Position numbers and translations under genes: made by a program. A stretch of DNA of 64,000 nt from Spirochaetaceae bacterium (GTDB taxonomy: Bacteria > Spirochaetota > Spirochaetia > DSM-2461). This document shows positions 1 to 64,000 of the stretch, piece after piece (the first letter of the stretch is position 1; each line of letters begins with the position of its first letter). The notes below the pieces were generated by a model. The model worked only from the letters and a program-made list of their open reading frames with translations. It was not told the origin of the DNA and made no database searches. The stretch covers positions 384,001 through 448,000 of the forward strand of contig JAOPTT010000009.1 of the NCBI GenBank assembly GCA_051531975.1. Reading direction: 5' to 3'.

Positions 1-94
1 TTATATCCAAATATAAACCAAAATAAAGAGTTCAAAAAAAGCATAAATAAAACTTCCATTATCTGGAAACTGTGTTAATATGACTTACTGACAT

Positions 95-145
95 GAGCGA
101 GCGCTCGTTCTGATATAGCAACTTTAATAGAGCGAGTGTTCATTC
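95..145. promoter_or_regulatory. Two related 16-bp imperfect palindromes (candidate repressor operators)
   Basis: GAGCGAGCGCTCGTTC (95-110; one mismatched pair) and GAGCGAGTGTTCATTC (130-145) are 13/16 identical and GC-rich within an AT-rich intergenic region. Confidence 0.55.
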
Positions 146-315
146 TTGATTAGTATTTGTTTGATAGCGGATTAGTTTACACAGTAAAAGTTCCCTCTGT
201 GTATCACTAAAAAAATACAAAGAAGGGAATTTAAACGTTAATAAAACTCGTTGAGTTTATTTATATTGAAGCTTCAATGTCAGCAAAGTGCATTGGTAGT
301 AAGTGAGGAAAAACA

Positions 316-1542
316 ATGAAAAAAATATCAATTTTATTATTAGCTTTCACACTTTTATTTTTATCTTGTGATTTAAAATCACCAGATAGATCTGAAGTTA
401 GTGAAATCCCTGAGGAGATGGAAGGGCAGTGGGTAGGTGTTATCTACAATGCTAAATCTAGTGGTTGGACTTTAGGTGCATTAGCTTCTGCAGGTGCTGG
501 CTTTGATCTACAGGATTATTCTGGAGCTGCCGCATCTAAAACTTCTGTTGAAGATGGTATCTTAGGTGTTGAAATTACATCTGATTCAATTGAGTTTGTT
601 GAACTTGTAAACGATATTGATGGTTATATAAAATCAGCAGACAGAGTTTTAGCTAACGGAATTAGAGCTGAGCTTCAATCTGATATGCCAGATGTTGGTT
701 ACATGTTAACAGGAGATTTAGAATTAGAAAACTTTACTATGTATGACGATGGGGACATTGTTTCTGGTTATCCAGTAGATAGTGAAATTGTAAGTGGTAC
801 AGTTCACTTTCCTAGTTACACAGATACTTCTTCTATTGAAAGTGCTTTAAGAGATCAGATTTATGACTTATTACAAGATGTTGCTAAAAGCCAAAGTGAT
901 ATAACTGAGTTGATAAGTACTTATAAAGGTGTTGTTGCTGCTATGGCTTTAATTCCTGATGCTGTGGCTCTTGGTCTTCCTGGACTTGATGAGACTCTTG
1001 TAAATCAGATGCTTCTTTCTGCATTGATGGGTGATATGGCCACTGTTGGAGCCATTCAGGGTGGGTATGGTAATCCATCTCAGTTATCAGATATTACTAC
1101 TGCCTTAACAGATACTATCACTGAAGAAGTTACAAACCCTACAGTTTTTGCATTAGAAAATGACCTAAGAGATGAGCATAAATCTATTATTGATGACTAT
1201 ATAACAATCGAAGATCTATTTGGATACATTGATGGAAGTGATGAAGGTGGACTAGACGATACTGGAACAGAACAACTTCGATTAGTAAATTTAACTTGGG
1301 GTTATGACAGTGAAACTGGCGAAAACGAAGTTGATACTATTGAGATTTTATGTAATGTTGCAAATACTGACTGGTTACAAGAGAGTTACATAAAGTTAAA
1401 CTCTATTGGTATTGGACGTTATATCGCATATTTAATGGGTGGTGAAATGCCTGTTGATACTGCAGGTGATATGCTAACAGAAATTGTTGGTGGTGCATTT
1501 ATGGATCCAAGATGGACTGAAGTTCAAGATATTGACGAATAG
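316..1542 (+). CDS. Acidic lipoprotein of unknown function
   Basis: 408 aa. Signal MKKISILLLAFTLLFLSC ends in a lipobox Cys. GAGG RBS upstream. Very Asp/Glu-rich. Confidence 0.75.
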   Translation: MKKISILLLAFTLLFLSCDLKSPDRSEVSEIPEEMEGQWVGVIYNAKSSGWTLGALASAGAGFDLQDYSGAAASKTSVEDGILGVEITSDSIEFVELVNDIDGYIKSADRVLANGIRAELQSDMPDVGYMLTGDLELENFTMYDDGDIVSGYPVDSEIVSGTVHFPSYTDTSSIESALRDQIYDLLQDVAKSQSDITELISTYKGVVAAMALIPDAVALGLPGLDETLVNQMLLSALMGDMATVGAIQGGYGNPSQLSDITTALTDTITEEVTNPTVFALENDLRDEHKSIIDDYITIEDLFGYIDGSDEGGLDDTGTEQLRLVNLTWGYDSETGENEVDTIEILCNVANTDWLQESYIKLNSIGIGRYIAYLMGGEMPVDTAGDMLTEIVGGAFMDPRWTEVQDIDE

Positions 1543-1556
1543 GAGAAAATAGAATT

Positions 1557-3152
1557 ATGAAGAAAATTATACTTATATTAGTAACACTATGTATTACTTC
1601 TGGTTTATTTGCAGAAATAACTGTAGATACTGGATTAAGAACGTCAATGTACTGGGCGTTAGACGAAGATGCGGACTACTCTTACAAGTTCGACGACAAC
1701 GGATATTCAGGATTTAGTATTAATGGAGCAGTTGATGACCATACTACATTTCACATGAATATAATACCTGATGGATTTGATGCTGAAGGTGGAACAAGTA
1801 CTCTTTCAGTTGGTAATATCTCTTTTACTACAGAATTATGGAAGAATGTATTAGGAGTAGATAGTGCATTAAACGATAACTTATCTGTTAAATTATTAGG
1901 TGGGATTAGATCATTTAGTGCTCCAGGTAGTTATGGATTTGTTAAGTATATTAGTTACGGAAACTCTGGTGTAGATCAAGCTTCTGTTGGAACTGAAAGT
2001 GGTTTATCTTTAGGTACAGCTCTTAACTACAAAGTTGAAGACCTAGGTAGTTTTACAGGAACTTTTGGTATGTTATCTGATCTTGGTAAAGACGGATTTC
2101 AACAAGTAATGGGTGGAAGAGACGAAGACGAGAGTATTATTGGTAAACAAGCTCCACAAACATTTGCTTCTTTAGGCTTCGACTTATTAGGTAAAAGAGG
2201 TAGTTATGCTACTGACGAATTTCAATTCTTTACTGATATTTCATATGCAAGCGTTGGTGGAAGCAGTATTACTCCTTCAGACTTCTTAACAGACACAGGT
2301 TCTGGTTCAGTTAGAACTGGTGGTCATACTGTAGGTGGTGGTGCTAGAGTAAGTATTCCTATGCCAATAGTAGAAAACGATCCATATTCAAGATTAACTG
2401 TTGGTGGTTCATTCTCTTACTTTGCTGGTAGTACTTATGATGCAGAAGATCTTTTAATGACTGATTGGGATGATGAGACTCCATATGAAGCTGAGTTAAA
2501 CTTTGATTCGTATTATACATATGGTGCTGACTTAGGTTGGGGTATGCCATTTAGTGAAAACTTTGCAATGGACATCGGTTTTGGTATTAGAGGAAGAAGT
2601 GCACAAACTTACGACTTCGAAGATACAGATACCACTTTAGATAACGAAACATTATTACAGTTAGAAGAGAACATGGACATTGGTGGTAGCATCATTTTCC
2701 AATATGGTGGAATATTAGACGGTGTAGAGTTTGGTATTGTTGGAATGTTAGAGAACTTATACAACGGACAATCTCTTCCTAACCTAGAGGACGATAAAAT
2801 GAGAGGATCTCAAAACCTGGATCCTAACCTTATTGTTATGTTCGCAGGTGGAGTTCAGAACAAAATTGGTAAAGGTATGTTAACTACTCAATTACAAGCT
2901 GGTGTATTTAATGCATTAGAAAACGACCTATATGTATCAACTTCTGACGATTCAGATATGGATACTATGATGCCAATGGGTGCTGTAGGTGCTTCATACG
3001 CATTTGACGGTGTATTAATTGACTTAGGTTACGTTTATACTCCAATGGGTGGTATGGAAACTTCTTTACTAGATATTAAAACTGGTAGACCTGACTTACA
3101 AGCAGGAGCTAAAAGTGGTATTTACTTCACTGTTAGCTACAATTTCAAGTAA
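1557..3152 (+). CDS. Putative outer-membrane beta-barrel / major sheath-like protein
   Basis: 531 aa. Cleavable signal (GLFA-EI), Gly/aromatic-rich alternating strands, C-terminus GIYFTVSYNFK resembles a beta-signal. AGGAG RBS. Confidence 0.6.
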   Translation: MKKIILILVTLCITSGLFAEITVDTGLRTSMYWALDEDADYSYKFDDNGYSGFSINGAVDDHTTFHMNIIPDGFDAEGGTSTLSVGNISFTTELWKNVLGVDSALNDNLSVKLLGGIRSFSAPGSYGFVKYISYGNSGVDQASVGTESGLSLGTALNYKVEDLGSFTGTFGMLSDLGKDGFQQVMGGRDEDESIIGKQAPQTFASLGFDLLGKRGSYATDEFQFFTDISYASVGGSSITPSDFLTDTGSGSVRTGGHTVGGGARVSIPMPIVENDPYSRLTVGGSFSYFAGSTYDAEDLLMTDWDDETPYEAELNFDSYYTYGADLGWGMPFSENFAMDIGFGIRGRSAQTYDFEDTDTTLDNETLLQLEENMDIGGSIIFQYGGILDGVEFGIVGMLENLYNGQSLPNLEDDKMRGSQNLDPNLIVMFAGGVQNKIGKGMLTTQLQAGVFNALENDLYVSTSDDSDMDTMMPMGAVGASYAFDGVLIDLGYVYTPMGGMETSLLDIKTGRPDLQAGAKSGIYFTVSYNFK

Positions 3153-3175
3153 CAATAATTAACTTTTAATAATAT

Positions 3176-3206
3176 CCGGAGTAACTTCTGTTACTTCGGT
3201 TTACTT
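3176..3206 (+). terminator. Intrinsic terminator
   Basis: CCGGAGTAAC-TTCT-GTTACTTCGG hairpin followed by TTTACTT, just downstream of the stop codon. Confidence 0.7.
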
Positions 3207-3256
3207 AAGAATCTAAACAATCCTGTATATCGCAACAATACATTCACTTAAAATTA

Positions 3257-3286
3257 TTGACATATGTATAATAACTCATATAAATT
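3257..3286 (+). promoter_or_regulatory. Putative sigma70 promoter
   Basis: TTGACA at 3257-3262, with TATAAA or TAAATT 16-18 bp downstream. Confidence 0.45.
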
Positions 3287-3341
3287 CATAAAGAAGTTAT
3301 GCAGGAATGACCTGGGCTACGGGGTATAAAGGAAAAAATGT

Positions 3342-4232
3342 ATGAAATATTTTGATCTCTTTAAACGAAACCTAGGGGTTTTTAACAAAGATGAACAACA
3401 ATCACTTAGAACTAAAAGAGTCGTAATAATTGGAACCGGTGGTATTGGTGGCATAGCAGCAAATATTTTTGCCCGTTCAGGTGTAGAAAATTTCCTGTTA
3501 TCAGATTTTGATTTTTATGAAGTTTCTAATATAAATAGACAGATAAATGCAAATGTTAATACATTAAATGAAAATAAAGCAGAAAATACTGCTAAAGCCT
3601 TATTAGATATAAACCCTAATATAAAATGCAAAGTAATATCTAAAAAAATGAGTTTCTCTGAAATAAAGCAGGAATTAATTAAGTCAGATTTTATATTCCC
3701 TGCCGCCGATGATTTTGCGTTTAGTTTAACTCTATTCCGAATTGCTAAAGACCTTGGGAAACCTGGATTAGTAGTGGTCCCATCAGGACTTTGGGCAAGG
3801 ATTGCTGTCATTTCAGCAGAGTATTCAAGGGTTGAGAGTCTTTTTGGTTTGCCTTATATCAAAGCTGAAACTTACGACGAGTTATATCATAAATTAAAAG
3901 AAATAATGTCTGCTAAGTTATATAAATACGGTGCTAACTTTTATAAAACTATAGGTGGATGGCAAAAAGATTATTTTGAGATGTTTATTAAAGAAGAAGT
4001 CCCTCCTACGCAGATCTGTCCATTAGTATGGGCGGCATCATCAGTTGGGGTTTTAGAATCAATAAAATATCTAACAAATAGAAAATCTGCTCTGATTCTT
4101 CCAAAATTTATTGAGTTTAGTAGTTCAAAAATCAGACAGAGAAACCTCTACTTTCCATCTCTTACTACTCTAAGGATATTAAAGTCTAAGTTATTACTTT
4201 CTATGTATAGACTAAAAAGAGGTAACAATTGA
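3342..4232 (+). CDS. ThiF/MoeB/HesA-family (E1-like) adenylyltransferase
   Basis: VVIIGTGGIGG nucleotide-binding loop, DFDFYEVSNINRQ motif, NKAE...INP motif. Confidence 0.85.
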   Translation: MKYFDLFKRNLGVFNKDEQQSLRTKRVVIIGTGGIGGIAANIFARSGVENFLLSDFDFYEVSNINRQINANVNTLNENKAENTAKALLDINPNIKCKVISKKMSFSEIKQELIKSDFIFPAADDFAFSLTLFRIAKDLGKPGLVVVPSGLWARIAVISAEYSRVESLFGLPYIKAETYDELYHKLKEIMSAKLYKYGANFYKTIGGWQKDYFEMFIKEEVPPTQICPLVWAASSVGVLESIKYLTNRKSALILPKFIEFSSSKIRQRNLYFPSLTTLRILKSKLLLSMYRLKRGNN

Positions 4233-4261
4233 CGATTGATAGATAAATTCACTGAATTTAT

Positions 4262-4297
4262 TTGCCTATTTCCAAAAAAATTAGTATCTTTTGGAAA
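4262..4297 (+). promoter_or_regulatory. Putative htpG promoter overlapped by an inverted repeat
   Basis: TTGCCT-17 bp-TATCTT (4262-4290). Inverted repeat TTTCCAAAA-N11-TTTTGGAAA (4269-4297). Confidence 0.45.
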
Positions 4298-4324
4298 AAT
4301 ACAAATAGAGAGGATTGCCCAGAT

Positions 4325-6187
4325 ATGTCACATCAGCAGTTTAAAACAGAAGTAAACGATTTATTACAACTTATTACTCATTCACTATATTCACATAGTG
4401 AAATCTTTTTACGAGAGTTAGTATCTAACTCATCGGATGCGTTGGATAAGTTAAAATACTTAACACTAACAGATGAGAAATTAAAAGATTTAGATTTTAC
4501 TCCACAAATTGATATTGAGTTAGATGAAGCGAACCATAAGATATTTACAGTTAAAGATAACGGTATTGGTATGGACAAAGAGGATTTAATAAGCTCTTTA
4601 GGTACTATTGCCCGATCTGGAACTAAAAACTTCTTAAAGACTTTATCAGAAGATGCTAAAAAAGATTCAAACTTAATTGGTCAATTTGGTGTTGGTTTCT
4701 ATTCAGTATTCATGATCGCAGATAAAGCTGAAGTTATTTCAAAAAAAGCTGGTGAAGATCAAGCTTGGAAATGGACTTCAGATGGTAAAACTGGTTTCGA
4801 CATTGTTGAAGCGGAAAGAGATACTCATGGTACTACAATTATTTTACATCTTAATGAAAATGGTAAAGAGTACGATAACAAATGGCAAGTTGAGCAGATT
4901 ACTAAAAAGTACTCAAATCACATTGCGTTCCCTATCTACCTTCACTATGAAAAAACTGAATATGGTAAAGAGGGTGAAGATCCTACAAAAACTCCAACAA
5001 CTGAGCAGATTAACTCTGCTTCAGCACTTTGGAGAAAATCTAAAAACGACTTAAAACCAGAGGATTATAACGAGTTTTACAAAACAATTTCTAACGATTT
5101 TCAAGATCCAATGTTTCATGTCCATACAAGAGCGGAAGGGCATTTAGAGTATAATACTCTTTTTTACTTCCCTGCTAAGGCTCCAACTGATATGTTCCAG
5201 GCGGACTACCAGCCAGGTGTAAAACTTTATGTTAAACGTGTATTTATTACAGATGACGATAAAGAGTTATTACCTACATACTTAAGATTTGTGAAGGGTA
5301 TTATCGATTCTGAAGATCTACCATTAAACGTAAGTAGAGAGTTATTACAGAAAAACAAAGTTCTACACAATATTAAAACAGCATCAACAAAGAAGATATT
5401 AAGTGAAATAAAAAAACTTCAGAACAATACAGAGAAGTTCACAGCTTTTATCGATGAGTATAATAGACCTTTAAAAGAGGGTTTATATTCTGACCACGAT
5501 AACAAAGAGAAGTTAATGGAGTTAGTTCGATTTAAATCTACAGCAGTAGAGGGTTGGACAAGCTTTAAAGAGTATAAAGAGAGAATGAAAGAGGACCAAA
5601 AGTCTATCTACTTTATTACTGGTGATAACGAAGGTTTCTTAAGAAACTCTCCACTTCTTGAAGTTTACAAAAGCAAAGATATCGAAGTTTTAATAATGGC
5701 AGATGAGATCGACGAAGTTGTAATTCCAATGTTAGGTAAATACGATGATATCGACTTAAAAGGTATAAACAAAGCCGGTTCTGCAGATGAGATTAAAACT
5801 GATGATGATAAAAAATCTGAAGATGAAATTAAGCCACTAATCGAAAAGATTAAGGAAGCTTTAGGTGACAAAGTTAAAGACGTTGTTGCATCTACTAGAT
5901 TAACTGATTCTCCTTCTTGTGTTGTTGCAGACGAAAATGACCCAACATCACAGATGGCTCAGATGATGAAAGCTATGGGACAACCTGTTCCAGATGTAGT
6001 TCCTGTACTTGAAATTAACCCAACACACGGTATTGTGTCTAAGTTAACAGTTGATACAGATAAAGATCTATTAGCTGATGTTAGTTTCTTATTATTAGAA
6101 CAAGCACTTCTTATTGAAGGTACTCCTTTAAAAGATCCTGCTGCATTTAGTAAAAGATTAAATAGAATTCTTAACTTAGCACTTTAA
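4325..6187 (+). CDS. htpG: Molecular chaperone HtpG (Hsp90)
   Basis: IFLRELVSNSSDA, DNGIGM, IGQFGVGFYS and DLPLNVSRE motifs. Start moved to ATG 4325, which follows a GAGG RBS. Confidence 0.97.
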   Translation: MSHQQFKTEVNDLLQLITHSLYSHSEIFLRELVSNSSDALDKLKYLTLTDEKLKDLDFTPQIDIELDEANHKIFTVKDNGIGMDKEDLISSLGTIARSGTKNFLKTLSEDAKKDSNLIGQFGVGFYSVFMIADKAEVISKKAGEDQAWKWTSDGKTGFDIVEAERDTHGTTIILHLNENGKEYDNKWQVEQITKKYSNHIAFPIYLHYEKTEYGKEGEDPTKTPTTEQINSASALWRKSKNDLKPEDYNEFYKTISNDFQDPMFHVHTRAEGHLEYNTLFYFPAKAPTDMFQADYQPGVKLYVKRVFITDDDKELLPTYLRFVKGIIDSEDLPLNVSRELLQKNKVLHNIKTASTKKILSEIKKLQNNTEKFTAFIDEYNRPLKEGLYSDHDNKEKLMELVRFKSTAVEGWTSFKEYKERMKEDQKSIYFITGDNEGFLRNSPLLEVYKSKDIEVLIMADEIDEVVIPMLGKYDDIDLKGINKAGSADEIKTDDDKKSEDEIKPLIEKIKEALGDKVKDVVASTRLTDSPSCVVADENDPTSQMAQMMKAMGQPVPDVVPVLEINPTHGIVSKLTVDTDKDLLADVSFLLLEQALLIEGTPLKDPAAFSKRLNRILNLAL

Positions 6188-6208
6188 TCATTAAACATAA
6201 AATTTCAT

Positions 6209-6237
6209 AAAACCTCTGAGAAATCAGAGGTTTTTTT
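6209..6237 (+). terminator. Intrinsic terminator
   Basis: AAAACCTCTGA-GAAA-TCAGAGGTTTTTTT. Confidence 0.9.
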
Positions 6238-6333
6238 AGTTTAATAACATTTAACAGAATAATTGAAGTCAATTAGCTTCTTATTGGGAACTTTTGTACT
6301 GTTCAATTAAAAAATGTAGGATATACTACTGTT

Positions 6334-7188
6334 ATGACTAAACTACCCATACTTCTTATATTTATAATACTGACCTCCACAATTTTGTATTCACAAACTA
6401 CCTATACATATCGTTCCCCAGAAAGTAAAAATGACAGAAGATATGATTATGATAATGCCTTATTAAAATTAGCCCTCGACAAGACCTTAAAAACCGATGG
6501 TGATTATATTCTAAAACCTAGCCCACAGATGAATTTTAAAAGAATGTTTGAATATATCAAATCAGGGAAATTAATTAATCCAATATTTAAAAACTCAGCT
6601 AGTAATCAACTTTGTGAAGAATATGATTATATAAACTTTCCTGTAGATTTAGGGATTGTAGGGTATAGACTCTTTTTTGTATCACCAGATAAAAATATGC
6701 AGTTTGAATCAGTTAAAACCTTGGAGGATCTTAGGAACTTTAAAATGATTCAGGGAGCAGGTTGGAAAGATATTGAAATATTAAGAAATTCCGGATTTGA
6801 TGTTAAAGTTTCACCTAAATATGAGAATCTTTTTATTGAAGTAGTCAAAAATAAAGTAGATCTATTTCCCAGAGGCATGAACGAGATTTTAGATGAGATG
6901 TCTAACCACAAAAACCTTAAAGGTTTAAGTTTTAACAGCGATATTATTTTATATTATCCACTACCTAGATTTTTTTACACCTCAAAGGGAAACGAGGAAG
7001 CATTAGATAGAGTCAGCCGAGGAATATGGATAGCCTATGAAGATGGATCTCTTGTTAAATTATGGGAGAAATATTATGGCGAGAGTATTAAAAAAATTGG
7101 TACTAAAAATAAAACTATAATTACAATTACGAATCCTTTAGTGAGTGATGTAGATAAATCCTATGAGAAGTATCTATTTAAATTTTAA
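6334..7188 (+). CDS. Periplasmic substrate-binding-fold protein
   Basis: Signal peptide; [27 protein letters not shown] and [10 protein letters not shown] segments typical of type-2 periplasmic binding proteins. Confidence 0.7.
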
Positions 7189-9023
7189 GATGTTTTAAAT
7201 TTATTTAATTCATTATCAAGTGTTTGGCTAACGTTACTCATTTCTATACCTAAATCAGATACACTTTTTACCTGGGTTTTAATCATATCCATATCTGTTT
7301 TTATGTTCTCATTACCGTCATGAACTTTATTAGTAATCTGCTTAAGTACATTTAGAGACTCATTTACACTTTTGGTAGAAAGAGTCATATTATCAGAGGT
7401 AAATTTTAGATCAGAAGTTAAGTTTTGTAGATTTACCATAGTGTTCTTTACTAAATCACCACTATTACCTAGTTCATTCATACTATTAAGCACACTAGAA
7501 TTATTGTTAGAAACATTCTCTATAAACTGTCTTATATCTTTAAACGATGTAGTTGTATCCTGGTTATATTTGTCTGCGTTCTCTATATGATCAATCACCT
7601 TTTTTATATTAACTGTGATAATTTTAGAGTTATTCGATGAAGCTTCAGCTAATTTTCTAATCTCATCAGCTACCACAGAAAATCCTTTTCCTGCTTCTCC
7701 TGCATGTGCCGCTTCAATTGCAGCATTCATAGACAGAAGATTTGTCTGAGATGATATATCCTCGATTAGATCTGACATACCTTTAATTTGCGAAATACTA
7801 TCTATAATATCTTTAATACTTGTACTTGTATTATTTAGGTTTTGTTCACCGATATTTGATAATGTAACTAATCTATCGGCTGTATTTTGGTTTTCGCTGA
7901 CAGTATCTGATATTGAATTAACAGTTGAAGTTATCTGATTAATTGCGACAGAAGATTCATCTACCATTGTTAACTCATCACTAATCATTATTTGAAGTTT
8001 ATCAATGAAGGATAGTATATCAGCAATAGATTCCTCAGAAGTTTTAACACTGTTATTTAAGTTTCCTGTATGCTGTGACATCTCTATAATATTAGAGTTA
8101 ATGTTTCCAATTGAGTCTAAGGACTTATCAAAAGAGTTCATCATATTATCTTTGATTTTTATATTATTGTCCGAAGTTGTTTGTATCTCTTTAATAGAAA
8201 AAGATAGGGATTTTAAAAAGGTATTTAGTGTATTTGCTAGTTTTCCTAACTCGTCATGTGAATTAATATTGTATCTGTTTGTTAGATCCATACTTTCTAA
8301 ATATTCTGTATTGATATCGATATTTTTTATATTATTTATAATTTTTTGTGTAACGATTACAGATAATATTATTCCAATAATTGTCATTATAAAGCCAAGG
8401 GTAATGGCCACCCTTTGACTACTTAACATAATTTTTTCAATCTCTTTATCAATTAATAAATATTGCTCATTTATGATATTTTTACTTGTTAATAGAGCAT
8501 TATACATCGATTTTATATTGTTTATTAGAGTATAGGAGTTTGTATTGAAAACACTGTTTTCTTGTTCATTTTTTGCGTAATTTTTATATATATTACTTAT
8601 AACCATAATGCTATTTGTTGTTGTTAAACCCTGACTATTATTTTGTACTATAGTTATAGATCTGTTAAGAGCTTCTCTTTTTATAATCATGAGATTCTGA
8701 ATATCTGATATAAGATTAATTGATTCTTTTATTGTTTCACTTTTAACGATTAGTACTTCTATTTCTGATAGAGATGCAAATCCAATACCAGTGTTTTTAG
8801 CTACAAGATTATAATCTTTAGCGATGGAATCAAATTTAACAAACATAAACTGTCCAAGAGATATTAGTTCATCGTTTAGGTTTCCCTGAAGACTTATTAA
8901 TATCTCTTTTTCAGATTTCATTTGGTTTATAGGTTTTGTCATAATTAAGAAAAGCAAAAAACTAATTGTTAAGAAAAACAGTATTATTGTTAATGATCCA
9001 TATAGTTTTCTATTTATTTTCAT
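7185..9023 (-). CDS. Methyl-accepting chemotaxis protein
   Basis: Two TM segments, HAMP (DELGKLA), and [34 protein letters not shown]. Confidence 0.95.
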
Positions 9024-9085
9024 CTTTCACCCTCCTAGTTTGTGACAATAACAGGCACACAAAAGTTAGGTATACCTGTTTAATA

Positions 9086-10390
9086 TTATTTAACTCCCAT
9101 TATCAAATTAGGGATTGTGAGTGAAATTGCTGGAACAAATGTTATTAATAAAAGAACTACTATCATCATTGAATACAGTGGTAACATCGCTTTTGCAGCT
9201 TTCTCTATAGGTATTTTTCCAATAGCACAACCAACAAATAGAGCTGACCCTACAGGAGGAGTACAAAGACCAATACCTAGATTTAAAATTAACATAATTC
9301 CAAACTGAATAGGGCTCATTCCTAATGCTGTAACTACAACAGGATATAAGATTGGTGTTGTAATTAGTATTAGTGGTGCCATATCCATAATAGTTCCCAG
9401 AAGTAATAACATTACATTTATTAATAACAGAAGAATTATTTTATTCTCTGAAATAGTTAATAGTAAGTTTGTTGCAGCAGCAGGAACCTTTAAGAACGCT
9501 AATAACCAACCAAATGCACTAGCAGCAGCAATTAAACTCATAACCATAGCAAGAGTTTTTAATGTTGAATATAAAATGTCTTTAAACTTTTTAAGCTTGA
9601 TCTCTTTATATACAAAAAATGTAATAATAAATGCATAAACACAAGCTATTGCTGCAGATTCAGTTGCTGTAAAAACACCTGTTATAACTCCACCAATAAT
9701 AATTATAGCAGTAATTAGACCTAAAAATGCATCTTTACAAATAATTAAGCCCTCTTTTAGGCCATATTTTCTCTCTCTTGGGTAATTTCTTTTAACTGCA
9801 ATTATAAAACTTATTATCATTAAAGAGAGACCTAATAATACACCTGGGAGTAAACCACCTAAAAATAGTCTACCTACAGATACACCACCGGCAGCCATGG
9901 CATAAATTATCATATTGTGACTTGGTGGAATTATTACACCCTGACAGGCACTAGTAACTGTTATACCAACAGCGTAATCGTCATCGTAACCTTTCTCTTT
10001 CATCATTGGTATTATCATTGTACCAATAGAAGATACATCTGCTACTGCAGAACCAGAGATTCCTCCAAAAAACATACTAGAGAGTACGTTTACCTGAGCT
10101 AATCCACCGGGGATTCTACCAATTAATACGTTTGAAAACTGAATTAACCTTCTTGATATCCCACCTTGGCTCATTAGTTCTCCAGCCAAGATAAAAAATG
10201 GAATAGCTATAAGGGAATATGAATTTACTCCCTGAACCATTCTCTGAACAATTGCTAATAGAGGTATATTTAGATATATCGCAGTTAATATCGATGACAT
10301 AGCGAGACTAAATGTAATAGGTACTTTTAGAATTAACATAAGTACAAATCCACCAAGTAAAATCATTGTTGCAATATCAGTTGATTCCAT
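9086..10390 (-). CDS. dctM: TRAP transporter large permease
   Basis: AIPFFILAGELM, GGISGSAVAD, IIPPS and GLCTPPVG motifs. Confidence 0.95.
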   Translation of the reverse strand: MESTDIATMILLGGFVLMLILKVPITFSLAMSSILTAIYLNIPLLAIVQRMVQGVNSYSLIAIPFFILAGELMSQGGISRRLIQFSNVLIGRIPGGLAQVNVLSSMFFGGISGSAVADVSSIGTMIIPMMKEKGYDDDYAVGITVTSACQGVIIPPSHNMIIYAMAAGGVSVGRLFLGGLLPGVLLGLSLMIISFIIAVKRNYPRERKYGLKEGLIICKDAFLGLITAIIIIGGVITGVFTATESAAIACVYAFIITFFVYKEIKLKKFKDILYSTLKTLAMVMSLIAAASAFGWLLAFLKVPAAATNLLLTISENKIILLLLINVMLLLLGTIMDMAPLILITTPILYPVVVTALGMSPIQFGIMLILNLGIGLCTPPVGSALFVGCAIGKIPIEKAAKAMLPLYSMMIVVLLLITFVPAISLTIPNLIMGVK

Positions 10391-10422
10391 TTGAACCTCC
10401 TATAATGAAATTAAGGAGCACA

Positions 10423-10950
10423 TTATTTTTTATCATCAGGAACTCCTATAAATAAATTTTCAATTTCGACCGCAGAATCTTCTATGCCAAATAGGTCCAT
10501 AACCGATTCAAATATTATTAATACCCCAGATATTGGAAGTATCATGTATAAAACGGAACTAGGCCACTCGGTTGCAGGCATTATTGACCTTGAAGTAAAA
10601 CCAATTATTTTTGTCCCATAAACAATCATAATTACGGCAATAAAAATAGTAATTAGATCTTTTAATATTTTTAATATTTTAAAAACTACTGGTGGCATAT
10701 TTTTAGGAAGTATATGAAGGCTAATATGTAACCCTTGTTTCACCCCTATAGCCATCGCTATATATGTAAACCAGACAACTAAAATCTTTGTAACTTCTTC
10801 TGCCCAGAATAACCCTGAGCTTAATACAAACCGCATAAATATATTGGTTGATGTTATTAGTGTTATGCCAATAATTAATACCATTGCTAGATATACAAAC
10901 AGTGTGTGTATTGTATTTACTGACTTAATCAGCATTTGTTTAATATTCAT
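10423..10950 (-). CDS. dctQ: TRAP transporter small permease
   Basis: Four TM segments, MRFV...WAEEV motif, located between dctP and dctM. Confidence 0.92.
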   Translation of the reverse strand: MNIKQMLIKSVNTIHTLFVYLAMVLIIGITLITSTNIFMRFVLSSGLFWAEEVTKILVVWFTYIAMAIGVKQGLHISLHILPKNMPPVVFKILKILKDLITIFIAVIMIVYGTKIIGFTSRSIMPATEWPSSVLYMILPISGVLIIFESVMDLFGIEDSAVEIENLFIGVPDDKK

Positions 10951-10971
10951 AATTGACCCTTTAGATAGGTA

Positions 10972-10993
10972 GGAGCCGGATAAATCCAGCTCC
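10972..10993 (-). promoter_or_regulatory. Intercistronic stem-loop after dctP
   Basis: Minus strand GGAGCTGGAT-TT-ATCCGGCTCC with no U-tract; consistent with an mRNA-stabilising hairpin. Confidence 0.55.
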
Positions 10994-11015
10994 CTTTAAT
11001 ATGATAAGAGTAGGA

Positions 11016-12038
11016 CTATTTTATAGCTCTAACTTGTTTAACTACTTCTTGTAGTTCAGGTGATAATGCATCGTATAATGGTTTCATAGCTGCTTGGAAA
11101 TCAGCGTTATTATCTAAGTAGAAAATCTCATTTCCGTTAGCTATAACTTTTGCAGCAGCTTCTTTTTCATAATCAGACCATGCTTTAATTTGGAAAGCCA
11201 TACTGTCTTTAGAAGCTTGCATAATTAATTTTTGGTCAGCAGCAGTTAATTTATCCATAGACATTTTACTTGCAATTGTAATTTCAGGTACTCTTAAATG
11301 CTCATCTAATGTGTAGTATTTTGCTACTTCATAGTGACTTGCAGAGTAATAACTTGGCCAGTTGTTTTCAGCACCATCGATAACACCAGTTTGGATAGCA
11401 CTATAAACTTCACCATAAGGCATTGGAGTTGCAACAGCACCTAAAGCTTCAACTAAAGCAATATTTAAAGCACTTTCCATAACTCTAAATTTTAATCCTT
11501 TTAAGTCAGCCATGCTTTTAATTGGTCGTACAGAGTTATAGAAACTTCTAGCTCCACCATCAAACCAACTTAAACCAACAAAACCTGAAGGTATTAAGCT
11601 TGCTAAGAAATCATCACCAACACTACTATTTAATACTTTCCACATATGCTCAGTATTTCTATATAAATATGGCATTTGTAAAGCATCAAAGTTTGGTGAG
11701 AATGCAGTTAAAGGTGCAATACTAACTCTAGTAAAATCGATTGCTCCAAATTGTACTTGCTCTATTACTGCTTTTTCTTCTCCTAACTGTGAACCAGGAT
11801 AAACTTCAATTTTAATTCTACCGTTTGATCTCTCTTCAACTAGTCTCGCAAATTCATAATCCCCTTGAGTTGTTGGGTAATCTGCTGCATGAGTTTCTGC
11901 TAATCTAAGTACTATAGTCTTAGGAGCCGCTGCTTTTTTCTCAACAGGTGCAGGTGCATCTGCTTCATTGTTTCCACTTGCAAATACGACTGTTATACTA
12001 CAAAGCATAACCATTAAAGTTAAAAGTTGTTTCTTCAT
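11016..12038 (-). CDS. dctP: TRAP transporter substrate-binding protein, probably for sugar acids
   Basis: VYPGSQLGEE, GLKFRV (conserved Arg), MPYGEVYSAIQTGVIDGAENN. Confidence 0.93.
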   Translation of the reverse strand: MKKQLLTLMVMLCSITVVFASGNNEADAPAPVEKKAAAPKTIVLRLAETHAADYPTTQGDYEFARLVEERSNGRIKIEVYPGSQLGEEKAVIEQVQFGAIDFTRVSIAPLTAFSPNFDALQMPYLYRNTEHMWKVLNSSVGDDFLASLIPSGFVGLSWFDGGARSFYNSVRPIKSMADLKGLKFRVMESALNIALVEALGAVATPMPYGEVYSAIQTGVIDGAENNWPSYYSASHYEVAKYYTLDEHLRVPEITIASKMSMDKLTAADQKLIMQASKDSMAFQIKAWSDYEKEAAAKVIANGNEIFYLDNNADFQAAMKPLYDALSPELQEVVKQVRAIK

Positions 12039-12177
12039 TTAAATCCTCCAAGATTTTGTTATTAAGTAATGATAACCTTGGAATTTGAATTCCCGCTCTG
12101 TAGTAAAATATTATATTCAGCACTTTATTGCTTTAAATGAATATTTTATTATCAATTAATACTTAATAATCTTCACT

Positions 12178-13734
12178 TTATTGTTTATTTAGCATTTTTT
12201 TGTTTTTATAGTCACTAGGGGAGATGTTTTCCACCTTTTTAAATACCCTTGTAAAATAATTAGGATCATTATATCCAATAGATGCCGTTATCTCTTTCAT
12301 GGATAAATTTGTCTCCCGTAATAACTCTTTTGATTTTTTTATTCTAACTTCAGTTAGATAGTGAACGAAATTTTTTCCAGTTTCTACTTTGAATATTTTA
12401 CTAAAATAAAATGTTGAGAGATTACAATACATCGCAGTCTCTTCTAGGCTTATATCATTTTTAAAATTTGACTGTATAAATTCACAAGCACGTCTTATAG
12501 CTGGGCTATTCTCTATTTGGTACATTTCAGAAATCTTATCTAAAATCTCGTTTAAAAATATCTTAATAGAAGTTATTAATTCGTGCAATGTTACTGCATC
12601 GTTAATATCAACAGTATCAATATTACACTCACCATTTGGAAACTGTGTTGATGCTGCATGTCGTAAAATGATAACTAAACTTTTACAAGCGTGTCTCTTT
12701 GCATCAAAACTAATACCTGGTCTTTGTAACCACAATTCTAACTCTTCAAATAATTCTTCTGTTTTTGTTTTATTAATAGCTATAATAGATTGTTCTAAAT
12801 TTATCTCTAATTCAATAGGAAGATGTTCAGACTTAAGATCATTTTTTTTGTCTACAGTACATAAAATACTTTTAGCTTGTGTAAATGACCCAAGAGCCAT
12901 ATCTGAATTAAAGAATGTAGACCCATAACCAATTATAGACTCAATATTTATATCTACTTTAATTTTTTTTCTTATTATATCTGATATCTCTTCTAGGTTA
13001 ATTTCTAATTTATTGTTAGAACTAAAAATTAATATATATATATTGTTTAATTCCATATTAAATCTAAAACACAATTCATATTTAATTAAAACATTGTTTA
13101 TAATATGCAGACATCTTTTTTTTAGTATGTGTTTCTGATAGTCGGATTGAATGCTTATAGGATAACTTTCGTAGTCTAGTTTCAAAATGAACCCTCGACC
13201 CTGGGTAAAATCCATATCTAGAATAGTTGTATAATCTCTAAACTTATCCTTACTCATATTTCTTGTTGCAAGATTATATATAAACTCAGAGCTTAAATAG
13301 TCAGTTGCTTTATTTAGCTTTATCTCTATATTTTCCTTATGTCTATTTTCTATGTTCCTTTTTAATAACTTTTTAGTAACCTTATTCATTACTTCAATTA
13401 TTCTACTCTCCGATGAAGGTTTAATAATATAATCCTCGACATTAATTTTTATAGCTTCGTGGGCATAGTCAAACTGGTGGAAAGCTGTTAAAAAAATTAT
13501 TGCAATATTTTCATTTTTCTCTCTTATTTTCCACCCAGCTTCAATCCCATTTATACCGGGCATATTAATATCTAGAATTACTATATCGGGTTTACATGCT
13601 TGTGCTTTACTAATAGCTTCTCTACCGTTGGTAGCTTCATCTATGTCTATAATATTATCTATACTCTTTGATATTATATACTTTAGGGCATCTCGCTCTA
13701 ACTGTTCATCATCTGCTATTAGTAGTTTAAACAA
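12178..13734 (-). CDS. YesN-like response regulator (receiver + AraC HTH)
   Basis: IADDE, LDINMPGING and IIKP motifs; C-terminal YFSKIFK / GYNDPNYFTRVFKK. Start moved to TTG 13734, which follows GGAGGAG. Confidence 0.9.
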   Translation of the reverse strand: MFKLLIADDEQLERDALKYIISKSIDNIIDIDEATNGREAISKAQACKPDIVILDINMPGINGIEAGWKIREKNENIAIIFLTAFHQFDYAHEAIKINVEDYIIKPSSESRIIEVMNKVTKKLLKRNIENRHKENIEIKLNKATDYLSSEFIYNLATRNMSKDKFRDYTTILDMDFTQGRGFILKLDYESYPISIQSDYQKHILKKRCLHIINNVLIKYELCFRFNMELNNIYILIFSSNNKLEINLEEISDIIRKKIKVDINIESIIGYGSTFFNSDMALGSFTQAKSILCTVDKKNDLKSEHLPIELEINLEQSIIAINKTKTEELFEELELWLQRPGISFDAKRHACKSLVIILRHAASTQFPNGECNIDTVDINDAVTLHELITSIKIFLNEILDKISEMYQIENSPAIRRACEFIQSNFKNDISLEETAMYCNLSTFYFSKIFKVETGKNFVHYLTEVRIKKSKELLRETNLSMKEITASIGYNDPNYFTRVFKKVENISPSDYKNKKMLNKQ

Positions 13735-15187
13735 AGTTCTCCTCCGGAATGATAAATGTAATTGATGTTCCATCATTTATATTGCTTACTATTTTAAAAT
13801 CCTCTTTACCACTGAATTTAAGAGATAATCTTTTTCTTACATTTGTTAAACCAATACTTGTGGATTCCTTAGAGCTTTCTATAGGCTTTGTTGTATCAAA
13901 TCCAATCCCAGTATCTTTTACTTCAATAGTTATATTTTGACCAATTGGTGTTATATTTATAATAATGTCCCCACCTTCTTCCTTTGGTTCTATTCCGTGT
14001 TTAACAGCATTTTCAACTAAAGGCTGTAGTGTAAATATTGGAACATAGAGTCTTTTAGTATCTACTTCGTTGTTATTAATACTAAAATTTATTCTATCCC
14101 CATACCTTGTTTTTTGGATGAACATATACTCTTCTAATATATTAAGCTCTTCTTTTAGAGTTACTACCTTATCTTGATAATTTAAGTTATATCTAAAAAT
14201 ATTAGAGAGGCACTCTATTAGTCTTACAGTTTTAGGTGCTTGTTCAAACATAGACGTTCTAGAAATCGTATTTAATGTATTAAATAGAAAATGTGGATTG
14301 ATTTGGGATTGCAGACTTAAAAATTGCGCCTCTTTTAACGATTTACCCATATCAATTAGTTTAACTTCATCTTCTAGGTGTTGTTTCTCAATATTAGCTT
14401 TATCTTTAAGACTATCAACCATAATATTTATATTAGTACTCATATCGTTAAAACTTTCTGTTAATATACCAATTTCATCGTTTGAGGTTGATTTTATTGT
14501 TTCTACATTTAAGTTCCCATTAGCCATTAGTTTAGAGTTTTTTGCTAGGTCAATAATTGGTTTTGTAAGGTTTCTTGAAAAAAAGTTACTAAACAATAGT
14601 GATACGATGCCAATAACTGCAATTGATATAAAGCTTATCTCTCGTATTTTTGATAGAACCTCTTTTTGCTTGTTTTGTAGCTTAGAACTTTCATTTAATC
14701 TAATCTTAATTAATGTATCTAAATACGTCATTATATAGTCTTTTACTCTTCTGGCCCGAAGTGATTCAGTTACAAAAGTTTCTTGATCCTTATTGATACT
14801 ATCCATAGCTTTTCTAGTACTTTCACCGTATGCGATCATACCATATCTTATAGCTTCGATCTGAAAAAATGTATCCTGGGTTGAATTTGCTCTGTTTTTT
14901 ACATCAGACCAAGAACTCCATACAGGGTTAATTGATTCTTCGAACAGTTTGATGTTTTCAGGTGTATGAGCTTTTATTGCCTGTTCAAATCTTAAACTAT
15001 TATTTTTTATATTACTTGAAAGAATTTGAATTGAAGCTGTTTTTACTAAATCCTCCTCGTATATTTTTAGGTAACCAAAGGCGTTACTTAAAATATATAA
15101 AAAGAGAGAGATTACTGAAAAAATTAATATTGAAAAAAAGAAGACTAGTTTTCTTCTTATAGAGGTTCCACGCATAATGCTAATCAT
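13727..15187 (-). CDS. YesM/LytS-like sensor histidine kinase
   Basis: Two TM segments, HAMP, LQSQINPHFLFNTLN, LQPLVENAVKHG, DTGIG. Confidence 0.93.
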   Translation of the reverse strand: MISIMRGTSIRRKLVFFFSILIFSVISLFLYILSNAFGYLKIYEEDLVKTASIQILSSNIKNNSLRFEQAIKAHTPENIKLFEESINPVWSSWSDVKNRANSTQDTFFQIEAIRYGMIAYGESTRKAMDSINKDQETFVTESLRARRVKDYIMTYLDTLIKIRLNESSKLQNKQKEVLSKIREISFISIAVIGIVSLLFSNFFSRNLTKPIIDLAKNSKLMANGNLNVETIKSTSNDEIGILTESFNDMSTNINIMVDSLKDKANIEKQHLEDEVKLIDMGKSLKEAQFLSLQSQINPHFLFNTLNTISRTSMFEQAPKTVRLIECLSNIFRYNLNYQDKVVTLKEELNILEEYMFIQKTRYGDRINFSINNNEVDTKRLYVPIFTLQPLVENAVKHGIEPKEEGGDIIINITPIGQNITIEVKDTGIGFDTTKPIESSKESTSIGLTNVRKRLSLKFSGKEDFKIVSNINDGTSITFIIPEENFV

Positions 15188-15256
15188 TATACTATGATTT
15201 TAGTTTATTAGTAGTAAAACATTACTTATTAACTATCTTTTGAAGATCAGGATAAG

Positions 15257-15676
15257 TTATTTATCCTGATTAATTAGTTTTCCACTTTTAAAATCTAGTG
15301 ATCTATAATAACAATTCCTTGCCTGTTTTTGTTCATTTTTAGTATGGCAGATATTTTCAGACTGGGGTTTAACTTTAAATACCAAAGAGTTCTGTTCACA
15401 ATTTACTAAAACTTCTAGTAGATCAAAAGTAGCACCGGATGTAGCACCTTTTACCCATAACTCATTTCTAGACGTACTCCAAAATGTTGCTATTTTAGTT
15501 TTAACTGAAGTATCTAGTGCTAGTTTATTAACATAAGCGATTAAAATGACCTCTTTTGTATCGATATTTTGAACAGCTACTGGTATAACCTTTTGTTCTT
15601 TCTTACCTATAAAGTCTATCTTATTAAAGTCTAGTGTTAATTCTACACCCTCTTCTAATATATAATGATCGCCCAT
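15257..15676 (-). CDS. hisI: Phosphoribosyl-AMP cyclohydrolase (HisI family, atypical metal motif)
   Basis: PVAVQ, FWSTSRNELWVKGATSG and C..CH..C are present, but NCEQN replaces DCDxD. Confidence 0.8.
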   Translation of the reverse strand: MGDHYILEEGVELTLDFNKIDFIGKKEQKVIPVAVQNIDTKEVILIAYVNKLALDTSVKTKIATFWSTSRNELWVKGATSGATFDLLEVLVNCEQNSLVFKVKPQSENICHTKNEQKQARNCYYRSLDFKSGKLINQDK

Positions 15677-15852
15677 AATTCACTCCAATATTATGTGAAT
15701 AATAGGTAAAGTTTAATTCTGAGTCAAGTGGCATTGCTTCTTAATATATACTGTTAAAAGGTTTATTTAATTTATACTAAAAAAATAAATTTAAATCTTT
15801 TGTAATAAAAATGAATTAGACCAAAATCTATATAATATGGTATTATCGGAAC

Positions 15853-18800
15853 ATGATAAAAAAACTATTTATAATCTTATTTATTTTGTTCCCAGTATGT
15901 CTTTTTTCTTCAACAAATAAAGAGATCAAAGAGAGTATAGCTCCAATGGGTCTTGGTGATGGTTTCTTATGGAACACAGATAACCCTACCAGTTTAGATT
16001 CTAGTGACAAAGTCAGAGGATCTAATAGTTTAGAAGAAGAAATCCTCTATTTTAAAAAGACACTGTCAGGGGATAAAATAACCCATAAAGAGACTTTTAA
16101 TATTCCAGTTGCTAGACGTGTAGTTATTACATCTGCTAGCCAAAAAGGGTCTAGAATAACGTTGATTGATAGAATGTCCGGTGTATTAAAATCTGGATCT
16201 AATAGGATTGAAATTGATTTAGATGCTGGAGAGTATCAACTACAAATAGAAAACCAAAAAACTGATAGCCCAACTGTTACTGTTTATGGATATCATGAAG
16301 TTAATAATATAAAAGAGCAGGATTTTTTCTTAAATTCAAAACCGGGTGAATATTTAGATCTAAGTTTAACTGGTAATCAACAGCGTAGCTTCTGGGTGAA
16401 AGCAGAAAAAGACGAACCAGTTATATTTGAAGCCTTAGGTAGAAATATAAATCATATTTCCATTTGGAAAGACGGACTTTGGAAGGTGAAAACTGACTTT
16501 AGAGTTGTTAAGAAAGAGATAATTAAGGGGCAACCACTAAATTTTATAGAGTTTAATAATAGTTTGACAGAAGGTACTTACCTTATTAAGGTTTCTGGAA
16601 CATTAGATAACAGGTGGTCAGTAGAGAAAAGTAAAAATAAAAATCCACTCTATGTTAGAACCACGCCAATAACTATAAAGCAAGGGCAGGCTACAAGTGT
16701 TTTAATATCACCTTTTGGTTTTGATTCTTATATGTATCAGAGAGCCAATTATTTTGTTGCAGCTCCAAAAACAAAAAGCACTATCTATTTAAAAACTTCA
16801 GATTATAGTATTGGATATTCCAGATATAGGGATAACCGTATTGCCAAATTAGATGCAGAAGATTATGAAAGACAGTGTATATTAGAAGGTAGGTATAGCT
16901 CTAATTTAAGTAACTTAATATTAGAAGGAACTCCTGGCACAGTTGTTAAATTAGGTGTCTTTAATGTTACATCAGACGATTCTTTAGACTTAAATGGTAA
17001 AGATGGTAGAAGACGTTATTTTATTAATGCATTTATTCCTGTAGCCGGAGAAAACAGCATAGATATTACTCCTTTATTAAATAACAACGAAAAAGAGGTA
17101 ATAAAATCTGGATTTTTACCATTAGGTCCTGGTGAACCAATAGTTCGATTATATAACCTAAAAAATGGTGCTCCATATTTTATTCATGTAAAAAAATCCG
17201 GGACTTATGCTATACAAGAACTTGGGGATGAAACAAATGCAAATGCAATTTTTAATATAAAAAATCTAAGGAATTTATATGATTATCAGGATCTAGAAAA
17301 TTATGTATCAGGTGATTCTATTAAATTAAAAGAGGGCTTTTATCTACTAAATATAAACCCCCAAAAATACGGGATACATAACTTTGTTTTTTTTAGTAAA
17401 CCATTTACAGCACTCTCTACTGGTGCGCTACTTAAATCTGCCCAAAGGCACAATAAGTCAAACAAAGCAGAAAAACTCTCCAGCTTTAATTGGTCTGAAG
17501 TAATATTAAATAATAATAGAACTAGTGATTTTCAACTCTTTTTTAATACACGGGATAAAAAGGTCGTAAATTTTATTGAACTTCCAATAGATGTTAGTAA
17601 TAACCATCTTCCCCTAGTATTAATGCCAAATGAGAGTGTTTCATTACCAATGGAAACTGTTAAAGACTCTAAGTTCATTATCAGTGGAAAAAACTATAAA
17701 TTAACAGATTCTAATGGTCGTTCTATCTCAACAATATCTAGTGGTGGTATATTTGATGTTATATTAACAAATATTGGAACTAGCCGAGAGTTATATACTA
17801 TAGGTACAGAGCCAATAACATCAAAAGTTATCAATAAAAAACCTACTAAAAAAATAATGGATTCCTTACCTAAGTTAGTTAATGGTTCTACCACATATGT
17901 TGATTTTGATAGAGGACAAACACTGACCTATCTATTAACAGTTGATAAGTCTGGTTTATATAGAGTTGAAACTACAGGTCGACTACGTACAAGTGTATCT
18001 ATTAGAACTGCAAATATTACAAGTTTATACTCTGGAACTGAAAATGGTATTGGACGTAACGGTTTAATAAATACATTTTTAAAACCTGGACAGTATTTAA
18101 TTGAAATTAAAACTAAAGGCAATAGTAAAGGTCGAGCGGGTATATCAATTCATGAAAATGAACTAGTTAATGCAAATCAACTTGGAGTTGGTGATACCCA
18201 TAGAATTGAAGTTGCTAAAAATAGCGCACTAAAATTTCCTATAAGTATAAAAGAGTTAGGAGAGTATCAGTTTTCAACTCTACTACTAAATTCTAACTCA
18301 AAATTAAGATTAGAAGATAAAGATGGTTGGCCTATCTATATTAATAATTCTGGTACATCTAGTTTCTGGGCAAAATTAGAACCAGATGATTATACATACT
18401 ATTCACTTCCTAAAAATAGAAGTGCCAGAAGAGTTACAACTATTAATAAAAAAACTGAAACAGAAAAAGGTGTAATTCCTCTAAATAGTTCTGTTAGTGA
18501 TCTTTGGTTAGAGAGTGAAACAAGGGTCCCAAATAGTTTCAACTTCAGTTTTAAAGCTTTTCATAAAGGATATATTAATTTTTCTGAGGGTTTTGAAGCT
18601 TGGGTAGAAAATATTGCTGGTGAGAAACTTTTTCATTCGGATAATAAACGAATTAAGTATGAGTTAGAACCAGGAGATTATTCATTAAAGATCAGAACTA
18701 TAGAGGTTGATAATAAAAGAAGGTATAACCTTGAAATTTATACACCAGAATTGGCCGTCGATAATATTCGTAAAGTCCAGGTTCCAGGTGAATATGAGGT

Positions 18801-20934
18801 AAGTATTGGATCTAATTCTGTTGTTGATATTTGGAGTTTTGGTGATACTGATTTAGAAGCATATCTGTACTCTGATGATAAACTTTTAGAGTATAACAAC
18901 GATAGCCCAGGGGACTGGAACTTTTTTATGTCAAAGAAGTTAAATAAAGGTATGTATAAACTTATATTAAAAGGCAATAAAAGAGGATCAAGTTCCATAT
19001 TTGTAAAAGAGAGAATTAGCGGTGCTGGTAAAAATATACAACTCCCATATAAAAATGAAATAGATATATCCGATGATGTAGTTGTATATAATATACCTGT
19101 TACAACTGGAATTAAACCTATCAATATAATTGCAGAAAGTAGTAAAGATATATTTATATACTTATATAAAGGTACAGAAAAGATAGCCCAGAGCGTTAAC
19201 CAACTAGCAATACCAATTGGTGGGGATAGTTATTCTGTACAGTTTGTTCAAAGAAGTAATTCAGGAACTAAAGTTAATATCTCTATAGAGTACCCAGAGT
19301 TAAGTTTATTAGATTTTAATTCATCAAGAACTGTAGTTAATAGTAAGGCTGCCAGATTAGAAAATAAAAATGGATTAAATTATTATTTAAATGCAGAGGA
19401 CGTACTATATTCCTCTGGAGTTGATAGAATAATGTCGACATTAACAGCACTTAGTGTTAATACAAAGGATAATTTTGGTTATCTACTTTCAACGACTTCT
19501 GTAATCGGTAATTTAGAATCTAGACCAGTAGAGCTAGAGTCAGGAAAAGGACAAACTGTAGATGTCTTTACTGATTCAGTTGGTTTTAAACTTACAAATC
19601 CTACAAATAACTTAACACTAGTCAAAGCTGTTAGCCCAGGATCAATGTTAGGATTAGAAATTGATAATAAAGGTATAAATTGGGAGCAGTCCTGGACTTC
19701 TGATGCTAAATCTTTAGTGGTCATCAATCCTAATAAAAAAATAATTGGGACTATGTGGAATGGTAATCAAACTAAAACTAAAGCAAGTTTAATTAGTAAA
19801 AACTACTCTGTGACAAAAATACAAAGTATTACTGAAGGTGGAACTTACCAAATAGAGAAATCTGAAGCTAAAGTATTTGATTTAGATTCAAAAGGGTACT
19901 CAGTTGTTCTTAGTAAAGGGTGTGTTGCATCTATTTGGCAAAAAGATAAGCTAATCAAAACATATTATGCAAATACCGATGACTCAAGCTTTTCCTTGGC
20001 TGAAGGTTTGTACTCAATAGGCGTTATTAATTTAACAAATCAAAAAGGTCTGATAAATTTTCAGGTTGGAGACAGTGGATCATTTACAACCGTTGTTGGA
20101 TTAGACCACGACTTTGAAAGTTATTTTACAGAAGCTGGTACCAAGATCTTTAACATAGCAGAGACAACTGGTAATAATCTGCTTCATCTATATGGAGATA
20201 TAAATAGTATAAAAATATTTGATAGTCGTGGTACGTATAAAGAGATATTACAACCAGATAGGTTAATTTCTTTAGATATTAAAGGTGGCAGAATAGAAGT
20301 ATCCTATAATCCTGGATTATTAAGAGTATGGGAAGGTCTAGAAAAAGATCGAGATACCACGTTTGCTACTGCAGGAAGATCAAAATCCAGCCAAAACTTA
20401 AACATTAAAGAACCAGTTTTTATTACGTTTAAAACTACTAATAGTGGTGTCTCTTCTATATTAAAAGATGGAGTCTTAGTAGGTTCCACACAAGGGTTAT
20501 ATCCACAGGGTCGAGTTTTAAACTACTATTTTAATAAAGGTAATTACCAGATTGTTTCTAGATCTATAGGTGGTGGATTACAATCTGGGGAGTTAATACA
20601 AAATAGACAAAAACCTATAGAACTTACAGGGGACTATGGTGATTCTGAACTATTTTTAAGTAGTGGTGAGAGTCACATATATAGTTTTAATGTTGTAACT
20701 GATAGTAAAATTGGTATAGGTGTTAAAACAAACAAAGATTATATAACAACAAAAATATACGATTCAGATTTTAACTTTCTAGATTCTGGAGCTCTTAATT
20801 TTATAGACTTAAAACAGGGGAAATATTTCATGATTGTAGAATCAGAAGATACAGTTAGATATACACCTGTTGTATATGGTTTAAATGGTTCAGTTCAAGC
20901 AGTTCCAGAAGATGTAATAAAAGGTTATAGGTAG
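15853..20934 (+). CDS. Large exported multi-beta-sandwich protein of unknown function
   Basis: 1693 aa with a signal peptide and about ten recurrences of an LxxGxYxLxI-like motif. Ends 2 nt before the alpha-2-macroglobulin gene. Confidence 0.75.
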   Translation: MIKKLFIILFILFPVCLFSSTNKEIKESIAPMGLGDGFLWNTDNPTSLDSSDKVRGSNSLEEEILYFKKTLSGDKITHKETFNIPVARRVVITSASQKGSRITLIDRMSGVLKSGSNRIEIDLDAGEYQLQIENQKTDSPTVTVYGYHEVNNIKEQDFFLNSKPGEYLDLSLTGNQQRSFWVKAEKDEPVIFEALGRNINHISIWKDGLWKVKTDFRVVKKEIIKGQPLNFIEFNNSLTEGTYLIKVSGTLDNRWSVEKSKNKNPLYVRTTPITIKQGQATSVLISPFGFDSYMYQRANYFVAAPKTKSTIYLKTSDYSIGYSRYRDNRIAKLDAEDYERQCILEGRYSSNLSNLILEGTPGTVVKLGVFNVTSDDSLDLNGKDGRRRYFINAFIPVAGENSIDITPLLNNNEKEVIKSGFLPLGPGEPIVRLYNLKNGAPYFIHVKKSGTYAIQELGDETNANAIFNIKNLRNLYDYQDLENYVSGDSIKLKEGFYLLNINPQKYGIHNFVFFSKPFTALSTGALLKSAQRHNKSNKAEKLSSFNWSEVILNNNRTSDFQLFFNTRDKKVVNFIELPIDVSNNHLPLVLMPNESVSLPMETVKDSKFIISGKNYKLTDSNGRSISTISSGGIFDVILTNIGTSRELYTIGTEPITSKVINKKPTKKIMDSLPKLVNGSTTYVDFDRGQTLTYLLTVDKSGLYRVETTGRLRTSVSIRTANITSLYSGTENGIGRNGLINTFLKPGQYLIEIKTKGNSKGRAGISIHENELVNANQLGVGDTHRIEVAKNSALKFPISIKELGEYQFSTLLLNSNSKLRLEDKDGWPIYINNSGTSSFWAKLEPDDYTYYSLPKNRSARRVTTINKKTETEKGVIPLNSSVSDLWLESETRVPNSFNFSFKAFHKGYINFSEGFEAWVENIAGEKLFHSDNKRIKYELEPGDYSLKIRTIEVDNKRRYNLEIYTPELAVDNIRKVQVPGEYEVSIGSNSVVDIWSFGDTDLEAYLYSDDKLLEYNNDSPGDWNFFMSKKLNKGMYKLILKGNKRGSSSIFVKERISGAGKNIQLPYKNEIDISDDVVVYNIPVTTGIKPINIIAESSKDIFIYLYKGTEKIAQSVNQLAIPIGGDSYSVQFVQRSNSGTKVNISIEYPELSLLDFNSSRTVVNSKAARLENKNGLNYYLNAEDVLYSSGVDRIMSTLTALSVNTKDNFGYLLSTTSVIGNLESRPVELESGKGQTVDVFTDSVGFKLTNPTNNLTLVKAVSPGSMLGLEIDNKGINWEQSWTSDAKSLVVINPNKKIIGTMWNGNQTKTKASLISKNYSVTKIQSITEGGTYQIEKSEAKVFDLDSKGYSVVLSKGCVASIWQKDKLIKTYYANTDDSSFSLAEGLYSIGVINLTNQKGLINFQVGDSGSFTTVVGLDHDFESYFTEAGTKIFNIAETTGNNLLHLYGDINSIKIFDSRGTYKEILQPDRLISLDIKGGRIEVSYNPGLLRVWEGLEKDRDTTFATAGRSKSSQNLNIKEPVFITFKTTNSGVSSILKDGVLVGSTQGLYPQGRVLNYYFNKGNYQIVSRSIGGGLQSGELIQNRQKPIELTGDYGDSELFLSSGESHIYSFNVVTDSKIGIGVKTNKDYITTKIYDSDFNFLDSGALNFIDLKQGKYFMIVESEDTVRYTPVVYGLNGSVQAVPEDVIKGYR

Positions 20935-20936
20935 AG

Positions 20937-23900
20937 ATGATAATGAGAATTAAAGCGATAATTTTAGGAATATTTTTAACAGTTATAGGTAATTTATATG
21001 CAGCCGAAGTCAGTATTGTTCCATCTAGTTTTCTACGAAACTGGGACCCTATAACAGTCTTTTATAGTTCAGATATAGGCCCAGATTTAGGAGGTCCACT
21101 AGATGATCCAACTGAGTTTATAAAGATAGAACCTAAACACCCTGGGGAATATAGATGGATAGATTCTAGAACTTTACAATTTAATCCAACAATTCCATGG
21201 CCACCACTATCAAATTATAAGATAACGTCTAATAAAACTACTCAGTTTTTATCAACACTAATGGTTCGGCCAAGTAGGGTTAACCCAAGTAACGGTTCTA
21301 AAAATCTTAAACCTGTAGACAGTATAACTTTAACTTTTAGTTCAGAAATTAAAATTGAACAACTAAGACAAATTACAACATTAGAAGTTAGGCCTTTACC
21401 AGGAGTTGGGGATGATAAAATATATACTATTAGTTCAAAAGATTTTGTAATTACTAGGGAAGAAGGTAACTCTAATAGCTTTGTATTTAGATTAAAACTA
21501 AATAAACCAATACCATACGGAAAAAGTATTAGTTTAAAACTTGCACTGTCCACCGATAGTTCAATAGAGGGTGGAGCCGCAATATATAAATTTTCTACAA
21601 AAGATGATTTTAGAATAGTTTCAATGGGTTCAGGGTATAACTCATATCCTATTTCAAGTAGTGGAAGTGTCTATAACCAGTCCCAGAGTATCAATTGTGG
21701 AACAGGGAATTCTCCACTGTTTATTGAATTTTCAGAAAGACCTGGAAAATTAAATATAGACGATGTTAAAAAACTAGTAAGTTTTGAACCATCTGTTTCT
21801 AAGTTCTCATTTTCTCAAGCAGGGAATAGAATCTATCTTAATTTTAATGTTGATAAAGAGACACCATATAAATTTACTATAAACGACTATAAAATCAAAA
21901 GTAGTTCAGGGCGGAATCTTGCAAAATTAGGAAAGACATCTCTCTATTTTTATTATCAAAATTTATCCCCATATATAAAGTGGAAAAAAGGTCAGGTTAT
22001 AACTGAGAAATATGGACCAAAATTCTTTCCTATGGAGGGAAGAGCAACAGACACTGTTGACCTTCGGATATATAAAATTGATTCTGGAGACAGAAGATTT
22101 TGGCCATTTCCAAGTAGACCGGTAGTTATTAATGAGGATAAATCCCCATTAATGCCTGGGGAAGATGAATATGCAAGATCCATTGAGGATCATATCAAGC
22201 TATTAAAAGCTCCTCCTGTATCCTTAGTAGTTCCACTACCAATAAGTAAAAACTCTGGTAAGACAGCATTTGGACTAGACTTAGAGGAGTATTTTACCTC
22301 AATATCAGGAAAAAATGCCCCAGGTACATATTTAGTTGGTTATAGAACTCTAGGTAGTAGTAGAGAGAGAAATTATGTAAAAGTTGTTGTGACAGATTTA
22401 AGCTTTACCACAATAGAAGAGGAGGGGGGAGCAAATCTAATAGTTACCTCCCTTGATAGTGGACTGCCTGTAGACGGTGCAACTATAACACTTGAAAGCT
22501 ACATCTATAATAAAGACACTGATGAAAGTACATGGGAATCTCAGTTAAGAGGAAAAACAGATTCAGATGGGCAGTTTTATCTAAACCATACGAAGAAGTT
22601 TAAAAACAGTATAGGACGAATAAAAATAACTAAAGATGATGACATTCTTATATTAGATACAAAGACTCCTCCTCCATCCTTTAGTGGAAACCACTGGTAC
22701 AGTAGAAGTGGGAAATGGCTTGGTTGGTTAACAAATAGTCCAAGGGATAATAAATCGGAGGGTAGAGTAAAGGGTTACATTTTTACAGAGAGACCAGTTT
22801 ATAAACCAAACGAAGAAGTTCATATATTAGGGTATGTAAGGTATCGAGAAAAGGGATTAATTAAAAAAGACACAAGTAAAGATTCAGAAAAGATTCTTTC
22901 TATATATGGTCCTGGAAATAAAACATGGGACTACCCTATTGTAATGGAAGGCAATGATCAGTTTTACCACCTTTTTAACGAAAAAGATCTGCCAACAGGG
23001 CACTACAGTGCTTCAATTAAAAATAAAAAGAGTGGATCAGTTTTAGCCTCAGTTCATTTTAAAAAAGAGGCTTATAGAGTTCCTAAATTTGAGATCAATT
23101 TAACTGGTCCAGATAAAGTACCTGCAGATAAACCATTCCAGGTGGAACTTATTGCTGACTATTATGCTGGTGGCCGGGTCGTTGCACAAAGTGTTAGTTG
23201 GAATGTTACCAAGTACCCATATTTTGCTACTAGTAAAAATTATCCAGGCTTTGAATTTGCAACAGATGAAAGATTCTCTGGTTACTCTAGATACTCATCT
23301 ATTGGTAGTAACTACCATAGAAATAAAACCGATGCCAATGGTTCTGCAAAGTTAAAGTTGAATCCACAAGCTGAGAATGGAATATCCGCACTAAGATATT
23401 TAATAGAAGCTACTGTTAGAGGTGCAGATTCCCAGACTGTAACAGATAGTAAAGAGGTCGTTGCACTTCCTCCATTTTCATTAGGTTTAAAAGTAGATAA
23501 GTTTATAAAAGACAAAAACGAGATTGCTGCCGAGGTTATACTTCTAGATTTTAACGATAAGCCATTAGAGGGTAGAGAATTTACCCTTAGATTATATAAA
23601 AGAGAGTGGCACTCATATCTATCAGAAACGGACTTTACTACAGGTGAAGCAAAATATATAAGCGATGTTGTAGATGATAAAATATTAGAAAAAGTCTATA
23701 AATCTACCGGGGATGAAGCTACAAAGATTTTATTAGAAACAGAAGAATCAGGTGTTTATCTACTGGAGATTTTAGCCACAGACGATTTAGGCCGGCTACA
23801 AAAAATTAAGTCAGACTTCTATGTAACTGGAGATACTCCAACAAGCTGGGAGAAAACTAAATCTAATGTATTTGATACTATTTTAGATAAAAAGAATTAC

Positions 23901-26639
23901 AACCCAGGGGACGAGGTAACAATGTTACTTAAAAGTCCATTCCAAAGTGCAAATGCTTTAGTTATTGTGGAAACTCCAACTGAGAATTTATACCACTGGG
24001 TTCCTATAGAAAATGGACAGGGAATATTCAAATTAAAAATTAAAAAAGATATGGTTCCAGGAGTTCCTGTTTATACACTGTTAATGAGAGGACGAATCCA
24101 AGGTTCTGGTATTAAAAACTTTATAGATAGAGGTAAACCAATATCTATGGGAAATACCACCTGGATAGATGTAAACCCAGAATCTAACCAGTTAAAAGTT
24201 AATGTGAGCCATCCTAAAGTAGTCCTTCCAGGCTCGACTATAAAAATGGATATAACCCTAGAGGATTCTTATGGGAATCTAAAAAATGGGGATGTTGCAC
24301 TATGGCTTGTAGATAGAGCTGTCTTAGCTCTTGGTGATGAACAAAGACTCGCACCATTAGATGCTTTTATAGATCCTGTTTATAGTTTTTTATCAATTAG
24401 AGATATTAGAAACAGTGTCGTTGGAAATCTAACTGTAGAAGAATTATCAGGTGGTGGTGGTTCTGAGAGCATGGCAAAAATGGCAGAGATGGCATTGGCT
24501 AAAAAAAGTCTATTAGATAATAAAACAGTTAGAAAAAACTTTAAAACTGTGGCTTATTATAATAAAAGAATACAGGTTAGAAATGGTAAAGCTACAATAA
24601 CTATAAATCTACCAGATAACTTAACAGATTTTGCAATTAGAGCAGTAGCAGTTTCTGGATATGACAAATTTGGTACTACAAAATCCGTACTCTCTGTAAG
24701 ACTCCCTGTAATTATACAGAGTGCTATACCTAGATTTGTAAGACCTGGTGACTCTATGGTTGCAGGTGGAATTGGCCGGATAGTTGAAGGGCCTAATGGT
24801 GACGGAATAGTTCAGATTCAATCAGATGATCTATTGTTAAATGGAAATAAACACTCTATTACAGAGGCTGTTGAACTAAGTAGAGTTCCTAATAAACTCT
24901 TTTATCAGATAGATGTTCCTAAAACCCTAACAGATAAAGCAACTATTGAATTTAAAATGGCAATAGAGCGAACTTCAGATGCAGCTGGTGATGCTTTCTT
25001 GGCTGAACTTCCAGTAAGTTATCTTAATATGAAAGCTTCCAAAGATGGATTCTATGATCTAGAACAAGGTGATACTATAAAATTCCCATACCCTAATACG
25101 TCTGTAAAAAAAAGCTCTGTTTCCCAAATAGCATTTGTCTCAGATAACCAATCAATAATAACTATGTTTCAAGGTTTACAGCTATTAGAAGAGTATCCCC
25201 ATGGTTGTTTAGAGCAGCGTATTAGTAAACTATATCCACTATTAGCAATGGAGAATATACTATCAGATTTTGATCTACCAGATAGTTATAAAGTAGATAA
25301 CAACAGTATTAACTCATTTTTAATATACCTGGCTTCTGTACAATCTAAAAATGGTCTATATAGCTTCTGGCCAGGTTCAACTACCTATGTTGGTCTAACA
25401 GCTTATACCATGGAATTTCTTACTTTATTAAAAGAAAATGGTTATTCAGTTCCTGAAAATATACTAAAAAGTACAGCAGATTCTTTAAAGAGTTCTTTAA
25501 GATCTGATTCAAGATATCTAATTTCAGAATACTCCCTTAGAGAGAGAATAGATGCTTTTAGTGCCCTGTCTAATTATGGATATTTTGATAAGAATTATGC
25601 CTCGGATCTATTAAATAGTGCTAAACAATCAGACCTATATAACAAAGCTAAAATGGTTATAGCCTATTATCAAAATGGTAGAGGTTCCGATAAAAAAGTT
25701 AAAGAATTGGTTTCCCAGCTATGGACAGCAACAACTTTTAAAAGAATTGGGAAAAAAGAGGTCTTTGACGGTCTTCAGTATAAAAACCGAATCTGGGGTG
25801 GAATTATAATCAGTAGTGAGATAGATACTCTCTCTAAAGTGATAAAAGCCTTAAATTTAGCAGATCCTAAAAATGATAAGCTAGAATTAATGGTAGATTA
25901 TCTAGTTAAAGAAGGTGGTGGTAACGGCTGGGGTAGTACTAAAGCTACAAGTTCAGCACTTCTGACATTAAAAGATAGTATAACTACAGAATATAAAAAA
26001 TCTAGATCTAGCTTCTCTGTAAATAGTGATAAGACTGATATTAAATCATCCTTAAATGTTGTAACCCTAAAAGAAGATGATAGAGGAACATTTACATATA
26101 ATAAGGGTAAAGATCCTCTCTATGTATGGTTACAAACTAGGTATCACATAGCTGAGAATGTGAGAAATCTAAAACAAGAGAGTACTGGGTTTTTAGTATC
26201 ATCGGAACTTATGCCAATAATTAATGTTACTGAGTACGATAAACGAATTAAAGTAGATGCTGGTAAAACTATAACTCTAAATAGGGATGATGTTGTAGAG
26301 CAGCATGTTACTGTAATTAACTCGGAAACTAGTAACTATGTAGCAATTACAATTCCACTAGCAGCTGGTTTTGATCCACTAAATCCAGAATTATTAACAT
26401 CTCCACCAGAAGCAAAACCAACAGGTAAGATAACTAGAAAACCTAGTTATGCAATGTATTTAGACGATAAAGTTATCTACTACTACGATAATTTACCAAA
26501 AGGTACATATAATTTTTACTTTAGACTTAGAGCTACAACCCAGGGGGAGTTTTTCCTACCTCCATCTTATGCAGAGAAAATGTATCAGATGTCATATCGA
26601 GGAATGTCTAATGCTGGAGTTATAAATATTGAGCAATAA
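20937..26639 (+). CDS. Bacterial alpha-2-macroglobulin (thioester type)
   Basis: MG2 motif FTERPVYKPNEEV, LPDNLT, PRFVRPGD, thioester motif YPHGCLEQ, GWGST, AEKMY; followed by pbpC. Confidence 0.93.
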   Translation: MIMRIKAIILGIFLTVIGNLYAAEVSIVPSSFLRNWDPITVFYSSDIGPDLGGPLDDPTEFIKIEPKHPGEYRWIDSRTLQFNPTIPWPPLSNYKITSNKTTQFLSTLMVRPSRVNPSNGSKNLKPVDSITLTFSSEIKIEQLRQITTLEVRPLPGVGDDKIYTISSKDFVITREEGNSNSFVFRLKLNKPIPYGKSISLKLALSTDSSIEGGAAIYKFSTKDDFRIVSMGSGYNSYPISSSGSVYNQSQSINCGTGNSPLFIEFSERPGKLNIDDVKKLVSFEPSVSKFSFSQAGNRIYLNFNVDKETPYKFTINDYKIKSSSGRNLAKLGKTSLYFYYQNLSPYIKWKKGQVITEKYGPKFFPMEGRATDTVDLRIYKIDSGDRRFWPFPSRPVVINEDKSPLMPGEDEYARSIEDHIKLLKAPPVSLVVPLPISKNSGKTAFGLDLEEYFTSISGKNAPGTYLVGYRTLGSSRERNYVKVVVTDLSFTTIEEEGGANLIVTSLDSGLPVDGATITLESYIYNKDTDESTWESQLRGKTDSDGQFYLNHTKKFKNSIGRIKITKDDDILILDTKTPPPSFSGNHWYSRSGKWLGWLTNSPRDNKSEGRVKGYIFTERPVYKPNEEVHILGYVRYREKGLIKKDTSKDSEKILSIYGPGNKTWDYPIVMEGNDQFYHLFNEKDLPTGHYSASIKNKKSGSVLASVHFKKEAYRVPKFEINLTGPDKVPADKPFQVELIADYYAGGRVVAQSVSWNVTKYPYFATSKNYPGFEFATDERFSGYSRYSSIGSNYHRNKTDANGSAKLKLNPQAENGISALRYLIEATVRGADSQTVTDSKEVVALPPFSLGLKVDKFIKDKNEIAAEVILLDFNDKPLEGREFTLRLYKREWHSYLSETDFTTGEAKYISDVVDDKILEKVYKSTGDEATKILLETEESGVYLLEILATDDLGRLQKIKSDFYVTGDTPTSWEKTKSNVFDTILDKKNYNPGDEVTMLLKSPFQSANALVIVETPTENLYHWVPIENGQGIFKLKIKKDMVPGVPVYTLLMRGRIQGSGIKNFIDRGKPISMGNTTWIDVNPESNQLKVNVSHPKVVLPGSTIKMDITLEDSYGNLKNGDVALWLVDRAVLALGDEQRLAPLDAFIDPVYSFLSIRDIRNSVVGNLTVEELSGGGGSESMAKMAEMALAKKSLLDNKTVRKNFKTVAYYNKRIQVRNGKATITINLPDNLTDFAIRAVAVSGYDKFGTTKSVLSVRLPVIIQSAIPRFVRPGDSMVAGGIGRIVEGPNGDGIVQIQSDDLLLNGNKHSITEAVELSRVPNKLFYQIDVPKTLTDKATIEFKMAIERTSDAAGDAFLAELPVSYLNMKASKDGFYDLEQGDTIKFPYPNTSVKKSSVSQIAFVSDNQSIITMFQGLQLLEEYPHGCLEQRISKLYPLLAMENILSDFDLPDSYKVDNNSINSFLIYLASVQSKNGLYSFWPGSTTYVGLTAYTMEFLTLLKENGYSVPENILKSTADSLKSSLRSDSRYLISEYSLRERIDAFSALSNYGYFDKNYASDLLNSAKQSDLYNKAKMVIAYYQNGRGSDKKVKELVSQLWTATTFKRIGKKEVFDGLQYKNRIWGGIIISSEIDTLSKVIKALNLADPKNDKLELMVDYLVKEGGGNGWGSTKATSSALLTLKDSITTEYKKSRSSFSVNSDKTDIKSSLNVVTLKEDDRGTFTYNKGKDPLYVWLQTRYHIAENVRNLKQESTGFLVSSELMPIINVTEYDKRIKVDAGKTITLNRDDVVEQHVTVINSETSNYVAITIPLAAGFDPLNPELLTSPPEAKPTGKITRKPSYAMYLDDKVIYYYDNLPKGTYNFYFRLRATTQGEFFLPPSYAEKMYQMSYRGMSNAGVINIEQ

Positions 26640-28965
26640 AAGGGTTCTCTTATTACCCTTTTTTATAGCATTAATAATTATACTGGTTCAGTTTATATAC
26701 ATAACCAGTATATCTACAATTAAAGATTATATATCAACTCCAATAATAGAGGACGATAGAGGGGCATATTTAACTGAAGGTGATGGTTCATTAAGGGATT
26801 ATGGATATTGGATCCTAGAAGATACTAAAAACTTGAGAGTTAAAGACTCAATTATAGCTATTGAAGATAAAAGGTTTTTTAATCATTTTGGTCTAGACTT
26901 TAGAGCTATATTTAGAGCTATAAAAGAGAATGTTGTAAATAAAAATCCCCAGGGTGCATCTACCTTAGCTATGCAAGTAGTGCGAATTCAGGAACAAAAT
27001 TCTAGAACCTTAATAACCAAGATATACGAAACATCAGCGGCATTTTTTATGACTATTAGATATGGCCGGGAAGCTGTATTAAAACAGTATATGACTATAG
27101 TTCCTTTAGGAAAAAGAATTCATGGTTTTTCTTATGGTGCTAGACGTTATTTCCAGAAACCAATAGAGGATTTAAGTTGGGCCGAATCCGCAATTTTAGC
27201 ATCCCTACCTAAAGCTCCAAGTAGAATGAACTTAACTACATATAGAGGTATGGCTCTAGCAAAAGATCGAGGTGAAATTGTTTTAAAAAGACTCTTTGAT
27301 CAAGGCTTTTTAGATGAGGATGTATATACTAGGGAACTTGAAAATCTTAAAGATTATAGAGCTCTAGGTTTAGAAAAAAGACCAACAAACTCCTACCATT
27401 ATCTAATTAGACTTAGTCAAGAACTTAAAAATAGAGAACTGCAAGCTTACACTGGGACTATAAAAACCCATTTTAATACAAAATTGCAACAATACTTAAG
27501 GGATCATGTTTCAACTATCTACGAAGATTTATTAAACAGGGATGCAAATAATGTTGCTATTATTGTTACAAGCAGTAAAGGAGAGGTCCTAGGTTACATC
27601 GGTTCAGAAAATTATTATAATGAAAATGCTGATGGATCGATAAATTATGCTAATAGACGTCGATCTTCAGGGAGTACATTAAAACCTTTTTTATACCTAA
27701 AGGGGTTAGATGATAAAAAGTTTTTTCCAAGTTCAATAGTCGACGATCTACCAATACATATTGTGGATAAAGAGGGTAGTTATATTGCTGCCAATTACGA
27801 CGAGGACTTTTTAGGCCCTATGTTATACCGTAATACTTTAGCAAATAGTAGAAATATCCCATCAGTTAGAATCCTTGAGCAGATAGGACTATCTACAACT
27901 TATAACTATTTTAATAACCTAAACTTTGTGCATAGGGAACGATCTCCTATTTATTATGGTTATGGAATTATTTTAGGGGGTTTATATGTTACTTTAGAGG
28001 ATTTAGTGACAGGTTATGGGTCTATATTAAACGATGGTAAAAAGTTCAATTTAAAATGGTTTAATAACGACGATGATTCAAATGGAGTATCTGTTGGTAG
28101 TGAGTATAATTCAAGATTAATAACTAACTTTTTATCAGATCCAATAGCAAGATTACCATCATTTAAACGACTTGGCTCATTGGAGTATAACTACCCAGTT
28201 GCAATAAAAACTGGGACTAGTCAGGGTTATAGAGATGCCTGGACTATAGCATATTCCAAAGACTATATTACAGCTATTTGGATTGGGCGTAACGATAACG
28301 GTAAAATGAACCACCTCTCTGGTAGTATCGCAGCTAAGTATCTGAAACCAGTAATGAACTATCTACATCCAGACCAGGTTCAAGGGTATAATCAGAAACC
28401 ATTTTTGAAACCTGAATATAGTATCCAGGTCGATATATGTCCATTAAGTGGTCAGATAAAAGGTCCAAACTGTCCCAATAGTACAACAGAACTTTTTAGA
28501 GAGTCGGAAGCCCCAATAGATATATGTCCTGTTCATATTTCCCTAGCTATAGATATTAGAACTGGAACTTTAGCAAATCACAGAACACCAATAGATAAAA
28601 TTCAGAGTAGACCATTTACAAAACTACCTTCAAGGTATGCTGTTTGGAGCTCAAAAAACAATTTAAAACTACCTGTAATAGAGTCTTCAGAGATATTTTC
28701 AGAGTCTACTATTAAAATTACGGAACCAAAAAATGGAGCAAGGTACATTTTTGACTATGAAACCCCAGCTAGGTTTCAAACTATTCCAATAGTTGCAGAT
28801 GTTAAACCTAATGTCCCAGAGATAGAGTGGTATATCAACGATAAGTTATATAAAAGTGAAACATATCCCTATAAAATACGATTCCCACTAAGCCCTGGTG
28901 AATACAAAATTGAGGCTGTAGCAGATACAGTTAAAAGTAATATTGTAACTATTTATGTAGAATAG
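26629..28965 (+). CDS. pbpC: Penicillin-binding protein 1C
   Basis: Transglycosylase motifs EDKRF and GASTLAMQ; transpeptidase motifs STLK, SRN and KTGT; C-terminal Ig-like tail; downstream of A2M. Confidence 0.9.
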   Translation: MSNKRVLLLPFFIALIIILVQFIYITSISTIKDYISTPIIEDDRGAYLTEGDGSLRDYGYWILEDTKNLRVKDSIIAIEDKRFFNHFGLDFRAIFRAIKENVVNKNPQGASTLAMQVVRIQEQNSRTLITKIYETSAAFFMTIRYGREAVLKQYMTIVPLGKRIHGFSYGARRYFQKPIEDLSWAESAILASLPKAPSRMNLTTYRGMALAKDRGEIVLKRLFDQGFLDEDVYTRELENLKDYRALGLEKRPTNSYHYLIRLSQELKNRELQAYTGTIKTHFNTKLQQYLRDHVSTIYEDLLNRDANNVAIIVTSSKGEVLGYIGSENYYNENADGSINYANRRRSSGSTLKPFLYLKGLDDKKFFPSSIVDDLPIHIVDKEGSYIAANYDEDFLGPMLYRNTLANSRNIPSVRILEQIGLSTTYNYFNNLNFVHRERSPIYYGYGIILGGLYVTLEDLVTGYGSILNDGKKFNLKWFNNDDDSNGVSVGSEYNSRLITNFLSDPIARLPSFKRLGSLEYNYPVAIKTGTSQGYRDAWTIAYSKDYITAIWIGRNDNGKMNHLSGSIAAKYLKPVMNYLHPDQVQGYNQKPFLKPEYSIQVDICPLSGQIKGPNCPNSTTELFRESEAPIDICPVHISLAIDIRTGTLANHRTPIDKIQSRPFTKLPSRYAVWSSKNNLKLPVIESSEIFSESTIKITEPKNGARYIFDYETPARFQTIPIVADVKPNVPEIEWYINDKLYKSETYPYKIRFPLSPGEYKIEAVADTVKSNIVTIYVE

Positions 28966-28979
28966 ATAAAAACTAAAGA

Positions 28980-29063
28980 ATATATCCGTTGGCTAAATTC
29001 ATTACTAATTTTATAAGCTTCAGGTGTCATTCCACTAAATTCATATGCACCTACTATAAAAAA
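28980..29063 (-). pseudogene. Remnant paralogous to the neighbouring 133-aa gene
   Basis: Hand translation FIVGAYEFSGMTPEAYKISNEFSQRI aligns without gaps to TLINLLKFEGATHEAYVIANNFNKRF (10/26 identical). It has no 5' part. Confidence 0.5.
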
Positions 29064-29237
29064 TTAATCTTGTGGAATAAAGATTGCCATTAAAATATAA
29101 GGTATTATTCCAATACCAGAAACTATAAATAGTATTCTAATAATTAGTGGATCTATATTAAAATATTCAGCTAAACCACCACAAACTCCTGCAAATACAC
29201 AACTTCTAGATGATCTAGTTAATTTTTTTGTACTCAT
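29064..29237 (-). CDS. PspC-domain small membrane protein (not in ORF track)
   Basis: 57 aa, MSTKKLTRSSRSCVFAGVCGGLAEYFNIDPLIIRILFIVSGIGIIPYILMAIFIPQD. Has the AGVCGGLAEYF signature, a GGAG RBS, and a TAATG overlap with the upstream stop. Confidence 0.92.
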   Translation of the reverse strand: MSTKKLTRSSRSCVFAGVCGGLAEYFNIDPLIIRILFIVSGIGIIPYILMAIFIPQD

Positions 29238-29638
29238 TATATAATCTCCTCTTTCTTAAACCAATTTAAAGCACCTTCCATAGTATTAAAAACTAATGTG
29301 CTCTCCATAAATGCAAGATGAACTTCTGATTTAGTAATGATCTCTAAAAAATCATTATTTATAACTATTATCCTTTTAATTGCTGGTTTCTCTATGTTAA
29401 ACCTTTTATTAAAATTATTAGCAATAACGTAGGCTTCGTGGGTAGCACCCTCAAATTTCAACAGGTTTATTAAAGTATAATAATCAGTTTTTATATCTAA
29501 AATAGCTTTTTCTAACTCTTTATAATATGCTTTACTACCTTCAACGTTAAAGGAACCAATTAGTATGGAGTTTATTATATTATTTTTAGTTTCAACTTTA
29601 AATTCACCATGTATGTTCATAATTATATGATCCAACAT
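29237..29638 (-). CDS. Small cytoplasmic protein, STAS/SpoIIAA-like
   Basis: 133 aa alpha/beta pattern ending in VFNTMEGALNWF. Confidence 0.55.
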   Translation of the reverse strand: MLDHIIMNIHGEFKVETKNNIINSILIGSFNVEGSKAYYKELEKAILDIKTDYYTLINLLKFEGATHEAYVIANNFNKRFNIEKPAIKRIIVINNDFLEIITKSEVHLAFMESTLVFNTMEGALNWFKKEEII

Positions 29639-29661
29639 CTAACCTCTCTTTTCAAGTAAAA

Positions 29662-30519
29662 TTACCTAAAAAGTGAAGTCATCCCTTTCGATTCTGCTAG
29701 TTTAGCCATTTCTAATGTATAGTTTCTAGTAGGATCGAAATTCTCAGCTGCTTGTATGATTTTAGGGAATATTTTTACCTCTGCAGCTGAATTTATAAAA
29801 CTTCTTTCTAGTTTTAAAACATAACCAATCAAAATATCAATATCATCCTGTTCATCAAATGGCTGGTACCATGTTGAGTAGTTTTGTTTTTTATCCCCCC
29901 ATGGTCCTCGGCATATAGTTTTAATGCACTGAAATGCAAGTTTCTTTTTTAATGCTAAAGCATGTAGTTTATTAAAATCATGTTTATACCCAGGGATCTG
30001 CATTAAAGAGTAGTTATAAGGTAATAAAACAGAGTCAAAATCAAACTCTTTAAGGCTTCTTAGATGCATAGATGGTACAATTAGTTCATGCCCTGTAATA
30101 CCTAAGTTTTTTACAAGGCCCTTCTCTTTTGCTTCAATAAATGCTTCAAGTGCTCCACTTTCGCCATATGTTTGTTGCCAATGTTCTTCATCTATTAACA
30201 AGTGCATCTGCCATAGATCGATATGGTCAGTTTTTAACAGATCTAATGACCTATAAAGTTCTTCTAAAGCTGCTTTTTTACTTCGTTGTTCTGTCTTTGT
30301 AGCTAAGAAAAACTTATCCCTGTGGTGTTTTATCCACGGACCTAATCTAAGTTCAGATTTTCCATAACTTGCAGCTGTATCGATATGGTTAATTCCTTTT
30401 TCAATAACTAACTCCATAGTTTTATCAGCTGTCTTTTGATCTTCATCATAAAATGCCGCAGCACCAAATAGTATTCTAGTTGATAAGTGGTTAGTTTTTC
30501 CGAACTCTAATTTTTCCAT
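29662..30519 (-). CDS. Aldo/keto reductase
   Basis: GINHIDTAASYGKSE, LATK and DLWQMH supply the D-Y-K-H tetrad. Confidence 0.92.
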   Translation of the reverse strand: MEKLEFGKTNHLSTRILFGAAAFYDEDQKTADKTMELVIEKGINHIDTAASYGKSELRLGPWIKHHRDKFFLATKTEQRSKKAALEELYRSLDLLKTDHIDLWQMHLLIDEEHWQQTYGESGALEAFIEAKEKGLVKNLGITGHELIVPSMHLRSLKEFDFDSVLLPYNYSLMQIPGYKHDFNKLHALALKKKLAFQCIKTICRGPWGDKKQNYSTWYQPFDEQDDIDILIGYVLKLERSFINSAAEVKIFPKIIQAAENFDPTRNYTLEMAKLAESKGMTSLFR

Positions 30520-30605
30520 GGATAACTCCTAATATATATAATTTATAGTATATCATATACTTATACCTATTCCCTGACAAAAATTAGCTACTAAATGAGC
30601 ACATC

Positions 30606-30630
30606 ACCAATGATTACCAATGATTACCAA
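30606..30630. repeat. Short tandem repeat, ACCAATGATT x2.5
   Basis: ACCAATGATT ACCAATGATT ACCAA in intergenic DNA. Confidence 0.6.
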
Positions 30631-30658
30631 TAAATTAGTCATACTTAATACATTTTAT

Positions 30659-32845
30659 TCAGCAAACCTCAACTCTATTTCTACCATTTTTTTTAGCTTT
30701 ATATAGAGCTTTATCAGCCCTTGAAATAATATCTAAATGATTGTCACCATCTTTATAAGTCGTAATACCAATACTAGCCGTAATTTTTCGAACATCTGTA
30801 ATAAATGTTGATTCTATCTTTGTACGAAGGTTTTCTGAAAGAGTTAAAAGTCCTGCCTCAGTAATTGATGAGCAAATAATTAAGAACTCTTCACCACCCC
30901 ATCTTCCTAATATATCAATCTCTCTGATTCTATTCTTTAGAATTCCAGCAAACTCCTTAAGTGTTGTATCTCCAATATTATGCCCATAAGTATCATTAAC
31001 TCTTTTGAACAGATCTATATCGATTAAGATAATACCCATAGTATGATTATGCCGTTTAGCTTTTAGCAGCTCTACTTCTAATACTTTATTAAGCTTGTTT
31101 CTATTATAAATAAGAGTTAGAGGGTCTATTAATGCCATCCTTTTTAATTCTATTTGTAATAAACTTAAACTTTCCATAGCTTTGTGTGTTTTATGTTCTG
31201 AAATTGAAAGTTTACGATTCCAAAATAGCGTAATAAATAATAAAAAGATTAAACTTAGCCCCACCTTTGTAATAGTGCTATAATCTACTCTTTCTGATAA
31301 AACTATTGCGATCCACCTATTTACTATTTGATTTTTCTCTTCTTCGGTTATACTTCTTAACGCTTTTTGAATTATTGAGTAGAGAATTTTATTATTTTTT
31401 GCAGTTGCAATTTTTAGTTCCATCTGTTCATTTTTAATAAGTGCTGAAATTTTTATATCTAATTTATATTCATCTTGTAAATGGTAAGATACAACTGCAG
31501 ATGAGTCGATATATCCATAAGCAATACCATCTCTTAGAGCTTTGAAACCATCCTCTATATTATCCACTTCTGAAATATTAAAATTTCTGTTTATTAAGGT
31601 TTGGCCAATAGAGCTGTCTTTTATAACCAAAAAAGTTTCGTCTATTAAAGTATTAATATCATTGATAAAAAGTTTTTCATTGGTTGTCACTACCACATAT
31701 GGAAAAGATAGATATGGTTCTGTATAGTTAAACCCTTCAATTACATCCGATGGATTTTCGGTTATTGTTATTAAATCAGCATCACCATTTTGAACTGCAC
31801 TTAACTCTTCTGACAGTGAGTTCGTTGGATAAAGTTCAAATACAATACCGATTTTATCAGAAAGTAACTTCATATAATCGTATACGATACCTTTAGGTTC
31901 TTGGTCAGTAATAATTAACTCAAATGGTGGAGCATTACTTTCCATACCCATACGTATCACACTCTTTTGGCTAAGATAGCTTAACTCTTCTCCTGTGAAT
32001 GTAAGTTCCATATCATCATTTAATTTAGTGACATCACTAAAAGTGAACCATTTTTTCCGTATTCTATATTTATCATTTTCACTTAAAGAATCTAGTACTT
32101 TGTTGAATATTGAGACTAATTCAGGCCACTCATTATTTAAAGAGAAACAGAGATCATATGGTTCATCAATAGGAAAAGCAACTTCAATTAGTCCACCCAT
32201 ACCAATCATAGAAGCTACGTAGAATGCAGTTTCATCTAAAATGGTATAATCCACTTCATTATTTACAACCATTCGAATCATATCGTAAATATCTTTTACA
32301 TATTGAATATCTACATCTTTATCTATGCCTTTTATGATATTGATAAAAAACTCATTTCCTATTTGTACTGAGGCTCTATGATCGATAAGATCTTCAATTT
32401 TAGTAAATTTATCGGAGTTACCTTTTTTTACAATTACAACAGGCTGTATCGTAACATAAGAGCTTGACTGGTTATAATATTTTTCACGTTCGGTATTATA
32501 AGTTTTGCTTGTGGTACTTAGACCATCAAACTCTCTATTACGGGATCTATTTTGTATGTCCTTCCAATTACCTAATTCAAAATTTATATTTAGTCCGGTT
32601 TTATTAGTAATTATTTCAGTAATTTCAGCGTCAAAACCACCTATGGAACCATCTATATTTTGAATTAAAAAAGGTTCAAAAGACAAGCTTCCACCTAACT
32701 TTATTTGTGGATGTTCAAAGATGAATTGACGCTCTTTTTTTGTTAGAGTTATATTAGTTTCTAGGCTAAAAAGCGGTAGTGTTGGCAGGCACAATATTGT
32801 AGATGTATATATAAGAAACAAGAAACTTTTTAACACTAATATCAA
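30659..32845 (-). CDS. Membrane diguanylate cyclase with two periplasmic binding-protein domains
   Basis: Two BvgS-like SBP repeats, a TM segment, DPLT, DIDLFKRVNDTYGH, an RxxD I-site (REID) and GGEEF. Confidence 0.93.
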   Translation of the reverse strand: MILVLKSFLFLIYTSTILCLPTLPLFSLETNITLTKKERQFIFEHPQIKLGGSLSFEPFLIQNIDGSIGGFDAEITEIITNKTGLNINFELGNWKDIQNRSRNREFDGLSTTSKTYNTEREKYYNQSSSYVTIQPVVIVKKGNSDKFTKIEDLIDHRASVQIGNEFFINIIKGIDKDVDIQYVKDIYDMIRMVVNNEVDYTILDETAFYVASMIGMGGLIEVAFPIDEPYDLCFSLNNEWPELVSIFNKVLDSLSENDKYRIRKKWFTFSDVTKLNDDMELTFTGEELSYLSQKSVIRMGMESNAPPFELIITDQEPKGIVYDYMKLLSDKIGIVFELYPTNSLSEELSAVQNGDADLITITENPSDVIEGFNYTEPYLSFPYVVVTTNEKLFINDINTLIDETFLVIKDSSIGQTLINRNFNISEVDNIEDGFKALRDGIAYGYIDSSAVVSYHLQDEYKLDIKISALIKNEQMELKIATAKNNKILYSIIQKALRSITEEEKNQIVNRWIAIVLSERVDYSTITKVGLSLIFLLFITLFWNRKLSISEHKTHKAMESLSLLQIELKRMALIDPLTLIYNRNKLNKVLEVELLKAKRHNHTMGIILIDIDLFKRVNDTYGHNIGDTTLKEFAGILKNRIREIDILGRWGGEEFLIICSSITEAGLLTLSENLRTKIESTFITDVRKITASIGITTYKDGDNHLDIISRADKALYKAKKNGRNRVEVC

Positions 32846-32989
32846 CCTTAGTTTATTAAGTATATATTTATTGTAGGGCTTAATTTAGTGTAAGTCCAGT
32901 TTTTATAATAGGTTCAACCTGGTAATGAAACCTAGTAATCCTATTTCAATATATTTGAAATTATATTAAATCAGACTATAATATATAAT

Positions 32990-34489
32990 ATGGAAATAGA
33001 AGATTCAGATTACAAGAAGATAAAAGAAAAATATAACCCTTTTATACCACCACTAAAAAAGATGATTAAAAGATCTGGGTTTATAAATTATCTATTCTTT
33101 CATAGATCAAAAATAATCAAGTGGAATAATAATTCTGATCTAATACTTTTTAAATATTTAGGTCTTAAAGTAATGTTAGCAGAAGATTTTAAAAATAGGT
33201 TAGACATGATCTTCTATAACGATCTTTTTAAACTTTCTAATCATTTGAATATTTTAATAGCTCGTGGTTGGAAAATGAATTTTATCTCAATACAAGATTA
33301 TAATATTCTTATTAACTTTAAAAATCTTTATGATAGATTTTATCAGGTCGCCAGATCTGGAGACATTATTAAGCAAGATTTTTTAAATTTAGAGAGGGCT
33401 TATATAAAAATAATCTATAGACAGTCCTATATTGATGCTGTTATATCAGTTTTTGAGAAATATCTAATCACAAATAATAATCTATATATTGATCAGCCAG
33501 AAAAATATGATGTTTTAATGAATGGTCTAAAACATCTTTTTGCTAAAAGCTCTCTACCACACTCTCTACGGGAGCTTATTCTAGCCTATAATATTACAAG
33601 TCTTCAGGGATTTTACCGGTGGGGAGAACTATTTCCACCAATATCTACAGAGGTTGTTCAGAGCGAGTGGTATAACTGCGATAGAGAGGTATATACCAAT
33701 CTTATAAACTATTACAAAGAGATTAAAAAGAGTACAAAATCTTTAACTAAAGATAGGAATAAATTATTAAGACTAAAAAATAATTGTGTTATTGATAAGG
33801 ATATAGCTCCACCAATACTTGTTAATTTTTATGAGAGAGAAAATCATAATTGGGAATTAGATAATTCAAGTTATTATTTGCAGTTTTTAGTTATTGTTGG
33901 GGATATAACTAAGCATTTTGATCAGTTTATTCTTGAAGAGTGGGAGATGATGAATGAGAGAGAGGAGTTAATTAAGCAGAGGTTAATAAGAGACGACGAG
34001 TTGCCTTCACTTCATAGAAAACTTAAAAGAGAAGTTGATATGGCATTTGTAATTTTTAATGCAGATACAGGCCAGACTATCTCTGTAACTGAATATAGGT
34101 CAGATTCTAATCCAATATCACTGATAAAATCAGAACAACAAAAGAATCTATTTTCTTATTTTGAAGTAATACTTGATACTCTTTATGATATATCATTTGG
34201 AATCCTGGGCTATGGGGATCTTGCCATAGAATCTGGTTATACTAAAAATTCATATCTTAATTTTATGTTGGTATCCCCAGAGTTATGGATGGGAAAACCT
34301 ATCTTCTCAATTTTTAATTATTATGTAGAACTAATATGGACGATTTGTGGTTATTTTAATCATAAAGATTTTAAATATTTAGATGAGAATTTAGTAGAAA
34401 TTGAAACGAAGTTACAAGAGATGGAATCTGAAATGAATAGAATTGATACATTTAAAATATTAGATAAAACGGTTGCAGTAGAAAAATGA
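32990..34489 (+). CDS. Hypothetical cytoplasmic protein, probably helical
   Basis: 499-aa ORF with no motif I recognise; ATGA overlap with the next gene. Confidence 0.7.
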   Translation: MEIEDSDYKKIKEKYNPFIPPLKKMIKRSGFINYLFFHRSKIIKWNNNSDLILFKYLGLKVMLAEDFKNRLDMIFYNDLFKLSNHLNILIARGWKMNFISIQDYNILINFKNLYDRFYQVARSGDIIKQDFLNLERAYIKIIYRQSYIDAVISVFEKYLITNNNLYIDQPEKYDVLMNGLKHLFAKSSLPHSLRELILAYNITSLQGFYRWGELFPPISTEVVQSEWYNCDREVYTNLINYYKEIKKSTKSLTKDRNKLLRLKNNCVIDKDIAPPILVNFYERENHNWELDNSSYYLQFLVIVGDITKHFDQFILEEWEMMNEREELIKQRLIRDDELPSLHRKLKREVDMAFVIFNADTGQTISVTEYRSDSNPISLIKSEQQKNLFSYFEVILDTLYDISFGILGYGDLAIESGYTKNSYLNFMLVSPELWMGKPIFSIFNYYVELIWTICGYFNHKDFKYLDENLVEIETKLQEMESEMNRIDTFKILDKTVAVEK

Positions 34490-34875
34490 AAGATTATATA
34501 TTAAGTAGTCAGTACTATTTTATTAAAGTTTTAATTATTGACGAAGTTCTATACACAAAGCGAAATCTGTCAAAAGAGTTTCGAGATATAGGTTGTTTTG
34601 TTTTTTCAGCTAATAGTGGAGCAGATGCTATAGATAAAATTAAAAAGTACAAACCAGATATTATAACAATAAACCGTGACCTAACCGATATGACAATGGA
34701 ATGCCTAATAAACCAAGTTTTAACTTTTGTTAGTAGAGCTTCTACTAAAATAATATTAGTGACTACTAAAAAAGATGACCAGCCTAAACTACCCCCATAT
34801 ATTGATGGTTTTATCAGTCTTCCAATATCAAAGCAAGATCTAGAAAACCTTGTTAATAGGAATTGTTATCGGTAA
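34486..34875 (+). CDS. Stand-alone receiver-domain protein (degenerate)
   Basis: KVLIIDE, ANSGADAI and KPDIITIN fit the receiver fold; phosphoacceptor Asp appears replaced by Asn and KP by LP. Confidence 0.75.
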   Translation: MKDYILSSQYYFIKVLIIDEVLYTKRNLSKEFRDIGCFVFSANSGADAIDKIKKYKPDIITINRDLTDMTMECLINQVLTFVSRASTKIILVTTKKDDQPKLPPYIDGFISLPISKQDLENLVNRNCYR

Positions 34876-35105
34876 AGGCTAGAAATATAGGTTAAATATT
34901 CGTCAAAAATACGAAAAAAATAAAATAAATTGTGTTTGTAGATAAAACCCCCTATAATTTCATATTAGGAACTCAATATAAAGAGTCTTTTAACATTATT
35001 CATTATAGTTATGCTATTACTTGCTTTAGATTAACTATTGATGAAAAAAAGATAACTCTAGATTTATCATTAGTTATCTATCTTTAGTAGGGATAAAATT
35101 GAATT

Positions 35106-35939
35106 ATGGAAAACAGAGGATTTTTTAGTAAAGGAATTATAGAATTAAAAGAATCTAATTATAAAAGTATTGAGGATATTACATTTTCAAAACTTTTGTT
35201 TTTAGTATTAAACAGACAGATTGGGATAGAGAAGTCAATAATAATAGATTTTACCCCCTCTTTTCCAATCTCTCTTAAACCTGAATATCAATATGAAATT
35301 TTTATTTCAAAACATCTAAAATATTTTAAGGATTTTTTAACAGAAATGGGTCTAGAAAGCATTTCATATTCAAATATTGACTTTGAATTACCTGAAGATG
35401 ATACTACAAAAATCGTTAAAAATGTAAAAAAGACATTACTATTATCGGCATTTAGTTTTTATAAACTAATTGACTCCTATGTTAATAAACATGTAAATAG
35501 TTCCTACCTAATTCATCAATTGCATGACAATACGGTATGCGAATCACAACATATTGTTGATAAGAGTGGATTGGCCTTTCCAGACTATTATGAGCCACTA
35601 TCAGGTGAGCTTTTTAATGAAAAACTAAATGACTTTAATTACGAATTATCTCTAGTATATAAAAATTATACATTAACCGATAAAGGTGAACTTATAAAAA
35701 AAGAGTTTATAAAAAAAGCTGTTTACGATTGCATTAACTGTAATCTATGTAATAAAAATTGTCCTTTAAATATCTATCCACAATTCTATTATCACTATTT
35801 AGAAGCCGATTTTATTGAGGATGTAGAAAAGCTTCTTATCACAAAATGTAATACCTGTGGAATATGTTCATTTGTATGCCCATCTAATATTCCAATTACC
35901 CAAAAGATATCAGAATATTTGAATGAGAGGGAGGAGTAA
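35106..35939 (+). CDS. Shortened RnfC-like 2x[4Fe-4S] protein
   Basis: C-terminal CINCNLCNKNCP and CNTCGICSFVCPSNIP as in RnfC. Only 277 aa, with no recognisable FMN/NADH-binding motifs. Confidence 0.7.
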   Translation: MENRGFFSKGIIELKESNYKSIEDITFSKLLFLVLNRQIGIEKSIIIDFTPSFPISLKPEYQYEIFISKHLKYFKDFLTEMGLESISYSNIDFELPEDDTTKIVKNVKKTLLLSAFSFYKLIDSYVNKHVNSSYLIHQLHDNTVCESQHIVDKSGLAFPDYYEPLSGELFNEKLNDFNYELSLVYKNYTLTDKGELIKKEFIKKAVYDCINCNLCNKNCPLNIYPQFYYHYLEADFIEDVEKLLITKCNTCGICSFVCPSNIPITQKISEYLNEREE

Positions 35940-36853
35940 TGGATATACATAAAAGAAACGATCTATTGCTAATAAGTAGCTTGGCTTTATTAAACGTTGG
36001 GTCATTATTAAAATATGGATATAAAAGAATCGTTTTAATATCAATAATAATTATTATAGCTAAACTATTTGAAATAGTTGTGAGGGGCATTACAAAAAGT
36101 AATCGAAATTTCTCACCAATATGGATCTTACTTATATCCCCTCTGATATTACCTCCACTACTACCGACGTATATGGTTGTTAGTTCAGTAATTTTTGGTT
36201 TATTAATTGGAGTAGTTTTTTTTGGAGGAGAAGGTCGAGAAATAATATCGCCTATTGCTCTTATTTGGGGTTTTGCAGCACTAAGTTTTCCTGTTATATA
36301 TAATCAGAGTTGGGTATTCCCATTTCCAGGTATATCTCTAGATATCTCTAGGGATTTAGCAACCATGCCACTATTTGAAAACCATATTGAGTTTGTTAAA
36401 ACTTCTAATATAGATATCTATAATTTTCTTACAGGTAATATCCCGGGAACTCCAGGATCTGCAATACCAATATTGATTATTATAATTGGTATTATATTTG
36501 CTATATTTAAAATAATAGATCTGAAGCTTTGTCTTACATTTATTATTTCAACTATTCTAATATCAACATTTATAGTTTATGGAAGTTTTGTAGATTCTTT
36601 AAAATATCTGCTTTCTGGAAATTTCCTTCTAGTGGCTTTTATTATTTTACCTTTAAAAAAACATGGACCTAAAACAACTGGTGGAAGTTATATTATTGGG
36701 ATTTTAGGTGCAATACTTCTTTTAACCATAAATAGATTCTCAAGTTATTTTGATGGTTCACTGTTTACTGTTTTGATTCTTAATATATTCATTCCTATTA
36801 TTGATGATGCTGTTCTTAAATTTAAAGTGATCAAGAGGGGGAAATATGCTTAA
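35939..36853 (+). CDS. rnfD: RnfD/NqrB-family membrane subunit (divergent)
   Basis: LILPPLLP, FFGGEGREIISP, FLTGNIPGTPG, GPKTTGG and LILNIFIPIID; second gene of the cluster. Confidence 0.8.
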   Translation: MDIHKRNDLLLISSLALLNVGSLLKYGYKRIVLISIIIIIAKLFEIVVRGITKSNRNFSPIWILLISPLILPPLLPTYMVVSSVIFGLLIGVVFFGGEGREIISPIALIWGFAALSFPVIYNQSWVFPFPGISLDISRDLATMPLFENHIEFVKTSNIDIYNFLTGNIPGTPGSAIPILIIIIGIIFAIFKIIDLKLCLTFIISTILISTFIVYGSFVDSLKYLLSGNFLLVAFIILPLKKHGPKTTGGSYIIGILGAILLLTINRFSSYFDGSLFTVLILNIFIPIIDDAVLKFKVIKRGKYA

Positions 36854-37433
36854 AGATCTAAAAATGATTCTGTTTCTTGTAATACTCTCTTCTACTTCTA
36901 TTTTACTTTTGGCATATGTTAATACTATTTATTTAGGTTTTGAAGGGGAAAGATCATTAGATCTATATAGACTCATTATGGATAAATATCAAATTTCCTA
37001 CGGTGATGATGTATTGGATACTTTTAGCAGTAATTTTAATATAATAACCAGAGGGGATAGAAAATATTTTGTTTCTCAAACTAATAGATCAGGTTCTGTT
37101 GTTTTAGTAAGAGAAGGCCCTGGTTTATGGAGTATATTAGAACTTCTGATTATTGTTCAAAGTGATCTTAAATCTCTAGAATCGATTACAGTATTATCCC
37201 AGGGAGAGACTCCTGGTCTTGGTGGGAGAGTTACCGAGAGGGAATTTTTGGATCAATTCGAAAATATTTTAGTTAGACCCCAATTATCCATTGTTAAAAG
37301 AGCAAAAAAAGATAATGAAGTTGATGCAATTTCTGGAGCTACAGCTACAAGTAAAGGTGTCGAAGATATAATAAACATTGCCATTTCATTTTTAGACAAA
37401 GATATTAGGGAGGAACTAAATGTCCCAGAATAA
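36846..37433 (+). CDS. rnfG: RnfG/NqrC-family FMN-binding subunit
   Basis: N-terminal anchor, GPGLWS, ETPGLG, and an intact flavinylation motif DAISGAT (37323-37343). Confidence 0.88.
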   Translation: MLKDLKMILFLVILSSTSILLLAYVNTIYLGFEGERSLDLYRLIMDKYQISYGDDVLDTFSSNFNIITRGDRKYFVSQTNRSGSVVLVREGPGLWSILELLIIVQSDLKSLESITVLSQGETPGLGGRVTEREFLDQFENILVRPQLSIVKRAKKDNEVDAISGATATSKGVEDIINIAISFLDKDIREELNVPE

Positions 37434-38028
37434 AGTTGATATACTAAAGGATGGTATTTGGGCTAATAATCCAATTTTTAGAATGGCCTTAGGTCTGTGT
37501 TCTACTTTAGCTGTTACTAATTTACTTTTAAATACACTTATTATGGCAGCTGCTGTAACAGTAACATTGATTTTAAACTCAATAATAGTTTCTGCTTTAA
37601 GAAATATAATCCCTGAAAAGATAAGAATGATTAGTTATATGATTATTACTTCAGCACTGGTAATAATTATAGATATGGTTATTAAGATCTACTACCCGGA
37701 GATTAGTAAACAACTAGGACCATATGTTGCCCTAATTATTACTAACTGTATTATTATGGGTAGAGCAGAGGCTTTCGCAATAAATAATGGAGTGGTAGAT
37801 AGCTTTTTAGATGCAGTTTCTATAGGTATTGGGTACTCTTTATCTCTAATTGCCTTAGCGATTGTTCGGGAACTTTTAGGATTTGGAACACTTCTTGGAT
37901 ACACAGTAACCAAGGATCTTTTTGCTCCATTTAATCTTCTAAGTATTCCTCCCGGAGCCTTTTTTATGCTGGGAATATTTATTTTAATTGTTAATACTAT
38001 AACTAATAGAAAAGGAGGCCAGGAATGA
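37420..38028 (+). CDS. rnfE: RnfE/NqrD-family membrane subunit
   Basis: NNPIF, LGLCSTLAVT, LIITNCIIMGRAEAFA, RELLGFG, PPGAF. Confidence 0.92.
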   Translation: MSQNKVDILKDGIWANNPIFRMALGLCSTLAVTNLLLNTLIMAAAVTVTLILNSIIVSALRNIIPEKIRMISYMIITSALVIIIDMVIKIYYPEISKQLGPYVALIITNCIIMGRAEAFAINNGVVDSFLDAVSIGIGYSLSLIALAIVRELLGFGTLLGYTVTKDLFAPFNLLSIPPGAFFMLGIFILIVNTITNRKGGQE

Positions 38029-38600
38029 ATTTTTTACTGATTCTTTTTGTTTCAATGATTACTGGGAATATAGCATTAACCTACTTTTTAGGAATGTGTC
38101 CTTTTGTTTCAATGTCAAAAAAAATTGAAGTTGCTACTGGTATGGGATTAGCTGTTACACTTGTTATGGTGATTACAGCTGGAGCCAACTATTTAATAAA
38201 TACTTACATCCTAAAACCAATGGGTCTTGAGTTTTTAAGCTTTCTTGTTTTTATAGTTACAATTGCAACACTAGTTCAAATATTAGAGATCTATATAGAT
38301 CGGTATGCACCTCTTCTTTATGCATCATTTGGTATATTTTTACCTCTAATAACTGTTAACTGCTCAATTTTAGGTGTCTCTTTATTAATGAACCTACGAT
38401 CTTATACCTTAGCAGAGACACTTGTGTTTTCTTTAGGTTCTGGTCTTGGTTGGTTATTAGCTATTATTACAATGGGAGCTTTAAGAAGAAGGTTGGCATT
38501 TTCAACCCCACTTAAAGGTTTTGGCGATACTGGTATTACTGCAATTTTGGCAGGTATAATGGCTATGGCTTTTATGGGATTTTCGGGGGTAGGTAGATGA
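38025..38600 (+). CDS. rnfA: RnfA/NqrE-family membrane subunit
   Basis: FLGMCPF, LVQILE, GIFLPLITVNC, MAFMGFSG. Confidence 0.92.
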   Translation: MNFLLILFVSMITGNIALTYFLGMCPFVSMSKKIEVATGMGLAVTLVMVITAGANYLINTYILKPMGLEFLSFLVFIVTIATLVQILEIYIDRYAPLLYASFGIFLPLITVNCSILGVSLLMNLRSYTLAETLVFSLGSGLGWLLAIITMGALRRRLAFSTPLKGFGDTGITAILAGIMAMAFMGFSGVGR

Positions 38601-39670
38601 TTCTAAATGCTCTTCTTTTTATAAATATATTTTCTGTTGTTATATGTTTAATAATTATCTTCTTAGATAGGGTTATATCAAATTATGGTATTTTAAAGGT
38701 AAATATAAACGACGAAGAGACTTTTGAAGTTAATGGTGGGAAACCCCTTTCTAAAGAGCTTATACATAATAAAATACTTATTCCTTCAGCATGTGGTGGT
38801 AAGGGAACCTGTGGCTTTTGTAAGTTAAGGGTTGTAGAAGGTGGAGGAACTGTTTTACCTCTAGAGAGGACTATCTTAGATAGAAAAGAGATCTCTAATG
38901 GTTTTAGGCTTTCTTGTCAGGTAAAAGTTCGAGAGGACTTAAAAATATATATTCCAGACGAGTATTTTAATATAAAAGAGTATAATGCCATTGTTACAAC
39001 TTCTGATATGGTAACATCTGATATTAAAAAAATAAATTTAAAATTACTTGAACCAACGGATATAACTTTTAAACCAGGGCAGTATGTCCAGGTCCACTTC
39101 GGAGTTGGAAAAAACAGTGAAATTAGAGCATACTCAATATCTTCTAGCCCTGATGTTCACGATAGTGTTGAACTTAATATTAAAAAAATACCGGAAGGTT
39201 TAGGTTCTGGATTTCTACATAAATTAAAAGTTAATGATAAAATTACTATTTCAGGTCCATATGGAGACTTCTACCTTAAAGAATCAAAGGCAAAAATAAT
39301 ATGTGTCTCTGGAGGAGTTGGATTAGCACCATTAAAATCTATTGCAGCATATTGGGAGAATAATTGTCCAGATAGGATAATTGACTTTTATTATGGAGCA
39401 AGAACAATAGCAGACTTATATGATCATGAACTCTTTCTTGATTATGAAAGAAAATATGAGAACTTTAATTATTACCCTGCATTGTCAGATGCAGATGATA
39501 ATTGGACTGGTGCTACAGGTTTTATTCATAACATTATTAAACAACATCTTGATACTGATGGAGAAAAAGAAGGTTATCTTTGTGGTCCACCAATTATGAT
39601 AGATGCATCTATAAAAGTATTAATAGAAAAGGGAGTCCACATTGAAAAGATCTGGTATGACAAGTTTTAA
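38597..39670 (+). CDS. nqrF: NqrF-like membrane-anchored [2Fe-2S]/FAD/NAD(P)H oxidoreductase
   Basis: N-terminal TM; PSACGGKGTCGFC...RLSCQ; RAYSISS; GPYGDF; GGVGLAP; YGAR; YLCGPP; ends YDKF. Confidence 0.85.
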   Translation: MILNALLFINIFSVVICLIIIFLDRVISNYGILKVNINDEETFEVNGGKPLSKELIHNKILIPSACGGKGTCGFCKLRVVEGGGTVLPLERTILDRKEISNGFRLSCQVKVREDLKIYIPDEYFNIKEYNAIVTTSDMVTSDIKKINLKLLEPTDITFKPGQYVQVHFGVGKNSEIRAYSISSSPDVHDSVELNIKKIPEGLGSGFLHKLKVNDKITISGPYGDFYLKESKAKIICVSGGVGLAPLKSIAAYWENNCPDRIIDFYYGARTIADLYDHELFLDYERKYENFNYYPALSDADDNWTGATGFIHNIIKQHLDTDGEKEGYLCGPPIMIDASIKVLIEKGVHIEKIWYDKF

Positions 39671-40988
39671 AATAACTAAGTATATAATCTTTATTGTAGC
39701 TATACTATTTTTTAATAGTTGCTTAGTTAAAAAAAATCCAACACTACTTATCGGTACATCAAATGCTAAAGTAAGCGAGGAGACAAGAACATGTCTTGAG
39801 TGTCATACCGAGGAGATGCCTGGTATTGTAAATCAGTGGGAAGATGGTTCCCATGGTAAGGAAGGTATCGGGTGTTTTGAATGTCATGGTGCAGAACCTA
39901 CCGATGTAGATGCAATGGAACATAATGGTTTTACTATTGCTATTATTGTTTCTCCTGCGGATTGTGGAGTATGCCATGAGTTAGAGGCATCTCAATTTTT
40001 AAGCTCACATCACTCTAAAGCTGGTGAAGTTTTAGGTTCTTTGGATAACTACTTAGGTGAAATTGTTGAGGGTGGTCCTGCATCAATTTCAGGATGCCAA
40101 GCCTGTCACGGTTCCTATGTTGAGGTTGAAGAAAATGGTGAACTTAGTGCTGCTACATGGCCAAACTTTGGTGTAGGTCGGGTTAATCCTGATGGTACTT
40201 CTGGTTCCTGTGCATCTTGTCACTCAAGGCATTCAATGAAAAAATCTCAAGCAAGAGACCCTGATACATGTGGTAAATGTCACCTTGGTCCAGATCATCC
40301 TCAGATAGAGATATATAGAAGTTCTAAACATGGGATGATGTACCTAAATAACAAGGATGATATGAACATGGATAGCGATCAGTGGATACCGGGAGAAGAT
40401 TATAACGCAGCTCCAACCTGTGCAACCTGTCATCTATCAGAAACTAAAAATCTTCCTGTTACTCATGATATTGGTAGCAGACTTTCGGTAAATATAAGGG
40501 CACCGATCTCTTTCCCTACAGAAAATGCTGAGGAAAAACGTGATAGTATGAAGGATGTTTGTCTAAGTTGTCATGGAACTGATTTTGTTGATAACTTTTA
40601 TAAACAGTACGATGCTGGAATTGACCTATATAATAATAAGTTTGCAATACCTGCAACAGAAGTCATGAATGAACTAAAAGCAGATGGACTAGTTGATCCT
40701 ATTCAGTTTAATGAAGAGATTGAGTGGGCATATTGGCATCTATGGCATCATGAAGGTCGAAGAGCAAGAAATGGATATGCAATGTTAAGTCCTGATTATG
40801 TTCAATGGCATGGAATGTATGAGGTAGCTGAACGATTTTACTTTGAACTTTTACCTGAAGCAGAGCACTATAAACCTGGTATAATGGATGAAATAATGTC
40901 TAGACCAGAACATCGATGGTTTAGTGGTGATCTTGATGAATCAACACGAGAGGAAGTAAAAAGAATTGAGACACAAAAATATAAATAG
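39657..40988 (+). CDS. Octaheme c-type cytochrome lipoprotein, hydroxylamine oxidoreductase (HAO)-like family
   Basis: Eight CxxCH motifs (CLECH, CFECH, CGVCH, CQACH, CASCH, CGKCH, CATCH, CLSCH), GPDHPQIEIY, C-terminal PDYVQWHG. Lipobox FFNSC if the start is ATG 39657. Confidence 0.88.
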   Translation: MTSFKITKYIIFIVAILFFNSCLVKKNPTLLIGTSNAKVSEETRTCLECHTEEMPGIVNQWEDGSHGKEGIGCFECHGAEPTDVDAMEHNGFTIAIIVSPADCGVCHELEASQFLSSHHSKAGEVLGSLDNYLGEIVEGGPASISGCQACHGSYVEVEENGELSAATWPNFGVGRVNPDGTSGSCASCHSRHSMKKSQARDPDTCGKCHLGPDHPQIEIYRSSKHGMMYLNNKDDMNMDSDQWIPGEDYNAAPTCATCHLSETKNLPVTHDIGSRLSVNIRAPISFPTENAEEKRDSMKDVCLSCHGTDFVDNFYKQYDAGIDLYNNKFAIPATEVMNELKADGLVDPIQFNEEIEWAYWHLWHHEGRRARNGYAMLSPDYVQWHGMYEVAERFYFELLPEAEHYKPGIMDEIMSRPEHRWFSGDLDESTREEVKRIETQKYK

Positions 40989-41913
40989 ACTGTTTAGTGC
41001 TTTAGCTTCAATGAAGCTAGCACTTATTTTACTCATCGTAATAGCAGTAATCTCTGGATTATCAACGTTTGTAATCCAGGGTGAAAGTAATGAGTATTAT
41101 ATCGAAAATTATCCTCTTTTGGGATCTCTGTTTATTAAAATTGGATTTACTAATTTTTTTAGATCCATGTTTTTTATAGCACTTATGGGACTGTTTTTTA
41201 TCAATCTTTCAATGTGTACTATTAAAAGATTATATAAAGAAATAACAGGGGCAATTAAATTAAGACTAGGGCCTGATTTTATTCATATCGGATTATTAAT
41301 TCTTATCGTTGGTGGTAGCATTAACGTTCTTTTAGAACAAGAAGCATCTGTTATGTTATCCATTGGAGATGAGATCTCTGTAGGTGATTATATAGTAACA
41401 CTAAATGACTTCGAGTTTCTTAAGTATGAAAATGGTGCCCCAAAAGATTGGATATCTAATTTAACTATAAAAAAAACTGATGGGGAAATCGTTAGGGATA
41501 ACTTTGAAATAGAGGTTAATAAACCAGTTCGATTTAGTGGTTTTAGTATTTTCCAAAGTAGATATAACGTTATTAATTTTGCCCAGTTAGAATCAGAAGA
41601 TAAACAAATTCATATTGTAAAAAGTGGCTACATGTTTGATAGTAGGGGAAAAAGATATATTTTAGACGATGTAGAACCTGGTAAAAGTGCACTTTTTCAA
41701 GTTGTTGATGAGGAAAACCATACTGATTACTACAGGTATAATATTGGAAGTATTTTAGGTGGATTTAAAGTTCTTGATACTTCGAGGGAGTTGTCTTCAG
41801 GGTTATTAATTAAAAGGGAACCGGCATATATTATGAATTATATTGCACTTGTTTTAATGTTAGCTGGTTTTTTAATCGCATATATACAAAAAATTGGAGT
41901 TAAAGAGAAATGA
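40966..41913 (+). CDS. resB: Cytochrome c biogenesis protein ResB/CcsB (system II)
   Basis: ASMKLA, INLSMCT, PDFIHIG, IEVNKP; C-terminal TM. Confidence 0.88.
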   Translation: MRHKNINRLFSALASMKLALILLIVIAVISGLSTFVIQGESNEYYIENYPLLGSLFIKIGFTNFFRSMFFIALMGLFFINLSMCTIKRLYKEITGAIKLRLGPDFIHIGLLILIVGGSINVLLEQEASVMLSIGDEISVGDYIVTLNDFEFLKYENGAPKDWISNLTIKKTDGEIVRDNFEIEVNKPVRFSGFSIFQSRYNVINFAQLESEDKQIHIVKSGYMFDSRGKRYILDDVEPGKSALFQVVDEENHTDYYRYNIGSILGGFKVLDTSRELSSGLLIKREPAYIMNYIALVLMLAGFLIAYIQKIGVKEK

Positions 41914-42680
41914 TATTACAAATTGCAACAATAATACTTATACCACTAGTAATATTTCAGATGGTTACTGTTTTTAGAGGTAAAACAGAAAAACTAACAA
42001 CACCTATTGTTCTATTATCTGGAGTACTTATTTTAATTACGTTAATAATTCGTTCTTTTCAAATAGGTTTTCCCGCTCTAACAAATACATTTGAAGCACT
42101 GCTATTTTTTGCATGTTCAATACTTATAGTACTAGGGATATATGGAATTAAGTCCAAAGGTAACAATGTTATAAATTTTGGTTCTACTATTGTTGCATTA
42201 ATTTTTCTTTTAATGAGTTCATCCCCATTAACTACTAATGAATTAAATCCTCCAATTCCTGCACTTCAATCAAATTGGTTATTATTACATGTTAGTTTTT
42301 CATTTATTGGGCAAGCTTTTTTTGTAGTATCGTTTATTGCTGCAATTGCATCTTTAGTAAGTAAAACCAAGGTAGAATATTATAGAAAGTTGGTATTAAA
42401 CAGCATTATTATAGGTTATCCAATTTATACAGCCGGAGCTATTATTTTTGGAGCTATATGGGCATCCTACGCATGGGGATCTTTCTGGAGCTGGGACCCT
42501 AAAGAGACTTGGGCACTTATTACATGGTTTGTATATACCATTATATTACATGGTCGAAAAACCAAATATGTCACTGAAGTTCGATTATCCTGGTTATCTA
42601 TTATAGGTTTTGCAGTCTCGTTATTTACGTTTTTTGGGGTAAATTATCTACTGTCTAGTCTACATAGTTATGCTGGTTAA
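41910..42680 (+). CDS. ccsA: Cytochrome c synthase CcsA/ResC (system II)
   Basis: PALQSNWLLLHV, WWD motif GAIWASYAWGSFWSWDPKETWA, and LHSYA. Confidence 0.95.
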   Translation: MILQIATIILIPLVIFQMVTVFRGKTEKLTTPIVLLSGVLILITLIIRSFQIGFPALTNTFEALLFFACSILIVLGIYGIKSKGNNVINFGSTIVALIFLLMSSSPLTTNELNPPIPALQSNWLLLHVSFSFIGQAFFVVSFIAAIASLVSKTKVEYYRKLVLNSIIIGYPIYTAGAIIFGAIWASYAWGSFWSWDPKETWALITWFVYTIILHGRKTKYVTEVRLSWLSIIGFAVSLFTFFGVNYLLSSLHSYAG

Positions 42681-42720
42681 ACTTTAATTTTTAATACAAC
42701 GCAGATTTCATTTTAAAAAA

Positions 42721-42755
42721 AAGAGTCAATGTATAAGCCTATACATTGACTTTTT
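42721..42755 (+). terminator. Intrinsic terminator of the redox operon
   Basis: AGTCAATGTATA-AGCC-TATACATTGACT followed by TTTT, with an A-run before the stem. Confidence 0.8.
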
Positions 42756-42800
42756 AATATAGCAACGTTATTCTTGTTATAGGGTAGGGGGGTATACTAT
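42746..42800 (+). promoter_or_regulatory. csoR-copA promoter and G-tract CsoR-type operator
   Basis: TTGACT-17 bp-TATTCT (42746-42774), then ATAGGGTAGGGGGGTATACTAT just before the ATG; resembles G/C-tract CsoR operators. Confidence 0.6.
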
Positions 42801-43097
42801 ATGGCAGAGAAAACAGTAATCAGAAAGGCTCATCATACATATAAAGATAAACAAAAAATGATAAATAGAATGAGCCGGATTGAAGGACAGATAAGGGGTA
42901 TATCAAAAATGATAGAAGAAGATGTCTATTGTGACGATATATTGCATCAGTTTAAAAGTGTTGAATCAGCGATTAAAGGTGTTAAATCCCAACTATTAGA
43001 AGCACATATGAAAAGCTGTGTTGTGAATCAGATACAAAATGGAAGAGTTGAAGTTATAGATGAACTTCTAAATACCATTAATCAAATGAGTAAGTAG
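42801..43097 (+). CDS. csoR: Copper-sensing repressor CsoR
   Basis: RMSRIEGQIRGI, YCDDIL and EAHMKSC give Cys-His-Cys ligands; lies upstream of copA. Confidence 0.9.
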   Translation: MAEKTVIRKAHHTYKDKQKMINRMSRIEGQIRGISKMIEEDVYCDDILHQFKSVESAIKGVKSQLLEAHMKSCVVNQIQNGRVEVIDELLNTINQMSK

Positions 43098-43108
43098 GTA
43101 GGTAGGAT

Positions 43109-45541
43109 ATGGAAATTATACAACTTAATATACAAGGTATGACCTGTGCATCATGTGTTGCACATGTAGAAAAAGGGATTAAAAAAACTACTGGCATCGA
43201 TATGGCCAGTGTAAATTTAGCTACAGAAAAAGCTACAATTAGCTATGATCCAGATAAAACCAATGTAGACGATATAGTTAAAAGTGTTTTTAATGCTGGT
43301 TATAGTGCCAACATTCCAAATAAAGATAACGAAGACGAAGAAGCAAAAGAAAAAAGTAAACAATTAAAAAGACTAAGAAATCAAACAATAATTTCAGCTT
43401 GTCTGAGTGCACCCTTAGTGTTAGCAATGTTTGCTGGAATATTCAAAATTGAAGCATTAATGTTTTTACATATTCCACTAGTACAGTTTCTTTTAGCAAC
43501 TCCAGTACAGTTCTGGATTGGTGCAAAGTTTTACAAAGGTGGTTGGAAGTCGATTAAAGCAGGTAGTCCTGGGATGGATGTTTTAGTTGCTCTTGGTACG
43601 TCGTCAGCATACTTTTTTAGTATTTTTAACGGCTTTATAGCAAAAAATATAGGTATTGAGACAAATGGGCTCTATTTTGAAGCTTCTGCAATAATTATTA
43701 CTCTAGTTTTATTAGGTAAATATTTAGAGAGTAATGCTAAGGGTAAAACTTCAGAAGCTATTAAAAAGTTGATGGGTCTACAACCTAAATTTGCAAGTAT
43801 TGTAAAAGACGGAGAAGTAATTGAGGTACCAATAGCAGATGTTGTCCCTGGTGATATTGTTTTTATTAAACCTGGGGAGAGAATCCCAGTTGACGGTTTA
43901 GTTACTGATGGTAGTACAGCAATAGATGAGAGTACAATAACAGGTGAAAGTATGCCTGTGGAAAAAAGAGAAGGGGATAAGGTTGTTAGTGGAACTATAA
44001 ATAGTTACGGCTCTATTAAGTTCAAAGCAGAACATGTAGGTAAAGACTCAGTACTTTCTAGAATTATAGCAATTGTAGAAGAAGCTCAAGGTTCTAAAGC
44101 TCCTATTCAGAAACTTGCTGATAAAGTGGCGTCAATTTTTGTTCCTGTTGTATTGATAATTGCTGCAGTTACATTTTTAATATGGTGGTTAATAATAGGT
44201 TCTTTAACAACTGCAATAATATCTGCTGTAGCTGTATTAGTCATCGCTTGTCCATGTGCCTTAGGTCTAGCTACTCCAACAGCAATTATGGTTGGAACTG
44301 GTAAAGGTGCCGAAAGGGGTATACTAATTAAAAATGGCGAGATACTGCAATCTGCTGGTAAGATTACAACAATAATATTGGATAAAACTGGTACAGTAAC
44401 ATTAGGTAAACCAGAAATGCAGGACATATATCCATTAAATGGTAGTCTGGATAAAGATGGTATTTTACAGTTAGCTGGAAGTTTAGAGCAAAACTCTGAA
44501 CACCCTTTAGCAAAAGCAGTTGTAGATGCTGCAAAAGATAAAAAATTAGAATTACAAACTGTAGAGAACTTTATATCAATACCTGGGAAGGGTATTTCCG
44601 CAACCTATCAAAATATAGAATATCTAATTGGAACAGAGAAACTAATGGAAGAAAATAGTATTCCAACCGTTGCCTATATAGAAAAAAAGTCAGAGCTTGA
44701 ATCTATGGGTAATACTGTAGTTATTCTCGCAACTAAAACTGATGTAATAGCACTCATAACTATAGCAGATAGTATAAAAGAGACCTCAAAAGAAGGTGTT
44801 CAGTTATTAGAAGATTTAGGTCTAAATGTATACATGATAACTGGGGACAATAAAAGAACTGCACTATCAATTGCAAAAAAGGCTGGAATAACTAAGGTTT
44901 TAGCAGAAGTTCTACCTGAAGGTAAAGCAAACGAAGTTACTAAACTGCAAGAAAAAGGTGAAGTAGTTGCAATGGTTGGAGATGGTGTTAATGATGCGCC
45001 AGCCTTAGCAGTTGCAAATACTGGAATTGCAATGGGTCACGGTTCAGATATTGCAATGGAGTCTGCAGATATAACATTAATGCGTGGGGACTTAAGGGAG
45101 ATAGCAGCAGCTATTTTGCTCTCTAGAAAAACTATGACTAAAATTAAGCAGAACCTATTTTGGGCATTTTTCTATAACTCCATTGGTATCCCTTTTGCTG
45201 CTTTAGGTTTTTTAAACCCAATAATTGCAGGTGCTGCCATGGCTTTTAGTTCCGTATCTGTTGTTTCTAACTCACTTAGTCTAAGAAATTTTAAAATGAA
45301 AAAGTCGCCGAAACAAGATACTGAGTCTAATAATAACAGTGTAACAATCACAGTAAATGGTATGAGTTGTGGTAAATGTAAAGCAAATGTGGAAAACACA
45401 TCTAAGGCGTTAGATATTGTTAAAGATGCAGTTGTAGACTTAGAAAAAAAAGAGGCTGTTATTACATTTAATGATAATAACGATATGGATATTGATAGAG
45501 TTAAACTAGCAATTAAAGAGGCTGGTTTTAGCCCTGTGTAA
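43109..45541 (+). CDS. copA: Cu(I)-translocating P1B-type ATPase
   Basis: GMTCASC, TGES, CPC, DKTGT, SEHPL, GDGVNDAP, YN and MAFSS motifs; additional C-terminal GMSCGKC HMA domain. Confidence 0.96.
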   Translation: MEIIQLNIQGMTCASCVAHVEKGIKKTTGIDMASVNLATEKATISYDPDKTNVDDIVKSVFNAGYSANIPNKDNEDEEAKEKSKQLKRLRNQTIISACLSAPLVLAMFAGIFKIEALMFLHIPLVQFLLATPVQFWIGAKFYKGGWKSIKAGSPGMDVLVALGTSSAYFFSIFNGFIAKNIGIETNGLYFEASAIIITLVLLGKYLESNAKGKTSEAIKKLMGLQPKFASIVKDGEVIEVPIADVVPGDIVFIKPGERIPVDGLVTDGSTAIDESTITGESMPVEKREGDKVVSGTINSYGSIKFKAEHVGKDSVLSRIIAIVEEAQGSKAPIQKLADKVASIFVPVVLIIAAVTFLIWWLIIGSLTTAIISAVAVLVIACPCALGLATPTAIMVGTGKGAERGILIKNGEILQSAGKITTIILDKTGTVTLGKPEMQDIYPLNGSLDKDGILQLAGSLEQNSEHPLAKAVVDAAKDKKLELQTVENFISIPGKGISATYQNIEYLIGTEKLMEENSIPTVAYIEKKSELESMGNTVVILATKTDVIALITIADSIKETSKEGVQLLEDLGLNVYMITGDNKRTALSIAKKAGITKVLAEVLPEGKANEVTKLQEKGEVVAMVGDGVNDAPALAVANTGIAMGHGSDIAMESADITLMRGDLREIAAAILLSRKTMTKIKQNLFWAFFYNSIGIPFAALGFLNPIIAGAAMAFSSVSVVSNSLSLRNFKMKKSPKQDTESNNNSVTITVNGMSCGKCKANVENTSKALDIVKDAVVDLEKKEAVITFNDNNDMDIDRVKLAIKEAGFSPV

Positions 45542-45554
45542 ATGGGAGTATCAT

Positions 45555-45686
45555 ATGAAAATCTTAAGATTAAATATTAAAAGAAAGTGGCTGAATTATT
45601 TAACTAGATTAGAAAAGGTTAATAAAAAGCTTTATGGATCTGGTAGACTAGAATGCTGTGATTTAAATAAAAAGAGAGAAATATAA
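45555..45686 (+). CDS. 43-aa CC-motif putative metal-binding microprotein (not in ORF track)
   Basis: MKILRLNIKRKWLNYLTRLEKVNKKLYGSGRLECCDLNKKREI. GGGAG RBS; starts 13 nt after the copA stop; resembles LDCC-motif proteins. Confidence 0.75.
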   Translation: MKILRLNIKRKWLNYLTRLEKVNKKLYGSGRLECCDLNKKREI

Positions 45687-45753
45687 AATACATTAGGTTT
45701 ACATTTCGTTTATATCTAAATGTTATATTAAAATTCTAGATAAGGAGTATAAA

Positions 45754-46005
45754 ATGTATAATTTATTTGGACGATTTTGTAATGGGTTCTCCTGGTTTGG
45801 AAGAACTCCAGTTGGAGGTTATATTATGATGGGTATAGGACTAATTTTAGTAATAGTTTTAATTTATTTTATATTTAAGAATAGGTCTATTTCTAATAAT
45901 TCAGAAGTAGATAGCCCTTTGAATCTTCTTAAAAAAAGGTTCGTAAATGGGGATATTGATGAGGCTGAATATTTAAAGAAAAAAGATATTCTAGAAGGAA
46001 AATAA
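45754..46005 (+). CDS. SHOCT-domain small membrane protein
   Basis: Single TM followed by PLNLLKKRFVNGDIDEAEYLKKKDIL; AAGGAG RBS. Confidence 0.88.
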   Translation: MYNLFGRFCNGFSWFGRTPVGGYIMMGIGLILVIVLIYFIFKNRSISNNSEVDSPLNLLKKRFVNGDIDEAEYLKKKDILEGK

Positions 46006-46013
46006 TAATACAT

Positions 46014-46045
46014 TATCCCCTTTGTAGTAATACTACTGGGGGATA
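46014..46045. terminator. Hairpin between convergent operons
   Basis: TATCCCC..GTAGT-AAT-ACTAC..GGGGATA. Confidence 0.6.
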
Positions 46046-46062
46046 GATTTTTATAGGAAGTT

Positions 46063-47259
46063 TTATTTTAATTTTTTTGTTATTAAATAACTAAAAACTA
46101 AGAAGACTCCTGAACCTATAAGTGCCCATAATATTCCACCAAGCTGGTATAATAACCCGGATAGAAGTGTCCCCAATAATCTGCCTGTAGCATTAGCCAT
46201 ATAATAAAATCCTACGTTGGCTGCGGCTTTATCACCCTTTGAATAATCTAGAACTAAAAATGAGTGTATTGATGAATTTAGGGCAAATACAAAACCAAAT
46301 ATAATAAGTCCAATAGTAACAGTGTAAGTCGTAAATATATTAAAACCAAATAGCAGTGTAATAATTATCATTACAGCGGTTAATAGAAGGGAAACAATAG
46401 ATGCAATTTTACCTGTTGGAGCCAAACCTTTTGTCCATTTTCTTAAAATTGAAGGTGCTAAACTTTGTATAATTCCATAACCTATAACCCAACTAGCCAT
46501 AAATGCCCCAACCTGGGAGTGGCTCCATTTAAAATAAACAGAAAAATAGACAGGTAGTGCTACAACAAACCAAATATCCCTAGATGCAAATAGAAATACT
46601 CTAGCACCTGAAAGTAACTTTAATGAGTTTGGTATATCAAATAAACTTTTAAAATTAACCTTACTTTTTGTCTCCCCAATGTTGTTTGGTAGAAATGATA
46701 AAGAAAGAGTTAATACTATTATTATTAACAGACTTAATATCCATAATCCATATTTAAAGCCAACGGTTTGTAGTAAATAACCACCTACAAAAAATCCAAG
46801 ACCTTTTATCGCATTTTTAGATCCGGTTAATATCGATACAAGTTTAAATAATTTAGAGCTTTCATCCTTAGGAACAAGAAACTTAACAGCTGTTTTAGAA
46901 CTCATTTTTGTTAGATCTTTAGACATTCCAGATATAGCCTGAATTATCATAACAAATGGTATTGCTAGGGCTGGTGCCCAGTTACTATTCATAAAGGATA
47001 GAGATATTAATGCAATTGGTTGTATTGCTAATCCTGATATTAAAGTAAATTTAAGTCCTTTTGTTTGGGCCAACCATCCACCTAATAAGTTAGTAATAAT
47101 TCCAAATATTTCATAAAAAAGAAATAGAAATGCCAATGTGACAGGGGAGTACCCAAGGTTGTTAAAATATAGTAGTACTAACATTCGTAGGGCACCATCT
47201 GTTAACATAAACATCCAGTAAGACCCTGTAACTATTCCGTAAGCTCCTAATTTTTTCAT
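46063..47259 (-). CDS. arsJ: Organoarsenical efflux MFS transporter ArsJ
   Basis: [59 protein letters not shown]; directly downstream of a GAPDH. Confidence 0.93.
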
Positions 47260-48257
47260 ATAGCCAATGATATTTTAGAGCAAAAGTCAGCCATTCTGTT
47301 TACATACCCAATTTCGTTGTCGTACCAGGCCAAAATCTTAATTTGTGTTTTATTAATAACCATAGTTGACAAGCCATCAATAATAGATGATCTAATATCA
47401 TCTTTATAATCTACCGATACCAACGGTCTATCTTCAAAGCCTAATATATCTTTTAAATATGTGCCCGATGCTTCTTTTAACAGAGCATTAACTTCAGTTA
47501 CATCTGTCTCTCGATTAACCTCAAAAACACAGTCAGTTAAAGATGCGTTTAACATTGGAACTCTAACTGCAAGACCATTTAATTTACCTTCTAGTTCAGG
47601 GTAGATCATGGTAATTGCTGTTGCAGAACCTGTTGTCGTAGGTATTAAAGACAAACTACAAGCTCTAGCTCTTCTTAAATCTTTATGCGGAGCATCAATA
47701 ATTGTTTGAGTATTTGTTATGTCATGAATTGTAGTCATACACCCATGTTTTATCCCTAACTGCTCGTTAATTACTTTAACTACAGGTGCTAAACAGTTTG
47801 TAGTACACGATGCTGATGTTACTAAATTATGTTTAGAAGGATCATATAAATCATCATTAATTCCATATACAACATTTAGTGCTCTACCTTTAACAGGAGC
47901 TGATACTAATACTGTGTTAACCCCATTATCATAATATGGCTGTAGTGATTCTTCATCTTTAAAAACACCACTACATTCAACAACTATATCTATACCTTGC
48001 ACATCAATTTCTGCTGGGGTAGAACAATTACTAAATCGAATATTTTGTCCTTCAACAATTATAGAACCGGAGGATGAAGAAATCTCTTTTTTCCATATTC
48101 CATGGATAGAATCAAACTCCAATAGATGTGCAGCAGTTTCAGCTCCACCTTGTAGTTCGTTTATAGCAACTATATCAAACTCAGGATTATCAAATCCAGC
48201 CCTAAAAAATAGCCTTCCCATTCTTCCAAACCCATTAATAAGTACTTTTTTAGACAT
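47256..48257 (-). CDS. gap: ArsJ-associated glyceraldehyde-3-phosphate dehydrogenase
   Basis: [29 protein letters not shown] overlap with arsJ. Start moved to ATG 48257, which follows GGAGG. Confidence 0.93.
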
Positions 48258-48473
48258 AACAATCCTCCATATATAACTACTTTTACATTTTAACAAATAG
48301 TAATCAATAAATGAAGGAATTGTTAACACAAATCTAACATAACCATATAAAACTACTTAGAAATATATTAGTGAAATTATGATTAGAAGATTGATATTCA
48401 TTAAATCCTACTAAACCAGTATGAATACTTGTAAAATTACTTTCCACGAACTATATTTATTAAGAGGTGTATC

Positions 48474-50549
48474 TTGAAGTCTTTAACCAAAAAAATAATT
48501 TCATTTTTTGCTATCATTGCAATTTTACCAATACTGTTTATTTCAATATTTTCATATGTGATTAATCTAAATCAATTGGACCATCTAATTAAAGAGAATC
48601 TTACATTTGTTGCTGAATCAAAGCAGGTACTGTTAACAAATAAATTAGAGAGTTATTTACGTCTTGCAGAGTTTATTATTAATACAAATGCCCTAAAAGC
48701 TGGAGATGTTAGAGAATCATGGGATACGCTTTATAGATTTCAAAATCAAAATTGGGGACTATTTCATCACATCTTCATTACAGATACTAATGGAGTTGTT
48801 ATAGTCACTCCCGACCATAAAGATAATATTTCGTATGATAGTGATGCTCATAGTGGGCACTTGGGACATAATATATCAAGCAATCCATATTTTAAAAAAT
48901 CCTTACTTGAACCAGTAATAACTGACTTTTTTGGTTTTGAAGAGTCTACTCATTACCATCAACTTTTATTATATCCAGTAAAAAATAATAGGGGGGAGGT
49001 GGTCTCTGTTTTAGTTTTTGAGATTGATATTAATAACCTAATTTCTAATGAAAATAGTGAAGAAACAAATTATTATAAAACTTCATTAGCGTCACTAACA
49101 GGAGAGTTGATTGTAAATAATAAAGAAGATAGAGGAAATATAAAATATGATATAAATAATATTACCGAGTCGATTAACAAACATCATTTTTATACCAGTT
49201 ATACTGATAATACAAACATAGATCAGTTAGCCCTATTACACCATGAAGAAGAATTTCCATGGGTTCTTATTACGGAGATTCCAAAGGATATTGCACATAA
49301 ATCTCTAAACACTAATAGGTTTATGTTACTTACCCAGATTATTCTATTTTTGTTTATAGCTATAGCCATAGTTTTTATGATTAGAAAACTAATTAAAATC
49401 CCATTGGAAAAAGTAACTAATGCGATAAATACATTGTCCGGAGGAGATCTTAAGGAAATTGAACTAAATATAACTAGTAATGACGAATTAGGAATATTAG
49501 CCAATTCATATAATATTTTAAGAAAAAACTTATATAAATTAATTAATAATCTAGATAGTGTCATAATTTCTTCTGTAAGTATTGGGGATACATTAAAGGT
49601 TGCAGGAGACAGTGTTGGAGAAAAAATTAAGAATGCATCAAGTTCTTCTGATGAAATTCATGATAAAATGAGTTCACTAAATGTACAAATAAAAGAGTCT
49701 TCAAATATAATTCAGAAGATATATAAGTCGTCAGTTAATGTATCACAAATTGTTGACGAACAAAGTTGTAGTCTAAAAACCTCTTCAAATGTGGTTGATG
49801 AAATAACAAATTCAATAAAATCCATAGATAAAGTATCAATAGAGAGGCAAAAAGATTCGGTTGAACTAAATTTGAAAGCTGAAAATAGTACCCAGACACT
49901 TAATAGTAGTGTCAAAAATATAAATGCAGTTGCTGATAGTTCTAATGAAATGTTGGATTTTATTTCTGTTATTAATAAAATTTCTAGACAGACTAATTTA
50001 TTATCTATGAATGCTGCAATAGAAGCAGCACATGCTGGGGAGTCTGGTTTAGGGTTCAGTGTTGTTGCTGAAGAGATTAGAAAATTATCAGAGCAAACAT
50101 CAAATAATTCAAAACAAATTAGCATTAAACTTAAGCAGGAGATTAAGGATATTCAAGTATCTGCGGATTTAACAAAAAAGGTTGGATTTATATATTCAGA
50201 TATAGTCAAAGGTATATCTCAAATTACAAAATCATTTGAGGAAGTAAGAAGTGGAGCAAATAGTTTAAATATTAATAGTGACTCTATTGTTGATAATATA
50301 TTAAATATTGTTACACTAAATAGTCAAATAAAAGAAATATCTTCGGATGTGAATATTAATACTGGGATATTAAATACTAATCTAGAAGAGCTAGCAACTA
50401 TTTCCACAGATTCAGAAATTAGTATGGAAAAGTTCAAAGTCACCATGTATGATACCCTTGAGGGTTTGAATACTATAAATTCAGTTATAGATCAAAATAG
50501 TAAAAACATTAAATCTCTTAAAAGTGAAATTAACAGGTTTAAACTTTAA
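48474..50549 (+). CDS. Methyl-accepting chemotaxis protein with Cache-like, His-rich sensor domain
   Basis: Two TM segments, [24 protein letters not shown] start after GAGGTG. Confidence 0.93.
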
Positions 50550-50631
50550 TATAATTAACACTATCTATTTTTTATGAAGCCTAGTGGAGATGGTAAAACA
50601 ATCATTCGTTCTCGCAATTGCATATCAAGAT

Positions 50632-50668
50632 TAATATCTATACGGCTGAAAAAGCCATATAGATATTA
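50632..50668 (-). terminator. Hairpin downstream of convergent genes
   Basis: TAATATCTATA-C-GGCT-GAAAA-AGCC-A-TATAGATATTA; the mismatch becomes a U-G pair on the minus strand. Confidence 0.65.
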
Positions 50669-50686
50669 CTAATGTATACTATAGCT

Positions 50687-51361
50687 TTAAAAGCTGAATG
50701 ATCCGCCAAGACCAATTGATAATCCTCTCATCATTAATTCAGCATCACTCTCATATTCAAGGCCAGAGTCGACCTGTGATATACTAGAATACTCACCTAC
50801 TAAATTAAGCTGATGCCATATATTTCTATATGTTACTGATACATCTACACTGATATCCCCGATCTTTACGCCTATGCTTCCACCAGCAAGATAACCATAT
50901 CCAACTGAATTTTCATATTCTAGAGAGTCATCTTCAAATACTGCCTGTGAATCAGTTGTAGATAGATCTTTCTCTATATTTCCCTCTATAGGTCTTAGAG
51001 TTAAGTTGTAATTTACAGCTCCTCCAGCAAATGCTTCGATATACAGAGGACCAATTGGAATATGAGCCTTTAACATAACGTATGGCATAATAGAGTCTGA
51101 GTAGAACCAAGGGTGTTCAGCTTCAGCTTCATCATCGACCATTAATCCATAGTTGGTATTATATGTAACTCCGATTGGAAGTGAAAAAACACTACCAAGA
51201 CCTAATTCAAATTCTAAACTCTGCTCCATTGAAACACTACCGTCACCTAAAAGGTATAGAGATTCTGGTACAAAAACAGAGAATCCTGTTCCTGCAGACT
51301 GGGACCAGGCTAAAACTGAAATAAATATAAGTAAAAAACTTGTTATCATTATTTTCTTCAT
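50687..51361 (-). CDS. Putative small outer-membrane beta-barrel protein
   Basis: Signal peptide, amphipathic strands, C-terminal LSIGLGGSFSF. Confidence 0.65.
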   Translation of the reverse strand: MKKIMITSFLLIFISVLAWSQSAGTGFSVFVPESLYLLGDGSVSMEQSLEFELGLGSVFSLPIGVTYNTNYGLMVDDEAEAEHPWFYSDSIMPYVMLKAHIPIGPLYIEAFAGGAVNYNLTLRPIEGNIEKDLSTTDSQAVFEDDSLEYENSVGYGYLAGGSIGVKIGDISVDVSVTYRNIWHQLNLVGEYSSISQVDSGLEYESDAELMMRGLSIGLGGSFSF

Positions 51362-51515
51362 GTGAACTCCTAAATAGTTCTATATTTTACGTTATATTAC
51401 TAAATTATCCAAGACCTTCCCCATTGAACTTCTAGATATAAGCTTAAAATATAGCCTAAATAGATATAGGTATATGGGCATTTTTGATAAGCTATATTAG
51501 TTTAATAGAGATCTG

Positions 51516-52124
51516 CTATGTTACCATAAACAAATATGAATATATTAAATCCCCAAGTTCTTCCAAATAAACTCTTTGCTCTTCAATAGGTTTGTTTAGA
51601 ATAAAATATATTGTTTCCTCTATAGTATTATTTAATAGGGTTAGTTTAATATTTGTATTTTTGCCTTTAATTGAAATATTTAAATAATTAAATAACATAG
51701 TAATTGATTCTAATAATTCCAAATATAATTTTTCTTTGAGCTCTTTTACTTTAGGCTCCTGTATTAATAGAATTCCAGCTTCTCGATAAAACAATTGACT
51801 ATGCTGATGTATGTTTAGTTGATAATTTAATATAAAGCTGATTAGTTCTTTGTTATTAAGTCCTTTCAATTTCTCCATTTCATTATTATCAAAAACTATT
51901 CTTGATAAAATTCTAAACTCTTTTTCAAAAACATATAAATACAAGTTCAATTTATCATCAAAATAATTATAGAAAGTTCCTAGACCTATCCCAGCTTCTT
52001 TACAAATAGTTCTTAGATCACAATCTTTATAGCCTAAAGTTTGAAAAAGTTTTAAACCTGCTATGTATAAACGCTCTTGTGTATGAAGGAATTTTTGTTT
52101 TCTAATTGATATTTTATTAGCCAT
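51516..52124 (-). CDS. TetR/AcrR-family regulator
   Basis: LFQTLGY...LRTICKEAGIGLGTFYNYFDDK HTH. Start is ATG 52124 or 52130. Confidence 0.92.
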   Translation of the reverse strand: MANKISIRKQKFLHTQERLYIAGLKLFQTLGYKDCDLRTICKEAGIGLGTFYNYFDDKLNLYLYVFEKEFRILSRIVFDNNEMEKLKGLNNKELISFILNYQLNIHQHSQLFYREAGILLIQEPKVKELKEKLYLELLESITMLFNYLNISIKGKNTNIKLTLLNNTIEETIYFILNKPIEEQRVYLEELGDLIYSYLFMVT

Positions 52125-52130
52125 ATACAT

Positions 52131-52237
52131 ATCTTATATAGAATGACTTTAAGGGTCAATAATTATGAACGGTTGTTCTGTTTTCTATTGACTAATAATA
52201 AGAATTTAAATAATGTAAATGGGTGAACGCTTGTTCA
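52131..52237. promoter_or_regulatory. Divergent promoters with two TGAAC-N4-GTTC(A/T) operators
   Basis: Minus strand: TTGACC-17-TAAGAT (52159-52131). Plus strand: TTGACT-17-TAATGT (52188-52216). Palindromes at 52166-52179 and 52224-52237. Confidence 0.7.
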
Positions 52238-52257
52238 TTATTTATATTGGAGAGCTT

Positions 52258-52998
52258 ATGACAGAACTATTTGATTATCTTATACGAATATCACCAGGGT
52301 TTTTAATGGCGATTATTCTTTTGTTTTTACTAAAAAGAAAATCACCATTATTACATCTTATGATATTTATTTTCCTATTTATTTTTACCCGGGATGCAAT
52401 GACACCGCTTAATCTATGGAGTTTTGGTACGGAGGGATTTTTTTGGCTAAGGTTTACAAATAACTGGATAGTTATACTAACTTCAGGATTTAGTAGTTTA
52501 GTTATAATTTACTTAATGAACATTGTTTCACCAGAATTAAAAAGTGTTATTGTTTGGCAAAAAAATAATAAAATGGTAGGTGTTCTAATAGGAATTACAT
52601 CAGCCATAATTGTTACATTACCACTTATAATTATTCAAATTAATATACCTATAGAATTACGAGGAGGGGTAGTCAGTAGATCCCAAATTCCATTATTACT
52701 ATTTTTAGCGTTAACTGGAAATTTTTACGAAGAAGTTCTATTTAGAGGGTTTTTACAAGGTTGGTTAGAAGCAAAGTTGATGATATCAAAATATAAATCT
52801 GCTATATTATCTGGTTTTTTCTTTGGATTTGGGCATCTCTTTTTAGCATTTACTGTCACAGATATTGGGTGGCAAATAATTATTTTTGCAACGTGGGAAG
52901 GTTGTATTGCAGGATTGGTAAGATCTAAATACGGTGTAATTCCAGCAACACTAACTCATGGTTTAGCTATATTTATATTATCATCAGGTTTAATATAG
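52258..52998 (+). CDS. CPBP (CAAX/Abi) family intramembrane metalloprotease
   Basis: EEVLFRG, FGFGH and THG motifs. Start moved to ATG 52258, which follows GGAG. Confidence 0.88.
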   Translation: MTELFDYLIRISPGFLMAIILLFLLKRKSPLLHLMIFIFLFIFTRDAMTPLNLWSFGTEGFFWLRFTNNWIVILTSGFSSLVIIYLMNIVSPELKSVIVWQKNNKMVGVLIGITSAIIVTLPLIIIQINIPIELRGGVVSRSQIPLLLFLALTGNFYEEVLFRGFLQGWLEAKLMISKYKSAILSGFFFGFGHLFLAFTVTDIGWQIIIFATWEGCIAGLVRSKYGVIPATLTHGLAIFILSSGLI

Positions 52999-53049
52999 AT
53001 ATAATACACATACCCTGATTAAACTTTCTGTTTCCTGAATTTAAAGTCA

Positions 53050-55617
53050 TTAGTCACTATTATGATGTGGAAATGTTATATCGAACTCTGTAAACTCCCC
53101 TATAGTACTTTTACACTCTATAGACCCTTCAAGATTCATATTTATCAGGTTAAAGACTATATGCATTCCAAGCCCACATCCTCCATTCATCCTATTTGTT
53201 GTAAAAAATGGTTCATATATTTTGTTCATATTCTCTTTAGATATACCTCGACCTGAGTCCTTATACTTGATGATGATATTTTTATTATCCTTTGTTATAT
53301 TAATCTCAATTATTCCTGACTGAACAGAATCAAAACCATGTATAAGGCTGTTTTTAATCAGATTGGTGATAACCTGATATAATGCTCCAGGGTAACTGTT
53401 TACTAAATAATCTTCTTTTGAGTTAACGACTATTTTATGATCCGTATGTTTGTAAATTGAGTAAATGCTTAATAAAATTTCATGCATATATGATTTAATA
53501 TGAAACCGTCTTTTTTCCTCACTTGTTTGATCAACAGCCACCTGCTTAAAACTTTTAATAAGATCGGAAGCCCTTACCATACTGGAAAGTATTAATTTGG
53601 AACTTTCTGAACATAATGTTAAAAATTGTTTCAATTCAGTCTTTGAAATATGCTCTTGGTTTAATAAAGATACAAAACGCTCAGTTTCAAGTTCTAGGTG
53701 TGAAGCACTAGTTACACCAATACCAACAGGAGTATTAATTTCATGTGCTACACCGGCCACCAATCCTCCAAGGGATGCCATCTTCTCTGATTCAATAAGT
53801 TGTGTTTGGGTATCTTTTAATCTGTTAAGTGAGAGTTCCAGTTTCTTTGTTCTCTCCTCCACCAACTCTTCTAGGTGATATTTATGTTCCTTTAGTTCAC
53901 TATTTAACATAAATAATTCACTGTTTTTTCTAATAATTTCATTTTCCTGTTTTTTTAATTCAGAGATGTCGTAGGCAAAACCTAAATAGCCGTTTATGAC
54001 ATTATTATTGTCCCTTAGTGCAGTGATAATTAAGTTGCTTAGAATATGCTCCCCATTTTTTTTAACATAGGTCCACTCGCGTTCTTCGTAACCATACTCC
54101 CTAGTTTTAAGAGTAAAAACATCAAATCCCTCAACCTTTTTGTTATATTCTAGACTTAGTTCATCCCCCCTTTTTATTATTTCTTCTTTCAAATGAAGCT
54201 CTGAAGGTCTTATTTTGCCAACAATGTCAGAAGACTTATAACCTAGAATTTTCTCCGCTCCAGAATTAAATACTGTTATGATTCCATCAAGATCTGTAGC
54301 AATTATTATAGTTTTAAATGAATAATCAAATATGCTTTTTAATTTATTATGAGAAACAATTATTGATGAAATCATAGTGTTTATAGTATTTCTTAAATTA
54401 TTAAACTCGGTGGTTCTCATTTTCGGTACAGGATTTAATGGAATCCCACTCTCATTTGTTAAACTTATTGATTTAATAAGTCTAAATAACGGTTTAGTAA
54501 TTCCTTTGGATAATATTATTGATAAATAGATAATTATTAAAATAGAGATAATAACCACTATGGAAATAAAAATAATTAAACTGTAGATAGGTTTTGACAG
54601 ATCATCCTGGTAAACTGTTGAAGCAATATACCATCCTAGGGGCTCATAATATGATACATAGGAAGTCTTTCTAAATTTATACTGCCCTTCACTACCTGGT
54701 TTATCCCATAAATATGTTAAATATTTTGTTTCTGACTTAGAAGCATCTTTTAATTCTTCAACTAAAGATAAACCTGTTTCAGGATCTTTAAGATTATTGA
54801 GATTTGTACCTCTTAGATTAGGATGTAACAATGCATCACCATTTTCATTAAATATAAAAAAATATCCATGTTCACCTACTTTAAGATTGGATATGGTATC
54901 ATTTAGTTCTTCAATTACAGTATCAAGCCTATGGTCAGCTTCTTTTTTTATGTCGTCTATATATAATCCGGTTCCTATTATCCAGTTCCAGGGCTTAAAT
55001 ATCTTTACATAGGATACTTTTGGCTGTATCTCTGTCAAACCGGTGGGTGTAGGTTTTGGCCATAAATAATCTACATAACCTTCATCCTGTTTTTCAGTGA
55101 TATCTACAAACGCTTTAAAAAGATTTTCATCTACACCTAATGCACAGTTAAATATAGGATCATCTAGAATTGTACCATCTAGTTCTGGGAGTGTAGGGTG
55201 CATTATCATTTTTGGAAATGGCTTACCTGTATCATTTATCCAAAAATAACCTACATTATCTAGATATCTAGTGTTTTTAATCCTATCTATTGATCTGTTT
55301 TTAGCTTCGTCTAGTGTAAGTAATCCCATTTTGTATTCATCATAATAACTTTGAACAACTGTAGAAATCAGGTTCACATTAGTATTTAGTTCAATTTGTC
55401 GCTGTTTAAGAGTATTCTCTTCATGAAACAGGATACTTTGATGTTGTGTAATAAGGTGATAATTTAAAGCCTCGAGCAGATCTATCGCATTTTTTTCATA
55501 GGATTTAGATAACTCTATTGATGCCTTAAACCCAAATATAACAGCTATAATAAGGGTAAATGATATAAATAGTATAGAGAAAAATATCATTATTTTAGAT
55601 CTGATTGAATTCAGCAC
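53050..55617 (-). CDS. Sensor histidine kinase (two Cache domains, HAMP, PAS, HisKA, HATPase)
   Basis: GYFWIND..MHP..YLWPKP and GYFFIF..LHP..YLWDKP; PAS; AHEINTP; DSGRG; EPFFTT; GLGM. Confidence 0.92.
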   Translation of the reverse strand: MLNSIRSKIMIFFSILFISFTLIIAVIFGFKASIELSKSYEKNAIDLLEALNYHLITQHQSILFHEENTLKQRQIELNTNVNLISTVVQSYYDEYKMGLLTLDEAKNRSIDRIKNTRYLDNVGYFWINDTGKPFPKMIMHPTLPELDGTILDDPIFNCALGVDENLFKAFVDITEKQDEGYVDYLWPKPTPTGLTEIQPKVSYVKIFKPWNWIIGTGLYIDDIKKEADHRLDTVIEELNDTISNLKVGEHGYFFIFNENGDALLHPNLRGTNLNNLKDPETGLSLVEELKDASKSETKYLTYLWDKPGSEGQYKFRKTSYVSYYEPLGWYIASTVYQDDLSKPIYSLIIFISIVVIISILIIIYLSIILSKGITKPLFRLIKSISLTNESGIPLNPVPKMRTTEFNNLRNTINTMISSIIVSHNKLKSIFDYSFKTIIIATDLDGIITVFNSGAEKILGYKSSDIVGKIRPSELHLKEEIIKRGDELSLEYNKKVEGFDVFTLKTREYGYEEREWTYVKKNGEHILSNLIITALRDNNNVINGYLGFAYDISELKKQENEIIRKNSELFMLNSELKEHKYHLEELVEERTKKLELSLNRLKDTQTQLIESEKMASLGGLVAGVAHEINTPVGIGVTSASHLELETERFVSLLNQEHISKTELKQFLTLCSESSKLILSSMVRASDLIKSFKQVAVDQTSEEKRRFHIKSYMHEILLSIYSIYKHTDHKIVVNSKEDYLVNSYPGALYQVITNLIKNSLIHGFDSVQSGIIEINITKDNKNIIIKYKDSGRGISKENMNKIYEPFFTTNRMNGGCGLGMHIVFNLINMNLEGSIECKSTIGEFTEFDITFPHHNSD

Positions 55618-55766
55618 TAATAATCCTCCAATTAAATTCTAATACACATCACCATAAAATAACAGATAAATGTACAAAACAAAATCTAAACTTGAGGTAA
55701 GTAAGTCCTTTTGTGAAGATTATATTATGAACCAACATAAAGAATTTATATGGTTTTATAAATAAT

Positions 55767-55788
55767 GTCTAAATAGTCCTATTCAGAC
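55767..55788. promoter_or_regulatory. 22-bp palindrome upstream of the ABC exporter
   Basis: GTCTAAATAG-TC-CTATTCAGAC; arms match at 9/10 positions. Confidence 0.5.
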
Positions 55789-55845
55789 GATTTATCTAGC
55801 TTAATACTCTAAATTTCTAAATATGTAGAGCATTAAGGAGAAATA

Positions 55846-56544
55846 ATGGCTGTTCAAGATGTAGTTATATCAATAGATAAGTTAAATAAAATTTATGAGT
55901 CCCCAGCGGGTCTACTAAAAGCAAACAATGAAATTTCATTAAGTATTAATAAGGGTGATTTTATAGCAGTAGTTGGAAAATCAGGTAGTGGAAAAACTAC
56001 ACTGATAAATTGTATAACTGGTATAGACGATGTTAGTTCTGGAAAGATAAGTATAAATGGTATTGATATTGGATCTCTTAAACAAAAAGAGTTATCAAAA
56101 TGGAGAGGCTTAAACGTTGGAGTTATATTCCAGTTTTTTCAACTGTTGCCAACTTTAACAATTCTTGAAAATGTTATGTTACCAATGGAACTTTGTGATA
56201 ATAAATTACCTAAGGAGAGAAAAGAGACTGCACTAGTTCTATTAGATAAAGTAGGTATAAAAGATCAGGCAAACAAATTCCCTGCATATCTATCTGGTGG
56301 ACAAAAACAGAGAGCTGCAATTGCAAGAGCATTAGTTAATGACCCAACAATAATCTGCGCAGACGAACCGACAGGTAATCTTGATAGTGAAACATCAGAT
56401 AATATACTAGATATATTCACATCATTAGCAAAAGAGGGTAAAACAATTTTAATGGTTACCCACGAAAGGGACATTAGTAAACATGTTAATAGAGAAATAG
56501 CTCTAGTCGATGGAAAAGTTATCTCCGATAGGAGATTAAGCTAA
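55846..56544 (+). CDS. ABC transporter ATPase (MacB/LolD type)
   Basis: GKSGSGKT, LSGGQKQR, ADEPTGNLD, VTH. Confidence 0.95.
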   Translation: MAVQDVVISIDKLNKIYESPAGLLKANNEISLSINKGDFIAVVGKSGSGKTTLINCITGIDDVSSGKISINGIDIGSLKQKELSKWRGLNVGVIFQFFQLLPTLTILENVMLPMELCDNKLPKERKETALVLLDKVGIKDQANKFPAYLSGGQKQRAAIARALVNDPTIICADEPTGNLDSETSDNILDIFTSLAKEGKTILMVTHERDISKHVNREIALVDGKVISDRRLS

Positions 56545-58916
56545 TGTTGTCTATTAAAACTAAAAAGGTAGTTGGTGATCTAAAAACATATAAAAGTCGT
56601 TATATATTAATGACACTTGCATTATCAATTAGCCTTTTTGCTGTAACAACACTACTTTCAAGTTATTCTATATTAACAAGAGAAATAGCTAAGAATTATT
56701 TAAGTACAAACCCTGCTCATATAACATTTGAAATAGATGTAATGACTTTAGAACAATTAAAAAAACTTGAAAATATTAACTATGTAGATACCGTAGAGTT
56801 ACGAGATGCTTTTTTGTTTCAAGTTCAAAATAGTAAAGATGATTGGGTAGGATTAAGAACCTTTGTAATTCAAGATTTTGAGAATATGAAACTAGCAAAA
56901 ATATTTAAAGAGTCAGGATCATGGCCTCCTAAAACTGGAGAAGTGCTTATAGAAAGGACAGTACCTGAGTTACTTGGTAAAAATATAGGTTCTAACATTA
57001 GAGTAAAAAACTTAAATGGTGATGTTAAAGAACTTATTGTTTCAGGAACTATTCATGATCCTAGTCTATCTCCTTCATCCCAGGAGCAAACTGGGTACGC
57101 ATATATAACAATAAATACCCTAAAGTATATTACTGGGGATTCAACACTCCACGACTTAAAAATAACTTTAAAAGGCGAAGACTTTACTCATCAGGAAATA
57201 AAAGATAAAAGTTTAGATATCGTAAGTTATTTGTCTGAAGAAAATATCTCTGTTTCTGAAGTATTAGTTCCCCCTCCCTATAGGCATCCACATCAGGGAC
57301 AGATCGAGTCGATACTTAGTCTATTTATATTCTTTGGTTTTTTAGCAATACTTTTAAGTGCTATTTTAACCTCGGAAATGGTCTCTACGCTTATGGAAAA
57401 AGAGATACGGCAGATTGGTATATTGAAAACTATTGGGGCAAAAACATCCCAGGTCTTTACGATTTATTTAAGCTGTATTTTTATAGTGTGCTTAATATCC
57501 ATATTTCTTGGAATTATTCCAGGTGTTGTTATTGGAAAAGGTTTTTCAGCTTTAATAAGTGGATTATTAAACTTTAAGCTGTATTCGTTAAATATTCCGG
57601 TTTGGGTATATGTTACTTTAATAGTTTCAGGTCTTTTAATACCCCTAACTATCTGTTTAATACCCCTAATATCAGCAAGTAGAATGTCAATTAAAAAAGC
57701 AATAACTAGTAACGGTATTAGCACAGTAAATGTAAAAAATAGGGAAAATAAGAAAAGTATACTACCATCTTTTATCCAGATGTCTTTACGGAATACTTTT
57801 AGAAAAAAAGGAAGGCTGTTTTTATCATTGTTATTATTGTCTGTTGCAGGTGCTGTATTTATGACATCAAAAAATGTGACTAAGGCCTGGGATTATAAAA
57901 TTGAAAATTCATTAAGTGGTAGGACATGGGACTTAGATCTGAAACTTATAGGTTTAGAAGATAAAAACAGGGTTATAAATCTATTAGAAAATATACCTCA
58001 ACTTTCAAGTATTGAACCCGTTTTAGTTTCAACTATTTCTGTTTATACAAAAAATGCTATTAAAATTAGTGAAACATATCCTGATGGAGGACATGGTGTG
58101 TTTTATCTTAAATCATTAGTTCAGGGTTCAGAACTTTTTAATTTCAAAATCTTAGAGGGAAGTTGGCTAACTGGAACAGACTACAATACTATCGTATTAA
58201 ATCAGAAAGCTCGTGAATTATTCCCTAACTCAAAAATAGGAGAAAGCATATCTATTTATAATAACAATCAAATTTTAAAATATAGACTTGTAGGGGTAAT
58301 AGAAGAGATTGGACCAGCTACTTCATATGTTACATCTGCAAATATAATTAGGGCAAACTCATTTTTAATTAACTACAATAATTCTCTAGATATTTCAGAG
58401 GAAGTTCTTATTTTGGAAATTGAAAAGAGATTAAGAGAAAATGATATAAAGATTCTTCTTCAAATACCAGAATCAACATTTAGAGATGCAATAAATGGAC
58501 ATATTTTTATTATAATTTATTCTCTTTTTGCCATGGGCATAATTTTGGCTATAGTTGGAATACTTGGTCTCTCTTCATCCATAACATCAAATGTTTTGGA
58601 AAGAAAAAGTGAGTTTGGAATACTTAAAACCATTGGTGCTTCTAATAGCAAAATACTAATTATAGTTTTAATAGAAGCCACTTTAATTACATTTTTAAGT
58701 ATTATTTGTGGAATTATTATCTCATTACCACTTTCGTATAACGTTGGACAAAGTTTAGGTCAAATGGCTTTTAATACACCACTAGATCTTTATCTATCAG
58801 TAAAAGGAACCATAAATTGGTCAATACTAATTATAGTTAGTAGTTTCATTGCATCTCTATTTCCAGCATTAACTGCTGTAGAAATGACTGTAAAAGAAAC
58901 ACTGGCTTGTGAATAA
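56544..58916 (+). CDS. ABC transporter permease (duplicated FtsX/MacB type)
   Basis: Two repeats of a large periplasmic loop plus TM block, each with (I/F)GILKTIGA. Confidence 0.9.
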   Translation: MLSIKTKKVVGDLKTYKSRYILMTLALSISLFAVTTLLSSYSILTREIAKNYLSTNPAHITFEIDVMTLEQLKKLENINYVDTVELRDAFLFQVQNSKDDWVGLRTFVIQDFENMKLAKIFKESGSWPPKTGEVLIERTVPELLGKNIGSNIRVKNLNGDVKELIVSGTIHDPSLSPSSQEQTGYAYITINTLKYITGDSTLHDLKITLKGEDFTHQEIKDKSLDIVSYLSEENISVSEVLVPPPYRHPHQGQIESILSLFIFFGFLAILLSAILTSEMVSTLMEKEIRQIGILKTIGAKTSQVFTIYLSCIFIVCLISIFLGIIPGVVIGKGFSALISGLLNFKLYSLNIPVWVYVTLIVSGLLIPLTICLIPLISASRMSIKKAITSNGISTVNVKNRENKKSILPSFIQMSLRNTFRKKGRLFLSLLLLSVAGAVFMTSKNVTKAWDYKIENSLSGRTWDLDLKLIGLEDKNRVINLLENIPQLSSIEPVLVSTISVYTKNAIKISETYPDGGHGVFYLKSLVQGSELFNFKILEGSWLTGTDYNTIVLNQKARELFPNSKIGESISIYNNNQILKYRLVGVIEEIGPATSYVTSANIIRANSFLINYNNSLDISEEVLILEIEKRLRENDIKILLQIPESTFRDAINGHIFIIIYSLFAMGIILAIVGILGLSSSITSNVLERKSEFGILKTIGASNSKILIIVLIEATLITFLSIICGIIISLPLSYNVGQSLGQMAFNTPLDLYLSVKGTINWSILIIVSSFIASLFPALTAVEMTVKETLACE

Positions 58917-58929
58917 AAAGGAGAATAAT

Positions 58930-59052
58930 ATGTCAAAGAAAATTTTAACAAGAGTTTTAGTTATTACTGTAGTTTTAGTAATAGGAATGTTTTTAACACA
59001 TAATATAGTACAGGGTAATTTTACTACATGGATAAGTAATCTACACTCATAA
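58930..59052 (+). CDS. 40-aa single-TM microprotein (not in ORF track)
   Basis: MSKKILTRVLVITVVLVIGMFLTHNIVQGNFTTWISNLHS. AAGGAG RBS; starts 13 nt after the permease stop. Confidence 0.7.
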   Translation: MSKKILTRVLVITVVLVIGMFLTHNIVQGNFTTWISNLHS

Positions 59053-59071
59053 TATAATTTCAGGGATCTTT

Positions 59072-60172
59072 CTAGGTCCCTGTATTTAGAAACTTTTTAT
59101 ATTCAAAGGGCGTTTTACCTGTCAATTTTTTAAATACAGCATTAAATGTAGGTTTAGAGTTAAAACCAGAATCAAGGGCTATATCTAATAAATTACTGTT
59201 ATTATACTCTTGTTTATTCATAAGACTAATTACATGCTCAACTCTATAATGATTTATAAAATTATAGAAGTTCTTATTTAATAGATTGTTTAATACCCAC
59301 GATATTTCGTTTCGACTATAACCTAAGGTTTTAGTTAAATCGTTTAATGTTAGATTTGGATTCAGAAATTTTTTGTCATTGATCATAGAATCTTCTAATA
59401 TTTTTTTTAACTCTTTTGATTCAATATTACTAATCTGCCTTACTTTAGATTTTACTGGAAGTATTATCTTATCTTTTCTTTTTAATGCATTAAAACCTAT
59501 GTACCATATAATTATTACAAAAAATAGGGACAATATTGTCTTAATAAATACAAGAGCCTCAAAATGTAATAGTACTACTAATAAAACTAGGTAACTTATA
59601 CATAATATATAAGAAATATTCAGTACAACTTTATTCCATTTTAGGTCGAAGCCATCAAAACATGAAAAGTCTTCTTCTAGTTTTAGACTAGTTACAGTAA
59701 TAATATTTTTAGAAAAATGCATATATATAAACGATTGTATTATTAATATTATCCATAAAGAGACAGAGCTAAATTGAACCATCTTATCGCCTGAAATATA
59801 CCTAGGAAAGAGAGTTGTTAAATACAATATAATTAATAATGCTGGTATGAAGTGTAATAAATCCAGTTTTTTTAGCTTAAACTCTCCACTTAAATGGTTT
59901 TTTATATAGATGTAAATTGCAGGCATTAATACATATTGTATAGGTTCGCTAAGACCAAAGGATTTCCAACTAAAACTATTCCCAACAATTAGATTAAGAT
60001 GAGGATGAACTAGGTTTATAGTACAAAGAAATATTATAAATCCAAGAAATTTATTTTCACCATTTATAGAGCCTTTTTTATTAAAGAGTTGAACCGATAT
60101 CAATGTTCCAATAAAAAAACCACCACCAAGTAGTAGTAACAAAATATTTGAAATCATAAAACAAAATATCAT
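59072..60172 (-). CDS. Membrane-embedded AraC-family regulator
   Basis: About seven TM segments with LLHFIP; C-terminal FLNPNLTL, NFYNFINHYRV and SGFNSKPTFNAVFKK. Confidence 0.9.
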   Translation of the reverse strand: MIFCFMISNILLLLLGGGFFIGTLISVQLFNKKGSINGENKFLGFIIFLCTINLVHPHLNLIVGNSFSWKSFGLSEPIQYVLMPAIYIYIKNHLSGEFKLKKLDLLHFIPALLIILYLTTLFPRYISGDKMVQFSSVSLWIILIIQSFIYMHFSKNIITVTSLKLEEDFSCFDGFDLKWNKVVLNISYILCISYLVLLVVLLHFEALVFIKTILSLFFVIIIWYIGFNALKRKDKIILPVKSKVRQISNIESKELKKILEDSMINDKKFLNPNLTLNDLTKTLGYSRNEISWVLNNLLNKNFYNFINHYRVEHVISLMNKQEYNNSNLLDIALDSGFNSKPTFNAVFKKLTGKTPFEYKKFLNTGT

Positions 60173-60254
60173 AGTTTATATAGCAATTACAATAAAAGCT
60201 TCTTAAACTTTGATATTAAGTATTATGATATTTCTCAAATAATCTAATACTTAG

Positions 60255-60569
60255 CTATTTTACCCAAAGTATTACAAAAAACAGAGTTATTATAACACTG
60301 CTTAGTACTGTACCCCAAATAAGGAAATTAAGATTCTTTTTAAGTGTAAATCTATAATCTTTTTTGTGAAATAGAAATGTAAGGGCATAAAAAAGTACTA
60401 TTGTAAAAATACCCTGTGTTACCCAATGATGACCAGTCATTATAGCCATAACATCATGTAGCCCACTAAAAGACTCTTTAAGCACAACTAATATTGCAGT
60501 AGTTATAGCTGTAATAAAAAAAGATAAACTATATCCTGAAAATGATTTGTCCATAACATTATTTCCCAT
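60255..60569 (-). CDS. Small 3-TM membrane protein
   Basis: 104 aa with an LHD...TGHHWVTQG segment; starts 2 nt after the partner gene. Confidence 0.75.
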   Translation of the reverse strand: MGNNVMDKSFSGYSLSFFITAITTAILVVLKESFSGLHDVMAIMTGHHWVTQGIFTIVLFYALTFLFHKKDYRFTLKKNLNFLIWGTVLSSVIITLFFVILWVK

Positions 60570-60571
60570 TC

Positions 60572-61036
60572 TTATAAGCCTCCATCTGTAACTGCTTTAA
60601 CTACCCCAGTAATTATACTTCCAAAATAACCCATGAATAATCCAAGAATTGTTATTAAAAGAGCTGTTGTTATTACTATTTTTTTAGAATCTTTGCCTTT
60701 AAGAAAATCACTATTTTTTACAAATGGTGGTAACATTAAAGCTAATAATATTAATATTAAAAAAATATGTTCTTTAGTTTCCATTATAATACCATGGGCC
60801 CAAGCCTTTTCGCTCGCTTTAATTATAGCCTTATGTCCTCCATAGTGAAGTACATATAATAATCCACCAAAAAGATATGAAAAACAGATTGAAACAGTAG
60901 ATATACAACTTATAATAAAGATGTTTTTATTACTTTTTTGTTTTACTTTAAATACCTTAATGATTACAAATAATGCTAAAACTATTCCTAGCGTAGCAAA
61001 TAAAACGTGAAGTGTTGTTGATGAAATATCAAACAC
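60572..61036 (-). CDS. 4-TM membrane protein with His motifs
   Basis: 154 aa; GTG start after AGGAGG; LHV, YVLHYG, WAHGIIMETKEH. Confidence 0.75.
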   Translation of the reverse strand: MFDISSTTLHVLFATLGIVLALFVIIKVFKVKQKSNKNIFIISCISTVSICFSYLFGGLLYVLHYGGHKAIIKASEKAWAHGIIMETKEHIFLILILLALMLPPFVKNSDFLKGKDSKKIVITTALLITILGLFMGYFGSIITGVVKAVTDGGL

Positions 61037-61256
61037 TATTATCCTCCTAGATAATTATTACTCTAAAATTAGTATAGGCCATATTATGTCCCCTAACAAA
61101 TATTTTAGTATAAAGTTAGTCGAAATCATCTGTTTTCAGAAATTATGACTAATAAAATACAAAAGAAGATATAATTGTTTGAGTCTATGAGTTTAATTTA
61201 TTATTATAAACTATTACTCCACCAAAAGAAAAAGTGAATTCAATAGGAGAACTAAA

Positions 61257-61703
61257 ATGAACGATAAAAAACTAATTAAAACCAAGATTGTTAATTGTGA
61301 TATAGATTTAATTTGGTGGAAATGGACAACTCACCAGGGTTTAAAAACTTTCTTTGGTGCATATAATGAAATTGAATTAAAGATAGATGGTAAATATGAA
61401 ATATTTTTTTTGATGGATAATCCTGTTGGGGAAAAGGGTGGGGAAGGGAATAAAATATTAAGTTATCTACCTAATAAAATGCTATCCTTTACTTGGAATG
61501 CTCCACCAGAATATAGTTTTGTGCGGAATCATTTACATAAAACATGGGTAGTCGTAGAATTTAAAGAGATAGATACCCACAAAATAGAAATCTGTTTAAC
61601 TCACTTAGGTTGGCTTGATGGGAATGAATGGGAAGAAGTATTTAACTATTTTGATAACGCATGGGAGCGAGTGCTGGAATCATTAAATCAGAGTTGTAAT
61701 TAG
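61257..61703 (+). CDS. SRPBCC/AHSA1-like domain protein
   Basis: WxxWTT, GKYEI, LSFTW, LTHLGW and C-terminal helix AWERVLESL; AGGAG RBS. Confidence 0.88.
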   Translation: MNDKKLIKTKIVNCDIDLIWWKWTTHQGLKTFFGAYNEIELKIDGKYEIFFLMDNPVGEKGGEGNKILSYLPNKMLSFTWNAPPEYSFVRNHLHKTWVVVEFKEIDTHKIEICLTHLGWLDGNEWEEVFNYFDNAWERVLESLNQSCN

Positions 61704-61782
61704 TTTTAGTGAACCTTTTACCTGATATTGAAATAGTAACAAGTAATACTGTAATATACGAAATGGATATATTAATAATACA

Positions 61783-62586
61783 ATGATGAAAGATATAAAA
61801 TTTTTAGCAAAAGAAAAAAGAGGATTTACAACAGAAGTTGAAAATAATCTTTTTAAGAATAAAAATAACATCGAATTATTATCTCTATTAAAGTCAACTA
61901 AACCAAAAGAAAGAACTTCATCTGCAACAATATTAGGGAAGAGGAAATTTGAAGAATCTATAATTCCATTGTGTCAGCAACTTAAAAATGAAAAGGCCTT
62001 GTATTCAAAGATTGCTATTCAGAATGCTTTATCAAATATAGGCGAAGCTGCAATGCCTGAATTGATTAAACTAATTGGAAACATCGGGGAAAATCAGCAT
62101 AAAGAATTACCTAAAACAATATTTGGGAAATGGAACTACCCTTGTGCCAGAGATATAGCTATAAGAACAATATGTAAAATAGGTAGTCCTGCATTAAGTT
62201 ATCTACAAAAGGCGTTTGAAAATGAAAAAATAAGATTAGAGGTCATAGATAGTATTGGTCATATTTCTTTTTATTCAAAAGATAGAACATCTTTTAATTT
62301 ATTGATTAATAGTTTGTATAATAACAATGATCCTTTAATTAAATGGAAATTAATTAGGGCATTAAGTGCATTCCCAGGTAGTAAAACTGAACAAATTTTA
62401 TTAAATATTTTAGGAAATAGCCAAGAGCCAGAATTTAGATGGGAGTCTATTAGGAGTTTAGGATTAATATGCAAGAATATTCCTGAAGAGTTATTAATAG
62501 CAAATAATGATGAGGATGAGAATGTAAGGAATATGGTATCTTTGACAATTATTAAAATAAGTAACAATAAGGAGCTTTTAAATTAA
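61783..62586 (+). CDS. HEAT-repeat protein
   Basis: Repeated helical hairpins: ERTSSATILG, ALSNIG, RWESIRSLG, DEDENVR. Confidence 0.75.
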   Translation: MMKDIKFLAKEKRGFTTEVENNLFKNKNNIELLSLLKSTKPKERTSSATILGKRKFEESIIPLCQQLKNEKALYSKIAIQNALSNIGEAAMPELIKLIGNIGENQHKELPKTIFGKWNYPCARDIAIRTICKIGSPALSYLQKAFENEKIRLEVIDSIGHISFYSKDRTSFNLLINSLYNNNDPLIKWKLIRALSAFPGSKTEQILLNILGNSQEPEFRWESIRSLGLICKNIPEELLIANNDEDENVRNMVSLTIIKISNNKELLN

Positions 62587-62603
62587 AAATCCCCTTATTC
62601 AGA

Positions 62604-64000
62604 TTAAACATCAGATATTTTAAATTTAGTAATTTCACTATCAAGTTCGTTTGATACAACATCAAGGTTTTCTGACAGAGATTCTATCCCTGACATGGAA
62701 TCAAATATTGTCTTAATTCCCAGTTGGATTTCAGTTATGGCAATGGACACAACCTGTGATATCTGTTTTACGTTCTCCATAGATTCGGATACTGTTTCAG
62801 AATTATTAACAATCTCATTTGATTCATCTTTTACAATCCCTGATATATCATGGAGTTTACCAATAGATTCCAAAATCATATTACTACCAATAGAGAGTTC
62901 TTCTGTACTGGCTGATATTTCACTTAGCGCCTGGGTTACTTCAACTACAACTTTATTTATCTCATCAAAAGCCAGTTTAGTCTCTCTACCTGAGTCTACA
63001 GCTTTATGAATGTTATCAGCTACCTCTTTAATAGTTCCTGTTATTGCATCAACTGAATTTTTTGAAGAGTCGGCTAACTTACCTATTTCTCCGGAAACAA
63101 CTGCAAATCCTTTTCCAGCATCTCCAGCATGGGCTGCTTCAATTGCTGCATTCATTGAGAGAAGATTTGTTTGAGCTGCTATTCCATCTATAAGTTCGAC
63201 CATCTCGTTTATTTTACCTAACGACCTGTCTATATCATCAATTATATTTACAGTATTTTCTAACTTACTGCTACCCTCTTTAGCAGTTTCAACCAGTTTC
63301 TCAACAGCCTTCTGTTTCTCAGTTGCTATATTGGAAACACTTTTAATAGAAGCAGTCATCTCTGTAATTGCAGATGTTGATTCCTCTTCCATCTCAATCT
63401 GTTTAAAAAACGACTCTTTAAATGTTTTAGTATTTTCATTAATTCTTTCAACGGCGCTATTAGAGGTTTTTATACTTGAATCCAGATAATCCACCTGCTT
63501 TTTTATATTATCTATATTTGCAGAGATCTCTACAACAGAGCTACTACAGTTATCACTATTTGTAACAAGTGTATCCTTAATTATTCTATTATTACTTGAA
63601 AGGTCGGTAATCTTATGTAATATCGAGCTTAATGAGTCGGCAAAATTATTAAAGTTGACTGATAAAATATAGGTTTCATTTTTATTATGAGCAGCATTTT
63701 TTTCACTAATATTAACTCTTTCTGTAATATCTCCAGAGGCCATTTTTTGTGTAAGATCTACAATATCTTTAATAGGGTTGGAGATAGAACTTGAAATTAA
63801 AAATCCAAAAATAATTCCTAGAATAATCCCAACAATTACTGTAATAATTGATAGTTTCATGGAATTCAGGGAGGAGACCCTGATATAGGCAAAAGCTTCA
63901 TCTAGCTGTAATAGATTTTCAGCTATTAAGCTGTTTATATTTGAAGAAAACTGTTCATTGGTATCTTTAGATTTTTTCATGAACATGTTTCCAACCATGG
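62604..64000 (-). CDS. Methyl-accepting chemotaxis protein (5' end outside the window)
   Basis: TM2, [30 protein letters not shown]; the frame is open to the window edge. Confidence 0.93.

Follow-up and report, generated by a model that had tools for sequence, protein, structure and literature searches.

What does a sodium-pump-like NADH dehydrogenase do with its electrons when it is encoded together with an octaheme cytochrome? The question is raised by nine consecutive genes in a 64,000-nucleotide stretch of DNA (the window) from a marine spirochaete, a fermenter, whose genome comprises 5.46 Mb and is 98.5% complete. ORF calling placed all nine on the + strand at 35106-42680, with the same boundaries as in the original prediction. 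Their order is RnfC/NqrA (35106-35939), NqrB/RnfD (35939-36853), NqrC/RnfG (36846-37433), NqrD/RnfE (37420-38028), NqrE/RnfA (38025-38600), NqrF (38597-39670), octaheme cytochrome (39642-40988), ResB (40966-41913) and CcsA (41910-42680), and neighbouring ORFs overlap at all eight junctions, by 1-29 nt. An AT-rich intergenic region of 230 bp (34876-35105, no strand assigned) precedes them and, as read from its sequence, is the likely promoter region. Promoter-like matches were no commoner than in shuffled sequences (75 found, 70 expected), so no promoter site is claimed upstream of gene 1. A palindromic 12-bp hairpin, preceded by an A-run and followed by a T-run, begins 44 nt beyond the ccsA stop (42724-42751, terminator-like in both directions). 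This hairpin is AT-rich and weak by consensus, and terminator-like sites in the region numbered eight against 5.4 expected. On the basis of the overlaps, the gap before and the hairpin after, the nine genes are predicted to be one operon, as had been proposed along with its single terminator. The Pfam and NCBIfam models retrieved were RnfC C-terminal (2x[4Fe-4S]), NQR2_RnfD_RnfE, FMN_bind, Rnf-Nqr and Rnf-Nqr for genes 1-5, and NqrF, Multi-haem_cyto (PF13447), ResB and Cytochrom_C_asm/CcsB for genes 6-9; all subunit models scored below their NCBIfam equivalog cut-offs. Judged from its sequence, this tight operon joins a sodium-pump-like NADH dehydrogenase, a periplasmic eight-heme reductase of the nitrite/hydroxylamine type and heme-attachment genes. 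Its products would be a divergent NQR-type membrane complex (NqrA'BCDEF), a periplasmic electron-accepting enzyme and a System II hemylation machinery.

The membrane complex had been read as an Rnf with an added NqrF. However, the genes follow the A-B-C-D-E-F order of Vibrio cholerae NQR (7xk3, 8a1t, 8a1y), and for the D and E subunits, Nqr models give slightly higher scores than Rnf models do. NqrD/RnfE (202 aa; PF02508, E 2e-55) reached 210 bits with the NqrD model, against 191 with RsxE and 180 with rnfE, and NqrE/RnfA (191 aa) reached 196.6 bits with nqrE against 183.7 with rnfA. In a phylogeny of this subunit against Rnf and Nqr, an approach suggested with the original prediction, the focal NqrE belonged to a distinct clade of six sequences (SH-aLRT 99) that is not part of the RnfA group. 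The RnfA of the separate canonical RnfCDGEAB encoded elsewhere in the same genome lay within that group. The focal NqrE shares 47-50% identity with NqrE of gammaproteobacteria, compared with 39-43% with RnfA from the same source. The core membrane subunits are also common to RNF (RnfCDGEAB; 8rbq, 9eri, 7zc6), and the focal D and G subunits are of RnfD/RnfG-like length.

Cofactor residues are kept in the input half of the complex. NqrF (357 aa) contains an N-terminal helix followed by 2Fe-2S ferredoxin, FAD and NAD(P)H domains (Fer2, FAD_binding_6, NAD_binding_1), as in NQR. It scored 278.7 bits with TIGR01941 (cut-off 295) and aligned with V. cholerae NqrF (8a1t_F, E 4e-57), including the Cys motif. 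Both conserved cysteines are present in NqrD (C27 and C110, in columns conserved in 53/54 and 54/54 homologues) and in NqrE (C25 and C113; 61/61 and 60/61). NqrC/RnfG consists of an N-terminal anchor and a periplasmic FMN-binding domain (PF04205, E 8e-15), whose SGAT flavinylation motif (Thr166) is matched in the alignment by residues 222-225 of V. cholerae NqrC (7xk3_C), also SGAT; G164 and A165 are invariant in eight of eight sequences. One ApbE gene was found in the genome. The residues predicted to carry cofactors from NqrF through NqrD/E to NqrC-FMN are thus all retained. NqrB/RnfD (304 aa) is divergent, matching PF03116 with an E-value of 1e-35, compared with 6e-104 for the canonical RnfD that this genome also encodes. 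Unlike NQR, it lacks the FMN-attachment threonine (no [ST]GA[ST] motif), and the conserved TDP motif is also missing. At the threonine position, the three focal-type sequences have N, H or N; the threonine is retained as xAT-PL in all four sequences from related five-gene clusters and as TGAT in canonical RnfD.

These features bear on the original idea of a quinone-independent conduit. NAD(P)H would be oxidised at NqrF, with electrons passing through FAD and then 2Fe-2S, crossing the membrane via the [2Fe-2S] that sits between NqrD and NqrE and arriving, on the periplasmic face, at the FMN bound covalently to NqrC. From NqrC-FMN, ordinary NQR and RNF complexes return the electron through NqrB. 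Here it would leave instead to the hemes of the octaheme cytochrome, which is tethered to the membrane and would reduce a soluble periplasmic acceptor with no quinone involved. In known structures, the NqrB FMN site connects the FMN in the periplasm with the cytoplasmic side, according to passages in PMC12174285. Quinone-independent export fits because the input cofactors are retained, the NqrB FMN site is lost and neither a quinol partner nor a menaquinone pathway was found in the genome. To that extent the idea stands; the direction and route of the electrons, a contact between NqrC and the cytochrome, the substrate and any Na+ translocation are what we infer. We prefer, as moderately probable, the complete path NAD(P)H to NqrF to NqrD/E [2Fe-2S] to NqrC-FMN to octaheme enzyme to nitrite, hydroxylamine or NO. 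Its role may be energy conservation, a fermentation electron sink or detoxification. If this path is correct, a fermenter apparently disposes of electrons outside the cytoplasm without quinones.

The putative terminal enzyme is a lipoprotein octaheme cytochrome c of the HAO family (448 aa counted from a TTG start, with an ATG 15 nt downstream). It contains eight CxxCH motifs, matches PF13447 (E 1e-22) and has a signal sequence ending in FFNSC. Among solved structures, it is best matched by 4qo5_A (E 2e-49), a 'Hypothetical multiheme protein' that we take to be Ignicoccus hospitalis OCC. Three stretches align, within residues 43-396 of the focal cytochrome, whereas 4qo5 is 521 aa long and contains insertions. 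Kuenenia and Nitrosomonas HAOs come next, and a Kuenenia chain labelled 'similar to HAO' (6h5l_A, presumably Kustc0458) was matched with an E-value of 3e-20. All 19 sequences compared share M381 and W389, which fit the Met-x7-Trp signature of epsilon-Hao given in passages of PMC8940962, with Trp389 at the position of the Tyr cross-link. Cross-link-less HAOs are nitrite, NO and hydroxylamine reductases, as far as the relevant parts of PMC8042395 and PMC8940962 describe them. The cytochrome is therefore classed here, by sequence, as a predicted reductive HAO of the epsilon-Hao type. Products differ among HAO-family relatives, being NO or ammonium. Judged by family, nitrite, hydroxylamine or NO is the likeliest acceptor, and a hydroxylamine/NO context agrees with the two Hcp genes that the genome carries. 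Its single molybdopterin enzyme is an untyped 900-aa ORF and no gene was recognised as a nitrate reductase, so any nitrite would need an outside source.

The same machine might serve another periplasmic acceptor (sulfite, tetrathionate, polysulfide, peroxide, a shuttle or a soluble metal), or the cytochrome might be an electron store or relay in the periplasm. The lack of a recognised nitrate reductase is in keeping with this, as are the functional diversity of HAO-fold octahemes and the additional matches of the focal protein to MtrC/MtrF-like, c554 and c3 models. Neighbouring genes also hint at oxidative or nitrosative stress: in genus g2, a ferritin/rubrerythrin-like gene lies between NqrF and the cytochrome, and related five-gene clusters adjoin rubrerythrin and G6PD/6PGL genes. 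Nevertheless, we regard a different acceptor as possible but unlikely, considering that every one of the best solved relatives belongs to the HAO family of enzymes, that the epsilon-Hao signature is invariant, that the characterised cross-link-less enzymes covered by passages of PMC8042395 reduce nitrite, NO and hydroxylamine, and that the Hcp genes are present.

The last two genes encode a short ResB/CcsB-like System II cytochrome c synthesis protein (315 aa; PF05140, E 1e-33) and a CcsA-type heme handling protein (256 aa; PF01578, E 3e-37; TIGR03144, 182.4 bits, cut-off 187.6). Each is the sole copy in the genome, as established for ResB by tblastn. CcsA is present in 13 of 38 family genomes, some of which have no octaheme cytochrome, so System II is not exclusive to this cytochrome across the family.

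The absence of a quinol-oxidising partner of the NapC/NrfH type, noted originally for the operon, extends to the whole genome. The octaheme protein is its only multiheme cytochrome: no other ORF with at least two CxxCH motifs was found in the 5.46 Mb, the sole other match being an antisense artefact, and hence there is no NapC/NrfH. NrfD, MenB and MqnA/D were also not found in this 98.5% complete genome, a difference from NQR systems with their quinone pathway. The single UbiA-family gene, a weak MenA-like prenyltransferase, scored 105 bits (MenA cut-off 277), so a scavenged naphthoquinone is conceivable. On scavenged menaquinone, the complex could work as a conventional NADH:quinone oxidoreductase, the cytochrome being co-transcribed and fed from quinol through an unrecognised partner. 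NCBI models would indeed call several subunits Nqr, and the genome encodes a cytochrome bd-type oxidase. However, that oxidase is encoded in an Rnf-type operon and has no counterpart of the stretch between residues 258 and 388 in E. coli AppC. The quinone-based explanation is improbable because the NqrB threonine and TDP motif are lost, Fe-S clusters occupy the normally cofactor-free NqrA position, and menaquinone genes (MenB, MqnA/D), quinol dehydrogenases (NapC/NrfH, NrfD-type) and a second multiheme protein were not found.

In the original prediction, nqrA had been reported absent, together with rnfB. No rnfB is present among the nine ORFs, NqrF taking the place of RnfB. The statement on nqrA was wrong, although a matter of naming, since the order is nqrABCDEF and gene 1 is an NqrA/RnfC homologue. 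This trimmed subunit, RnfC'/NqrA' (277 aa), carries two CxxCxxCxxxCP motifs (2x[4Fe-4S]), as in RnfC, and is about 170 aa shorter than its NQR counterpart, where such motifs are not found. Unlike RnfC, it lacks the N-terminal barrel domain, the Gly-rich FMN loop and the FMN/NADH site; SIEDITFS occupies the position of GLGGATFP in the genome's own canonical RnfC. In profile searches, RnfC models matched only residues 198-268. With an AF2 model (pLDDT 87.7), the best Foldseek matches were RnfC 8rbq_C (E 4e-8) and NqrA 8a1y_A (E 6e-8), and VIA-align over residues 1-277 gave Z 13.4 to RnfC against 10.4 to NqrA. Gene 1 is thus, on the modelled fold, a structural homologue of RnfC/NqrA at the nqrA position.

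Its eight cysteines are all invariant in 21 of 21 short homologues. The path preferred above gives them no role, which suggests a second cytoplasmic electron route. The Fe-S subunit could be a ferredoxin or flavodoxin port, with both NAD(P)H and ferredoxin feeding the cytochrome, or the periplasmic acceptor, in being reduced exergonically, could drive ferredoxin reduction through NqrB/RnfC' by bifurcation. The fold, nearer to RnfC than to NqrA, agrees with this, and so does the distribution of the subunit, which was seen in five genomes with the cytochrome-linked type (G000, G014, G047, G052 and G053) and was absent from the six five-gene clusters examined. We still find a two-input complex distinctly improbable: NqrB has lost the site that joins the periplasmic FMN to the cytoplasmic side (passages of PMC12174285), no ferredoxin gene lies within the operon and a canonical Rnf is already present in the genome. 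Oxidation of hydroxylamine or hydrazine with electrons moving inward to NAD+ is most improbable, even though the HAO fold serves oxidation in nitrifiers and anammox bacteria, because the cross-linking Tyr is replaced by Trp, oxidation by cross-link-less HAOs is negligible in passages of PMC8042395 and NAD+ reduction by such a route would need energy input.

The linkage recurs, as a neighbourhood search for the Nqr-type module with an octaheme gene revealed. Orthologous cytochromes (56-59% identity) were detected in 5 of 38 family genomes (G000, G014, G049, G052 and G053), in all five directly 3' of NqrF or one small gene away, with ResB-CcsA next in G049 and G052. In a second spirochaete family (G150), RnfG-E-A-NqrF lies on one contig and NqrF-cytochrome-ResB on another. 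The arrangement is not confined to spirochaetes; it is also indicated in Lentisphaerae MAGs, where cytochrome and NqrE-like accession numbers are 3 apart in four records; they are 2 apart in one unclassified MAG. For 11 cytochrome matches, the longest contig was of the same size as for NqrE-like matches, six of these exceeding 13 kb; outside the phylum, the linkage is read from accession order and contig sizes, not from DNA sequence. Clusters of related NqrBCDEF genes are common across the phylum (NqrF in 55 of 401 genomes). Among 29 NqrF loci inspected, 28 had no cytochrome within 1.5 kb downstream and one was at a contig edge, so the Nqr-type module serves other acceptors too.

Cytochromes of proteobacterial hao loci (39-52% identical) and epsilon-Hao of reverse-HURM nitrite ammonification in Campylobacterota belong to the same family and are of about the same size, and epsilon-Hao shares Met-x7-Trp in place of the Tyr cross-link. 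None of 58 proteobacterial loci had Rnf/NqrF neighbours. Instead, 51 of the 56 with a full-length cytochrome had a multiheme ORF directly downstream, either tetraheme (30; about 190-210 aa), presumably a quinol dehydrogenase of the NapC/NrfH type, or with 8-9 hemes (21). The focal operon has neither partner; in their stead, it contains the Nqr-type complex, just as it differs from NQR operons by including the cytochrome and its maturation genes. Passages in PMC8042395 describe Kuenenia HAOr (Kustc0458/0457) as a cross-link-less HAO that reduces nitrite to NO, and also NO and hydroxylamine. It differs from the focal cytochrome in having a diheme partner and being soluble in the anammoxosome, and no Nqr-type neighbour is described for it.

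Our literature search found no description of an Nqr-type complex combined with an octaheme cytochrome. A related case is Methanosarcina acetivorans, whose Rnf is encoded with the multiheme c-type cytochrome MmcA, thought to draw electrons from the core (passages of PMC12174285; abstract of PMC11024163). There, ferredoxin feeds the complex via RnfB and MmcA passes electrons to methanophenazine or extracellular acceptors, whereas the focal input is NqrF and the cytochrome is of a catalytic HAO-family type. Meheust et al. (2021) proposed one-way export of electrons from NAD(P)H to an extracytosolic FMN domain by partial, flavinylation-associated 'NQR/RNF-like' clusters (PMC8238504, in part), which the focal path resembles. 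In the same parts of PMC8238504, the defining feature of that class is the fusion of an NqrB/RnfD membrane domain with the NAD-binding domain of NqrF; the focal operon encodes all six subunits separately, includes NqrD/E and has a cytochrome joined to it.

The operon comprises nine plus-strand ORFs at 35106-42680 of the window, at the same coordinates as the nine consecutive overlapping genes that had been predicted. The overlap extends to all eight junctions (1, 8, 14, 4, 4, 29, 23 and 4 nt in order), and an AT-rich gap of 230 bp lies directly before the first gene. Where a terminator had been expected to close the operon, a 12-bp palindromic hairpin lies at 42724-42751, 44 nt past the last gene, flanked by an A-run on its 5' side and a T-run on its 3' side. 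Because neither the promoter scan (75 sites against 70 expected) nor the terminator scan (8 against 5.4 expected) rose above background, we note this hairpin alone. One small metatranscriptome from the same sample contributed three short contigs only, one covering 195 nt of the cytochrome gene with six differences and two covering 151 nt each in resB with none, which is too little to show transcription or co-transcription.

Genes 2 to 6 encode NqrB/RnfD (PF03116, E 1e-35), NqrC/RnfG (FMN_bind), NqrD/RnfE and NqrE/RnfA (both PF02508), and NqrF. The latter contains Fer2, FAD_binding_6 and NAD_binding_1 domains and scores 278.7 bits with TIGR01941, just under the cut-off of 295. With the NCBIfam models, the D and E subunits lean slightly towards Nqr (NqrD 210 vs RsxE 191; nqrE 196.6 vs rnfA 183.7). 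Among the controls, the canonical Rnf of the source genome and a third Rnf-type cluster lean towards Rnf by 75-87 bits, and a spirochaete NqrBCDEF cluster leans towards Nqr. The NqrE of the operon is 47-50% identical to NqrE and 39-43% identical to RnfA of five gammaproteobacterial genomes, and 40% identical to the RnfA proteins of its own genome. A quick IQ-TREE phylogeny was built from 66 rows, of which 61 were A-type and five E-type, the latter serving as outgroup. The A-type rows comprised the window and five loci of the same type, 27 of 28 loci with the five-gene cluster NqrB-C-D-E-F (one contig-cut row was dropped), 12 gammaproteobacterial sequences, two from the source genome and 14 of 59 metagenome loci, these last hand-picked from loci with a matching RnfA gene. 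The six NqrE sequences from cytochrome-linked clusters formed one clade (SH-aLRT 99), outside a group containing all 22 RnfA rows (90). Gammaproteobacterial NqrE formed one group (100), as did 26 of the 27 five-gene sequences (86), the branching order among these four groups being without resolution. Profile scores, NqrE identities and the tree together indicate that the complex is a separate NqrF-associated lineage rather than an Rnf that acquired nqrF. The label of an Rnf/Nqr hybrid is accordingly abandoned in favour of such a lineage with the gene order nqrABCDEF, which it shares, along with six subunits, with Na+-NQR. The predicted absence of rnfB stands: neither Pfam nor NCBIfam models found RnfB, the polyferredoxin input subunit of RNF, among the nine genes, and it is present in the canonical cluster of the same genome.

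The first gene encodes a protein of 277 aa that RnfC models match only at residues 198-268, the two-cluster ferredoxin part. An AlphaFold model built from an alignment of 21 short homologues (pLDDT 87.7) matched RnfC over its whole length (8rbq_C, Foldseek E 4e-8; VIA-align Z 13.4, 251 residues aligned, rmsd 5.7) and also NqrA (8a1y_A, E 6e-8; Z 10.4, 261 residues aligned, rmsd 5.3). Compared with the canonical RnfC of the same genome, the N-terminal barrel domain of ~120 residues is missing and SIEDITFS stands in place of the Gly-rich loop GLGGATFP. None of the Pfam domains RnfC_N, Complex1_51K and SLBB, all three matched by the canonical RnfC, was detected in it. Two CxxCxxCxxxCP motifs are retained, with all eight Cys invariant in 21/21 sequences. 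Given the matches to both folds, the lost barrel and Gly loop and the eight kept Cys, this protein is the subunit in the RnfC/NqrA position, of which only a scaffold bearing two 4Fe-4S sites is left. The statement that the operon has no nqrA was therefore a slip of naming. The subunit differs from the NqrA of Na+-NQR, which is cofactor-free, and from the RnfC of RNF, which consists of an N-terminal barrel, a NuoF-like FMN/NADH site and 2x[4Fe-4S] and of which only the Fe-S part is kept. Three homologues were retrieved with a word-index search, and an exhaustive search revealed a larger family. A metagenome scan with the short-RnfC alignment returned 59 loci, mostly canonical Rnf clusters and none with the cytochrome (0/59), but its search patterns were generic RnfC motifs, which makes the scan uninformative.

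Cofactor residues of Na+-NQR are kept in NqrF, NqrD/E and NqrC. The 2Fe-2S Cys motif of NqrF aligns with that of Vibrio cholerae NqrF (E 4e-57). For Cys27 and Cys110 of NqrD, the alignment columns are conserved in 53-54 of 54 homologues, and for Cys25 and Cys113 of NqrE in 60-61 of 61; such Cys residues are described as ligands of an intramembrane [2Fe-2S] cluster (PMC12174285, in part). In NqrC, the SGAT motif with Thr166 aligns with the same motif in V. cholerae NqrC and is the predicted covalent FMN site, and the genome has one ApbE gene. NqrB, on the other hand, has lost the covalent-FMN threonine of Na+-NQR (D..[ST]GAT): no [S/T]GA[S/T] motif was found, the aligned column reading N, H and N in 3/3 sequences of this type, compared with TGAT in the canonical RnfD of the source genome and xAT-PL in four sequences of the five-gene type. 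The TDP motif further along NqrB is also missing. As the motifs of NqrF, NqrD/E and NqrC are kept and that of NqrB is lost, the NQR/RNF path is predicted to be intact in its first half, from the cytoplasm to the periplasmic FMN, and to lack the flavin with which the return begins.

The seventh gene encodes a cytochrome of 448 aa from a TTG start (an ATG lies 15 nt downstream), with a signal sequence ending in FFNSC and eight CxxCH motifs. It was retrieved with PF13447 (E 1e-22) and had eight HAO-family matches in the PDB, the best being 4qo5_A (E 2e-49); next came hydrazine dehydrogenase and HAO-family proteins from Kuenenia and Nitrosomonas. In the epsilon-Hao type, Trp takes the place of the cross-link Tyr of nitrifiers, and a conserved Met precedes it by eight residues (PMC8940962, in part). 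M381 and W389 fit this spacing and are invariant in 19/19 close homologues, the HMMER alignments to the Tyr-bearing HAOs 4n4j and 1fgj stopping before the segment. HAOs lacking the cross-link are described as reductases; Kuenenia HAOr forms NO from nitrite, and both nitrite and hydroxylamine are reduced by four epsilon-HAOs whose oxidation activity was negligible (PMC8042395, in part). These sequence features place the cytochrome in the HAO family, as a putative member of the reductive epsilon-Hao type. The family is very large, with 7870 of 8000 scored candidates at E <= 1e-3 and a best non-self match of 68% identity. A predicted-complex run of the cytochrome (mature residues 28-448) with the periplasmic domain of NqrC (35-195), carried out without controls, scored 0.00 twice and weighs neither for nor against binding. 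The last two genes, each single-copy in the genome, encode a short ResB (315 aa, PF05140) and a CcsA (PF01578; TIGR03144 182.4 vs cut-off 187.6) with the Trp-rich motif WGSFWSWD. The operon thus resembles System II in having both ResB/CcsB and a CcsA with a Trp-rich motif.

A contig scan with the cytochrome retrieved 58 loci, mostly from Gammaproteobacteria and all from Proteobacteria, Binatia and similar groups, at 39-52% identity, which we used as a contrast set and not as relatives of the operon. None of the 58 had an Rnf/Nqr or NqrF neighbour. A multiheme ORF was encoded immediately downstream in 51 of the 56 loci with a full-length gene (four CxxCH motifs in 30, eight or nine in 21), so that a cytochrome partner usually accompanies the enzyme. 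The four-heme ORFs (~190-210 aa) came mostly from Vibrionaceae, Shewanella and relatives, and those with eight or nine hemes (~600-700 aa) mostly from Methylococcales and sulfur oxidisers (all among loci L002-L059). By contrast, no multiheme, NapC/NrfH-like partner is present in the operon, as had been predicted, and none lies elsewhere in the genome: the cytochrome is the only ORF of at least 80 aa in the genome with two or more CxxCH motifs. In this lineage an Nqr-type complex occupies the place of the cytochrome partner. A second multi-CxxCH match was discarded as an antisense frame of an acidic-repeat gene.

The proposed check of gene neighbourhoods bore out the association. Among 38 genomes of the family, orthologous cytochromes with 56-59% identity occur in five (G000, the source genome, G014, G049, G052 and G053), and in all five the cytochrome gene follows NqrF directly or after one small gene. 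G014 has RnfC'-D-G at one contig end and RnfE-A-NqrF-cytochrome at the start of another. In G052 and G053, RnfC'-D-G-E-A-NqrF is followed by a 156-aa ferritin-like gene and the cytochrome, and a second contig of G052 carries cytochrome-ResB-CcsA. G049 has RnfD-G-E-A-NqrF, a 151-aa gene, the cytochrome, ResB and CcsA. Two further genomes contain a 109-residue cytochrome fragment (G047) and a more distant paralogue (G018). In a sample of 401 genomes from the phylum, eight had a cytochrome match at E <= 1e-20, the only close one (60%) being in G150, a member of another family, in which one contig carries RnfG-E-A-NqrF and a second the 3' end of NqrF, the cytochrome and ResB. The linkage, recurring in the five genomes of the family and in G150, is conserved in at least two spirochaete families. 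NqrF-type clusters are far commoner (55 of 401 genomes), and 28 of 29 NqrF loci inspected had no cytochrome within 1.5 kb downstream, the remaining one being the contig end of G150.

The small intervening gene occurs in genus g2, where it encodes a ferritin/rubrerythrin-like protein of 151-156 aa (locus L093, 1251-1721, minus strand; locus L206, 5435-5890, minus strand). The two copies are 78% identical, and no homologue was found in the source genome with tblastn. Six loci, L183-L188 (e.g. L183 6188-10562), carry NqrB-C-D-E-F and a conserved, cytoplasmic-looking protein of ~150 aa with no Pfam family, and have no NqrA/RnfC; rubrerythrin or G6PD/6PGL genes adjoin some of these six contexts. 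Longer HAO-like ORFs (733-785 aa), with 38-45% identity across the region in common and without Nqr neighbours, are present in other spirochaete families (L065 in G027; L198 and L199 in G395 and G235), and G027 also has a divergently oriented ResB-CcsA pair.

Outside the phylum, the NqrE of the operon has at least 120 homologue clusters at 59-93% identity, and the sources listed include Spirochaetales, Lentisphaerae, Victivallales, Bacteroidales and Krumholzibacteria. For 11 of the listed NqrE homologues, the largest contig is equal in size to that of a cytochrome match (5277, 7188, 7373, 7399, 9718, 13305, 13383, 22420, 48397, 139205 and 199786). Under the NCBI annotation convention, neighbouring accession numbers denote neighbouring genes. 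The numbers of a Lentisphaerae NqrE/cytochrome pair are exactly 3 apart in 4/4 records, and those of a pair labelled 'bacterium' are 2 apart. Of five pairs looked up, one has no accessions and shares the same largest contig (48397), and two that had been chosen without such a match come from unrelated records and carry no information on the linkage. Judging from accession order and contig sizes alone, the linkage probably also exists in other phyla, and the emphasis on spirochaetes in the original prediction was too narrow.

No match to MenB, MqnA/D or NrfD was detected in the source genome (5.46 Mb in 29 contigs, 98.5% complete), and its one UbiA-family gene is a weak MenA-like match, at 105 bits (cut-off 277). 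The genome also encodes HemB, two Hcp proteins, one untyped molybdopterin enzyme and a canonical RnfCDGEAB cluster. The simplest reading of the operon, its mechanism being unproven, is a one-way exporter, in which electrons would pass from NAD(P)H to the FAD and 2Fe-2S of NqrF, the [2Fe-2S] of NqrD/E, the FMN of NqrC, the hemes and finally an acceptor. Such a path would use every conserved site and would explain why NqrB has lost its flavin and why neither quinone genes nor NapC/NrfH were found. The original prediction was right in this outline, and its errors concern naming and taxonomic scope. The exporter leaves unaccounted for the two invariant clusters of the A subunit, as well as the presence of this subunit with the cytochrome type and its absence from the six five-gene clusters. 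The subunit may provide a second cytoplasmic port for ferredoxin, or the complex may be bifurcating. Ion pumping is plausible, since coupling in NQR/RNF is placed at the NqrD/E switch or in NqrB (PMC12174285, in part). The role could be respiration, a fermentation electron sink, or detoxification, whether nitrosative or oxidative; this third option is suggested by the ferritin-like and rubrerythrin genes that lie nearby in relatives.

Another cluster in the same genome (G000:C6:369111-374724; locus L068, 2112-7724) has the order CydA-CydB-RnfD-RnfG-RnfE-RnfA-miniRnfB (116 aa) and contains no RnfC. Its CydA (384 aa) aligns with Escherichia coli AppC at residues 5-260 (AppC 7-258) and 267-374 (AppC 388-497), so that ~130 residues are missing between AppC 258 and 388, which we take to be the Q-loop with the quinol site. 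The RnfD of this cluster has no flavinylation motif, and the arrangement was found in the source genome and one congener (84% identical) only. It may encode a ferredoxin-driven, quinone-independent bd oxidase, in which the design of the octaheme operon seems to recur with an oxygen reductase.

A more ambitious reading would join all these elements. The operon would then represent an undescribed, widespread minimal respiratory chain of several phyla (Spirochaetota, Lentisphaerota and others), in which a sodium-motive NQR-derived pump passes NAD(P)H electrons straight from its periplasmic FMN subunit to a catalytic octaheme nitrite/hydroxylamine reductase, conserving energy without quinone. Its A subunit, with NqrF recruited, the RnfC Fe-S part kept and the FMN/NADH site gone, would be a surviving RNF-to-NQR intermediate whose Fe-S clusters serve as a second port, for ferredoxin, and the design principle would appear once more in the Q-loop-less bd, encoded by an Rnf operon that lacks RnfC. 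We regard this combination as unlikely.

Our literature search, from which subscription journals were largely excluded, found no description of an Nqr/Rnf-type cluster joined to an HAO-type cytochrome. Closest to it come the pairing of Rnf with MmcA (PMC12174285, in part), multi-flavinylated or cytochrome-fused RnfG together with an 'NQR/RNF-like' class with NqrB-NqrF fusion (PMC8238504, in part), and the RNF-to-NQR scenario taken up below. The genes themselves are already in public databases, named automatically as 'NqrE' and 'hydroxylamine oxidoreductase'. NQR/RNF-type complexes with a cytochrome output are already known, and the operon would encode a variant of them. If the proposed path is right, the reduction of nitrite, hydroxylamine or NO, whether dissimilatory or detoxifying, would be driven straight from NAD(P)H via an ion-pump scaffold, with no need for a quinone pool or NapC/NrfH-type dehydrogenases. 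These dehydrogenases are the current genomic markers for such pathways. The hao-like genes of anoxic marine and mat metagenomes would then read differently; in one survey, such genes were among the most abundant of the nitrogen cycle (PMC8940962, in part). The same path would provide fermenters having a single cytochrome with an energy-conserving electron sink and, because the flavin half of NqrB is missing, would offer a natural experiment on the site of ion-transport coupling in NQR/RNF. In the proposed evolution of NQR from RNF, RnfC decays to NqrA (PMC4014512, in part), and the operon is a candidate intermediate for this scenario. Its lineage could be either basal or derived with respect to crown NQR.

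Horizontal transfer of the operon was also considered, given that G+C over the cytochrome gene is slightly higher (0.38 vs about 0.30; ~30% for the window) and that the operon is absent from the three other genomes of the genus, one of them 96% complete. No mobile-element genes were seen flanking the operon or in the window. Just upstream, at 32990-34875 on the plus strand, a protein of 499 aa without family match is translationally coupled, through a 4-nt overlap, to a stand-alone receiver domain of 129 aa, and the two may be a regulator pair. Directly downstream of the hairpin, at 42801-45541 on the same strand, are genes for a metal repressor of the CsoR/RicR type and for a copper-type P1B ATPase that has two heavy-metal-binding ends. 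The remainder of the window is ordinary chromosome, with chemoreceptors, a TRAP transporter, two-component systems, GAPDH and an alpha-2-macroglobulin/PBP pair. At 15853-28965 (plus strand), a 1693-aa protein with no family match precedes the 1900-aa bacterial alpha-2-macroglobulin and a PBP1C-like transglycosylase/transpeptidase.
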